From: Tubulanus polymorphus
Lineage: Eukaryota > Animalia > Nemertea
Reading direction: 5' to 3'
DNA length: 64,000 nucleotides
Assembly: GCF_964204645.1 (NCBI RefSeq)
Contig: NC_134029.1
Coordinates: 8,148,850-8,212,849 of the forward strand
Position numbers and translations under genes: made by a program. A model generated the notes under the pieces. It searched no databases, was not told the origin of the DNA, and saw only the letters and a list, made by a program, of their open reading frames with translations. Shown one piece after another: positions 1-64,000 of the stretch (the stretch's first letter is position 1; the number at the start of each line of letters is the position of its first letter).

Positions 1-4
1 TTAA

Positions 5-167
5 GGGATCATTCACTTATTACGTACACATTAGGGTTGGGGTCGGTCAGTGCAATTGCGTACTGTAATGCTTAATGTGTATGAAAAAATGGCCGATTTT
101 GCATACAGGGTGGGGGGGGGTGTTGAAAAAGTCACATTACATGCGTACGTAATAAATGAACGATCCC
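5..167. mobile_element. Short MITE, PIF/Harbinger-like
   Basis: Imperfect TIRs GGGATCATTCACTTATTACGTAC ... GTACGTAATAAATGAACGATCCC, flanked by TAA/TTA; non-coding. Confidence 0.6.
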
Positions 168-1629
168 TTATTCGGGTGAAATATTTGGTCCATTTAGCCA
201 GGAAACATGTAAACTACTATTCACAATTCGGATTTTCCTTAATTTGATGAAATATGGACAGTCCCTAGTCATCCGAATTAAGTGAGTTGTACAATAAGCC
301 TTAATAATTTCAAACCGGATATATAACGAATTATCGATTTTAATGAACAGATCTTGCGGTCTCCTAAAAATCATTGCAACAAGGTTTCCACTAAAGCTTT
401 TGACTCCAATGAGGCAGAAAGATGAGCACTACAATCGAAAGAACTCTCTTCACTAATATACATTTGATCAGATCGGATCTCAAATTGTTTCGATAACAAT
501 TTCAAGCACAAAATAAACTTTCAACAATAATGGCTTTGTGTCTGGGTGGGGTAAAAAATGTTCTAAATCTCTATCACGTGCGCCTATTCCAGACAAAAAA
601 GAGGAGTATTCAATCAGAAATACAGCTCTGACACAGTGGCTTTAGAGAATAGCGACATCTGAATTGAGCCAGATATTGAAATAATATGACTGTTAGTCGA
701 ACGTCGAGTATTGTTACATAGCATGCATCGATCTGTACTTAACATCAGATGTCACGGCGACTAAGAATTCAGTATTATATCCGTGCGCAATCATATGGTG
801 CAATCGAAAAATAACCTGATATCAGTCAGTGATTTTCAAACGACACTGATTTTTTTCTATGAAATTAAACCATACATGAGATATATAATATCTTTTTAAA
901 GGTCGCCGGTATGACCGAAACAATGAACTCTCCTTACTGTATATCCTATAGATTGTCATTTGCTCCTAACCAAATATATATAAATAAAAATATGCAGGTA
1001 GTTTTGACACATTCTTATCGAACAATAAAACCCGAATCCCATGTTTTTCACATTGTCGTGTCAAAACTACCCAAATATTTTTTCTTGAAATCTAACAAAA
1101 ATCACTGTTCAATCAAATCGAACATATTCATCGACAGAATCAATTAGCAGTAGGCGAGACAAAAGATCAATATTCGTACAAGGGTTTGCGTTACATCGGA
1201 CATCGATTAGGCCTACATGAGATCTGGGGTAAATCAGTGGTCATTGTTCACACATGTCAGAGAGAGCATATGGAGCGATTACAGATTGATCAACGGGCAA
1301 TATTTCCACAACGCAGGTTTCGGAGATAAATGATATGATTCATTATTCAAGAAGATTCTCCGAGATTCCTTCTACCCGGTAATCAGGGAGGTGGGGAGAA
1401 AACCTCCCTCCCAATCTTGACCAGACAATCACTCGAAGCTCTCTTTCATCCCTTTGGTTTTATGTTGTAGTACCATACACGCAACTACATTATAAACTAT
1501 AATATCAATATATTGTGTGGGACATATGCCAGAGACGGAACATTCAATTTAACAAATGCACCATTCAAACTTAGAGAGCATTTAATAAGTACGCTGAGCC
1601 AGAGCTGGTTCTGAAAATACACTCTATAT

Positions 1630-2160
1630 AGTCACAATCGCACTAAATTATTTAGATCGGTCTAAATTTCGCCCGAAACAATTTAGAATGGACCAAGCGT
1701 TCACACAAGCGAAAAGTCCGTTCCAAATTAGAACAGACCAATTTGGAACGACGTAAATGACCGATCCAGGTCCGTTCTAAATAATGGAACAGACTGAATA
1801 TAATTTCATATTGCCAAAAAAGTTATATATAATGATCATCATTTATCTTAATCTGTCTGTTGCGTTTGCTGGTCAGAGTAATACATCTTTAATTCTTTTG
1901 GAAATGTCCTAGAATTTACCATAGATTGCTGTGTCCAGATATATGATAAAACTCTGTCATCAAAAATGTTCTTAATGAATAGCAGGGACTCTTAAATCTA
2001 TCATTAAGATGCGCATTTGGGGGCGAAATACTCAAGGCGACATCTTGCGAACCATCTTGCGAACCCAGTGATCGCACGCTCTGATTAGGTCCGTTCTAAA
2101 TTTGGACCATTCCAGGCACGGACCCATTTAGAATGGTCTAACTAGTGGTAGTGTGAATAC
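1630..2160. mobile_element. Degenerate MITE with internal repeated motif (TTAGAATGGACC / GTCCGTTCTAAA)
   Basis: The motif recurs in both orientations at either end of the interval; boundaries approximate. Confidence 0.4.
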
Positions 2161-3436
2161 TGATAAAATCTATATCTCTACAAAGTGATGCTTCATTCGT
2201 ACCAGCGATTCTACCTAAAATCGAGTGATTATCTTGACGTTAGTTGTAAAGTACTAAAAATAACGAAGCCTTCTTTAGTTCTGATGGCCATATTTCCATA
2301 ACACGCGGAAGCTTCATAAAATATACACGATTATGTCTTTGAATTCTCACATGATGATTGACTAGATTGTTGGAAGCCCTGACCTGATCTACATTCTGTA
2401 GAGCGATTAAATATTCAAATAGAAACCGGGGACAGTTTCATAGACACGGTGGATAGTGAACTTACCCTAAAAAATAACCCTTTCTTAGATTAGATATCAT
2501 ATATATTAGGTGATGGTTTATCGCCATTTGCCCCTTATTCATCCCAATTTTTACCCTCTCCCAATTAACCTCTTCCATTCAGCACCTTAACCATATTGCC
2601 CCTTTCCAATCGAGCCCCTCAAATCATCTTTTATTTCCTCATCAAAAAGGTGAATTTTGAAAAACCTAAAATCGGCCAAAATTCTATAAACATATCAGTT
2701 TTTATTACGTAAGCAAGGATTAAGAAATTATCCAATTTCCATTTGTGCCTGTGCCTGCTACAGTTATTGTTTGTGCCAACATCATCAAAAACACAGAGGC
2801 CTAGGTGGAAAAGACGCAAATCAAAAAGTGGCGCAAAAAACTGATAGGTGCAAAACGGCAAGGTGGAAAAATATGAAGAGGTGAAATTGGAGGACACCGC
2901 ACCAAGCCTAGAAACTGTACCCAAAATTCATTAGAATGAAAAGTAAATAGGGTTTCAGCATTTGTCATGATAAAATAAAGATTAGGTTGTTTACTCACAG
3001 ACGAACAGCCCCTCTTCAATCTTCACAGCAGACCTTTCTCAGAAGGGAACCATTGTTCAAAACGCAAGCTTTCATCAAAAAGTACCCAATCTTTTTTTAA
3101 TTTTAAGTGCAACCATGCGATATACAGATGATAATACATACAGCGGCAATAGAATTCAACATCCATATACACTTCAAATTACGATATGAATAATGTTAAA
3201 AGAGAGAGAGAGTGAGAGAAAGAATACACAAACACCATACATTTCTTTTTAAATGCATATCATTCTCTTCAACAATATGATCGGTACATATCCGGCATGT
3301 AATCAGAGTCCCCATCTATAGCACCGAAGCCTCTATCGCACGAACGTGCAAGCCGCGCACTCGCCTTTACTAATCGGCACGCTGCGGCGTATTTATCTAC
3401 GTCGTTAAATAATTGACTAATACCTAAAGATTTTCG

Positions 3437-6400
3437 CTAATCAGGCGGCTTCCAATATTGTATATATAGGAATACGAACAGAGGAGTCAACAGTCCGATT
3501 ACTAACATAATCAAAACGACGCTCCACCAACGCATGCCGCAGTCGGCTCCGTTGAAGAACCACCGACGCTGCGGCATCGGGTATATACGTCGACACGTCA
3601 GCGTGTTCGCGACTTCCTCCAGCGAACTTTTCTGCGAAACGGTCATGTTGCGTATGTTCTCGAGGTCTTTATCCATGTGTTTCAGGAACTCGCGCGCCTC
3701 GAGCGTTTGTTGGCCGCTGCGTGCGCCCCCGCCGTACGAGTCGCGGATGCTCAACGTTCGTACGAGCAACTGACGAGTCGCGTCGTCGTCGTCGCTGTTT
3801 TCATCGCCGTCGTAATAATCGTCGTCGTCGCAGACTTCGTCGCGATTCCGTCTGCCGCCGCCGTAAGCACCGAATGATTCGATTGCCCCGCCGTTGTCGT
3901 CGCTGATGTCGATCACGTTCGCTCGGTCTTTGGTTTCGTCGATTTTTTCTTGAGCAAGTATTTGAGTAAGCAGTCCGTGTTTCTTCACCGGCACTTTGAT
4001 GTACTTCCGACCGAAAAAGTCTTGATCCTGAATGAAATTATTGAATCTCTTCAGTTCGGAAACCTAGTAATACGCGGAGAAAAAAAAGAGAAAGAAATTA
4101 GAATACAAAATGCCACGACACCTAATAATCCGCAAATTCTCACGAGGATCAAGTCAACTAAGAAATGTTCAACACGAGATTTCATCAAGGGTAGAAACGT
4201 TCAATCAAGTTTCAAGCACCTTTAAAAACATCTTCCATCTAGAAGGAGTTTTAAAGGAATCAAGGTGTCCTGCGATAATCTCATTTTCTAGAAAGACAAT
4301 ATTATTTTGGTTGCAAGCATTTCCTGCATTTCCTGCAAAATGGGGAAAATTAAGAAAGACACTAGAATCATGGCTGCCAAGCTATCGGTAACAAATTTAA
4401 GTTTCAAGGTCATCGGGTTTTGCATATGGTCACCAGGGGACGTTGAATAGTGGAATAACTTAGTGTTTCCTTATTATAATGGTACCTAAGTATATTTTGG
4501 TATCACAACCAATTGCCATCAGTAATCAACAGTGAGACCCTAAGTAACGTCTTTCTGTATGCATCAAACAAATCGAATCAGTATTTCTCGTTAGCAAATA
4601 GTAACAAATTCGCAAAATGAGGAATAGTTGGAAGCTGTGTAGAATCCAAAACGCCATGACACATAACAATCAGGAAATTCTCACGAGGTTCATGCCAACG
4701 AAGACACTACCAGTTCATCGGCCCATTTTCAATGAGAGATTTCATCAACTTCGACTGTAGAAATCCAAGTGGCGCTGTTAAAATATTACTGCTAAAAAAA
4801 TTTGGACCTTCATAGGAACAGCTAAATCACGGGAATAAATTTATTTCCATACCTATGATAATTTTTAACCGATATTGACTTTTTTGCAGTGGGCTTCAAC
4901 CTTATTATTAGTCTGTTCACTCAGTGAACATCTGTTTACAAAATGAACGGTAAATTTAATATCAGTCACATTGAAAGAATATCATAGACTCATTTCCACT
5001 CAAGAACATATCGATTTGCATTTTCCAGTTACATCGATATAAAAAAACACTTTTAGTTATCGAAAAAAGGAGTAATCCTTTTACTAATTATAAAAAGAAT
5101 ATTCAGACTCGTAAAATACTGACTGGGGACCAAAACGCCATAAAATTTGTTCTTATGGTACATCGTGTGACGTAAAAAATACTGCTAAAAATGTATGACC
5201 TTCTTCGGGGGGGGGGGGGAAACTAAACCTCAGGAGTATATACAATTTCATACCTAAGATTATGATTGTTTACCCGATATTGGTTTTTTGCAGCGGGCTT
5301 CAGCCTGAACATTAGTCTATTCATTGACTGAGTAAACATCTGTTTTCAAAATAAACAGTGAATTTGATATCAGTCACATACGAAAAATATCATAGCTTAT
5401 TTTCATTACAAAATATCGATTTTCCAGTTTCACTGAGATATGAAACCTCCACAACACTTTCGATCATTGGAAAATGTGAGTAATTCTTTTACCAAAAAAG
5501 GGACTGAAATACCATACAGTTTCTTCCCATGGTACAGAGAGTACGACAAAACCAGCACATGGATCATTTGAGAATGATTATCCTTTTCCAGTTATGGCCT
5601 AAATTTAGATTTTGTAATATATTGTAGGCTTAAGCACTAGGCCTACTACGAGTTGATCGAGATAGTATTGCAGTAGCCGATGTGGAGAATAGATAAGTCT
5701 AAGTCCCACTATATACTAAATCTACAAGATTAAAAGCGAATTTCATAACCCAAGAATTAAGAATAAAAGACGCAAATGTTTCGGACTTTCTCTAGAGATC
5801 ATAAACAGGTGTAACGTTCCAGAGATTATGTACTGTTCTATACTGCAGACACTTTTTCCTGACCACAATAGCAAAACCTTGTACCAGTAATCTGGATAAA
5901 ATGGGTTCTACATCAACTATCAGTTTATCATCTTTCAATTATTCATACAGTTGAATTTCATTTAAACCATTTAGTATTTCAATCTCATTAACGTAAATAT
6001 TGACCTGGTTTGGTTACAATAATTCTAGTCTAAGGCTAAAAAAAATTGATACCTTGTTTCTCCGCTCTGCTGAGCTTAAATGTTGACCCGGCCAGCCGCC
6101 TATCTACGCCATACATTACTTTTTTTTAAATTGTGATCAATTTTACCATAACAGACCCGGCCTGTATAGAAATGAACTGTTTATAAATTTTATCATATTT
6201 TACAAAAATGACCCGGCTGCTGCGGAGAAACAAGGTATCATTTTTGTTTAGCCTAACTTATGAACACTAGGCAAACGGCACACCCCACCAGCTGTTATTT
6301 GTTCCATCAATTCTATGTAGATTTGATATTTGAATTTAACAATTAATCTTCAGGCCTAATACAAAATGTACACATATATACCCTGATCAGTCTATATATA

Positions 6401-8605
6401 ATATTTATTTCATCTGGCACAGTACACCTGCTTTGTAAAGATGGCGTTTCAATAATTGAATGACGACTTTAGTTCAATATGTCGCCCCTCATCGACAAAA
6501 AACCTGAATCACGACATAATTCCATCGGGATCTGATTAAAATTCGTTCAAACAGAAATAACCATTGATAAAGCGCTATATCCGTGATGTGACGATGATCA
6601 GCAGATTATCCCACAAAGAGTGATGTCAATTTCGATAATGTTTCCTCGAGCTAGTTATTTATTCAACGTCTCGTCTATATTGTAATAATAGTCATCTTCA
6701 GGAATACTGAAGATGATTATTAGAATATTGTCGAAACATTAAATAAACTACTACCCCTAGGAGACATTTATAGGCTTACTATTGTGGGATTCTCTACATT
6801 ATCAAGTATAGTCAAAAGTATTATTGAAAATAACTTAGATCATAGTCGAAATGTTGAATAAACTACTAGCTCTACAAAACATTTTCAGACTTACTATTGA
6901 GGGATTCTATACATGCAAAAAATAAAAACCTTCATTCACGTCCACTTGCTTCGATTATGATATTGAATGAAACAGCCAAGCGCAGATTATTATCTGGGCT
7001 TTAAAATGCGTTAGACTATGTCTTATTCCAAATGAAGGCTAAATCCAGAATTACCGGTTAATTTATGTATAAAATGGTCACATATTTTTCAAAATTAATG
7101 TTAAGCTTAAAAATTACATTGAAACCAGCTCCAGGGTCATTTCTTAAATTAACTTAGACTTGAGACTTTGATCATAGCTGAATAGTCTATTAACTGATAA
7201 TCATTAGCAACTATCATAGTCTAACCCTATCTCCTATTGAAACATGAAATAATAAACAAAATATTTGTAATTCAAATCATCCAAAAATCAATAGGGCCTA
7301 CCAAATTTGAGAAAAGTTCTACTAGTACGTTGCATGTAAATGTCATCTAGGGTAAATGAATAAGAAAATACCATATCCATTGATAATACATTTTTTGGCC
7401 TATGCCTGACTTTTCTACAAATTACTGATTCACTTTCTGATTTCAATTATCTAGAAATATGTAATAACTGTGCATTCAATATACAAAATCTAGTGTATAC
7501 ATAATGTCATGTCCAATGTTAATAAATTCTCATGTTTGCTTAATTCTCAGCACATTTCAAATGACATTTTTAGTTAGATGATATAGTTTTTCCTTAGGCA
7601 TCATTACTACTGGCACTAGAATTTTTTACTTCTGGCATTAAGTCCTGGATTCATAACTGATTCTACCAAGAAATTCATGCGCCAAAATGCGATATAGAAG
7701 TTATTGATTAGCATGGTGGCCAGTTTCCCCCAATTTACAAATTCCCTGACTTTTCCATCTTTATCACACAAAATTCCCTGCGTAAATGCGGGGAATTTTT
7801 TGGTGTAAAATTTTACAATTTATTCATTTTTTACGAATCACGTATTAACCCTTTCAGTGCGTCTACACCGCAGTGCGGTGTACGAATAATTTACATTATT
7901 TTTGCCAGTACACCGCACTGCGGTGTATTGATTTAATTAGTAATTACTAATTATCTCTGTTGAAAGATGGCTGCACCTGTCAGACATAGTGAAATATTAG
8001 TAACTAACGATATACCGCGCCGGGGTGTAGACGCACTAGGCCATAGTGCTATTCCCGTTATTCAACACACTAGGGTGGAATTTTTCAGAATTTTCAAATT
8101 ATCTTCAGCACTATAGGGTATTAATGAGCCAGCACTGAAAGGGTTAAGAAATCCGTGGTCAATGATCCAAATTCCCTCGAGCTTTACAGGTTTTTTTTGC
8201 AAAATTTGTCAAATTCCCTGATTTTCTTATAAATCTTTTTGATTCCCTGATAGGGTACTTAGCCTAATACACGCAAGCCAAGCGAATACGTACCGGGCAT
8301 CCATATCGTAACGCTATACTATGCAACGTTTCACCATCTTTAATTTCTCGTTCGACGCACTCGACGTCGCCGTTTTCAACTTTCGTCAACTCGCCGTTTT
8401 TATAAACAGCGCCCGCCTTTCTCGGACGAAGTTCGCACATTTCGTTCGACGTCGTCTGTTCGCCGGAGTTGCCGCCGCCGAACTCTTCCAGCTGTTGGTC
8501 GTCGTTGCCGAATACGTACATTCGGGCCGACTGGACGTTCTGTATTTCAGCATCGTGGACGTTGTTTAATTGTTGATTCTCTTTGCCACTTATATACACG
8601 TGCAT
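3437..8605 (-). CDS. LYSMD3: LysM and putative peptidoglycan-binding domain protein 3/4-like (LysM + C-terminal TM), ~312 aa; exons 8294-8605, 3437-4063
   Basis: Splicing at GT-AG joins VEREIKDGETLHSIALRYGCP|VSELKRFNNFIQDQDFFGRKYIKVP (LysM domain). C-terminal GADCGMRWW followed by a hydrophobic TM helix is typical of LysMD3/4. Start codon tentative. Confidence 0.88.
4770..5495. repeat. Diverged intronic tandem duplication (~390-bp spacing)
   Basis: 4770-5095 and 5170-5495 share colinear blocks (ATACTGCTAAAA...CCGATATTG...GGGCTTCA...ATCAGTCACAT...GAGTAAT). 4105-4200 also resembles 4645-4760. Confidence 0.75.
6034..6253. mobile_element. PIF/Harbinger-type MITE
   Basis: TIRs GGCTAAA...TGATACCTTGTTTCTCCGC / GCGGAGAAACAAGGTATCA...TTTAGCC with TAA on both sides; related end fragments at ~46420 and ~55897. 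Confidence 0.75.
6608..6915. repeat. Palindromic dispersed repeat with a hammerhead-ribozyme-like core (Penelope-like derived)
   Basis: Palindrome centred on TAGTCATCTTCAG-GAATA-CTGAAGATGATTA, plus a third partial arm; family copies at ~27375-27510, ~35050-35220, ~36770-36917. Confidence 0.65.
7849..8143. mobile_element. piggyBac-type MITE nested in an older AAATTCCCTG-rich repeat (~7710-8255)
   Basis: TTAA TSDs (7845-7848, 8144-8147); TIRs CCCTTTCAGTGC...GCACTGAAAGGG. Confidence 0.85.
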
Positions 8606-9721
8606 ACCAGCAACTCAAAGAAGTGGCAAAAGGTCGGACCGCAAACGTCAAACCGATGCCCAATCCGCACTAGTTACTAGTAACTTATTACGCAATCACA
8701 CCAAAGATTCAACTTCAACATTGTCATTGACCACAAAACACTAATTGTTGTCCATTCCGTTGTTTCGGCTTTAATCCAGAAAAAACCTGCTGCTAAGACG
8801 AGGCGGCTCTGCTGAGAAGCGTGAAGAAATTTTCAGGCCAAAGTATGAAGAATCGAACGGGCAGGAGAGGAGAGTAAGACCGGATTTTTTTGGCGAAATT
8901 CTAATTGATTGGAGTTTTTAGCACCGACGAAATATGCCGTATTTGGTATCGATGGAAAGATATTTCCAGCGCGCAAATGTCTATTCCACGGGCGAAGACT
9001 TTTCTACTACCTGTAAGCCATCGTCGGTCGAAAACTTCTCAAAAAACGATCACTTCCTTGTTCGCGTTTAAGGTTATGCCGGAAGTACATGGCAATCGTT
9101 TATGCGCATGCGTGAAGTGAGTCCGGTTGAATGTAAATTGAAAACTTGAAACGTCATCCACAGAACTCATGGCGATAACCATCACACGAAATCATATATT
9201 TTCTAAAAACGGATCTAAAATATAGTTTTAAATATTCACTGGTTTAATAGGGATGATATTTCTTTGTCTTTATTGTGAGAATCTACTAATTAAAAATTGG
9301 ACCAATAAAGAGTATATTGAATTGAAATTGCATGAGCAATCAAGTTAAATCTAAGTTGAAAACTATAAACGTCACGCGCGCGACACGATGTAACGGATAA
9401 CAAGGCGTCACTCGCGATTTGTGTCCGATAAAATAAAACTTTTCAGCCTGAAATAAAATACAGTCAGTCGGTTCTCGCTCCCTCCTAACGGCGGATTGAA
9501 GATTTGGTAAGCTCAAACGAGTTTATCTTCACTTGCAGGAAACATCGATCAATCAACAGGTGCGCGCTGAGCTATCCCAGGATTCCGTAGCAGGATGTAG
9601 AGCAGGAAGAGGGAGGATTAGAGAGAGAAGCAGGATTAACTGATGCTTCTCGTATTGCGGCGGGATTCGGACAATCCTTTTCTCGGTGTAGTACTCAGTT
9701 CGATCCCTCCTCATCAGAACG
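8606..9721. promoter_or_regulatory. Putative bidirectional promoter / 5' UTR region between LYSMD3-like and the zinc-finger gene
   Basis: Divergent start codons ~1.1 kb apart; ETS-like CCGGAAGT at 9079-9086 and NRF1-like TGCGCATGCG at 9103-9112. Confidence 0.5.
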
Positions 9722-12487
9722 ATGGCGAGCCTGGTCGCCAAGCCGTCCACACTGCGACAGTTCCAACTGAAGGTAAGCGCGTTGATAGATTCGAAATTAT
9801 CTCTCGCTGGATCCGGGAATTCTGCAGGATTCTGCAGAGCAGGTGGTTGTTGATGATGCTGACGCGAGAGCTACACTAGCTATGTTTAACACTCCTGGAA
9901 TTCTTAACATGCCTGGTCTAAGCTAGAAAGATCTACCGGGGATAAAAATACATAAGCTTGCAACATACATATGTATATAGAACAAGTATCTTTCATCAGC
10001 TGTTGTTAATGTTAGCATCCATGTGGGGTTTTTAGTGGTTTTTATAAGTAAGAACAAGAAGTAGACCTGGATGTCGTCTAATTTGAATAGTAATTTATCA
10101 AATTAATTCTAATTACTTCGAGAAGTAATTATTTTTGGCCCAATTTTTGATTATTTTTTACGGTATTTATATCTGTATTTATATATTTTTTACGGTATTT
10201 ATATCTTTCAATCACAAAATCAAAAATTAAATCATTTTTTACGTTTACTATTTTTGCATGCACTTTCACAAGATTGTGTATATGCAAAAACCAAAATGCT
10301 AACTTCTGTATATAATCGTTCTTTGATAATTGTCAGGACTTGCATACTTTGTAAAATTCAAGATTATCATTCAAGATAGGATTGGTTCCTTTGGCCTAGA
10401 GTAGGTGATAGTACGGGTTAGGTTCAGGGTAGGCTAAGGATAGAAGACTGAGATATTGAAGGTGCACCCTATCGAAACGTTGAAAGGGTGCATACATAAT
10501 GTGTTTATCTGATTTCATTCTGGTTAATTGGGCCTATTGTTCTGAAACCCCCACAAGTAAATGTGCCCATCCTGATCCAACCCTATTTTCTAAACCTACT
10601 GTCATTCGAACCCTCTACTTGGGCCTGCTTACCCTAACCTGGCCCTAATCCTCATTCTGAGAAAGAAGTCTCTGATGTGTTACAAGATTTTAAAGCGTAA
10701 TTGAACTTCAATAGGCCTCAATAGTCCTAGAACCATAACCCAAATAAATCCTAATTCTAGGAATTAGGATTTGATCGGGGCTATTTGTGATGTGATCAGA
10801 ATTTAAAGGCAGGTGGACAGTTTTGTTAAAGTATGAAAATGATTATTGCTTTTATTAGGTCACAGAGGCATACATGCTGCTGAATGAGATGAACAAAAAT
10901 GATGTACTTACTGCAATGAAATTACTGCTCAATCTTATCGAACGAATCGGAGAAATCCTTTGCGACAATCCCTCCAGTGAACACCTGGTCAATCACGACC
11001 AGTCACACGACCCCGATGCAAATCAACCGATCTACACTCCGACGAATCGAACCGGTCGTATACTGGGGCAGCCGTCCACGTCGAATTCAGAAACCGTCGT
11101 TTCTTGTAACCGTCTATTCTACCGCAAGCGCAAGAACCCCGTGCCGACACGGTACGTGCAGTCGTCAAGCTTTCAAAAGCCGTGCAGTTCGATGATGTCG
11201 AAGTATCGCGCGTTGTCGTCGCGTCTTGGCGGCCAGAGTTCGTCGTCGGTTGCTCGCGACGGCCTGCCGCCGCACAATGCGGCGACGTTGCAGCTGCGAC
11301 AGTCGCCGGGCAATTTCACCGACAACGACACCGACGGCCTGTCGGACAGCAACACATCGGGCAACCTACCGCCGAGCAACGACGTGCCGCAGGACCTGTC
11401 GAAGTCGGCGATGCGGTCGGACCAGCGCGACGAAAACGGCAACGACGCCGCGTTCAACGTCCAAATCCAACAACAGTGTGATACTAATGGTGCTAACGAT
11501 GACGCGACGACGATGATGAAACCCAACGATTCCAACAACATCGCGAACCTTTCGAACGACGACGATGAGGAAAATATGGCGGCGAAACGGGACGAAGACG
11601 AGAAGGTCGCGGCTTCGGAGAACGCGTTCGTCAAAGCGAACAGTCCGTTAATGCGTTACAGTCTGTCCGACGGACATCATTCGCCGAGCGAATTCAAGTC
11701 GTCGCTCGAAGCTCGGCCGTCGAGTTTGAGCCCGTACGATTTGATGGTCACAAATCGTAACAACTCGCCGAAAGAATGTCGCAGCGATCAACCAGTATTC
11801 CCGCGTATGTATCTGCCGGATGCGCTGAATTTCGCGGCCGGAAAGTCGGTCGGCGCGTCTTCGGCGGCTGCGGCGACGAGCAGCACCGATTCGGGCTACC
11901 CGACGACGCCGACTTCGATCAAGCTCGAATCGGGAATCCCGATACCGGCGTCGGATGTATCGTTGTCGACTCCGCTCGTCGGTAACTATGCGCACGACGC
12001 GTTGGCGACGCTGAGAGAGTCGGCTGTTTCGTCGGCGGCGGGTGTGTTCACGTCGGAGAGCGGCACGCGTAACACGAGTTCGTCGTCGGCGCTGGTCTCG
12101 AACGAAGTGCCTTTATCGATACCGATACCAATACCGTGGGTCGAGAAGCGCAAGATCGCGAAGTACCCGGGTGCGTTTCACAATGAGTTGCACAACGACG
12201 GCCGCGTGAACTATCGATGCGGCTTCTGCAAGAAGGTGATCGTGTTCGCCGAGATATTTCACCGGCACCTGAAGTCGCACGTGTCAAAGACGTCGAACGA
12301 CTGCGAGATCTGTAACATCAACTTCGCGTTTCGCAGCAATCTGTTTCGGCACATCCGCCGGTATCACATCGACTACGTCTGTTCGTTGTGCAAAGTTACG
12401 TTCGCGAAGCCGAAACAACTCGAGCAGCATTTGCAGATCTACCACGCCGATCGGTCGGCGATCGTCAAGGAGGTCAGCCTTCGGTAA
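9722..12487 (+). CDS. C2H2 zinc-finger protein (3 C-terminal fingers, long Ser/Asn/Asp-rich disordered region), ~559 aa; exons 9722-9772, 10859-12487
   Basis: Fingers CGFCKKVIVFAEIFHRHLKSH, CEICNINFAFRSNLFRHIRRYH, CSLCKVTFAKPKQLEQHLQIYH. Upstream exon MASLVAKPSTLRQFQLK ends AAG|gtaagc and joins in phase 0 to ttattag|GTC. Confidence 0.85.
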
Positions 12488-14240
12488 TCACCTACGATGA
12501 CGGAATTCCCTCAATCGTGGGGAGTTCCGCCTCTTCGTACGGCGCGCGTTTAAAGTATTCGAGAAGGTAGCTTGATCGATTGGTTCCAAAAACGGAAGTT
12601 CTTTTACTTCGAAAAAAAAGTAAAAAACGAGTGAGCTGTAGATTTAAGTTATATTATTAGTTGAATAATAACGATGTGTATTAGTTCTCGGCAAGCGATG
12701 TCGATAAACGTTCGACGATCCTACCGTTTTATGTTATAATTTGAGTTCTGTGTAAAGTAGAAGTCGGTCGGCTGGCGTAATCATAACACAGCTCAACTGT
12801 GTTAGCGCCTATCATTAGTGGTTAGGTCAACTGGGTTTTACTCCCGGAAGTATATACACGCAGCATGGTTTTTATCAAATCTACCAAGTAGCGCTACTTT
12901 CTTAGAAAAAAAAATTAAAGTTGAAGGCCCTGACATGCGCTTACCTTTCACGAAATGTCAAGTACTGAAATGACTGCTACTGTTTGATTTACAAGCCATC
13001 TGAAACATTTTTGTCACACCATTCGTAATCGTGATACTTAACGTTGATCAAATAATTAAAAGCCAAGCACACATCACTTCTGGAAAATTACATGTACAAT
13101 GTCCTAGTGCATGAATGGCATAAGTGATTTGTCAATCTAGGTTATTGTTATGGTTTGACAAATCGTGATGAGCAATTGCAATAATGTCTATCATGGGCGC
13201 AATTCACTAAAAAAGTGCTACTTTTTCCACACCGAAGGGGCTTAAAAGCGTCTACTTAGTGTAAGCCTTGGCGTTACTTACTAACCATGCCTAGGTGTTT
13301 GCTTCCAGGAGTCTTGTCCCAGTTTACCTAGAATCGCTGTTCTAAGGTGTATCACTGGCTGGGAGTAAGTTGAGGTTCATCTCAAGAGTTGACCTAAGTT
13401 TACTTTAGAATAGAAAAAAATACAGTTACCTATAACTGGTTCTCTCGAACATTTTAGATACCTGGCAATCACTAATAATGCTATAGTCAAAGGTTCACAA
13501 AAACAGATGTTTTCAACAAAAAATGTCTTAATCTATTACCATCCATAATTTAGTTTTTTTCCTCGATTTTGATGAACTTTTTGAAAACCTAGTCTTGGAG
13601 ATAATGTTTGTTTTCTCATAAATTATTTACATACTTAAACTGTGTGATTAAACAACCATGTAACCAGGCTGTAATTGATTAACTAATCACCGTTGGTTAG
13701 TAACCAATTGATTATTATCAGAATGATTTATGAATTATAAGTCGTCGTTATCGGTTTATAAGCGATAGATGAGTTTCGTTTTTCGCCGCAAAAAATTTCG
13801 ACGCGCGCAAAACAAGCATAATCAGTTCAGTTACAATTATAGATATAATTCGATAACTTTCTCTTCAGGTTTAGATACTAATGTGTATCATATAGTGTTT
13901 TGGCTTCGGTGGTGTTTTTGTCTCATTGAACGAGTAGTGTTCGTTTGGAAATGATTGTCGTTGTTGAATAATTATTATTTGTGGTACAATTGCTCACATT
14001 TTTGCACAACGTTGCCGTCGATATTGCGGACGACGATTTCAAGTCGATAGGAGTTGGATTAGATAAAAAAAACGATGTATTTCGTTGTGTGTGTGTTAAT
14101 TCAGGTATCGATCGTTGTCTGGATGATAAGAATTAGGAAAATGACTTTAGTCTGGTATTTGTGGTCCGTCGTTGTATTTTCATTAAAAATCTTGAAAACA
14201 AGTAAAGTGCCGAGGACCCACCAGACTGCAGACTGATACC

Positions 14241-14284
<44 letters not shown>

Positions 14285-14310
14285 CATTTTTATCATTATT
14301 ATTATTATTA
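14241..14310. repeat. (TTA)n microsatellite
   Basis: Direct reading; further short (TAT)n at ~17880 and ~20942, (TA)n at ~21349-21373. Confidence 0.9.
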
Positions 14311-17300
14311 GCTTGATCATGTTTTAGAACAAGCTGATATCATTCACTGTGATAGATTCGAGGCTCATTACTAGTAGGCGTGTTGCACTCGAGAATCGGG
14401 CGTGGTTTCGGTCGATGATGCCGGATCGGAGTTGAGTTTTTATGGACGTTCATCGAGGACGCGAAGTCATGATCGTCGGATGAGTGGTTTAAACCAAATT
14501 TAGCGACGTCACTTCGGAAGTCACTGCTCGGTGAAGATTCCTATTTGAACATTCTTTAAACTGAAAGAAAGCGTAGGTGGTTAAAAGCCAGTTATGGCAC
14601 GGGAAAGTTACGCATAGTAGAATCAGTTCGATTGTCTTCGAATTGTCGGTGTGAGGTCATGTATTGGTTTCACGCCCGAATCAAAGGGAATGGGGGTGGC
14701 TCGGCGAGCATTTTTGAATCGCGGAAAAGACATCGGAAGGTGGCTTATCGTCAGCAACAGTACGTAGGAAGATTATTGGGCCTTGGTGTTGTAGAAATTC
14801 ACTGTTGAACTATTTCAGATATTAATCTCGCATTTGATAAGAATATTCATTGTTAAGATATCGTTCTCCTCGAGCATTTCAATAGTTATCGTTTATCGAT
14901 GAACGTATCGCGAATTATTGATTTGGATGTTGTCAAATATTGTTAGATAGCGTATTATTACAATATATATATCGTTATTCGAATCGATTTGATAAGCATT
15001 TTTGGCTTAAAAAAAGCATCGCGGCGTTTTTTTTTAATAGAAATTTTACTTAGCCGCCCGTATCAGTCGCGTTGCTTCTGAGTTAAAAGTAGTAGCAGTG
15101 TTGTTCAAGCGCCGATTCCTGCACGTATTCCTCGGAAGGTTAAGCCTAGCTAGACCCGAGGCTAGATCGTTGTAAGAAGTTGGTACACACGCGACCGCCG
15201 ATTGTTGATCTGTTTCTCTGACAATCTTAAGAGCTCTCTGGTCGGCTGTGGCTTGATCCTTACCGAACGTTAAAAATCATAAGCAATACTCGTTGCTGAT
15301 AGGCTACGATGTTAAGATCAGTCGTCGGAAAACAGAACCTGTTCCATCCATACGATCGTTCGTCTTTACGATCGGTCTGTGATCGATGAGTCGTGGTCAT
15401 AAGTACACTCCACTCACGTCGAAAAAGTTCCCAATTAAAAAATCGCAGATTTGAATGCCAACGATCGGATCTCGATAGTCCACCCGAGTCGGGCTTTATT
15501 TTCATCGTTCAGAAATTACCTCTGAACATAGTTATACAAAGTTCGCCTGTTTTAATCGTTTAAGAGTTCCTTCCGGGAATCGATCTTGCGATGGATTGTC
15601 GTGTTTATCTATTTAGTAATTTCCACCGAGTGATTATTTTATAAATAAGTTTGTCGTCGTCGTAGTCCGTGGTTATCAAACTGATTGTGCTGCCCTGGAT
15701 TAAATATACCGGAGCATCCGTTTCATTATCAATTTCTATCGGCGAGATCATCCGATCATTATAACCAGTGGGCGAATGACGTACGGCGTTGTCTGTAATT
15801 TTGCTGAAACGTCGCCGCCGCGATCTCTAAATAAATCTTTATTACGCGATTGTAATCATCGTTGCGTCGTTTTCCCCGAGATCGCCGAATCAAATGGCAG
15901 TCGTGACGTTTTTCGTCTTTTTCAGGAAAAAGCTTAATTAGACAATCTGCGCAGTGTCGGCTAAGTGATTAGACTCGAGATGCCAAAAATGGCGGATATT
16001 TTTTCTCCTTGACATTTCGAGTGGAATTTACCCACTTTGGCATGATTGAAAAAAAAGTACCGGTAATAATAGGTTCGATTAATCAGAGCGGTAATTCGAT
16101 ATAGATGAAAGAAAATTAATTCGCATTTTAGGCTACTGCTAATTTGTAAATTGTACCATTGTCTCGGACTCTGATTAAAGACTGAAATGTGTGCAATTTT
16201 ATATGTATTATCTATACATACGTTTATATTCCCGGTCCATAGCTATTTTTCAAGCCCGGTTACGTTCAAGGCCTTCGTCGTCGCGAATATAGAAAAAGTG
16301 CATTTTGAAACTAACGAAGCTGTCTCACAGATAAACATACCGGTACTCATAAACACTTTTATCGAAAATTATTATAACCTCCCCCCTTCGAAGAAATTTA
16401 AGATTTAATTCAAGGGCAACTGGAAACGAAAATATTTGAGTTTTCAATTCTACATAGTTCATTTTTGATAAACCTTGGTCATCAATGGTTTTTGTAGTAT
16501 GTATTTTTATGCCACCAGCTCTTTCCTAAGAACATACAGAAAATTGATATAATTAACTAAAAATCCGACGGTTATGCTAACTTTCGATTTTCAAAACCTC
16601 TTTCCCGAATGTTGATATATAGAGAGCTTTCTATCCGAACTGTACAATTATAGATAGATCATAGGTCATACCTACCTACGCGTATGTAGACAATTTTGAG
16701 GATGATTCTTTTTTTTGCACTGCAGAATTTTGTGGAAAAAAAAATATATTGTACATGACAGTGCGTTCGTTACATAGAAATTATATATTGTGTATATGTA
16801 TATAGATGTTAAAACACCAATTTCATTCGAAGTAACATTGATATTGTTAAAAACTTTATACATATATATATATAGATAACATATTGTTTTAAATGTGATA
16901 TTATTCAGTTGTTGTATAGATTTTAGCGTTTTCATTGATTAACTAACATCTCTTATATCCGTATTTTAGCTAATGATACCTTATAGAAAAAAAAGAAGGC
17001 AAATTAAAACGAAATGTGACGTTCGCTATAATCAGTAATTTACCTGTGTTACTGATTACGTAATTTGAAGCTTATCTAGATACTACGCTTTGTTAAAACA
17101 CCTGCATTGACAGACGAAGTTTGGTCTATATTCCATTAGTTCAGTTATGATTTCTGTCCGTAATGGTCTCTTACATCTGAAGACTAGGTCTTAAGTTGTT
17201 AACTTAGATATATACAACCGAATAAGGCTAAATCCAAGCCTTGACAGTGCAACAAGCCCCAGGGCTTGATCCATTTGGCGCTGGATGTATTATCTCCAGA

Positions 17301-19287
17301 AGAACTTGGTGCAACTGATTTTCAATGGAATTGTCGTATGAAAACTGGTACGGTGGAACCTCGTTATAATGACTTTGGATATAACTACTGTTGCGTTTTG
17401 TGTATTTGATCCTGAACAGGTAAAATCTTCAAGTAATGTCATACATAACAAGCTATATGTTGAAACGGCCACATTTTGTGGTCCCCTGAAGCGTTACACA
17501 TTGGCGGTCGGTTGCCGACCAAGTTCTTACGGTATTTCACTAAAAATTCAAGTAGATATATTTAGGAAAAAAAACTGGCATTAGCTCAGATGGCGTCGGT
17601 GTTGTGATGTAAGTTATGTAAACTATATAAAAAGAATATGTGATTCAATTGATTTGTAAAATTTCGTATTGCATATGTTAAATGGCGGTTAGTTTAGTTT
17701 AAGTTTACGTTGTGCGCAAGAAAACTGGCATTGAACTTTTAGTATATTTGGTTTTAGTGAGTGGTGTTCGTACCTCATATGGTACAATATTGTATACATA
17801 TAAATGCCGCGAAATAGTTGAGTGACATTTTTTAACTGAATCAATTTGCCACTTTATATGTGTCCGTGTGCCAATATATTATTATTATTATTATTATTAT
17901 TGTTATGATTATTGATATTATCGTAAACCATAAAATCGTGCGTGTATATACATTTGTTATTTAGAATATCTTATGAACCGAGAGACATACACGATTGTTT
18001 TAGGCCTAGCGCATTGCTACAGTTGAGGGTTGGATTGTTGACCTGGCTCTGCTGATGGTAGCTCCCAGCAGACTAGCTGTACGTAGTTGAAATCAAAACG
18101 AAGTGGTTAACGTTTTTCAAATATTTTATGCAACCTTCGTCGATAATGTTTCGCACATCCGCTAGTCGCAGAGAAATTTTTTCCTATGTTGGTATCAATG
18201 CTGTAATCAATGCCAACTTGAGCCACCCATTCAGACATTCACTATGTCATGTGATCTATTCTATCACTGTTTTAGTGTGGCAATAAAGATGTTTTTAGTC
18301 CACCCATTTTGTAGGTCAATTACAGTTGAGGTCCCGAACACTGAGGAGATCTGCAGGATCAAAAATTGGGAGAACGGTGATAAAGTTTCAAATGTCTGAG
18401 GGGTGGGTCCAGACTGCGCATTGATACTTGCATTTAGATATAAACTGAATTGATAAAAATTTCAAAAGGATAGAGAAGATATGATATTTGTTGGTGAAAA
18501 TCAGCTATCAGCTCAGCCAGCTGCTTTCCAGAAATTTTCCAAGCGTTTTTGGCCCGACCAAAATTGTCGGACTAGGCCCGAGGCAAATTCGAGCGCGGGT
18601 CAAATTATTGCGCATGGATTGCAACTGGTTCTGGAAGCGACTCACTTTGCTTTACTTAAGCATTGTTTAGTATCGACTGAGTGGTTTACATGTGAACGCG
18701 CTTTCAAGTTTAACCCGAGCCTGATCCTCGCCAATTTGGCCGCGGCCAAATCGTCTCTGTTATTTTGCGGCGTAGATGAAATGGTTATTTTCTTAATCAC
18801 CCGTGCATTGAAACATTAGCAGAATAGGTCCTCGTATGATATCGTATATGTCCATATATAGCGGCTTTATTTTAACGCTTGTCTCGGTAAAGCGAAGTTC
18901 ACTGCTCGTAGAATACATATCCGCCCAAGTTCCTACATCCTGCCAACTCGGATAATCAGCTGTCTGCTCCAAACATTGTGTAAATAATAACTAAAATCCG
19001 AATGTGCTGAATATGTGATTATGTTTTCAATTCGAGGCGATAGCGCCTCCGCTTAATTTGGGAGTTATATATATTTTAGGAATGTGCCGCATCCGCTTAA
19101 TAATCTGAAAGGTATATATTTTAGAAATGTGCTGCGTATAATATATTTAGAAATGGGCCCCTTCGAATCAGAAATTATTTTTTGAAATCGAACGGCGTCT
19201 TGGTATACCCAGAGGTATGGATCTGCAGCCTGCCATCACCATCGTCGGGTTGACTTGTGTGAAGTCAGGATGGTTATTCTAATTGCA

Positions 19288-19412
19288 GGGTACCTATGAC
19301 TCGGTGATTCCTCAAAGATTCCTAAATAGTAAATGCTTTTGAAGGTGCTTGAAAGTTCAATTTTCATAAATCGGCAATTTGATACTTGTGCAGTAGACTA
19401 CCCCTAAATCAG
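19288..19412. repeat. Dispersed repeat, inverted homolog at ~31415-31605
   Basis: GTAGACTACCCCTAAATCA and TATGACTC...GATTCCT blocks appear as reverse complements at the second locus. Confidence 0.55.
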
Positions 19413-22372
19413 TACAGTTGGGACGGGATCTTTTCGGTACTCTATTATGCCACCAAATCAGACACCGAGTTTAGTAGTGTCAATGATAAAAATTTGCTTA
19501 TAAAACCACCGAATTAACGGTTTACCGAAGTTGAACAGTACCAATTTAGGAGAAGTCTACTGTAATTGGGATATAAAAGTGATGCAGACGCTTCCTCGAA
19601 ATATGAAATTTTCTCCTTGAAATCTGCTTATATCCAGGAATGACTGATCTGTAGGGACCCTGGATTCATTGGTGATATGGACTGGGGGTCCATGGTGATA
19701 CGAATTAAGCGAAAGGGTTGGTTCAGGCTGCAGATTGATTGATGCATAACAATTAAATCGTTTTCATCTTTTTTAATTCCACGAGATGATTTTGCGATAA
19801 TCATTCAAAATGATTGCTATCGAGATAGATGATGGACTTCGGCTTATGATTAAGGATTCCATCTAACTAAACGGTACTTATGATCGGACTAGATCTGTCT
19901 TCTGTTGATGATTATATTCGGGCATGGAGAACATTTCTTTTAAGCATTTTTGTTAGATTTTATGACTACTATTTAGAGAGAGTAGCCCTAAGTATCTTGT
20001 TGTTTTATCGATGTCAAACCGGTGTGTGCGTTGTTGTTTTTAATTATCGAATTGTTATATTTACTACCAGCATTTGTTATTTTCATTGTTAGAACCGAAG
20101 TGAAAGATAGTCTTGTTGCCAGAAAACGGTTTGTAGAATTATGCCATTCTCTTTTTCGAGCTCAGTGCATAGCTCTCCCGACAAATTGCAGACTATGAGA
20201 GCTGTTTCGATCCCAATTCAGGGGTAAAACGTAAAATTTTCTCATAAAAAGTTCATGGATAATGCAAGCAGAGCTTATTTGCCCGATTGCCGCGGCCAAT
20301 TGCCAATTTTTGACAGGTTCGGTATGTTGCGGTGGTGAATTTATTTCAATATCTCCAAAAACATGGAATTCAAGGAAAGAAAAAAACGTCATTCAGTAAA
20401 TTGTTGTTGCGACTTTCGCCACTGTTGACAGTTCCAAATTTCATATTTTCAAGTCACCTGGGGTCCAGCTCGGCAGTTGTCACTGCTTGTTCATCTGATT
20501 CAAATTATCAATTAAAAAAGAACTAGTCCTGAAATTCCAATAAGCTCAAGTAGACTCATCTTCACTCAATCAAGTCGGCAGATTTTACAAAAAGCTTTTC
20601 GGATAAACCTTAATCAGCCTTCGGATAACCTGTCGATTAGAAACTGGATAAAATATTTACAATCCTGATACTACCAAGTAAGGCGTAGTCTACATGATAA
20701 CACATTAACCAAATAATCAATCCACATCTGCTTTACAATGCGAATAAGTTTAAAGGAAATATGCTTTCTGTATGTAGTTAAATGTTTTCTAAGATATGGG
20801 CATATATATTATGAAATATTACGTTTATTCGTGGGCATATAGATGAAAAAGTGACAGAGCTCGAAAGAGCCGAGATGTACTTATCAACATTTAACAGGGT
20901 TACGATTAGAATTAAGTGATTATTGTGATTAATTATCATCCTATTATTATTATTATTATTATTTTGGTGTTTAAGCCTTGTCGTTGTTGTGAGAGTGGTG
21001 AAAAAAATTTCGCGTGAAAACTTGGATGTTTTTTTTTCCTCTTAATTTTAATGTTAGATGTGAGAAAAAAAAAATAATGTTGGCGCACGTAAATCTCTAG
21101 GCTCATTACGATTGAAACATCGAGTGTTAATTTTTCTCCCCTTGGCTAAAAAAAGAAAAGGCGTGTTTTTCACGCTTGCGACGTCGCTTGCTTCTCCGTC
21201 TGTTCGGAAAGAATTTATTACATTATTCATTCCCTAAAAAAAAAAACAAATCTTCGTACGAATCTTTCAGGACAAAATTTCCACGCGTGGGGAAATTTCT
21301 TCGTTCGTGTTTTATTTGTGATCGGTCGAATTTTCGCGAAAATTCAGTGATATATATATATATATATATATATCGTTTACCAGTATACAATTTGGCATTG
21401 CATTTCTCTCTCTCTCTCTGGCTTTTTAATCAATGCCGGTATATATATTTTAAGGGCGGTTACGATTTTCTTCTTTTAATCCGGTTTTGTCACAACGTTC
21501 CCTGGTTGAGATCGCGCGAACGCTCCGCGATCTATGTATAGTTTCGGCTGGAAAACTTACCTATTAATACTGAATTTAATCGAATTAAACCGACTTTCCG
21601 AAAACGCAAATACTACAACTTTTAATATCGTTTGAAGCTTAAAGATCGGTTGAAACCAATTTTATAAAACGCAATCGTAATCATATAATATATACCTGTA
21701 TATGTTTGCTACGGTATATACCCTAGATTGCGTTTTTTGAAACTGGAATCGGCCGTGTTGCTTTTGTAGTGAGAATATCGACTATCAGGTAAAAACCTCA
21801 ATTATATAAATGAATATATATATATATATATAATTATATATTATATCAGATTGTTGATTAAATGTTTGACTGTTGTTGATGAAGAAAAAAAGAAGAGATT
21901 TCACACCAAACTATTTTGTACTTAAAGATTTTTGCATGTCTCATCGTATTGTGCTTATCATGCACTTTGTTATATCAAATAAAATTTTCACCAGCTTATT
22001 AAAAGTAAAATATGTTAGAAAATATCGGTCTTCGGTTGTTTACTTAGTTTAACGAGATATGTTTACAATTTTGTTCCCGAACGATATGAAAGCTGATGTG
22101 ATCAGTGATGGATAGCAGACGACAATGTCACCAGTATTCTGTTCATAGTTTTCCATCTCCTGTACTTCAACTCTCTCAGCCACTGACAAAAAAATCATCT
22201 CTATTTTATGCCGGAGCTCGGCCATTGTTCAGAATTCGACCAATGAGGATGAAGCAGTATGTTCACGCTATGAGCTAATGCAATAAAGCCCGATGACGGT
22301 ATCAAACTTGTTTGATTTTGGAAACATTCCTGAAACTACATTTCTCGTAACCGCTCGCGACTTGGGTATATA

Positions 22373-22526
22373 CAGTAAACCTCGCCATACCCTGGACATG
22401 GCTAACTTGGACAAAAGTGAAATCATTTTTCTGACTTCCTAACATATTTTCCTATCTTTTCTCGAGACCTGTACCTCCGGCCAGTGTCGTCGGTCCCAGA
22501 TTGTCCGAGTTAGGCAAGGTTTACTG
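22373..22526. mobile_element. pogo/Tigger-like (Tc1-mariner) MITE, degenerate
   Basis: CAGTAAACCTCGCC ... GGCAAGGTTTACTG termini, TA on the left; similar CAGT-type relics at ~22890-23005 and ~23607-23757. Confidence 0.5.
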
Positions 22527-23156
22527 AATGAAGCAATGAATGCAGTAAGTTAAACGACAATTGAGAAGGATATCTGGTAGTTGGCAGGACCTTGTTGATG
22601 CTTAATAGGGGAAAAGTCATATGCATCATCTTGTTTTGATTTCTTCAAAGGACTTGGGGTTCTAGCAACACTTGGAGACCAACTGAATGGAATGAGAATG
22701 CAGGAAGATGACTAATCTGAATGACTGACTATACAGTCTATTATGACACCATGTTGAGAGTATGAAATAGTGGTATTTTGGATGTATTTTCATTGAATTT
22801 GGGTTAGATTTGGCATACTGGTATTTTTAATCAGTAATAATGCTGGTGTTTAAGTAAGCTATGGTGGGTTAAAATGGACAACAATTTAAATACAATCAAA
22901 CTCGCTTAAGTCATCATATTCAGGACAATCTTTATGATGACTTACAGATTGGGACTAATAAAACAGTGACGCCTTGAGTAATATGACGACTTAGCCGAGT
23001 TCGAATTTTATTTCAAACCTTTTCTTTATGTTCCTTCAACATACCAACAAACCTTTCAATAGATACATTGCAGTCAATGCAGAAAGAAAGCCCACCAAAC
23101 CACAAAAGCGAAATAAATTTCAAAATAAAATAAAAAGTCATGAATTTATTTCACAG

Positions 23157-26100
23157 TCACGGAGATACAGTTTCACGTATCAAATATTGTCTATCGTCTC
23201 TACACGGCAATAATGTGTAGGAATTCATTCCTATTGTATATATTCCAGGTTCTCCGCTGCTGTTCAATAATACCGGGCTGTGATTGAATCCATGAACGGT
23301 AAGACTCATCCACCCACAATCAGCAGCAGTCTTCATATGTTCTCTGAAATTATACAGTACAGTAGTTTCTCCTCAATACAAATCCTTTCAGTCAAAATCA
23401 TGAACTGAAAACAAATCAGTAGAATTTCAAAATTCTCAATGTCTAACTGGAATTACCACCTGCCTCGAAAAAAAAATTCTGGTTCCACCAATTGATTTAA
23501 GTTAGGAGTTGACGCTAACATCAATTCAAATTTAGTTGAAGTTAGGAGTTGACGCTAATTTAGTTGAAATGTAGATGTACACAACACAATAGAGCCATCC
23601 TGGTTACAGTTAAGCTCACCTTACCGGACAAAATTGGTCTGAGGCAAGCTAAGTCCACATAAAGGATAGGAAAATACGTTAGAAAATTTTCTTTTCCGCG
23701 CAAGTTCATCAAAAGTCCCGGTTTGGCCATGTCCGAGTAAGGTGAAATTTACTCTACAGTTCTCAAATACATACGACTCTTCAAGACTAGAGTTAAATCT
23801 AGTTCATTCGCGATGTATAAAGCTGACCGGAATTCTAACCCAGAACTGCGTAACTGGCTCCAGTCAAAACAATCCATAGGTTTAGAAGAAATCTGGATTA
23901 TTCTTAAGTTGAGATGAACTGCAGTATCTGAAAATTCCCTGCGCTATGAATTGGTTAACCGAGAGTTAAGTGCCTATGCATGAATTACTTCTAAAAATTA
24001 CACCCTAAAATCCTATTTTTTGCTCATAGCTTAGCAATTATCGATGTGCTTAAGAATCCACGAAAGAGGGTGAAAATATCTTACCGAATGATTTCATAAA
24101 TACGCTCAATGAGCCTCACAGGAAGAAAGCCGGATACGTGGAAGACATCGAGATTGCTAATGTTTTTGGTCGATGAGCAAGCACAATGACAAACCGCGGG
24201 ATCACTATCACTGTTCACTTCCATAGGAGCTGGGTCACCTTCGCTGAAACATCACACAAAAAAACTAACTTAACCCTTTCAGTGCAGACTAATTAATACC
24301 CTATAGTGCAGGAGATAATTTGAAATATTTTTTAAAATTCCACCCTAGTGTGTTGAATAACGGGAATACCACTAAAGTGCGTCTACACCGCAGCGCAATG
24401 TATCATTAGTTACTAGTATTTCACTATGTTTGACAGGTGCTGTTATTTTTCAAGAGAGATAATTATTAATTACATCAATACACCACATTGTGGTGTACTA
24501 GCAAAATCTATCACTGATTTATACCGCACTGCGGTGTAGACGCACTGAAAGGGTTAAAAGTTTTATTGACACTACGAAAAATTACATAATATTGCATAAT
24601 ATTGTCGGCAATGAATAACATAACATAAATTTCAAAACATTAGGCAACAATACAGTTATTTTGGATTGAGATACATCGACAATTATATTGAATTGACCGG
24701 CAACCAGTCTATGCCTGATATAATAGTGATGACATAGTATCTTCTCAAAAATAATTTATCAAATGTAAGATAAGAGTTGAAATTATTCAATTACAAATTA
24801 AACGCCAAAATTCACAATTGTTATTATGATTGAATGAGTTTCCACTCGGTAGCATGACTCCCAGTTTTAAACAATGCATGTACAGAAAGTTACCTGACAA
24901 TGCCACAATTAACAGCTCCAAGCCACTCGTATAAATTCTCTATTTCCTCGCTCTCATCTTCGGCATCCACTAACCAACCGGAGTCCAACGTCGGAACGGT
25001 CACATTTTCTTGCTTACAAGTTTCAACTATTGTCTTCTTTTCTTTATAATTCACGTCAAAATTCTTGAAATACTCTGCCAGCGACACGGGATGGACGTCC
25101 TTATCTGAACGAAATTCATACCAGTATCAGAGATGGAATGGTTAAGAAAATGACATTTCTCAACCCATCAAACCTATCAGTGGTAACAGATTCAAGGCTG
25201 TTCATGTTTCTGAGGGCAAAAGAAGAACCAGCAAACAAGAAACTCTGCCACAAAAGACGCTCAACAACTACGCATGTTTTCATCTCGAAATATATCCAAT
25301 TCACTTAGAATTACTGATAATATATCTCATCTGGTTTATACGGGGACAATCTGTGGAATTTGTTTTAGACAATGCATATCTATTTTGGTTTCCATTGAAA
25401 GTAAACCCACAATTATAAAGAAGAACTATCAGAGTAGTTTCACTCAAATGCTATATGAGCTATTTTCAAAACAGTTTTAATTTCCTCCAATAGCCAGTGA
25501 ATTTGAAGTTTAGAAAATGGCTTATAGCATTTGAGTCGAAAGTCAAACCACGTTCAGTGTATTCCTTGGTAATTGTGGTTTTTTCTTCGACGCACATCTA
25601 CTGCTATATTTTCTAAAATTCAGAAGCAGAGATTTCAACCAACAAATTTCCAAATCAGGGTTAATTTTTTCGGGGACATACTTAAAGGGAAACCAAAGAA
25701 AAAATCTATCATGATACATCGATTATCTTTCCAACAATGAACTGAAGGATGGCTTAATCTATGTGCCCCAGTCATTGATTGCTATACGTACTGTCTGGAA
25801 TCCAACTTGCGAAGAAATCGAATGATAACTTCGATTCTGTGAGAATCTTCTTGACGTGTTCGTAATATTTACTCCCTGGCTTGAACAGAGGACTGACCAG
25901 ATCAATAGTAACCACTGCAATTACAAAGCATTCGATATATAAACATGTATGAAGAAACCGGTATACCTGAATTTTCAATTTGAAAATTTACCATTTCCAG
26001 AAGAAAACGCAAACTAAAATCTAGGGGTCTACACCATGCCCACTTCGGGAAATACCTGGCAATTGATCAATTTCTACATTCAACTCCCTGGTAAACAAAT

Positions 26101-28619
26101 ACAGTAATCGATTACCTTGAAACTTACTACAATCATAGAAGATGTTGTAAGCTACAATTTCTATTGTGGTTATTGACTGAGTAGATGCCAAATTGGGCTC
26201 CGATCAGATCTCTTTAGACATTCATATAAGAATAATGCGTTGGTAAAGTATGAGAAGAAACTACTTACCATGATTTCTTCTCCGTTTTGTATTGTAATGA
26301 GATAAATTCCCGGTTAATTGCAAGCGTTCGTACGTTTCTTCAGTCAAATGCAAGACAAGCTCACCTGCAAAGTTAGAAGCTATCAAATAATGCCTCGAGA
26401 TAATCAGGGGATTCAAGACAGGTAGAAAAATTTCTGGATCGATTATAAATGCGTGTTCAAACTATAAACCATTGTAATCTGAACGAATATGTCACGAAAT
26501 ATATGAAAGAAATCCCACAATAATTCAGCCAAAGATCTAAAGATGTGCGTATATATTTGAGCAATGTTTCGGCCAATGATGTACTAGATGTACTGATGAT
26601 ATTCATCTTATACAGATATTGTGTATCATCTCGGTCATGAAATACTTAATATTAAAAAAAAAATCCCAACATAAATGTTCGTGTTTGATAGTTGGATTTC
26701 GAGACCTTACTAGGGGTCCAAGGATACCATGCCCACTCGAGGAAATGCTTGAGAATCTGACAATTTTAATATTCAACACACCTGGTGAACACATACAGTA
26801 CTCATTGAGCTTGAAACTCACCATATCGAAGTACTTGTCATGAGCTAGAATTTTTTGATTGATTATGGTTACAAAAGAAATATGAATAGGTACCAATATA
26901 CGGAAATATTATGCTATTTTGATATTCGGACACTTGTGAACATAGCCTAAGTCGGAAGTGGCCTAAAAATGGGCCAAATTGCTGCCGTGTGCAGTACGAG
27001 AATCTTACACACTTGCTAGTGAGCGACAGCCTGCCTAATACATGAAGTGGTTTATAAACACACTCGACCAAGTGCTCAATACTGAATATATGAATTGTAG
27101 AAATGTAGTGTTTCATATGGTGCGTTAATGAAAGTTTTCTGAATGAAATAAACAGGTTCGGTTCCACAGTTGTAAGTAAGAGTTATCTCAGAGTTAACAT
27201 CAGTTCATTTTAACTCTAGGGTTAAATTTAACTCAGAACTGTGGAACTGGACCCTGCTTTTTTGTTTTGCAGAAACTAGAGGTAAACTTTCACATGAGGT
27301 ACATGAAAAATTTGAATCATTAAAAACCATTGATAAAACACTAGGGCCCTATATCTGGGTTGTGACGATAATGTGTAGAGAATCCCACAACAGTAAAAAA
27401 AAAAGATATATGGTCCGAAAATGTTTCCTTAAGCTAGTGGTTTATTCGAGGTTTCGACTATATTCTAACTGAATAGACATCTTGAAGAATACTTGGGATT
27501 CTCTACACAAAAATCAATGAAATTAGAGGACAAAAAGTTAGGTCGACTTTTACAGGAATTCAACTGAATTCCAGGTATATCTTATTTTACCAGTTGATAG
27601 AAGAGCTGCACAGTCTTCGCCGTCAAGGCAGCTTCCATCAGAGAGCAGAGAGACTTGTCCTCGTTTTAGGAATGCGCCAATAAAATCCGGTTTGGTCAGA
27701 TGAGACAGGGGAAGCGATTTGATCAGAAAATACTCAAACAATTCTGGATTTTCGGTCTGAATCCGCGCAAGCTGTAATTCCAAACCTTCGGCGCGACAAG
27801 GTACTATAAGGTCGAGCTGAAAAATATAAGTCACTATCTTGATACGAAATTGGGAAGTTTATCAAACAGGAAAAGATCTTACTGAAAAAGGGCCAAGAGA
27901 CAGGGAACACAGTACAGTAGGCCTAGACTGCAGCTTAACCAATAACTTTGGATCTTTCTTTTTCTTATGAATTAGGCCATTACCTGATTGAAGAACTGGG
28001 GAAATCAATGGATAGAAATACAAAATAGTTGAAATAAAAATAAGTCTAATGGCATAGGCCTATTACACTAATATCTTTGTATATGATAAATAAACTACAA
28101 GACCATAGCAAATCGCTGATCATCAGCACCCAATGAATAACGCTAGATTATTGTTTGGAAAACATTTATTTAGACTCCCAACTTTATTAGTCAGTAACCT
28201 AAATGACAACACGCCTAGTTTCATGATTTGGGGCAAGACGAAAAAGAGTAGTGTCTATTTAAGCCAACTAGGTTGATAGACTTTACGCTACGTTCCCCGT
28301 AGTCAGAAAAGTCACATGTACCCAATATGGTCCTCTATTGGCTCAATAATCTGCAGTGGAATAGTTTTTGCACAATAAAGTGAATTTAATTTTAAAATTC
28401 GGTGGTAACGAGTATTTTCTCGTCAAAAGGTTCCCTTTCAAATACCGGCGTTTATCGGACTGCAAGATCAAAACATCCTACCGATTGGTTGAACCAATGT
28501 TTTTCGATACAATCTTTGATTTGGGCATCTTCTTTCGACTTGTCGCGTTCGTCTAGTTTGGAAAAGTGAAGATCGAACTCTTCAGTTTCCAACGCGAGTT
28601 TCAATGTGGAGCTCAACAT
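23157..28619 (-). CDS. RPP40: Ribonuclease P/MRP protein subunit p40, ~379 aa; exons 28482-28619, 27591-27816, 26269-26364, 25792-25914, 24894-25104, 24085-24243, 23157-23343
   Basis: Seven GT-AG exons join in frame. Rpp40-like motifs LPLSHLTKPDFIGAFLKRG, CAALLSTGELVLHLTEETYERLQLTG, LYEWLGAV, WMSLTVHGFNHSPV; AATAAA just after the stop. Confidence 0.85.
24274..24553. mobile_element. piggyBac-type MITE (second copy, opposite orientation)
   Basis: TTAA TSDs, CCCTTTCAGTGC TIRs; internal sequence is the reverse complement of 7849-8143. Confidence 0.85.
27160..27256. mobile_element. Short Harbinger-like MITE; homolog at ~63250-63368
   Basis: GTTCCACAG...CTGTGGAACTGGACCC inverted termini shared by the two loci. 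Confidence 0.5.
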
Positions 28620-28654
28620 TTTGGTGTCGGATAATTGACGTTGTGCAAAATCCG

Positions 28655-28662
28655 TGACGTCA
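28655..28662. promoter_or_regulatory. Palindromic CRE (TGACGTCA) just upstream of the RPP40 start
   Basis: Exact CREB/ATF consensus ~35 bp from the ATG; function not shown. Confidence 0.35.
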
Positions 28663-29148
28663 CATGTTTGTGTATTGGGTTCGAATCCGTATCTGAAAAA
28701 TCAATTCAGATCAAGCTGGGCCCAAATCGAATCAAGACAAATCCAAGAAGAAATAACGATAGAGAAACGAAAAAAATTCAATACTATCAATCCTTTTAAT
28801 CGAGAATAAGAAATTACTGCGATTTGAAATTATTCATATTCTGATGTTCAATTTTGAATAAAAAATAGTAATTGTCTCTTACCTCAACAATTAAAGATAT
28901 TGATAAAAAATGTTTTCTCTACGAAACTGAAGCAAGTCAGAAGTCCATCAGTTGGTTTGGGATCTGTAAATTTGGGATCACAACCCAAGTTTTGACCAGT
29001 GCGAGATCTTATGGTGTCCACTTCTAAGCAACTCCTCAAGTTTCAACATAAACTGAGCAGAAACATTTCAATAATTACCTCTTATTTATTAATCTAAATA
29101 TGGACTTTACTACAATGAAAATGAGCGTTGTTTTCAAAAATATTGAGA

Positions 29149-32100
29149 TCAGCAACTGAAATCTTTATTTTGTTTTTTCCAAAGAGCTGTTGCCCAATTC
29201 GAAACGGCTTTATCTAATCTCATAACGAACAATAGTATAAAGCAGCAGATGAAAAACACGACAAGGAATGATACAGCTTCGAATATGAAGCGAGGAGCAA
29301 ATATCTTCCACACCATCAAATGACGTCTGTGTAGCCCGGCCGCGCCCATCGTACATAGTAACTGTAAAACAAAGCATCATATTTCATTAATTCATGAATG
29401 AAAATGGGACAAAGGCTCAATGATCTCCACAACAGGTTTTAGAGGGTCAGCCACCCCTTTTATTTTTATATCCACCCCTCCGAAAATCAGCCACCCCTTA
29501 CAAAATATGTTCCATCCCTATCTGAGTAGATGTCAATATTCTATCAATGCTGATAATTGCTATGAAATACATCAAGCTAATGTGAAAATTCACCAAAGAT
29601 GAGAAAGATTTCACCAAAATTGAGCTCAAAATTTCATTAAATTTTAAATTTTTGAATATCAAAAGCCTTGCTTCTTCAGCAGCCACGATGTCATACACTT
29701 AACAATAAATGAAGCCCCTTTAAAATTGAAGCCTATACTGGTAGGTTAGAGAATGATTTTCTAAAAATTGAACGGTACACAAATGAAGGGGAAAATCCAC
29801 AGATTTGTTGAAAACACCCACATCTATACGGGCTCTAAATAGCCGCATATAGGCCTACTGGTAGTAGTGTGCATTGGACCTGATTGATCAAGTTGAATGC
29901 TAGCTGGGATGAATGTCATTTGACTGTACCAGTAATAAACTCGAAATACGGTTCCACCATCCAATTATTTTCAAAATGTACGGTATGGTTTGGTAGTATG
30001 GTTTGTAGGGACTTGGTCTTGGTGAGATGCATTGTGTCAGTGGAAAAGACGCCATCTTTACATTTCCTCTGCCAAGCCCAGTGGCGTTGGAACCACGGCA
30101 ATATTTAGAACCTGTCCAAAATCAGCATTTGGCCGTGGCAATCAAAAATTGGTTCCAACGCCCCTGAAGCCAGCAACCAATTTAATACTAGGGAAATTAG
30201 ATATACGGGTATACTAGGCATGCTGAGTACTGTGGTTTAGATGTTTACTTCGCGCTTGGGAAAGAGAGGACTTTGATATACAATGAGAGTTATAAGGGAA
30301 ATAATACTGAAGTACGAATGTCACTGATGACATTCATTGACAATATTGGGGCACTTAGAAATATTCTCGAGAATAATTACTTAATTCTATTGTTTACGTA
30401 TAGTACACTTACCTGAATTCCATGAAGTGATAGGTAAACGAGGAACAGTCGCAAAATTGACAATTTAAATATATCTGGATTTTCACACAATGCAAACTCT
30501 CCACTTTTCTCTCCAGTTTCACCCTACAGAACACAAACGATACAATTTCAATAAAAAGAAAACAGAAAGTACGCAATACTATACTTCAAGAAAAGTCATC
30601 TTCAAAATTCCATATTGTGTATGATATATTCCTCAACCCAGTAACAAACTGCCATGGTTAAAACAAAAAGCCATGGAAATAACTGACAAATCTCTGAATA
30701 TTTCCTGGACTCATTTCGTTACCTGGGCCATGATAAAATAAGATCTTCAGATCAAATTCCATTAAAAAGTTTAAGACAGTTTTCATTGCTGAAAACAAAT
30801 TTTTCAATAGCGTTGAATTCGAAAGTATTCGTAGATGCTGAGCAGAATTTAATTCTAAAGTATCCTACCTGGACCCAATGGCCGCGGAAATATGGCCAAA
30901 ATATAACCAGCGGTAAGCCAACAGTAAACAGCACCTGTGAGGCAAATGTGTTCATCAAGATTAATAGTCCTGGCAAAACTGTGTTACTGTGATCACCATG
31001 AAAACCGACGAATGCTGCATCCCATTGTAGAGTCGGGATGACTGCTTGATGTCCGGTGGCAAAGAAATAGAACGTTGACAAGAAAATCCACATCACTATT
31101 GTATAAGTTGGAATGCATCCATCATTAGCTGTAACCAAGAGATATTCAAATTTATCAAGACAAGGTCCCTCCAGATCAGTTATTCCTGGATATAAGGAGT
31201 TTTTAAGGAAAACATTTCAAATTAAGAAGTGTCTGCAGTGCAGTGCATCATTTCCATATCCCAATTACTATAATCTCCTAAATCAGTACTGTTTATTTCA
31301 GTAAACCGTTAATTTTTGTGGTTGTGTATATAAAGTTTTATCCTTTACACTACCTACTTTGTTTTTAATTTGGTAAGCGTCTCATTGGGTAAAATAAATC
31401 CAGTTCCCAACTGTGTTGATTTAGGGGTAGTCTACTGTACAACTACAAACTAGGCAAAAATATTTTGAATTGCCTATTTCTCAAAATTGGAGTTTTCAAG
31501 GATTTTTGGGCATTTTGTTCCCAAATTAAAGAAGTTGCAAGCACCTTTACAAGCATTTTCCGTTTTGAATGAGTTTTTAAGGAATCAAGGAGTCATATGT
31601 AACTCACATTTTAATGAATAAAAATGGAAAAATTAAGAAAAACTAAATTCTTGAAAAACTTACGTTTAGTCGTAACTGACTTAGCAGCGTGTAGTTCTAA
31701 TAGCAGAAACATACAGAATACAGCGATTATGATTCCGGGTACTAAACCGTCTTTCAACAACAAAGCCAGTAACAATGTGACCGCTAACAGGATGACTAAA
31801 CACCCTCCGGAATAGACAGTAGCGAGACCGTAGACAAGAGGGGGTTTCTCCGTATCCCCACCGCTGGACGATAGGTACGTTTGCCAGTTCGATTTCATAT
31901 GATTGTAAACTTGAGGTATAATCGAGCCGACCGACGACGACGGAAACATCGGAAGAGTTTTCTCTTGATTTCCCAACGTGAATATAGTCAACGGTTTAAC
32001 AGCGCATATCACCACCGACGATACGAATAAGAAGAAAACTAGGCGCGGTAACAGGACTTGGTTCCACGCCGGTAACTGGTCGATAAGTTTTTGCGGTAGC

Positions 32101-35100
32101 GCCTGTTGGGCCCAGTAGAAACAGATACAAACCGCCATAATCGGCATTACATACTTCACGCAAAGTACTGCCGGTGAGGTGCCGTTCAGATTTCCATGAT
32201 GTTTGAGCCATTTGACGAAAAAGAACGGCGCACTCGCCAGACACGCGACCGAGAGAAAATAACGCCAGTTTCGAATCGAAGCATCAGGCGGAATACTCGA
32301 TAAGGCTTGCAGAAAATTCGTTGGTTCGCACGTCCACTGTTCCTCGCGGCAGGCGCGGAAAACTAAACTCAATCGAAGCAGAATGCTGAACGCAATGGCC
32401 ACGGTTAGCAATCGAAATTCAACCGATGTGATCACGCGTCCGATTTCGAAGCGAAAACTTTTTATTGGTTTACGTTGTGACATTTCTCTGCCGGCTTTGT
32501 TCTCGACTTTTAGCGAATGTAGGTTCGCCCAAAAAAGACACCAAATTAGCGTCTGTAACAGATATTGTAACGCAACGTCTTCGTTCACAACGAAACTATT
32601 TGATGACATTGTTACGCAATAACCTATAAAACATACCGACGCGATTACAGAATTGTAATTCTCGAGCAAGCTCGACGACCACGACTTCATCGTGTCTTTA
32701 ATCGACGACTTAGATTTTTTCGTCGGTGGAACGCGGCCACCCTGCGAGATAACTTTATAGATTACGAGCGCGAAGATTCCGACGCAAGCGCCGATGGCCG
32801 CGAACGCGATCGCCAGTACCCGATTTTCGCGTAGCGTATAGAATATCAGCGTGTACGCGAGACAAGCGACCGTACATGCCCAGTACAGCAGTCCGCGATC
32901 GCCGATCTCCTCGAGCGTCAAACGCGACATTACGGCGCCGTACGCGATCGCTATGCAAATGACGAAGATTCCTAAAACGATCGCACTAAGGTCGAACTTC
33001 GCCCAGATTCCCTGACAAGTTGTTTTCGTCTCCGATAAAAAGCGTTTGTGATTACCGCGAATTCGTTCGAGTACAGCGCGCAATTCCGCATTGTCACCGA
33101 CGGAAACCAACTTCGTCAGCGTATTTTGCAGATCCGATTCGGTTTTCGTGAAAAGTTTGCTTAATTCGGCGTATTTGCGGGCCGGGAAGTCCGACGCTGC
33201 TTGCATATACGCATCTAAATAGTTTTTCACCTGATGGGCGTTGATGTGCGTCGCTTTGATCGAATGATAAACGCGTCGCAGCGGGTTAGATTCCGTCTGC
33301 CACCAAGGACAGTGCGTGAACAATTCCGGTATAACACTCCCGAGATTCGAAAATGGAATCGGTATTCCCATCAGCAGGGAAAACGTCGGAACGAAATCTA
33401 ACTGCGAAACAGTGTTTTCGTCATCCTGAAAGAAATAACATTTTTGAACGATTGATAGATTTTCCGAATGATATGTTTAGAAACATGGGAAAGCAAAGAT
33501 TCATACCAATGTTCCTTACACAGTAGAATCCTCGCGGGCCCATGTATTTACTTAAAGTTTGATCATAGTTCAGCAAAGGAAAAATAATTGAGTTATGCGA
33601 TAATTTGAAAAAATTTGAATTAAGAGCAATCTACCATTAATGTTATTAACTCTATCACTTTATCTACACTGCAGTGCGTTGCTTTGCTGTGCACTGCATT
33701 GCGGTGTATTAATGTTATATCATGGATGGACTTGGCTAGTGCAACGCATCACGGTGTATGATGTTATTAGTTTCTTATCTTCATAATGAAATAGTAGTAA
33801 ATAACGAATACCGCACGACAGTGTAGACGCACTTTAGTAGCATACCGGTATCCGTCAAACAACTGAATGGGGTGGAATTCTTTTAAATTTTCAAATCATC
33901 TCCAGTAATTCAGAGTATCAGCTAGTCAGCCTCAAAAGGATTAAACACTCACTAGTTTCCCAGGCATTTCGGCAATCTTCGACGGACTGTAAATGAATAA
34001 ACCAGCGTCAACTTCATCAACGCTATCACCGCCGTGGTCGCCGCTACGAGTCATACCGTGATCACCCATTACAAACAATATCGTATCTGCATCCATCTGT
34101 TTCGTAACATTTCTGCGTGAAAATGTGAAAAAATAGATACACAAGAATTGATGAGTTGAGTATAAGAAAGTCCCATACATAATATCGAAGGATTGATAGA
34201 AGATGGGGGGCCAATTTCTGGTTGGAACTATTCATTATTATCATCCATATGGACATGAAAGATAATGTAGTCCTTGTAAGAATAGAAACACTCGGCTGCT
34301 CCGTGCACCTAAGAACAATGGTATAAGACTTGCTTTGACAAGACAACTCAAGATTGAGTGGAGCCAAGCAAATTCATAGGCCCAAGCCCCTGTTAATGCA
34401 TACCGGCATAAAGAAACACCATACCTGGTATCTTAGATCATGACAAAACATTAACAATTGGGATTTTACTTTAAAGATTACCATCATACCAGGGAAATCT
34501 ATAGGCAGAGCTGCCAACCTCGGAAAATGTTAGGCCTATCAGTATGGCTTTTTGAGTTTCAGTTGCAACATTTTTTCAATATTACATTTCACCTGAATCT
34601 ATTTTCATTTATTCTTCTATAGGCCTAATCGTATTACACACTTCAAAAGATGGTGGTTTTCAATCTTAAAACACTTATCAACTTATCAATTTCTCCTTAT
34701 TAATGATTCAGATCTCGAATATGTGTGCTTGCCATGGTAATCAATAGTCATATTCTATTTCTAGACACACAAATGGAATAGCCTGAAATACTACAGGTTG
34801 TTTGGGAATGACGGCTTTATACTACTAGATAGACTTAAAAGGTAACGCTTTCGTGTAGAGTGTTATAGCTATTACATAAGCATTAAACACTGCCACTGAC
34901 TGGTGTTGAAAAGACGACACAATATGAAAAAAAATTCCGATATCTAAGACTTATTGCCACCGCATTTCGCTGCTAATTAATTGTATAATCAAGTTCTATT
35001 CATGACTGTACAAATTAAAAGGAGGCATAAATACCACACTAATATTACATAGAAGATGAAGTCCGAAAGGTTTCCTTTAAGCTGATAATTCATTGATTTG

Positions 35101-36142
35101 ACTTCGTTTCCACTATAAACTAATAGTCATCTTCAGGAATACCTCATAAACATTAAATCAATAAACTATTAACTTAGGGGAAACTTTTCGAACTTTTTAT
35201 ATCAGTGTGGGATTCTCTATTTTTTGCACAACACGAAATAGAGTTTCACCCATTTCAAAACTGCTCAAATTGAAAGTGACTGTAATGCTGAATACAACAG
35301 GACACAGCCTAAATACAGTGACCATATGAGTCGACAGCTCTGTAAAGGCCTATTATTCAATGGCTTATCTTGACGTACCGAATAACTTGATTCATTTGAG
35401 ACAATTTCTCAGCCATCGCCGGATGGTTCGGGCCGTAACGATGTCCGCAGTGGTCGACGCCGAGAAAATGAGCGACCAACACGTCCCAGTCGTTCATTTT
35501 CATTTCCGGCATCAAATGCCGAAGAATTCCGTCGTCGATGGTGTGCAGGTCTTTGACGTTGAACGACGGAAAATGATACGCTTTCCGAAAGCGATTCGGA
35601 AACAGACCCATCCACGTATCGTCGCCCATGAACGTGATCTTTTTGCCGTTTTTCGCCAGCTGGTCGACGAAATTATCCTCAGTAATCTCGGTACTGGCGA
35701 AATTCGAACCGGCGTCGACGAAAGTCGGTAAGCTGCCGGTCGTCATTCCCTTCAGCCGCTGCATCGTCGTCGTCGGTGGATCCGCGACGAATTTATAAAG
35801 GCGAGAATTACGCGGGAACTTTTTCAACAAATGCGTCACGTGTTTGAGCTTGTTCGCGTACGGCGGCGACGCGGCGTCGTTACGAATCGTGGCGTTGTGT
35901 TTGATGAAATCGTAGCGTAACGCGTCGATGATTAGCACGACGGCGCGTTTGTACCGCGCATGCATCCAACAACCGGCGTGGCCGTGGTCGTCGTTCTGCA
36001 CGTGTTTGAGGTCGGTATCGCATTCGCTGGCACGTTCGATTACGAATCGATTCAACAGAAAGCCTTTGGTGAACAGATATATCCCCAACGCGTAAATGCA
36101 CCCGGTCCAAACTATAATTCCTATTAACGTGCAATTTTTCAT
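29149..36142 (-). CDS. PIGO: GPI ethanolamine phosphate transferase 3, ~1089 aa; exons 35379-36142, 33953-34112, 31664-33425, 30869-31128, 30413-30523, 29149-29361
   Basis: Motifs LIIDALRYDF, ADPPTTTMQRLKGMTTGSLPTFVDAGSNF, HFLGVDHCGHRYGP, GDHGMTRSGDHGG, FFATGHQ...WDAAFVG, HRRHLMVWKIFAPRFIFE; all splice phases consistent. Confidence 0.95.
33650..33940. mobile_element. Old degenerate copy of the piggyBac-type MITE
   Basis: TTAA flanks; shares TCTACAC..CAGTGCG, GTGTAGACGCACT, GGGTGGAATT and TTTTCAAAT blocks with 7849-8143. Confidence 0.6.
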
Positions 36143-38033
36143 TTTGAACTGTATTTCTTTCGACAAAATTCGAAGGGCATGTAAATTTGTTAGGGTTTAA
36201 GGCGAATTATCATGTTATCTTCGATCGTTTGCACGCATTCATTCGGGCCAAATTGCCATTTGGCACAATTAGCGCGACGACCTTGAAAACATGTAATTTC
36301 CTAAACTACGGTCTTTTTGTATTCCTCGTATACGGACTCAATTCAATCCAATTCAATGTATTTATTCGTTTTATCTCACACCGGGCCGGTGACCAGCATT
36401 AAATTATTGTCGAGTGCCGGATATCTTATCGTGTTTCGTAGGACGAAGGCTGGTTTTGCCTCGCCGATAAGAAACTAATAACAAAAAACCCAGTTGTTTA
36501 TGGGTTATCATTTTCGAGAGTCGCCGGCCTCTCAGTCAGAAAGCCGGATCACTAACGTGATCGACGGACATGCGGCATCCTCGCTTGGCAGGGTTTGATT
36601 GCACACCATCTGAATCTGACGCCAAAACAAAGCCTGGCCGCAAACCCTTCATTGGTCTATACCATCGCCCAAGACAGGCCCGTTGGAAGTAATTACTTCA
36701 AAACGTCCACTGCAAGATATCCAAGCAGACTAGATGAGGTCCGAAATACAATATTTCATCCGATAGAATTTAGTGAAACAAAACCACAACGTTTCGGGTG
36801 TTGACTAACTATATTTTATTTTTGTCCCGGAGATGGCTATTAGAATATAGTCGAAACGTCGAATTAGTTCAAGTAAACGTTTTCGGACTTTATATCATCG
36901 TTTCGGTTTCACTAAACTTCCGCATTTCGTCGATTAGTGAAAAAATAAATTGTCCATGTGATTCCTCATAGACGGTTCTCTATATCTCAGACCAAACGAG
37001 ATACAATCCTAATTCTTGGTATGGATACACATCCCCCATCTTAATACGTCAGAGGCGAAACTTGGTGAAGCGCACAGTAAAAAAAATCCCATTTTTTTAA
37101 AGTTTTGATAAATAAATAGGGCCGGGCTCTGCACTCAATGATCTTGAAATTTTACCAGTAAAAAACAAGGTTTTTTGGAATGTACTAGATGGAAGGCACC
37201 TGCGCGTGTTCGACTTGATACAAAGAAAATCAACCAATCGAAAAATTCGGTGATCAAATGGCTAAAATTCGAGAATCAACATTTTTTAGAAACGTAACAT
37301 GGATGATGTTACACAAAGGATTGTATCCGTTTCGAATACCAAATGCAGGGCTGAAAAATTCTAGACGATGCTAACATTTTGCCGACCAAATATTTTTTGT
37401 GAAATACATCTGCGTAACTCTCAGAATGGTACATTAGATCACTTAAACGACATATCCATAACATATTTCATGATAGGCCATTGACGAGTCACAACCACTC
37501 CTCGATCTGAAATATAGTCCCGTGCAATCGATGATATACATTGATTTTCTAAGTTCCTGGGTGTTTTTCAGTCCTAGAACCTGCTGCACCCTTGTTTTGT
37601 AGAGATACACACAGTGCTGCTTTATCCCAGACATTCCCCACTCCCCCAACAGCTTTAGGACGAATAATATAAAATCAAACCACCGAAATGGCGATGCAGC
37701 CGGGCAAAGTCCGTTGTTAAGGCCATTTCAAGAGTTTCATTCTCATCGTTCCCTGTGGTGATACTCCCACCAACGTATTTAACTGCCTATGACATGAAAT
37801 AAATTTACTTTTGCAATTTAATCGATATGCCCATCAGTGAACCATTAGAGGTAAAGGTGTCTCATTTCAGAAGTAATACACGCTAAAACTGCTATAAAAC
37901 GTTAATTCATTTTTACAAATGCATAAACTGTACTTAAACAGCTTTCCCCGATTGCGATATTCCTGCAAGCTTTTAAATTCGACCAATCATCGTTCTACCC
38001 CGCTTTCTATTTCGTCCCCGCTCAAAACACGCG

Positions 38034-39074
38034 ATGGAGAACTCGACCTCGACGAAAACGGAACTGTGCGAGTTACCGCCTTATAACAGCGACTTCAGAT
38101 TCAGTATCATCTTGTACACGTGCATATACGGCCCAATAATATTGGCCGGTGTTATCGTCAACGTTTTGAACCTTTTAGTTATAAATCGCTTAAAAAATCC
38201 AGTTTATACCACCATCAAAATTTTAGCTGCTTTCGACTTATCCTTTATGTTGTCCGCGCTGTTTCTGTACCCCATAAGGACATTGTACTTGTACGGCCTG
38301 TTAGGTGAAATACTTTATCACATAAACGACTGGTATTTTGGATGGTGGTTCATAACACTTTTTCAACCGTTTTTCTACGCTACGCAAATGGCACGAAACT
38401 GGTCGATCATCCTTATAAGCTTAGAGCGGCTAGTCGTCGTGGCTTTCCCGTTGAATTACAAACGGATATGGAATTCGAAGACGCTCGGATTTCTTCTTTT
38501 CGCAATCATCGTAACGAGTATATTTTCGAATTGGAATCATTTCGTACCCGATGTGCTGCCCGGTTTGTGGCAATGGCCGTGTTTGAAGTCGGGTCAATTC
38601 GCCTACACGATATTTTTTGCCGAAACGCCCGTTACGCGTTTCTCAGTGCCCCGAGTTCAGTACAACGACGTATATTTGTTGTATGTCATCGGCACAGTTG
38701 CTCTTCCTTACCTTATGATGTGTGTGATAAACACGGCTTTGGTTGTGGCGTTGAATTTAGCCAGCAAACGCAGAAAGGAAATCACGACGATTGACAAATC
38801 ATCGGGCAAAGATGTTCAAATTCTGAAAATGGTCGGTGTTGTTTTAGCTATTTTCTTCATTTGCGAAGCCCCAGCAGTTATAGAACGTCTCGAAGGTCTA
38901 ATCAGAGGAAAAGAAACACCTTTGACCCACGAACAACGTATGGCAATGCGTAAATTCGCGTTAGCGCTTTCGATGTTCGACTCAGTTGTTAACTTCTTCG
39001 CTTATTGCGCCGTAAATAGGTCGTTCAAGCAAGCATTTGTTGAAATCTTCAAACGCAACCAACTTCGCGGATAA
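38034..39074 (+). CDS. Intronless rhodopsin-class GPCR, FMRFamide-receptor/Srw-like (peptide or chemosensory), 346 aa
   Basis: Seven hydrophobic segments; GVIVNVLNLLV (TM1), LAAFDL (TM2), ISLERLVVVAFPL (DRY variant), FFICEAP (TM6), DSVVNFFAYC (NPxxY variant). Confidence 0.9.
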   Translation: MENSTSTKTELCELPPYNSDFRFSIILYTCIYGPIILAGVIVNVLNLLVINRLKNPVYTTIKILAAFDLSFMLSALFLYPIRTLYLYGLLGEILYHINDWYFGWWFITLFQPFFYATQMARNWSIILISLERLVVVAFPLNYKRIWNSKTLGFLLFAIIVTSIFSNWNHFVPDVLPGLWQWPCLKSGQFAYTIFFAETPVTRFSVPRVQYNDVYLLYVIGTVALPYLMMCVINTALVVALNLASKRRKEITTIDKSSGKDVQILKMVGVVLAIFFICEAPAVIERLEGLIRGKETPLTHEQRMAMRKFALALSMFDSVVNFFAYCAVNRSFKQAFVEIFKRNQLRG

Positions 39075-40404
39075 AGAATCAAGTATCCGCGTTTGTCATC
39101 AAGTATCAGCGTTGGTATGGTTTGCCTATAGCATGTCTCGAGGGGTTATTTGTACCCAATTTATAAAGATACGATTTAATTTCTTCGTTTACAATCTATT
39201 TTCACAGACTTCGCGTATATGACTTTTCACGACCACTCTATTTCCAAAGCTGAAAAAACTCCATGTTTGGAACAGAGCCCCGCGACTCCTCATTTTGCAA
39301 ATCTGTATTCGAAATACGATCTGCTCAATTTGCTTTTCAATTTGATGCTCTTGTTGCATCAAGCCAGTGTTATTTGGATAGAAGCATCGAAATAAATCTT
39401 GATATGCATTATAGCAAAATGAAGTCCTTCCATTAGCTTTTATCTCACGCGTAATTTCACTGGTACATGACGTTATATGAACCTCATGAAATGAATAACT
39501 AACTGATATTGAATGCAATCACATATAGCGCCTTCAGAAATTGTAACCTTTATCCCATCTGGATATTTTCTTTTGGGGAGGGAGAGACAGGGGTTTCGTT
39601 TTTATCGTAGGTTTCTTGTCGACAAAAATAATTGCCACCAGCATTTTCAGTATGTGCAAATAAGATAGACCTGACCAGGGAATCGGTTTCATAGGCTGCT
39701 TGGATTAGGATCGCGGTAACCTGAATAGAATTTTGATTGGCATGAGTATGACTCCGTTCTAACTTCCATAGCGTTCCCCATCTCCCATCTAATACTGTTT
39801 CGGAAAATATAGGTACTCGTATGTCGTATATAGAACCAGATACATGTATTAGTGATTACAAAACCAGAATGAATCAAAGATTTCGTCCGCAAATCTCCAT
39901 GTTCAGCGAAATGGCGGTGCACGGTGGGGAATCCATCCATCAAATAATATTCATCAAGCCAGGGACAACAGAGCATGTTCATGTTAATCCAAACTAATTT
40001 TGTATCTGAAAACATGGCAACAAAGGGGACCTCGAGGGACTGCTACAGTATGGGGCCTGGAAAATGGAAACGTCTTGATTAAGCCTTGGGTTTGATTTAG
40101 TTGGCTATTCATCCGTGGTTATCTCAAATCATTGATGTAGTCACGTTTACTGCGTTCATTGTTAGCCTATATGCATGTAGATTCCGTATGCTTTATCACA
40201 CTTGTGCCGAAGGGAGTGGATGATGTTTTTTTCCTAATATTTACACTTAAACAGCTATAACCGAAGCTGAATGGTTGCCGAATGGATTGTTGCTGTTGGT
40301 TGCGATATCGTTTTTTACAATAAAGTTAAATGATTTGTACTTAGTTTATAATATAATAATCATATTTATATAAGAAGCCTACATATTTATATAATATATA
40401 ATTA

Positions 40405-40810
40405 TATCGAATATATTATCGAGAAGTCGAGCTCATAAAAATGAAAAAAAATCTCGCACCTGAATTCATCTTTACTTTTACTCACTCGCCCTCTCAACTT
40501 CTGATATGAAATCCCACTTTCCCTATTACTTCTAATAATTTCATATAAATGAACATTATTTACATGAATATCATATATTTGAAAATCAATTATATATTAA
40601 TGATAAAAGTGTGAGTAAAGTGCGAGAAATAATTCATATTTTAACAGATTTCGAATAAAAAAATATGTAAAATAAATGGACAATTAAAAGAATATAACAA
40701 AACGAGTAATTAACGATTCTTGATTTTTAAACATAAAAAGTGTGAGTAAAGTGTGATTGAAATTATTTATATTTTAAACATATTTTAATATTTATATTTG
40801 AATGAGTTAT
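40405..40810 (+). mobile_element. Diverged relic of the terminal region of the 49063-54095 element family
   Basis: Shares GTCGAGCTC.TAAAAA.TGAAAA, CCCTATTACT, AAAAGTGTGAGTAAAGTG and AATATTTATATTTGAATGAGTT with 49100-49533. Confidence 0.75.
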
Positions 40811-41389
40811 GGTGCTTTTTTCGAATCTGCATGGCGCTTTACCAAAGCCTTTCTGATCTACCATCAGATGATCCCAGCTATAGAATCTGTTGAATTGTTA
40901 AAATTTGTTAATTGGGCGGCAAGCATTTTTAATCATTCTTCCAATTTGGTGCCGTTTTTGACAATACTTTGGTGTTGGCATATCGCTATGTAATATTTGT
41001 TGTGGATATCGCAATTAATTATTTTGGTAATTCGTCTTAACATCGAAATTTTATTTAAAAAAATAATACATACATTAATATGTAGGAATTAATTCCAGGC
41101 GTTTAGCCTTTGATTTCCTACTAGTCCCGCTCCTACAACATTTCTTTAATTACTTCATACATAAAAAGCAGATATGTTTTTTCTATCGCATGTTCCAAGG
41201 AAGATGTTCGCAGAAAGCCCGAAATCTTTTTTCTTTTCTAATATGTTTGATATATCATACATTGTGATATATGTTTAAACCAATAATGATATTTTGGTAC
41301 TATATTACCCCAAAATTAACGGAACTCAAGGGATAAACAAAGGTTGAGGACATCCAAAATTGATACCACGCACGCACGTGATTATGCAC

Positions 41390-42715
41390 GCCAACGTTTT
41401 GAACCTTGAAGTCACCAATCGCTTAAATAATTCAGTTTATACAACCTTTAAAACTTTAACTCCCTTCGACTTATCCACGTTCGTTGCGCCCAAGGACGTA
41501 CTTGTACGGCTTGTTAGGTGGAATACGTTAGCACCTTTACGCCGAGACAACCAAGCCAAACCGTAAAGTTGATAGATATAGGCCGGACGCCCGTGACATC
41601 CGACAGTTTATTGACTACGGCTTGTTAGGTGGAATACGTTAGCACCTTAACGACTGGTATTTTGGTTGGCGGTTCATAATACTTTTTAAACCGTCTTTCT
41701 ACGCTACGCAAACGAACTGCAAACTTTTAAGGCAATATTTGAGTAGATAGGTGCAAGCCCTACGGGACTGAACTTCCCCATTGATCAGAGATATAGTAAA
41801 ACCTTGGAGTAATCATTTGACAAATGATTACTCCAAGGTAAAACGCACTAGGGAACGTGCGCTTCATGGGCCGCGGTAACCTGACCAGAGGGTAAGAAAA
41901 GCAACCCCTCGACAGTAGCAACCCAACGGTTATCACAATCGTTGAAACTAAAATCCACACCCTGAAAAAAATCGTTCCGTATCCCTAGGTAATAAGATTG
42001 TCATGGAGGCAACTTATAAAAAAAGTAATGGGGTTTACCTTGAAAAATGTTTACATATGTGACTGTCTAGAATTTTGCACAGTAAATGTAAATTCTGCGA
42101 TTTTTCGCAGAGTGTCGCGGATTTAGCATTGTATAAGCCGTGCAAAAGTTTCATCATTATATTTGGTTACAACTTTTATACCGGTACAGGTATTTTAAGA
42201 CTTTCTAGCTTTTTGCATCCGATGAGAAGATGGCATTCATTAACATTATGCGGGCTTCACAAAATTTACCACTTCATTTCCTTCATCTTAAAATTCATCA
42301 TTCCAGGTCTAAGTTTGGCCACTTGTTTGGTAACAAAACCTACTTGTAAGATACAAGTTTGTCATTATTAGTAATTCGTGACCAAAAATTTTGTTTGTCT
42401 TGATCTTTAAGATGTTATAAACTATTACTTTGGTTATTCCAAATGTGATGTGCACCCGACTCATAAATGGTATTCTTAATGAATCTTAGTCAAGGGCTCG
42501 TGTAATATACCATTTTCATCAAGTTTTAGAGGCAGCCTATAGACGCTATAACTTAATTTAGACGCATTGTCTTGTATGAGGTGAGCCCAGAATTGGACAG
42601 CTTTAATCCGTTTGTCCGCAGCGCCACGTAGTGAGAATAGCCGTCGTGGTTTACGCATTGAATTACAAACGGATATGGAATTCGAAGACGCTCGGATTTC
42701 TACTTTTCTACTTTT
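41390..42715 (+). pseudogene. Fragmented GPCR pseudogene (pieces 41390-41712 and 42640-42715) split by unrelated insertions
   Basis: Homology to 38160-38500 with indels; a separate 3'-end fragment lies at ~44008-44105. Confidence 0.8.
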
Positions 42716-42744
42716 CTACTTTTGCGAGGATCGCTCGCTCGGGT

Positions 42745-43310
42745 GTTTTTCCTATGGGGTAATTGATGGCCCAACTTTGACACGGTCGACCAGAAGCCGT
42801 CTGATTCACTTTCCCGGAATAGTAAAACCCCTCCTGCGACAGTGGGCAACTGTAAAACACTAAAATCAACAGATCGATTCATGTATTTTTATACAAATAT
42901 ATATAAAAATACGACAGACCTAATGAGAAATCATTTCCCCGTTTTTCGACTGAAGGCAGGCGTATTCATCCTTGGTTGAACTTAGGTCACTGGCCCGACG
43001 TCTGATTAAGTTAAAGCACACTCTTCAGGTCGGCAAAATATTTGATACATGTTTGCATCAAACTTTGCAAAATCGGCCCAGTTTTCTTTTCCTTCAAACG
43101 CCTTCCAGGTTTTTGCTCGATCTTTGGATATTCGAGTAGTTTTCCAAAAAAAGTATTATTCTTCGACGGTATATTCGTATTGTTTCACAAGAATGTGATA
43201 GATGATTCTATAAAAAATGAACTTACCCAAATCGCTGTTATAGTAGAATAATGTGATGAAAATAACTCATCCAGAACTGCAAAACTAGAATGGCGAATTC
43301 TGAAAATCAT
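42745..43310 (-). pseudogene. Truncated kringle-gene copy 1 (frameshifted signal exon plus N-terminal half of kringle exon)
   Basis: YYSGKVNQTASGRPCQSWAINYP remnant; deletion fuses it to the GPCR fragment. Confidence 0.75.
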
Positions 43311-46300
43311 TTTGTGCTAAGAACTGCCAATGACTTATTTTCTATGAGGTGTTTAATCTACGAATGTCGTTCGATGCCGAAGCGCGCATGACAATATCAT
43401 GTACGTATAATGACATCCCTGTACTCGGGTGCGCCAGTGTAGGCCTTCATGTGTAACTGATATTTTAGGAGAATGTGCTTTACAAAAGCCATTCTGATCT
43501 TTCATCTACGACTCTCAATTTCTTCAATTTCACGACTTAACTAAATTGATTTTTCATTAGTACGTAAGGGATTAAGTTTATTCTGGTTACCGACCTTGTA
43601 TAATCGAGGCTTCTGTTTTAAATTCATTCATTTAATTATCATTACTCATTTCTATCGACTTATAAAAACAAAATCATAAAGTTTCTTTTTTCTCCTTTAA
43701 TGATTTAAATTCTAGATACACATCGGGGTCACAGCCCTCCAGCCGATACGCAACAGAACACACTCCTAAGATGCACGCAGCCCTCGAGCCCGCGCCCGGG
43801 AGGTAATAAATCCCAATAGGCAAACACAATCTGGTCCGTGTAAGTAGACTCCGAGGCACACAGTCGATAACAGGACACACAGTTCCGAGAGACACGCAGC
43901 CTCGCAGAAGCACGCCCGACAGCCAAATTGCACAGGGACCTGACACAAAAAGTGTTTGATCCCAGTATCCTAGGTACTATATATAAAAAGATTTTGAAAA
44001 GTGTCAGTTATTGCGCCGTGAATATAGGTCGTCCAAGCAAGCATGTGTCGAAATCTTTGAATGCTACCAACTTCGCAGATAAAAACAGAATTAAGTATGC
44101 GCGTTAATATGGTTTGCCTTCTACATCAACATCCACCCGAGAAAAAACTACAATAAACTATCGGACTAGTTACACGTAGAAAACGAGCAAAAATACAAAA
44201 ATGGACAAAATCATCTTCAACCTTGTAATATAGCTATTTCCAAAATTTCGATGTACTAAATTAGGCAGCCAAGAAAATTCACCCCAATCAGTCGCTTGCC
44301 GGTTCAGACTGAATGGAAGATTGTTTGAATGAACCGGATCAACCGAATTTCCGATGTATGTACCTCGATTCAAACAAAAAATTCTGTAAACTCGACCGCC
44401 GATCACGCAACGATATCTGTACTTCAATTTCCGATTTCAAAATCAAACCCCAGGCGCTAACGTATTCCACCTAACAAGCCGTACAAGTACGTCCTTCTGT
44501 TTCGCTCCCGGCAGGTGTGGTGGGTCTGTAAGGGACAGACACTCAATCAGAAAATCAGACGAAATTTACCAACCAAATAAATAACAGGGACAATCCTTAT
44601 TTTAAGATTTAAAAAAAAAATGGTTCGCCTGCACACTGGCCAATCATTTTCAGCGGGGGTCAATCTCTATTTCAAGATCGAAAAAATATGGTTTGCCTAT
44701 CATGTTTATAGCATAGGGGTACTTTTATCCAATATAGTAAGATGCGATTTCACCTCTTCTTTGTTTACAATACATTTTCATGGACTGCGCTTATGACCTT
44801 TCACGATCACGTCTTCTCCTTTGGACCAGAACCCAGCAAACGTACTGCCAGTGCTCCTGATTTTGCAAATCTAGATTCGAAACAAGATTTGTTGAATTTG
44901 AAATATTTCGATTATAATACTTAATTTGCGTCATCCCAGTATCATTTGGACAAAAAGCATTGAAATAAGTCTTGGTATGCATAATTGAGCAATAGCAAGT
45001 GCTTCCATTAGCTTTTGTCCCACGCGCAATTTCACTGACGTAAATCTATCAAAGAGACAAAATGAAATGAATAACCAACTCTTTCTGCGTACGATCAAAA
45101 ATACATAGGAGCCATCAGTGAATAGACCCGTTTTTATCGTCGGTCTCTTCTCAACAAAAAAAAACAATATTTTCATGTGCAAATAGATAGACCTGACCCG
45201 GGAGTCAGTTTCATAGGCTGCTTGAATTAGGGCCGCGATAACCGTTATAGCTTACTATCCCCATCTAATATTGTTTCAGGAAATATAGGTACATGCATAT
45301 AGCTATAGAATCAGATATGAGCGATTACAAAACCAGAATGAATCTAATAGCTATTGTTCTAAAGATTTCGTTCGCAAATCTCCATTTTATGTGAAATGAA
45401 ATATCATTTCCTTAATAATGATGTATAGATAACGTTCATCAAGCAAGGGACTGCAGAGTTTTGTTTCTAAAAACAACGAAAGGTATGGCAACAATGAGGA
45501 CTTCGAGGGACAGCCAAAATATGGCGCCTGGAAACTGGAAACTTATTATATGTATGTATTGAGTAAGCCTTGGGTTAGATTTAGTACTGGCTATTCATCC
45601 GTATACTCCTATCTCAAATCATTAAAATGTGGCTTTTACTTCGTCAATGTCAGCCTATATACATGTAAATTCCGTACGTTGATTCTTTTGAAAATCGACG
45701 AATGGAGATCTACGGATGTTTTACAGTTGTTGTCCTTTCTATGCTTACGGTTCCAAGAATTATTTTAGAATATTCGCTATTTCCCACTTGTGCCGAAAAG
45801 AGTTGATAATGTTTCAGTTGAATGACATTTACATTTACTATGTGTAAAAGTTCGGCTGTTGCCACGACGGTGAATGGTTGGTTGCAATTATAGCGGAATT
45901 GTCTTTTGCTATAAAGTTTTAAAATGATCTATACTTATAGTTTTCTATTTGGTCGAATAAATTTTTATCAAGAATGACATCGGATCGAGGTATAGTTTCC
46001 AATGCAGTGCCGTAGTACGCAAATATTAACTAATATAAAGGCCCATAACTGAAAAAAAACATTCTTAGTTTCTGTGTCCTGCATTTATTGCTTTAATACC
46101 TTTAGTCCATGACGATATTGCAAATTTTCGTTCGGGAAGATGCACACAACGTCTCTGTTCATATTCTGCACAGTTTTACTGATAACAACGTAGAAAACAT
46201 GATTTTGTTGCTTTAGATGTAGCATTCCGAGTTGATGAAAAAGACGAAGAGAAAAAACACGTGGTTCTCGCGGGTATTAAGCGGATTATGGTACGATGGC

Positions 46301-46930
46301 TTGAAAGCATTTCGTAACAAGATTAATGATGTCATTAAAGCCATTGAACTGCAATATATCTATGCCCTTTAGTTATGGAAATACATAAGCCTAAACAGCG
46401 AAATAGGCGTTTGCTAATAAGGCTAGAAATGATACCTTGTTTCTATTAGTCGGTCAATCTCTTCTGTAAATTGCAATGAAATTTGCGCACCGTTGAACGA
46501 TACATTGTCGAAGAGTAAGAAAACTAACTTGAAAAAATCCAGCCATAGAATATATTTGATAGTACCGGTATTCAATTGCAATTGTTATTTCGAAATTTGA
46601 ATAATGATGACGTAGTGCACATCTACTCACACAGAACGCCGTAGATAACCTACATAATGCATAAAAACATTATTGTAACGGAATTCTGAGATATTCATCG
46701 TTGACACATACCTTCTAATCAAAATAACATCGTTAATTCGACGGGCGTCTTCGAACATCACCCCTCAGAGGAACCTGATGAACCGAGACTCTGCGTCACG
46801 GCTCGAATCCCCTGCCAGCTATAGGGCGGGGAGCTAATCATGCAATATCGTCAAGCAAAAATTTTTGAAATAATCATGAAGTTTCTGCATGGAAAAATGG
46901 TCCAGATAACGACTATCAAACTAGACTCAC

Positions 46931-47806
46931 CGTTATAAACCAGCGAAACGAAACCTTCTAGAATATTGAACTTCCAGTAACCGATTCTTTCTCGCACATT
47001 AGTTACGAACTATAACTGAAAATTAGTTGAATTTACGGAAACTAGGAAATATCATACGTACCCGGAACGTTACAAAATTCAAATCGCTTCTTAGGATCTG
47101 TTGTGTAACACCATATGCATTTGTCGCGGTCAGGATTACGACAGTAATTCTTTGCTTTAACGAGGTCTTTTTCTGGGAAATTGCGAGGGTTGCTTGCTGA
47201 AGCGATTTTCCTATGGGGGAAATTGACGGCCCATCTTTGACACGTTCGACCAGAAGCCGTCTTATTCACTTTCCCGGAATAGTAAAATCCCTTATGCGTC
47301 AGTGGGCACTTAGAAAACGCTGAAATCAACCGATTCCGTTTCATGTTTTTTTTTCGTACACAAACAAAAACAACGCACCTAATGATAAATTATTTCACCA
47401 GTTTTTTACTAAAGGCAATTAGTGCGTTCATCCCCGGTTGAAATAGTCACTGGCCCGACGCCTGATTAACTTCGCGCACTATCTCTTCATGTAAATCACC
47501 GCCGACAAAATATCAGAGGATACATGACTGTTTGCATCAAACTTGGCAAAATCAGTCCAGTTTTTTCAGCATACGCCTTCCAAGATTTTGCTCGATCTTT
47601 GGATATGATATGAGTAGTTTTTCATTAAGACATGAGTATATTGAAAAAGAATTAATCTTTGAATGTGTATTTGTATTGTTTCACATGAATGTGATAGATG
47701 ATTCTACAAAAATGAACTTACCCGATTCGCTGTTGTAGTAGAATAATAAGATAGAAATAGACACATCCAGAACTGCAAAACGAGAACGGCGAGTTCTGAA
47801 AACCAT
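46931..47806 (-). pseudogene. Secreted kringle-domain gene copy 2; exons 47722-47806 (signal peptide), 47062-47319 (kringle); downstream exons degenerate
   Basis: MVFRTRRSRFAVLDVSISILLFYYNSES|AFSKCPLTHKGFYYSGKVNKTASGRTCQRW...NYCRNPDRDKCIWCYTTDPKKRFEFCNVP, phase-1 exons. The next exon appears to have lost its acceptor and frame; it could still encode a short protein. Confidence 0.7.
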
Positions 47807-48069
47807 TTTTTGAGCTAAGAACTGCCAATGACATATTTTCTACGCGCTGGTTAATCTACGAATGTCGTTCGATGCCGAAGCGCGCATGACAATATCATCT
47901 GCGCATCAATGCACTGTTGTGACATCACTGTAAGAGTACACGGGTACGCCAGTACGTGAGTTACTGATTTTTTTAGGAGAAGGTCATTTACAAAAGAAAT
48001 TCTGATCTTTCATCCACTTTTTTCGGTTTCACGACTTGTGAAACTGAATTGACTTTACTCTTCACCAGT

Positions 48070-48360
48070 AACTGATTACCTGTCTCCAAACGTGCAATTT
48101 GGAAACCGGGCATTTCAATTTGCAGCTCCTGCTTTATGGAATGAAATTCCCATGAGCATTCGACTAAGTCCGTCTGTTGAATGTTTCAAACATACTTTTT
48201 TAGAAAAACTTATAACTGATCTTTTTATCTGCTATTGTATTTTAATATTATGTTTTAATACGGGTAAAATGACTTATATCTATGTAAAGCGCACCGATTA
48301 CCATGTCGGGGTGCGCTATATAAGAATATATATATCATTATTATCATTATTAAGATTATT
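48070..48360 (+). mobile_element. 5'-truncated LINE 3' end (L2/Crack/CR1 group)
   Basis: FGNRAFQFAAPALWNEIPMSIR matches the ORF2 C-terminal motif; followed by TGTAAAGCGC...GCGCTATATAAG and a (TTA)-like tail; absent from the paralogous units. Confidence 0.75.
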
Positions 48361-48537
48361 CCCGACCTGGTAACTGAGGCAAAATATCTTTTTTTAAGAA
48401 GTATAGTTTTCTAAAAACTGCTATAAAAAGTTAAATCATTTTCACCAGCTTTCCCAGTTACGATTGCGATATTCTTTCAAGCTTTTCATTGGACCAATCA
48501 TTGTTCTACCCCGCTCTTTATCCACGCACAAACATGC

Positions 48538-49062
48538 GATCTCGACCTCGACCTTGACGAAATCGGCCTTGCGCGAGTCACCACCCTAGCAGCGTCTTCA
48601 GATTCAGTATCATCTCGTACACGCGCTTATATGGATCAATAATATTGGCCAGTGTAATCGTCAACGTTTTGAACCTTTTAGACAGGAATTAAACAATCCT
48701 GTTTATACCACCTTCAAAATTTCAGTTTCCTTCGACTTATCCTTTATGGTTCTCCGTGCTTTTTCTGTACCCCAAGGACGTTATACTGGCCTGTTAGGTT
48801 AATCACATAAACGACTGGTATTTTGGATGGTGGTTCATAACACTTTTTCAACCGTTTTTCTACGCTACGCAAATGGCACGAAACTGGTCGATCATCCTTA
48901 TAAGCTTAGAGCGGCTAGTCGTCGTGGCTTTCCCGTTGAACAACAAACGGACATGGAATTCGAAGACGCTCGAATTTCTACTTTTCGCAATCATCGTAAC
49001 GAGATCTTCGATCATTACCCGATGCTGCCCGGTTTGTGAAAATGGCCGTGTTTGTAGCCGGG
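48538..49062 (+). pseudogene. GPCR pseudogene copy interrupted by the 5-kb element; resumes briefly at 54102-54111, 3' half deleted
   Basis: Near-identical segment MARNWSIILISLERLVVVAFPL; multiple frameshifts relative to 38034-38600. Confidence 0.88.
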
Positions 49063-49405
49063 AGTAATAGGGGTAATGGGCTTTCATACCAAAGGTCGAA
49101 CGGTCGAGCTCGTAAAAAATGAAAAACATGAAAATAATAACAATTTCTACTTGAATTACTCGCGAAACTCATAAAAAATGAAAAATAATTCTCACACACT
49201 CGAATTTATTTTTCATTTTTACTCGCTAGAAAAAAGTGTGAGTAAAGTGTGAGTGAAATAAATTCGAGCGTGTGAGAATTATTTTTCATTTTTTATGAGT
49301 TTCACTCCTAATTCAAGTAGAAATTGTTATTATTTTCATATTTTTCATTTTTTAATGAACTCGACCATTCAACCTTTAACCTGAAAGCCCATTACCCCTA
49401 TTACT
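49063..49405. repeat. 343-bp imperfect palindrome at the left terminus (mirror copy 53753-54095)
   Basis: AGTAATAGGGGTAATGGGCTTTC ... GAAAGCCCATTACCCCTATTACT with ~150-bp complementary arms. Confidence 0.92.
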
Positions 49406-49526
49406 CTTAAAATATTCATATACATGAATAAAATATATATGAATAACATATAAATCGGATAGATTATTCAATATAAAAGTGTGAGTGAAATAATTCATAT
49501 TTAAAACATTGAATATTTATATTTGA

Positions 49527-50177
49527 ATGAGTTTTAATAAAAATTTTGTTATAAAAATGAAGAAAGAAGAAGAAGAACCCAACTTTAAAATCGAAATCAA
49601 TGAAACCAATAAATCATTTTCACAGTTTTACATTAAAAATTATATTTCAGCAACAAATTTAGTGTCCGCAAGACATTATAAAATCGATAACATAACTATG
49701 ATTAATCAAATATCATCAAATGAAACATATTTAATTACTGAACTAGTAGATACTTTTGATAATGGCGTTAAAAATCCTAAAATATTCAATACAGTTTTAA
49801 ATTTTAGAGGAACATTAGATGAAAACATAATTAATATTCTTAAAACTCCTTTCAATGAAAGAAATGATGATATAATACTTTCAAAAGATTACAATGATTT
49901 GATTAACTTAAGAATTGAAAAAAGACAATTATATTATTTCAATTTTGATAATAAACAAATTATCTATAATGAAAATTCATCAAATATTGGAATTCAATGT
50001 GAATTAGATAATGAAAAATCATTTAAAGATATTGCAGTTCAATGTAATTTAGATGATGAATTTAGAAAATTCAATCCTAATGAAAAAGTGCATTGTTATT
50101 GCGGAGGTAAATATTTAAAATCACATAAATCAAAGCATTATGAAACAATTAAACATAAAAACTGGCGTAAAGAGTAA
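49527..50177 (+). CDS. Element ORF1, 216 aa, C-terminal CxC-H-H zinc-finger-like motif
   Basis: Open 651-bp ORF in very AT-rich DNA; KVHCYCGGKYLKSHKSKHYETIKH resembles the C.CG...H..T.KH motif of large DNA virus/Polinton small proteins; internal repeat IQCELDNE/VQCNLDDE. Confidence 0.65.
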   Translation: MSFNKNFVIKMKKEEEEPNFKIEINETNKSFSQFYIKNYISATNLVSARHYKIDNITMINQISSNETYLITELVDTFDNGVKNPKIFNTVLNFRGTLDENIINILKTPFNERNDDIILSKDYNDLINLRIEKRQLYYFNFDNKQIIYNENSSNIGIQCELDNEKSFKDIAVQCNLDDEFRKFNPNEKVHCYCGGKYLKSHKSKHYETIKHKNWRKE

Positions 50178-50229
50178 CAATTCTACATTATAATTATTGA
50201 ATTGAGTTAAATGATTTAAATATCTAATA

Positions 50230-52052
50230 GACTGTTAAAATGATAAATTGTTTGACAGTTGAAATGATAAATTGTTTGACAGTTGAAATGATAAATTGTT
50301 TGACAGTTGAAATGATAAGACAGTTGAAATGATAAATTGTTCGACTGTTGAAATGATAAGACAGTTGAAATGATAAATTGTTTGATAGTTGAAATGATAA
50401 ATTGTTTGACAGTTGAAGTGATAAATTGTTTGACAGTTGAAATGATAAATTGTTTGACAGTTGAAATGATAAATTGTTTGACAGTTGAAATGATAAATTG
50501 TTTGACAGTTGAAATGATAAATTGTTTGACAGTTGAAATGATAAATTGTTTAACAGTTGAAATGTTAAATTGTTTGACAGTTGAAATGATGAATTGTTTG
50601 ACAGTTGAAATGATAAATTGTTTGACAGTTGAAATGATAAATTGTTTGACAGTTGAAATGATAAATTGTTTGGCAGTTGAAATGATAAATTGTTTGGCAG
50701 TTGAAATGATAAATTGTTTGGCAGTTGAAATGATAAGACAGCTGAAATGATAAATTGTTTGACAGTTGAAATGATAAATTGTTTGACAGTTGAAATGATA
50801 AATTGTTTGACATCTGAAATGATAAGTTGTTTGACAGTTGAAATGATAAATTGTTTGACAGTTGAAATGATAAATTGTTTGACAGTTGAAATGATAAATT
50901 GTTTGACAGTTGAAATGATAAATTGTTCGACTGTTGAAATGATAAATTGTTTGACAGTTGCAATGATAAATTGTTTGACAGTTGAAATGATAAATTGTTC
51001 GACTGTTGAAATGATAAATTGTTTGACAGTTGAAATGATAAATTGTTTGGCAGTTGAAATGATAAATTGTTTGACAGTTGAAATGATAAATTGTTTGACA
51101 GTTGAAATGTTAAATTGTTAGTCAGTTGTAATGATAAATTGTTTGACAGTTGAAATGATGAATTGTTTGACAGTTGAAATAATAAATTGTTTGGCAGTTG
51201 AAATGATAAATTGTTTGACAGTTGAAATGATAAATTGTTTGACAGTTGAAATGATAAATTGTTTGACAGTTGAAATGATAAATTGTTTGACAGTTGAAAT
51301 GATAAATTGTTTGGCAGTTGAAATGATAAATTGTTTGACAGTTGAAATGATAAATTGTTTGACAGTTGAAATGATAAATTGTTTGGCAGTTGAAATGATA
51401 AATTGTTTGGCAGTTGAAATGATAAGACAGCTGAAATGATAAATTGTTTGACAGTTGAAATGATAAATTGTTTGACAGTTGAAATGATAAATTGTTTGAC
51501 CTCTGAAATGATAAATTGTTTGGCAGTTGAAATGATAAATTGTTTGACAGTTGAAATGATAAATTGTTTGACAGTTGAAATGATAAATTGTTTGACAGTT
51601 GAAATGATAAATTGTTCGACTGTTGAAATGATAAATTGTTTGACAGTTGAAATGATAAATTGTTCGACTGTTGAAATGATAAATTGTTCGACAGTTGAAA
51701 TGATAAATTGTTTGGCAGTTGAAATGATAAATTGTTTGGCAGTTGAAATGATAAATTGTTTGACAGTTGAAATGTTAAATTGTTAGTCAGTTGTAATGAT
51801 AAATTGTTTGACAGTTGAAATGATAAATTGTTTGACAGTTGAAATGATAAATTGTTTGACAGTTGAAATGATATATTGTTTGACAGTTGAAATGATAAAT
51901 TATTCGACAGTTGAAATGATAAATTGTTTGACAGTTGAAATGATAAATTGTTTGGCAGTTGAAATGATAAATTGTTTGACAGTTGAAATGATAAATTGTT
52001 TGACAGTTGAAATGATAAATTGTTTGACAGTTGAAATGATAAATTGTTTGGC
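50230..52052. repeat. 24-bp tandem array (ACAGTTGAAATGATAAATTGTTTG)n, roughly 75 units
   Basis: Direct reading; occasional 17-bp deletion variants (GATAAGACAG) and recurring variant blocks. Confidence 0.97.
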
Positions 52053-52174
52053 CGTAAATTTAATTGTTATTTGATTTAATCATTTAAAAGTTTAATATTT
52101 TCAAAATGATTATAAAATATTTAATTAAAAACTAGCAAATATTTTATAAACTGTTTAATTTTTCTCTTAAATAA

Positions 52175-52393
52175 ATGGATGGTTTCATCCCAACTGGGAA
52201 AAGTGATTTGAAACATTATTTAGTAGCAGGTGGATTAATATTGGCTGCGCTTTTCTTTTATTATGAAAATATCAGTAAGGATTTGATTAATGAAAATATA
52301 AAATTGAGCAAGAAATTAAAGAAGTTAAATGGAAACAATCACAGAAAGAATAACAATAAAAAAGTTAATGATTTAAATGATTTGGAGGATTAA
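52175..52393 (+). CDS. Element ORF2, 72 aa, single TM helix plus basic coiled-coil-like tail
   Basis: YLVAGGLILAALFFYY hydrophobic stretch; TAAATG start context; tightly packed with ORF3. Confidence 0.5.
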   Translation: MDGFIPTGKSDLKHYLVAGGLILAALFFYYENISKDLINENIKLSKKLKKLNGNNHRKNNNKKVNDLNDLED

Positions 52394-52439
52394 AACAGCA
52401 TCTTTTAATTTAATTTATTCTATATATTTTGACTATAAA

Positions 52440-52745
52440 ATGAGTGAAAATAAGGTATTAGAAATATTACATCTAATATATAAAAATCAACAGAATATTA
52501 AATCAATTATTATGCTTACAGGTTTATTTTCATTCTCAGTTTATACTATAAAACAGTTGTTAGAATTCTATGATTGCTGTAAAATTAGATACACTGAATT
52601 AATAGAAAATATGAATTATATTTCAGATAGATTGAATAATATTAAATGCTGTGAAATATGTAATAAAAGATATAAAAATTTAAAGAGTTTAAAAACTCAT
52701 AAATATATTCATGAACTTGATGAAAAATTATATGAATCAAAATAA
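52440..52745 (+). CDS. Element ORF3, ~101 aa, hydrophobic segment plus C2H2 zinc finger
   Basis: ATG at 52440 (MSENKV...); CEICNKRYKNLKSLKTHKYIH is a canonical C2H2 pattern. Confidence 0.62.
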   Translation: MSENKVLEILHLIYKNQQNIKSIIMLTGLFSFSVYTIKQLLEFYDCCKIRYTELIENMNYISDRLNNIKCCEICNKRYKNLKSLKTHKYIHELDEKLYESK

Positions 52746-52840
52746 GAAATCGACTGTTAAATTAGCTGAAAATATAAAATATATTAGTTGAAATGTATGA
52801 AAATGAGTAAATTATATTTACGTTAAAAAGGAGGGTTGAG

Positions 52841-52952
52841 GTATCAATGTATTAAATACGTATTAAATACGTATCAAATACGTATTAATGGTATTGAATA
52901 CGTATCAAATACGTATTAATGGTATTAAATACGTATTAATGGTATTAAATAC
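52841..52952. repeat. Minisatellite of mixed 11/9-bp units (GTATTAAATAC / GTATTAATG)
   Basis: Direct reading. Confidence 0.85.
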
Positions 52953-53274
52953 ATATTATGCTTTATTTCCGAAAATGAAGTAACAGAAGTAATTTATGTT
53001 TTAATTCATTCAAGTATGATATTGTAAATTCTTTACATTTGACTAGGATAATACAAGAGTGATATTAGTTAGTTGGCTTATTCAATAAGAGAAACAATGA
53101 AATAATACAAGAGTGATACTAACAGTTAAAGTTATTGAATTTCTTGTTAAATCTATTTGAATTCTAGTCAATTCTTGTTAACCAATAGCGCGAATAGAAA
53201 TCAAAAAGATTTAGATAAAAAAACAATAAGTTAATTAAGTTAGTATTAGATAAAGTAACTCATTGTTTTTTTAT

Positions 53275-53631
53275 TTAAAGTATTATATCATCATTTCTTT
53301 CATTGAAAGGAGTTTTAAGAATATTAATTATGTTTTCATCTAAAGTTCCTTTAAAATTTAAAACTGTATTGAATATTTTAGGATTTTTAACGCCATTATC
53401 AAAAGTATCTACTAGTTCAGTAATTAAATATGTTTCATTTGATGATATTTGATTAATCATAGTTATGTTATCGATTTTATAATGTCTTGCGGACACTAAA
53501 TTTGTTGCTGAAATATAATTTTTAATGTAAAACTGTGAAAATGATTTATTGGTTTCATTGATTTCGATTTTAAAGTTGGGTTCTTCTTCTTCTTTCTTCA
53601 TTTTTATAACAAAATTTTTATTAAAACTCAT
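53275..53631 (-). pseudogene. Truncated duplicate of ORF1 N-terminus inside the right TIR (118 aa)
   Basis: Identical to ORF1 aa 1-118 except R->K; stop created at the TIR junction. Confidence 0.8.
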
Positions 53632-56031
53632 TCAAATATAAATATTCAATGTTTTAAATATGAATTATTTCACTCACACTTTTATATTGAATAATCTATC
53701 CGATTTATATGTTATTCATATATATTTTATTCATGTATATGAATATTTTAAGAGTAATAGGGGTAATGGGCTTTCAGGTTAAAGGTTGAATGGTCGAGTT
53801 CATTAAAAAATGAAAAATATGAAAATAATAACAATTTCTACTTGAATTAGGAGTGAAACTCATAAAAAATGAAAAATAATTCTCACACGCTCGAATTTAT
53901 TTCACTCACACTTTACTCACACTTTTTTCTAGCGAGTAAAAATGAAAAATAAATTCGAGTGTGTGAGAATTATTTTTCATTTTTTATGAGTTTCGCGAGT
54001 AATTCAAGTAGAAATTGTTATTATTTTCATGTTTTTCATTTTTTACGAGCTCGACCGTTCGACCTTTGGTATGAGAGCCCATTACCCCTATTACTGCCGG
54101 GTCAATTCGCCGATGTCGAGACGATTCTCTGTAACCCGAGTGCATGTGTCGAAAACGAATTAACTATTTCGTATATCGTCATTTTGTTAATCTGGTATCT
54201 AATCTATTGCTGTAAATTATTCAGGAACTAATTGGAATGAAATGAAATTTCATGTCTTGATTGTTTACGATTTATTTTCATGTACTGCGCGTTATATGAC
54301 GTATCGTGGTCATTCCATTATTTCAAAGCTGAAAAAACGTGTTTGCAACAGAACAGGAACGGAATCAGTGCTCCTTATTATGCAAAATGTATATTCGAAG
54401 AGCGATCTGCTAAGTTTGAAATATTTCGATTACTTATTCAAGTTGCATAAACCCAGCTTTTTGGCAATATGAAGTCCTTCCATTAGCTTTTATTTTACGC
54501 GTTATTTAACTGGTACATGTCATGAAACCTCGCGAAATGAATAACATTCTAAGTGGCCCGAATCAGCCAACATATGAAACCCAAGGACCGCATTTTTTAT
54601 CGCGCGTCAAAAAATATCTTGAATTTACTTCCACCTTGAAATATTTCAGTTTCCGTGAACCCAACTTCTTTATTTTTTCCAGAGGTTAAAAACCGTTATT
54701 AGCAATTTACGTGTGCGTTTGAATTTTTGAATTTTTGAACATTTTCCTCACAACTGATCTCTGACAACTTGAGTTTTTGAGATTACGCGCCAGAGAGGAC
54801 TTGTGCGAACCGCCATTTCACTAAACATCGAGATCTCTTCAAATTTTCAGTATGGAGAATTCTTTTCATCCCAATATCTTATTTCTTGTGTGTACTGTAT
54901 TGGCGGGAGAATACTTCGTCTAGCTTGGTTTCCGGTTTGGCCCGCCATAGTGAATATGAAATCGGCGACAGAGGACCACCATCGACAAAACGCAGTGAGA
55001 AATATAAAAACAATTTAAATATTCATTGCATATGCGATAGCAGTTATGCTACAAGTATTTCGAGGATATACACGAGATGAAAATATGATACGGTTAATTA
55101 ATTCATATGCAACTATCGGTTATCGCAAATCGTTGATGTAGCCTTTACCGTGTGCATTGTTAGCCCATATAAACATGTAAATTCCGTATGTAATTCTATT
55201 GAAAATGTTGTTTTTTTCTATGCTTATCGCACGAAGTATGATTTTAGGCTGTTTCCCACTTGCTTGTGCCGAATGGAGTTGTTGATGTTTGAGTTTTGAA
55301 TAATTCTCACTAAAACGTAGCTATAAGCTCAGCTCTTGCCGAGGCTGAATGGTTGGTATAGTATTTTAGTAATTTAAATTCTTTATTCTAGTAAGTTAAA
55401 TAATTTGTACATAGTTTTCTGTTTGAACGGATCTTATCAAGAATGACAACGGATCGAGGCATATGCAGTTCTAGTACGCAAATGTAAATCGTCAACTTAT
55501 AAGGCCCATAATTGAAAAATAACATTCTTAGTTTGTTTTCTGCTTCTATTGTTTCAAAATCTTAACTCCTAGGCGACATTGCCAATGTTCTTGAAGCCCT
55601 TCGTTCGGGAAAGTGCAAGCAACGTCTACAACGGCATATTCCGTGTGGTTTTGCTGATAATAACGTAGAAAACATATTTTTGTCGCTGTATGTTGTGACC
55701 TTCGGTATTATTGTGTGCAACGACTTTAAAGCTTTCGTTACAAGATTAATGACGTTTAAGCTACTGAACTGCAATATCTATGCCCTTTAGATATGGAAAT
55801 ACATAAGCCTAACCAGCGAAATAGTTGTCTACTTAAGAATTTGCGTAAGTATTAGCACCGTTGAATGATACAATGTTGCATAGTAAAATATTTCTTAGGC
55901 TAAACAAAAATGATACTTTGTTTCTCCTAATCGGCCTGGTCGCTTTTGTAAACTGCAATGAAATGTGTAATCTGTTCTATTTGTATTTCTATAGCTGCCA
56001 GTTGAGATACGAGGAATTAAACTAGACTTAC

Positions 56032-56869
56032 CGTTATCAACTAGCGAAACGAAACCATCTAGACTAATGAAATTTGAGTCAACTGATTCTTTCTCATAAA
56101 CTAACTACGAACTATAATCTAAAATTAATTGAACTTACGGATACCTGAAAATATCATACGTACCCGGAACGTTACAAAATTCAAATCGCTTTTTAGGATC
56201 TGTTGTGTAACACCATATGCATTTGTCGTGGTCAGGATTACGACAGTAATTCTTTGCTTTAACCAGGTCTTTTTCTGGGAAATTGCGAGGGTTGCTCGGT
56301 TGAGAGCTTTTCCTATGGGGTAAATTGACGGCCCATCTTTGACATGTTCGACCAGAAACCGTCTGATTCACTTTCCCGGAGTAGTACAACCCCTTATGTG
56401 GCAGTGGGCACTTGATGGACGCTGAAATAAACCGATACCGTTTCATGTATTTTAGCACAGCGGATAAAAACTCGCTTAATGAGAAAATATTTCCCTGATT
56501 TTCGACTAAAGGTAGGCCCATTCATCCCCGGTTGAAGTCACTGGCTCGACGCTGGCACACCACTCTCTTCAGGCACACCACCGCCGAAAAAATGGTATAT
56601 GTTTCCATCAACAAAATAGGCCCCATTTTTTCTGCAAACGCCTTCCTCTTGATTCTTGGATTATTAGATATTCGAGTAGTTTTTCATGAAGGTATAAGTG
56701 TAAGTAACAAAGAATCAATCTTCTTTTGTTTGTATGTATTGTTTCACAAGAATGTTATAGATGATTCTACAAAAATGAACTTACCCGAATCGCTGTTGTA
56801 GTAGAATAATATGATGAAAATTAACACATCCAGAACTGCCAAACTAGAATGGTAAATTCTGAAAACCAT
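56032..56869 (-). pseudogene. Secreted kringle-domain gene copy 3; exons 56785-56869, 56164-56421, 56032-56100
   Basis: MVFRIYHSSLAVLDVLIFIILFYYNSDS|ASIKCPLPHKGLYYSGKV...FEFCNVP|VYEKESV: three exons in frame but the last kringle Cys appears as Tyr, and the next candidate exon (~55570-55768) opens with a stop. Status uncertain. Confidence 0.65.
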
Positions 56870-57669
56870 TTTGTGCTAAGAATTTTGCCGATGACTTTTT
56901 TTGTGCGCTGGTTATTCTAAGAATGCCAAAGCGCGCATGGCGATATCATCTGCACGCCGATATAGCGTGTTGACATCCTGCAGGACTCTCCGTATAGGTA
57001 TATACGCCAGTACACATGTTACAGATTTTCTAGAAGATGCTTTCTTGTCGTTCATCAGCTACCTACAGTTTCTTCAATTTCACGACTTGTGAAACTTAAT
57101 TGACTTTTCAATGGTAAGAGATGAAGATTATTCTGGTTACCGACCTGGTAATCGAGCCTTCCATTTTAATTTGGATGACTGATTATCAGATGTCGACTGA
57201 TTCTGTACGTAAATTTGTCGATTTAGACATCCTGAACATATCTGAAATTAACCCTCATACAATAACCCGTTCGAAAATCATCCCCAAAGAATAACCATCC
57301 TCCTTTCAAATCGTCCGAGAATAATACACTATCAACTATACAATAATTTTGGCTATTTTCTATACATATAGGGTTAGTAACATAGATTAGAAGGATTTGG
57401 ATATAAGGTAGTCATGTAGTCGGTATATGACTGCCATATGGTTCCTATCTGTTTGACCAGTTCCATTAATTCAAGGGTCAGGGAATTGCCTGCCATTAAT
57501 AAGAGATTTCGTTCGTTTGATCGAAAAGATTATTACGTTCCCAAGAAAAAAAATTATTGGTTCTCGGGCTTCCGTTACGAGACGCTTGTGTGTCAGTGTG
57601 TCTTTCAGCGATTTTGCTTCGTTAATAGTAGGTCGAGCTTGGTTAAACTTTTGTACAATGTTAGTATGG

Positions 57670-58464
57670 TATGGTGGCTGATTAGGGCCAAGTTAAAAAA
57701 AAAAATTCCGTGCAATATACCATGCAAAAAATATATTACTTCGTTTCTGCGTCCGTTTCTGCGTTGCGCAAAAACGAAATTTACCGCGCAGAAACGCGCT
57801 AAAACGAGCGCAGAAATGAACTTCGTTTCTGCGCCCGTTTTGGCGCGTTTTAGCGCGGTGATTTCTCGTTTTTGCGCCGCGCAAAAACGAACTTCGTTTT
57901 TGCGTCCGTTTTTGCGCGGCGCAAAAACGAACTTCGTTTCTTCGTTCATGCGCGGTAACTAATTACGGCCTTAAAACGTTGTATTATTATACCAATTATT
58001 TTCTAATAAATTTAATTTTCAGAGTTACGTTTATACGCAATAAAACTTCCTTTATCGGTAATTTTCTGATTTTTTGCGAAAGCCAGTAGCACTGCCTTCA
58101 CGTAAGTAAACAAATTCAAATGAAATAGTTGTAATAAATTGACGTTTTGATGGGCTCTAAAATAGGCAACGTTTTAGGACGAAACGGACGAAACGAAGCG
58201 TTTTAGCGCGGTGATTTCTCGTTTTTGCGCCACGCAAAAACGAACTTCGTTTTTGCGTCCGTTTTTGCGCGGCGCAAAAACGAGAAATCACCCCGCTAAA
58301 ACGCACCAAAACGGGCGAAGAAACGAACTTCGTTTCTGCGCTCGTTTTGGCGCGTTTCTGCCGGTAAATTTCGTTTTTGCGCCACGCAGAAACGAAGCAC
58401 TATATTTTTTGCATGGTATATTGCACGGAATTTTTTTTTTACTTGGCCCTAATCAGCCACCATA
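57670..58464. mobile_element. Non-autonomous long-TIR DNA transposon, IS3EU-like
   Basis: Termini TATGGTGGCTGATTAGGGCC...GGCCCTAATCAGCCACCATA, 6-bp TSD GTATGG (57664-57669, 58465-58470), long TIRs with internal GCGCAAAAACGAA repeats. Confidence 0.75.
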
Positions 58465-59658
58465 GTATGGGGGTCAAGTTGTGCAGTGCAACGAATGTGC
58501 CCACCAGTGCGCCACCTAATGACAGAACTAGGTACTAAAAACTGTTTCGCAGCGACATGACCTTGAAGATGCGATGACCTCAATAACTGATGACCTCACT
58601 ACCTGCCTATTCTGACCGCGAATGTTGGTGGCGCAGAATTGGTCAGGCGACCAGTCTACATAACTGAGGGACGGGGTCGAAATTCAAAAAGTTGTCTTGA
58701 CAAGATTTAGCTTTCGGACCTAGATATAACATATCCAAAATGCAACGTGAACTATCGATAGCATTGGTGATTTCGGAGTACTTCATACGTCAGTGACGAC
58801 AGATTCGAGCCTGAGCCCGAGACAAGTTGTCGCCTATGGCTTGTTTTTCACCATGTCATCAGCAGGGCTCCACAAATTTAGTATAGTTATTGATGATATA
58901 TATTTTTGGTCTTGGGTTCGTGTTCAGCTCAGTTCGTGGACTCTATAACCATTAGATTCGTTTTTAGATTCCTTTTTTCGTCAAGTCTACGTTTTAATTT
59001 CAGGCGTTAACCTTTGATTTCCTTCTGGTCTGGTTTAACGCCGTCTCTTTTATTACTTCGTACAGAAAATTCATTTCCTATTTGTTTACGATATTTAACA
59101 GCTGAACGTGAGAGATTTTTTCTCTTAAAGAAAGAATTGTGGTGAATATTTTGCAAACAAGAAAAACACTTCAGTGACGGAAGGAAGCGGATATATTTTT
59201 CTGCCTAATATTCCATGGAAGACGTTCTCAGACGTTCATCCGTGTCAACCATCCTCGCTTGCCAGGGAATGACTCCCAGGCTCGCTTGGAACGGCTTTAC
59301 CTTAGTGCGTTCGAATCTCTTGACGGGTGAAGATGCCTATCAACGGAATTCGAAGAAGAATAAACAAAAATTGGATGCATAAATCTTTCAAAATTTTGTT
59401 GAATAAGATTCCTACCAGCTTTAAATGATTCAAGTGAGGACGATGATAACCGAGATTAAATGAGAGGTTCATAGTTCTTGAAAGTTTATCGACGCCTTAA
59501 AAAAATAACACATACGTAAGCCTAATATTGCTTAAAATCTTCGACAAAAATGTAATATATGATATTAACGATCAACGAAGTTATTTGAATACATCGATAA
59601 GAATAGAATTGACCGGCAACCAGTCAAGTACCGATATCAATTGCAAGTCGATAACCCA

Positions 59659-60001
59659 AGGCGTTTTTACGCATTCGATTTTTGCGATCGATCGGAGAAA
59701 CGCATTTTACGAGCACCGATTTTTTTGCGATCGATTTCACGATCGGCGATTTTACGAACACGATTTCCGATCGATTTTTGCAACAGACCAACTCGCTCGG
59801 CGAGCAATTTGGCGATCTGATTTCCAAGATAACAGCATCGGTAGTTCATAAAGATACAATCTTTTTCTAAACGTCGCCATATCTATGTCATGTGATTTGC
59901 CAAAACCATCGTCATTTTTACGAACATTCGATTCGATCGCAGGATCGGAGCAAATCGTTCACGAAATCGATCGCAAAAATCGGATGCTCGTAAAAACGCC
60001 T
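59659..60001. mobile_element. MITE (possibly Harbinger-like) rich in CGAT repeats
   Basis: TIRs AGGCGTTTTTACG...GATTTTTGCGATCGAT / ATCGATCGCAAAAATC...CGTAAAAACGCCT; no clean TSD. Confidence 0.6.
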
Positions 60002-60184
60002 CTAACGTTATTATTCTTTAATGTTACATAACATCATCGGTAGAAGAAATGCAATACACAGAAGACAAATATAGACAAAAAGTGTAATACAAGGAACACA
60101 AAAGACAACCACAAACAAACAAAAAACGAGCACAAAAGATAACCGAAACGCTGTCCCAACTAGATCTAGTTTATACATCCGTGG

Positions 60185-60936
60185 CTGGGGCGGATCTAGA
60201 CGGGAGCACGCGGAGCACGTGCTCCTGTCGCAAATTCGAGTGCCCTTTTTTAAATGAGTGCCCTTTTTGAAAAAAGTGCGAAAAAATTGTCTCAAGTAAA
60301 GGGCATAATTATTCTCAAAAAGGGCATTGTTTAGATGCGGTGGCCGTCTGTTCTCGAGAAAAGGCACAGTTATTTTTATAAAAAGGGCATATATAAAAAA
60401 CGTAGTTTCTGTCCGTTGCTGAAGTGACTCGAGTAAAAGGCGCATTATTCTCAAAAAGGGCATTTAATACACGTGGCAGTGGTCGGTCCTTATGGAAAGG
60501 GCACATTTATTTTTGAAAAGGGCATTAATTTACACGTGATTCAAATTACCTCGTCTTAATGTGTAAATCTTTCTTAGAAAATGAGATATGTGCAATCTCA
60601 TTTAGATTGTAGTTAATCAAAATTATTTTGTTATGTACCTTGTTTATTTTATAAAAAACTTAATTGCATTCTATAAAGTTCATTATCACATTGTTTCCAT
60701 ATTAATCAATTCCCATCTCTTAAAGAATTGTTGCAGAATGTCATTTTGTGTCTCAGGTGCCTGGAAATTGCATTAAAATGGGTTGAAATTCAAAAAATTT
60801 CTGGGTGAGGTCCCCCAGACCCCCCGCGAATGCTTCGCACCTTCGCCGCTCGCCTGTCATGGATAGTAACTTTTCTTTAGATTGCCCTTTTTTAATTCTG
60901 TGCTCCTGTCATTGTCTGCCTCTAGATCCGCCCCTG
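60185..60936. mobile_element. MITE with C(A/T)GGGGCGGATCTAGA termini (hAT-Tip100-like), internal AAAAGGGCA repeats
   Basis: TIRs CTGGGGCGGATCTAGA / TCTAGATCCGCCCCTG; TSD imperfect. Confidence 0.65.
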
Positions 60937-60989
60937 TCGTGGGCTCAATTAAGTACAAGTATGACGGCAGACCGCAAATCCATTAAACG

Positions 60990-61286
60990 GTAGTAGTGCC
61001 TTTCTGTATCGTTCGGTGTCGCCGTCTAACTTATAGACTGGTTTTCGGTGAGACCGGTAACCAGTCTATCTAACTTACGCGCGAATGTGACGTCACTTTG
61101 CCGCGTTAAGCGTTGTGTGGCGTTGTGTATGGCGTTGTTGATGTCAGTTTCAGTTGGTCGCGTTTGAATGTATGTAACTGACGCGTGTCTTAGTTTCACG
61201 CACCTCATTTACGTTATTCATGCCCGATATGTTACCGAATTGGTTGGATTAATCAATTAGGACGCTGTCTTCGGTGTCAGGTAAGT
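60990..61286 (+). promoter_or_regulatory. Possible promoter and non-coding first exon of a downstream gene
   Basis: CpG-rich patch, TGACGTCA at 61088-61095, strong donor CAG|GTAAGT at 61280/61281; no coding exon identified in the window. Confidence 0.3.
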
Positions 61287-62131
61287 AAAACTAAATATCG
61301 AAATTATCAGTATTAGTCAGATAGTTACTGCACAATAAGTTAGCGCTAAAATGTTACTATTAAGGAATTATTTACAAACTTATCAAATAATTGTTGCTCG
61401 TGAAGTTGTTACCTCTACAACCGAGATTGACTAACCTTTGCTATTAAGTTCTTTGCTTCTTTGAAATAAAGTTGGTGAAATGACAGCCTGTGGTACATAT
61501 GCAGGTATAGATATATGGTGTTATAATACTCCAACTTAATTCATTCCATGTAGTTAATTAATTGAAAATTGGGTTTAGAATTTGGACTTAAAGATTAGGT
61601 TTTGTAATATGTTAGCTAGAACATGCCTAATTTAGAAATATTGTCCACCAATCAGTGATATTGTTGTTAATATCAGGAAAGTAGATTAACACACGTACAA
61701 ACAGGTGATTCCAAGGGTCTTATGAGAGAGACTATTAGGCCCTCAAAATTTGGAAGGCCCTGTTTGAATGCACTTACTGTTAAAAGATTGAAACAGAAAC
61801 AGAAATTTTGTCGAAAAAAACTTTACAAGATCTTTAAAAGAATCTTTTGTAACTTATCTAGAATTCTAGAATAGGGTAATTTTCGTGTCAAAAGATGGGC
61901 AGCACCGACCTTTTCGGATTAATTGGCCAAAAAATGGCAAGATCTTGCTCATGGGTCCGCCTACAATTTTAATACTGTAAATTAAGATCCCCATTTTTTC
62001 CTCCATTCGTTTTGAGTATTTTGGCCATTGGTGTAGATCTCAGTTAAACCTTGTTTTCTACAACGACGGGAGGCCTGCATTGGTAATAGACGTCCAATGC
62101 TTCGTAGCGTTTAACTGTAGTTCCACCATGA

Positions 62132-62385
62132 CAGGGGTCGATCTAGAAAAACTGGAGGGGCGGAGTCCAGGAGAAAAGAAAAGGTATTTTCGGATGAAGT
62201 AGCCATGTCAAAGGCTATATTGGGATTCCGCCATCATTTTTAGATATTTTTTAAGAAAGGTTGCAATATCCGAGAAGATGAGTGTCAAATGAACAAGTTT
62301 TAACGATTTTGTCTGGACGAAAAGAGCAACCCGGTGAAAAGGCAGGAGTCCGGACCCCTGAGACTACCCTCTAAATCCGCCCTTG
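62132..62385. mobile_element. Degenerate MITE with the same terminal class
   Basis: CAGGGGTCGATCTAGA ... TCTAAATCCGCCCTTG. Confidence 0.5.
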
Positions 62386-64000
62386 CATTACTACCTAGTT
62401 AAATCCGTTACTGCGACTTGTGTCTCATGTCTAGTCTAACAGCTAGCTACGAGTCCTGAATTATTGCCCGGTTTAACTAGTAAACTGCGACTGGTATTGT
62501 GCATGCTCGCATTCTAGCGAATATAGCCCGCGCACGATAGCAAAAATCGACTTAAGAAGGATTAACCGTTAAGAGAGAGGGGAGTGATTGTTCGGTGTGA
62601 TTAATCCACTGCCAGGTGACGCGAACTTAAGGCATAGCCACACGTCGATGACTCGGTTACAAGGCAGACTGGCGTGGCGTGACGCGAGAGCCTTCTGGCA
62701 GCGGTCCCTATGGGGACGCGGCCTGGTAGCGCGCTCGTTTGCTAAGATAAACATTGGTCACTTACGCGTTAACAAAATTCGGCTATTGATTCTATAGTGT
62801 AATATAAATAACTCGTTGTCTTGTTCAAATTCGTAGGTTTTAAATTTATTAGCGACCGCCTGTTTTATCTTAACGTCGCGTGAATTCCCACCTTTGTCAT
62901 TTCGTCGAGACGTTTTCTTTTGAAAACGGGAAATATCGCTGGGCTATAATTCAACTAATATATTTTCTGCGCTAGTTAGAATAACTTCCCCTAATCTCCT
63001 TTTCCCGCGTCAGCTTATAAGCTCAGCAGAAAGTGAGAAACAGCATATCAATTTTTTAGCCTTATCGTTATGTCGCATTGCGTTGCTTTGATATTCCATT
63101 TTCATATACTGTTTATTTGTTATTTGAGAATTCTTCCGTAATCGACGGGTGATCTCTTAGATATTTTGCGTACTTGTTGATGACCTGTGAAAATCATCAA
63201 TGAATTCGCTTTACCCATTGCTGAGATAATAGATTTTTGGGGATACCTGCAGGGCCTGGTTACACAGTTGAGGGGTTTATAGTTAACACTGAGTTAAAAT
63301 CATTTCATTTTCAACGTTTTTACTCTTTAGCATCAAATTTTACTCAGAGCTGTGGAACTGGATCCAGCTTATGTATTATTACTAAATTTATCAAAATATC
63401 ATTCATTTAATTGATGAACCTACCGTACATTTAGTGGCGAAAGTGCTACAAACAAGTACTATCTGTCTCGTTTGACTAGAAATATCGCTTAAACGTTGAA
63501 ATGTAGATTTTGATCGAATTCTATTAATGGAGTTCATCGTCCGAATCCATAACGGCGAGGTACGATTTTTCCACTGATTGTATATTTCGTTTAATCGGGC
63601 CTTTCACCTGTGAGGGCTACGCGCGGTGAGAAGATTGATGGTTATTAGGTATTATAGCTTGGTGTATGCACGCACCGGCTTCTCTCGAGCTATCAATCAG
63701 ATACTCTGTGTGTCTGTGTACAGTGTGCGATGCTGTGACTGTTTCTTACTCGGTAAAACACGATCAACACCTTTTAGTCATCTCGTCTCTCTGTCTCTGA
63801 AGTCATTTCGAACGAAACCGTTCGTGCATCGGCTGCGGTGTTTATTCTTAATCGAGAAGTTAGTTGATATTCTGCGGATTACTCGGCCTTCGCGCATACA
63901 CCGCGAGATCGTAAACTGAGATGCCCCTTACGATTCTCGATTATTTGAGATTCATGTTTTATTGTCATTCACTTAAACGTCGTCCATGGTGCCATCGTAT

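Follow-up and report, generated by a model that had tools for sequence, protein, structure and literature searches.

A recently inserted, non-autonomous mobile element with Polinton-type ends and terminal palindromes in the nemertean Tubulanus polymorphus

The element and its insertion site

The window analysed here comprises 64,000 nucleotides of the Tubulanus polymorphus genome (contig NC_134029.1, positions 8,148,850 to 8,212,849 of the forward strand; all positions below are counted from its first letter). It contains a mobile element of 5,033 bp and 24% GC (49063..54095), at both tips of which loose read ends are found. The element lies in a GPCR pseudogene, the left portion of which occupies 48446..49062 (+). 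Its sequence upstream of the insertion is interrupted by stop codons and frameshifts, i.e. the receptor gene had been broken beforehand. The element is flanked by two copies of GCCGGG, at 49057..49062 (+) and 54096..54101 (+). An intact receptor paralogue at 37977-39074, which is 83% identical to the left flank, carries this six-base site once only, and the length of the target-site duplication (TSD) is therefore 6 bp, as measured on this single copy (49063-54095). Moreover, a contig from run X1 matches the right TSD, where the match starts, and continues rightwards along the right flank with the element absent. This contig represents an empty allele and shows that the insertion site is polymorphic. 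The boundaries and the duplication given in the initial annotation are thus borne out by the sequence and by the paralogue. The recent insertion it had proposed is supported by the empty allele together with the hundreds of family ends in the genome, and the presence/absence polymorphism it had recommended looking for is found in the X1 contig.

The termini are AGT...ACT, or AGTAAT/ATTACT in extended form, which confirms the AG...CT ends noticed earlier. A search for the end motif in viral contigs gave no matches; the only match in metagenomes lies at the end of a bacterial gene and was taken as chance. The terminal inverted repeats (TIRs) are located at 49063..49881 (+) and 53277..54095 (-). 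Their first-described length of 819 bp stands, while the count of about two differences had to be corrected to three mismatches, at positions 21, 745 and 752, all private to this copy. If one small gap is allowed, the TIRs extend to about 838 bp at 98.9% identity. The remark that the interior is AT-rich also holds, with 24% GC in the element against 39% in both flanks. A 24-bp satellite at 50230..52050 (+; 77 copies at 92% matches, including a duplicated block of 689 bp) makes up 1,821 bp of the interior, i.e. 36% of the element, and a short tandem repeat with 11/20/31-bp periods follows at 52849..52958 (+). The long frames across the satellite were rejected as genes, being repeats of an 8-codon unit. 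An Rfam search of the element gave no matches, and a bacterial promoter scan, a type of scan unsuited to this host, remained at chance level.

Open reading frames

ORF1 (49527..50177, +) encodes 216 amino acids, with an orphan N-terminal part and a C-terminal viral CxC..H..H zinc finger (50094..50156, +) that resembles the C-terminal finger of viral GIY-YIG nucleases. Its first 118 codons fall inside the TIR, so that a truncated copy of 118 amino acids is found within the right TIR (53275..53631, -); according to the read depth, few copies of the family carry it. In a search of 1.84 billion proteins all 14 matches to ORF1 were on the finger, and 4 of the 14 proteins carry GIY-YIG. In viral contigs with the finger motif, the finger was at the end of a GIY-YIG-type protein in each case (19 of 19; Pfam confirmed both of the two that were checked). 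One of these 19 contigs also encodes pPolB and an A32 ATPase. Three of them are named GVMAG, i.e. they are giant-virus contigs, one with topoisomerase II; because giant-virus contigs have it too, the finger does not single out Polintons. The GIY-YIG/Zn-ribbon arrangement was described earlier for virophages, some polintons and transpovirons (PMC3671162).

The first 165 residues of ORF1 found no relatives in protein searches. None of the 92 candidates of a word-index protein search scored, and a scan of viral contigs with the ORF1 finger gave no loci. A single-sequence structure prediction was unusable (pLDDT 33). One pairwise alignment suggested that ORF1 is a decayed GIY-YIG nuclease; this was rejected by profile tests, in which 130 and 119 of 1,000 shuffles did just as well, i.e. 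the N-terminal part fails to match a GIY-YIG profile. Loci L002-L004 were set aside as relatives, as only the GIY-YIG domain is common to them and P0009 and the finger is absent. Judging from its finger, ORF1 likely binds DNA. Among the listed ORF1 variants 7 of 19 are silent (p 0.04).

ORF2 (52175..52393, +) encodes 72 amino acids, with a single hydrophobic stretch followed by a basic tail. All 8 listed variants among copies are at third codon positions and 7 of the 8 are silent, a pattern indicating that ORF2 is under purifying selection among copies. ORF3 (52440..52745, +; 101 amino acids, with a second in-frame ATG at 52377) contains a weak generic C2H2 finger, the match of which (E 8e-4) is below the curated cut-off. 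No selection signal was found among the copy variants of ORF3. Scans of viral contigs gave nothing for ORF2 (0 of 69 stretches) or ORF3 (0 of 13 stretches), and none of the 4 ORF3 candidates of the word-index protein search scored. No match of ORF1-3 to Pfam or PHROGs reached a curated cut-off, two matches in a PDB sequence search (E 0.4) were taken as chance, and an exact-sequence lookup of the element ORFs and the intact receptor in a protein collection gave 0 of 6. The ORFs had been called virus-like: this description fits only the final 30 residues of ORF1. It does not fit the 165 residues before them, nor ORF2 or ORF3, for all of which the sequence searches found no relatives. The longest non-satellite ORF is ORF1 with its 216 residues. 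Polymerases, integrases, ATPases, proteases and capsids were matched by none of the element ORFs, and the profile searches confirm the reported absence of replication, integration and capsid genes.

Terminal palindromes and the copies of the family

The outer 343 bp of each TIR form an imperfect palindrome, the arms of which are 84% identical. Neither these palindromes nor the satellite are mentioned in the initial annotation. The left one (49063..49405) has a 24-bp perfect stem flush with the tip and, further in at 49388-49405, repeats the end motif in inverted orientation; the right one (53753..54095) is oriented to its tip in the same way, i.e. the orientation is identical at both ends of this copy and flip/flop is absent. 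The predicted fold of the 343-bp palindrome has an energy of -129 kcal/mol (z -25.4; none of 100 shuffles equalled it). The last 343 bases of either strand can thus be folded with the terminal base flush with the inner end-motif copy, a geometry in which the 3' end is directed inwards. Small inverted-repeat transposons, too, have this appearance of a tip-flush palindrome, which speaks against the origin favoured below, as do the missing flip/flop, the diverse flanks that some reads show beside an inner-type arm, the absence of the end motif from viral contigs and the poor fit of the N-terminal part of ORF1 to a GIY-YIG profile.

A decayed relative is present in the same window at 40420..40810 (+). 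It has the inner end motif and then the same subterminal sequence at about 70% identity; its outer tip and its folding are lost (z -0.9). The same succession of inner motif and subterminal sequence is found in about 86 ends, which together with the relic indicates that the pairing is old and stable. In a sibling subfamily both arm types depart from the sequence about 57 bases in, in similar numbers of reads (762 for the inner arm, 788 for the outer), which suggests that the two arms change together. Shortened palindromes are frequent in the reads, with skips of 60-183 bases, and the centre is often deleted.

The family is large. In the read data from another sample, reads ending at the element tips number 1,806+405 and 1,533+588, with a flank agreement of 0.33-0.36, and about 430-550 family ends with many different flanks are estimated. 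Copy numbers estimated from depth are about 45 for ORF1, about 30 for ORF2, about 25 for ORF3 and about 10 for the right interior, i.e. they drop stepwise from the ends inward, as expected of deletion and rearrangement variants, and there are about ten times as many ends as ORF1 copies. In 2,121 reads an outer-type end adjoins host sequence, and 321 reads have diverse flanks beside an inner-type arm. In one read analysis, six of the majority host letters next to the tip, and no more, form a self-complementary stretch, and in the other analysis nearly so; the agreement is only 0.34, and with A/T letters such a pattern has a chance of about 1 in 8. Taken together, this is a multi-copy family with precise ends and a recent insertion, as is characteristic of non-autonomous derivatives.

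Possible origin of the element

The element belongs to a large mobile family as a non-autonomous member that was inserted recently. We consider it probable that it is a reduced derivative, or a satellite, of a Polinton-like virus (PLV), whose rve integrase would insert it, and that it would be copied by folding back. The earlier suggestion of a trans-mobilised element with Polinton-type cis signals finds support in the 6-bp TSD, the AGTAAT/ATTACT ends, the hundreds of ends, the empty allele and the ORF1 finger. We note that the label "Polinton-like" is derived from sequence features (the ends, the TSD, the GC content and one finger) and is provisional, and that the helper is presumed. An rve integrase acting in trans would recognise the conserved tip and integrate the element; in PLVs such integrases produce 6-bp TSDs. 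Once the element is excised or its strand displaced, DNA synthesis would be primed by the 3' hairpin, as proposed for the palindrome-ended virophages and PLVs of Halocafeteria, and a protein primer would then be unneeded. Given rve integration in trans, this priming step, which is argued by analogy, seems to us plausible though somewhat short of probable. Copying of one arm over the other could have produced the long right TIR and, in the few copies concerned, a second half-length ORF1. ORF2 would be an accessory gene retained by selection, and so, less clearly, would ORF1.

The element shares with Polintons/Mavericks the 6-bp TSD, the intronless ORFs, the AGT..ACT ends and the TIRs, which are hundreds of bp long and may hold genes. 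Polinton TIRs measure 100-1,500 bp, which includes the 819-838 bp found here, and their AG..CT ends are typically (AGT)2 or (AG)3. Autonomous members are 13-25 kb long as compared to 5,033 bp, and their gene set (pPolB, rve, ATPase, protease, major and minor capsid) is absent from the element. The 343-bp terminal palindromes, on the other hand, belong to the element. Non-autonomous zebrafish Polintons are reportedly included in Repbase. The end motif AGTAAT agrees in 5 of 6 bases with the (AGT)2/(ACT)2 of vertebrate Mavericks, which are mostly low-copy, whereas the present family has hundreds of ends (PMC8097293). Insect polintons are known with gene-bearing TIRs and with mobile polB-less copies (10.1101/2025.02.07.637071), and we group the Pieris copies of the latter kind with the closest known systems.

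TSD-adjacent palindromes inside TIRs are known from those virophages and PLVs that combine rve with replication genes other than pPolB (10.64898/2026.07.28.741278). The terminal palindromes point away from canonical protein-primed Polintons and toward these hairpin-ended types. The palindrome-ended endogenous virophages and the PLVs of subtype 4 in Halocafeteria seosinensis resemble the element in their TSD-adjacent palindromes, in the hairpin priming proposed for them and in their GC contrast, and some coreless copies keep TIRs and TSDs (10.64898/2026.07.28.741278). They differ in being full viruses of a protist with rve and helicase/primase, whereas the element resides in an animal and encodes none of these. 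The capsid module and the non-pPolB replication genes of palindrome-ended virophages and PLVs are likewise absent from it, and its 343-bp palindrome exceeds that of the figured subtype, with 52 nt, more than sixfold. The hairpin telomeres of parvoviruses and poxviruses are similar in that an imperfect terminal palindrome would, by analogy, fold back to yield a self-priming 3' end, but the element has an integrase-type TSD, no Rep/NS1 or resolvase gene and no flip/flop.

Our literature search found no terminal palindromes of such elements described for animals or nemerteans; according to it, what is new here is their presence on such an element in an animal, as they were known before from protist virophages and PLVs with non-pPolB replication (10.64898/2026.07.28.741278). 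Chromosome exit and self-copying of Polintons and PLVs are still a model without a direct test (10.64898/2026.07.28.741278). The present family is high-copy, polymorphic and non-autonomous, in an animal whose annotated genome is public, and its element is pared to cis signals, of which the tip of ten bases and the long palindrome that folds back are retained. If a helper has palindromes too, hairpin priming could be checked in existing long reads. If the partner is a cut-and-paste transposase instead, elements other than Polintons also bear the signature of AG..CT ends and 6-bp TSDs, a point of importance when repeats are annotated. A more far-reaching version, which we regard as rather unlikely, is that an integrating DNA virus with hairpin ends is active in the animal genome and primes itself by fold-back without a protein primer. 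The 5-kb element would then belong to a swarm of gene-carrying satellites of this virus, equivalent in the nucleus to transpovirons, and would have a selected gene of its own for a putative membrane peptide.

An alternative, in our view unlikely, is a composite cut-and-paste transposon whose two ends are 343-bp palindromic MITEs, either of hAT6 or of an undescribed DDE superfamily, which as a pair carry the satellite and viral ORFs that were captured. Each palindrome alone would be a complete mini-element with two correct ends, and the ten-to-one excess of ends over ORF1 copies, the common shortened palindromes and the 321 reads with diverse flanks beside an inner-type arm agree with this. MITEs and Foldback-type elements are likewise non-autonomous high-copy derivatives with long inverted repeats; Foldback/MULE elements and Galileo have 7-10-bp TSDs. 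According to the available parts of the superfamily descriptions, hAT6 generates 6-bp TSDs, the only feature by which it is likened to the element, and IS3EU/GingerRoot share this length but have TA..TA or TG..CA ends rather than AG..CT; the ends stated there for other 6-bp superfamilies are TA..TA, TG..CA or TAYGG..CCRTA. Against the composite, the inverted repeat continues 476-495 bp past the palindrome into ORF1, one conserved sequence follows the inner motif in the 86 or so ends and in the diverged relic, and outer-type ends with host flanks far outnumber inner-type ones (2,121 against 321). The ends also fit the Polinton motif, and the low GC and intronless selected ORFs match a viral origin.

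It is quite improbable that the element is a transpoviron-like plasmid or virophage remnant copied only in the factory of a worm-infecting giant virus and integrating as a side effect, or else a segment of a multipartite virus. Like the element, transpovirons are small and have a C2H2 Zn-ribbon without the nuclease; they are linear, and their stand-alone ribbon is related to that of virophages (PMC3671162). The ORF1 finger occurs in giant-virus contigs, and hairpin ends are a trait of poxviruses and parvoviruses (10.64898/2026.07.28.741278). We likened the finger via the GIY-YIG-linked viral fingers, and Sputnik V14 and mavirus MV06 by description only. In contrast to transpovirons, the element lacks the SF1 helicase and the transposase DNA-binding subunit common to them and resides with TSDs in an animal nuclear genome, where hundreds of germline insertions require a nucleus-active integrase. 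The multipartite segment, an option raised in the initial annotation, is unsupported: the depth steps from the ends inward fit deletion variants, and no further segment was seen in the read data.

Even less probable is that the element arose from a canonical pPolB Polinton by ordinary deletion, with the palindrome as a roleless, frozen accident of fold-back repair. The ends, TSD and TIR length are within the range of vertebrate Mavericks (TIRs of 46-1,447 bp; PMC8097293), accidental annealing is named as an alternative origin of the palindromes in the Halocafeteria paper (10.64898/2026.07.28.741278), and the frequent loss of the palindrome centre in reads and of the fold in the relic would suit a roleless structure. 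The arrangement nevertheless recurs in the 70%-identical relic, and the sibling subfamily diverges equally in both arms. At the integration step this alternative overlaps with the stripped PLV derivative that we favour. An assembly artefact of palindromic long reads, palindromes being a known cause of chimeric long reads, has a negligible probability and is refuted, apart from the exact satellite length: the palindrome arms differ by 16%, the TSD agrees with the receptor paralogue, and short Illumina reads of another sample are deep over both arms and, outside the satellite, over the interior, so that all 30 bins are covered in the left part and all bins of the element in the right part.

Boundaries of the insertion and its palindromic ends

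The element is real. It occupies 49063-54095 (5,033 bp), has a copy of GCCGGG on each side, begins with AGTAATAGGG and ends with the reverse complement of AGTAATAGGG. Since the intact receptor paralogue at 37977-39074, which is 83% identical to the left flank, has the six-base target site only once, the target site duplication (TSD) is 6 bp long, as measured on this one copy. The initial annotation had proposed this TSD as well as insertion into a GPCR pseudogene. Stops and frameshifts are already present in the receptor gene upstream of the site. The terminal inverted repeats (TIRs) match over the 819 bp originally described, with three mismatches rather than about two, and if one small gap is allowed the match extends to about 838 bp. 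The GC content of the element is 24% versus 39% in each flank.

Beyond what the initial annotation described, each TIR has as its outermost 343 bp an imperfect palindrome with arms 84% identical. Folded as single-stranded DNA, it gives one rod (-129 kcal/mol, z -25.4; 0 of 100 shuffled sequences were equally stable), closed by a perfect 24-bp stem that joins bases 1 and 343 as a pair. As a consequence, the end motif, i.e. the tip sequence, is present four times in the element. Five matches to it occur in the 64-kb window versus 0.03 expected. The sole match outside the element (40513-40530, 3 mismatches) belongs to a decayed relative of the left end at 40420-40810. This relative, about 70% identical, lies 1.3 kb downstream of the intact receptor, and its inner motif leads into the same subterminal sequence (about 70% identity). 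It has lost the outer tip and the folding (z -0.9); the inner end motif persists, as does an 11-base motif in two copies. This 11-base motif, a candidate binding site or promoter, occurs eight times in the window, confined to the element (49233, 49244, 49476 and mirror positions within 53672-53925) and the decayed relative; it lies both at the centre of the palindrome and 50 bp upstream of ORF1.

Size and variation of the family

Part of the element is present in four runs of one study, and one raw-read run of another sample, about 12% of which was used, has the same species label. Four runs were mapped to the left part and two to the right part, leaving out the satellite of the interior. Relative to the single-copy depth (6.6, from eight flank bins picked to avoid paralogues and repeats), coverage was about 364-fold at the tip, 186 in the inner arm, 86 in the subterminal sequence, 47 and 43 over ORF1 within and outside the TIR (90% likeness), and 30 over ORF2, 25 over ORF3 and 10 in the right interior (85% likeness); as copy numbers these are lower bounds, because diverged copies drop out. 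Depth does not differ between the two halves of ORF1, which implies that it is single in most copies, so that only a minority of the family has the long TIR with its gene.

Reads ending at the tips numbered 1,806+405 on the left and 1,533+588 on the right, and the agreement of their loose letters was only 0.33-0.36, which indicates many different flanks. We estimate about 430-550 element ends, roughly ten per ORF1 copy; some flanks recur, so that independent sites may be fewer. A sibling subfamily departs from the reference about 57 bases in, with both arm types (788 and 762 reads), and in another (292 reads) only the first ten bases are kept. Deletions of 60-183 bases within the palindrome are common, one of them symmetrical about its centre. 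At the three TIR mismatches the other arm's base is found in 263/268, 259/263 and 2,832/2,854 reads, i.e. all three are private to this copy. Presence/absence polymorphism, which the initial annotation had suggested looking for, is indicated at this site: a 1,841-bp contig of one sequencing run is identical to 54096-54800 and continues beyond the TSD into non-element sequence, and we read it as an empty allele.

Coding content

The interior comprises ORF1 (216 aa), ORF2 (72 aa, one hydrophobic stretch), ORF3 (101 aa) and a satellite whose 24-bp unit is present in 77 copies and which includes a 689-bp block duplication; a truncated ORF1 copy of 118 codons lies within the right TIR. None of the ORFs matched the family profiles at the curated cut-off. 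Among 1.84 billion protein representatives ORF1 had 14 matches at E ≤0.001 and none at 1e-10, all centred on its C-terminal CxC..H..H finger, and four of these contain a GIY-YIG domain. Residues 1-165 of ORF1 are orphan, with no match to the GIY-YIG profile. A pattern search for the finger gave 19 viral contigs, in all of which it ends a protein that is GIY-YIG-type by inspection (Pfam was run on two, positive in both). Larger ORFs were scanned at 12 of these loci: A32 ATPase genes are present at two, in one case together with pPolB, and a topoisomerase II at one. The contig with pPolB, 14 kb long (L016, 1-14090), also has two GIY-YIG/finger genes plus three further finger genes and is a Polinton-like virus (PLV) rich in the ORF1-type finger. 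Three of the 19 contigs are named as giant-virus genomes. Such a combination of nuclease and Zn-ribbon has been described for virophages, some polintons and transpovirons (PMC3671162) and is not specific to Polintons.

Selection was assessed on the best-supported 40 of 316 and 40 of 342 variant places. ORF2 is a real, constrained gene, since its listed variants are all at third positions (8/8) and nearly all silent (7/8; expected 0.17, p 3e-5). ORF1, with 7 of 19 listed variants silent (p 0.04), is probably one too, and ORF3 (2/6 silent, one stop, p 0.27) is unproven as a gene. Indels listed for ORF1 and ORF3 span three bases.

Affinity and possible mode of copying

The element is not a member of an autonomous Polinton family, because it is 5 kb long and has no pPolB, rve or capsid genes, as initially noted. 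It works like a non-autonomous Polinton/PLV, and we favour, with some reserve, the reading that it derives from one; such membership depends on the partner, a proposed full-length relative supplying mobility proteins. The Polinton-type ends and TSD of the initial annotation stand. The ends are one base off the vertebrate Maverick motif (AGT)2/(ACT)2 (PMC8097293), and PLVs have 6-bp TSDs from rve integrases (PMC12220804). In IS3EU and GingerRoot, which likewise duplicate 6 bp, the termini are TA or TG instead (PMC10045372, PMC12730594). The element would have been inserted in trans by the rve integrase of the partner. What is observed is an absence of mobility genes, an integrase-type 6-bp TSD, a conserved tip, fold-back ends, many sites and polymorphism. 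In the computed fold the 3' end of each strand has its terminal base paired and directed inward, as in a self-priming hairpin, and if the element is a Polinton/PLV derivative, copying may tentatively be ascribed to such priming. In Halocafeteria, palindromes inside TIRs adjoining TSDs were described in virophages and one PLV subtype and linked to rve and non-pPolB replication genes; the 2026 preprint proposes hairpin priming, its alternative being accidental annealing (10.64898/2026.07.28.741278). From butterflies, both TIRs that bear genes and polintons that are mobile without polB have been described (10.1101/2025.02.07.637071).

Several observations weigh against Polinton/PLV derivation. 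A palindrome flush with the tip is also a ready-made MITE, the two palindromes of this copy share one orientation, ends outnumber ORF1 about ten-fold with family interiors mapped for a minority, and 321 reads have varied flanks beside an inner-type arm; such reads may stem from palindromes standing alone, from flipped ends or from relatives mapped wrongly. A composite cut-and-paste element is the foremost rival, if an improbable one; hAT6 too has 6-bp TSDs. We consider quite unlikely a giant-virus-dependent plasmid or virus segment, a joint alternative that takes in the multipartite-segment option of the initial annotation. Least probable of the three is a deleted canonical Polinton whose palindrome has no function.

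The literature searched, as listings apart from the papers cited here, described no Polinton-like elements of an animal that are palindrome-ended, or high-copy and non-autonomous, and no Polintons in nemerteans. Because Repbase lists non-autonomous Polintons, lack of autonomy is not in itself new. The novelty lies in a long terminal palindrome whose inner end motif is conserved, in the family size and in the selected orphan gene.

Over 92% of the query, a host exon in the window is 100% identical to an NCBI protein labelled Tubulanus polymorphus (next best Lineus, 66%), which makes the host a ribbon worm. As to the host surroundings, 37977-39074 is one intact single-exon GPCR gene, in tandem with decayed copies or fragments at 41389-41712, 42638-42708 and 48446-49062. 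The element sits within one unit of a host duplication with about 9-kb spacing (46000-47930 and 55500-56980; pieces 76-94% identical), which takes in a kringle-domain ORF at 47042-47344. A short repeat in the left flank (48227-48345) has raised read depth and is apparently absent or different in one contig of the run that gave the putative empty allele. Other host features are PIGO (30752-36196, minus strand), a C2H2 zinc-finger protein exon (10859-12487) and an exon at 3437-4063 which we take, by motif, to encode a LysM-type membrane protein. A perfect 19-bp inverted repeat with a 1-base spacer lies at 41801-41839.
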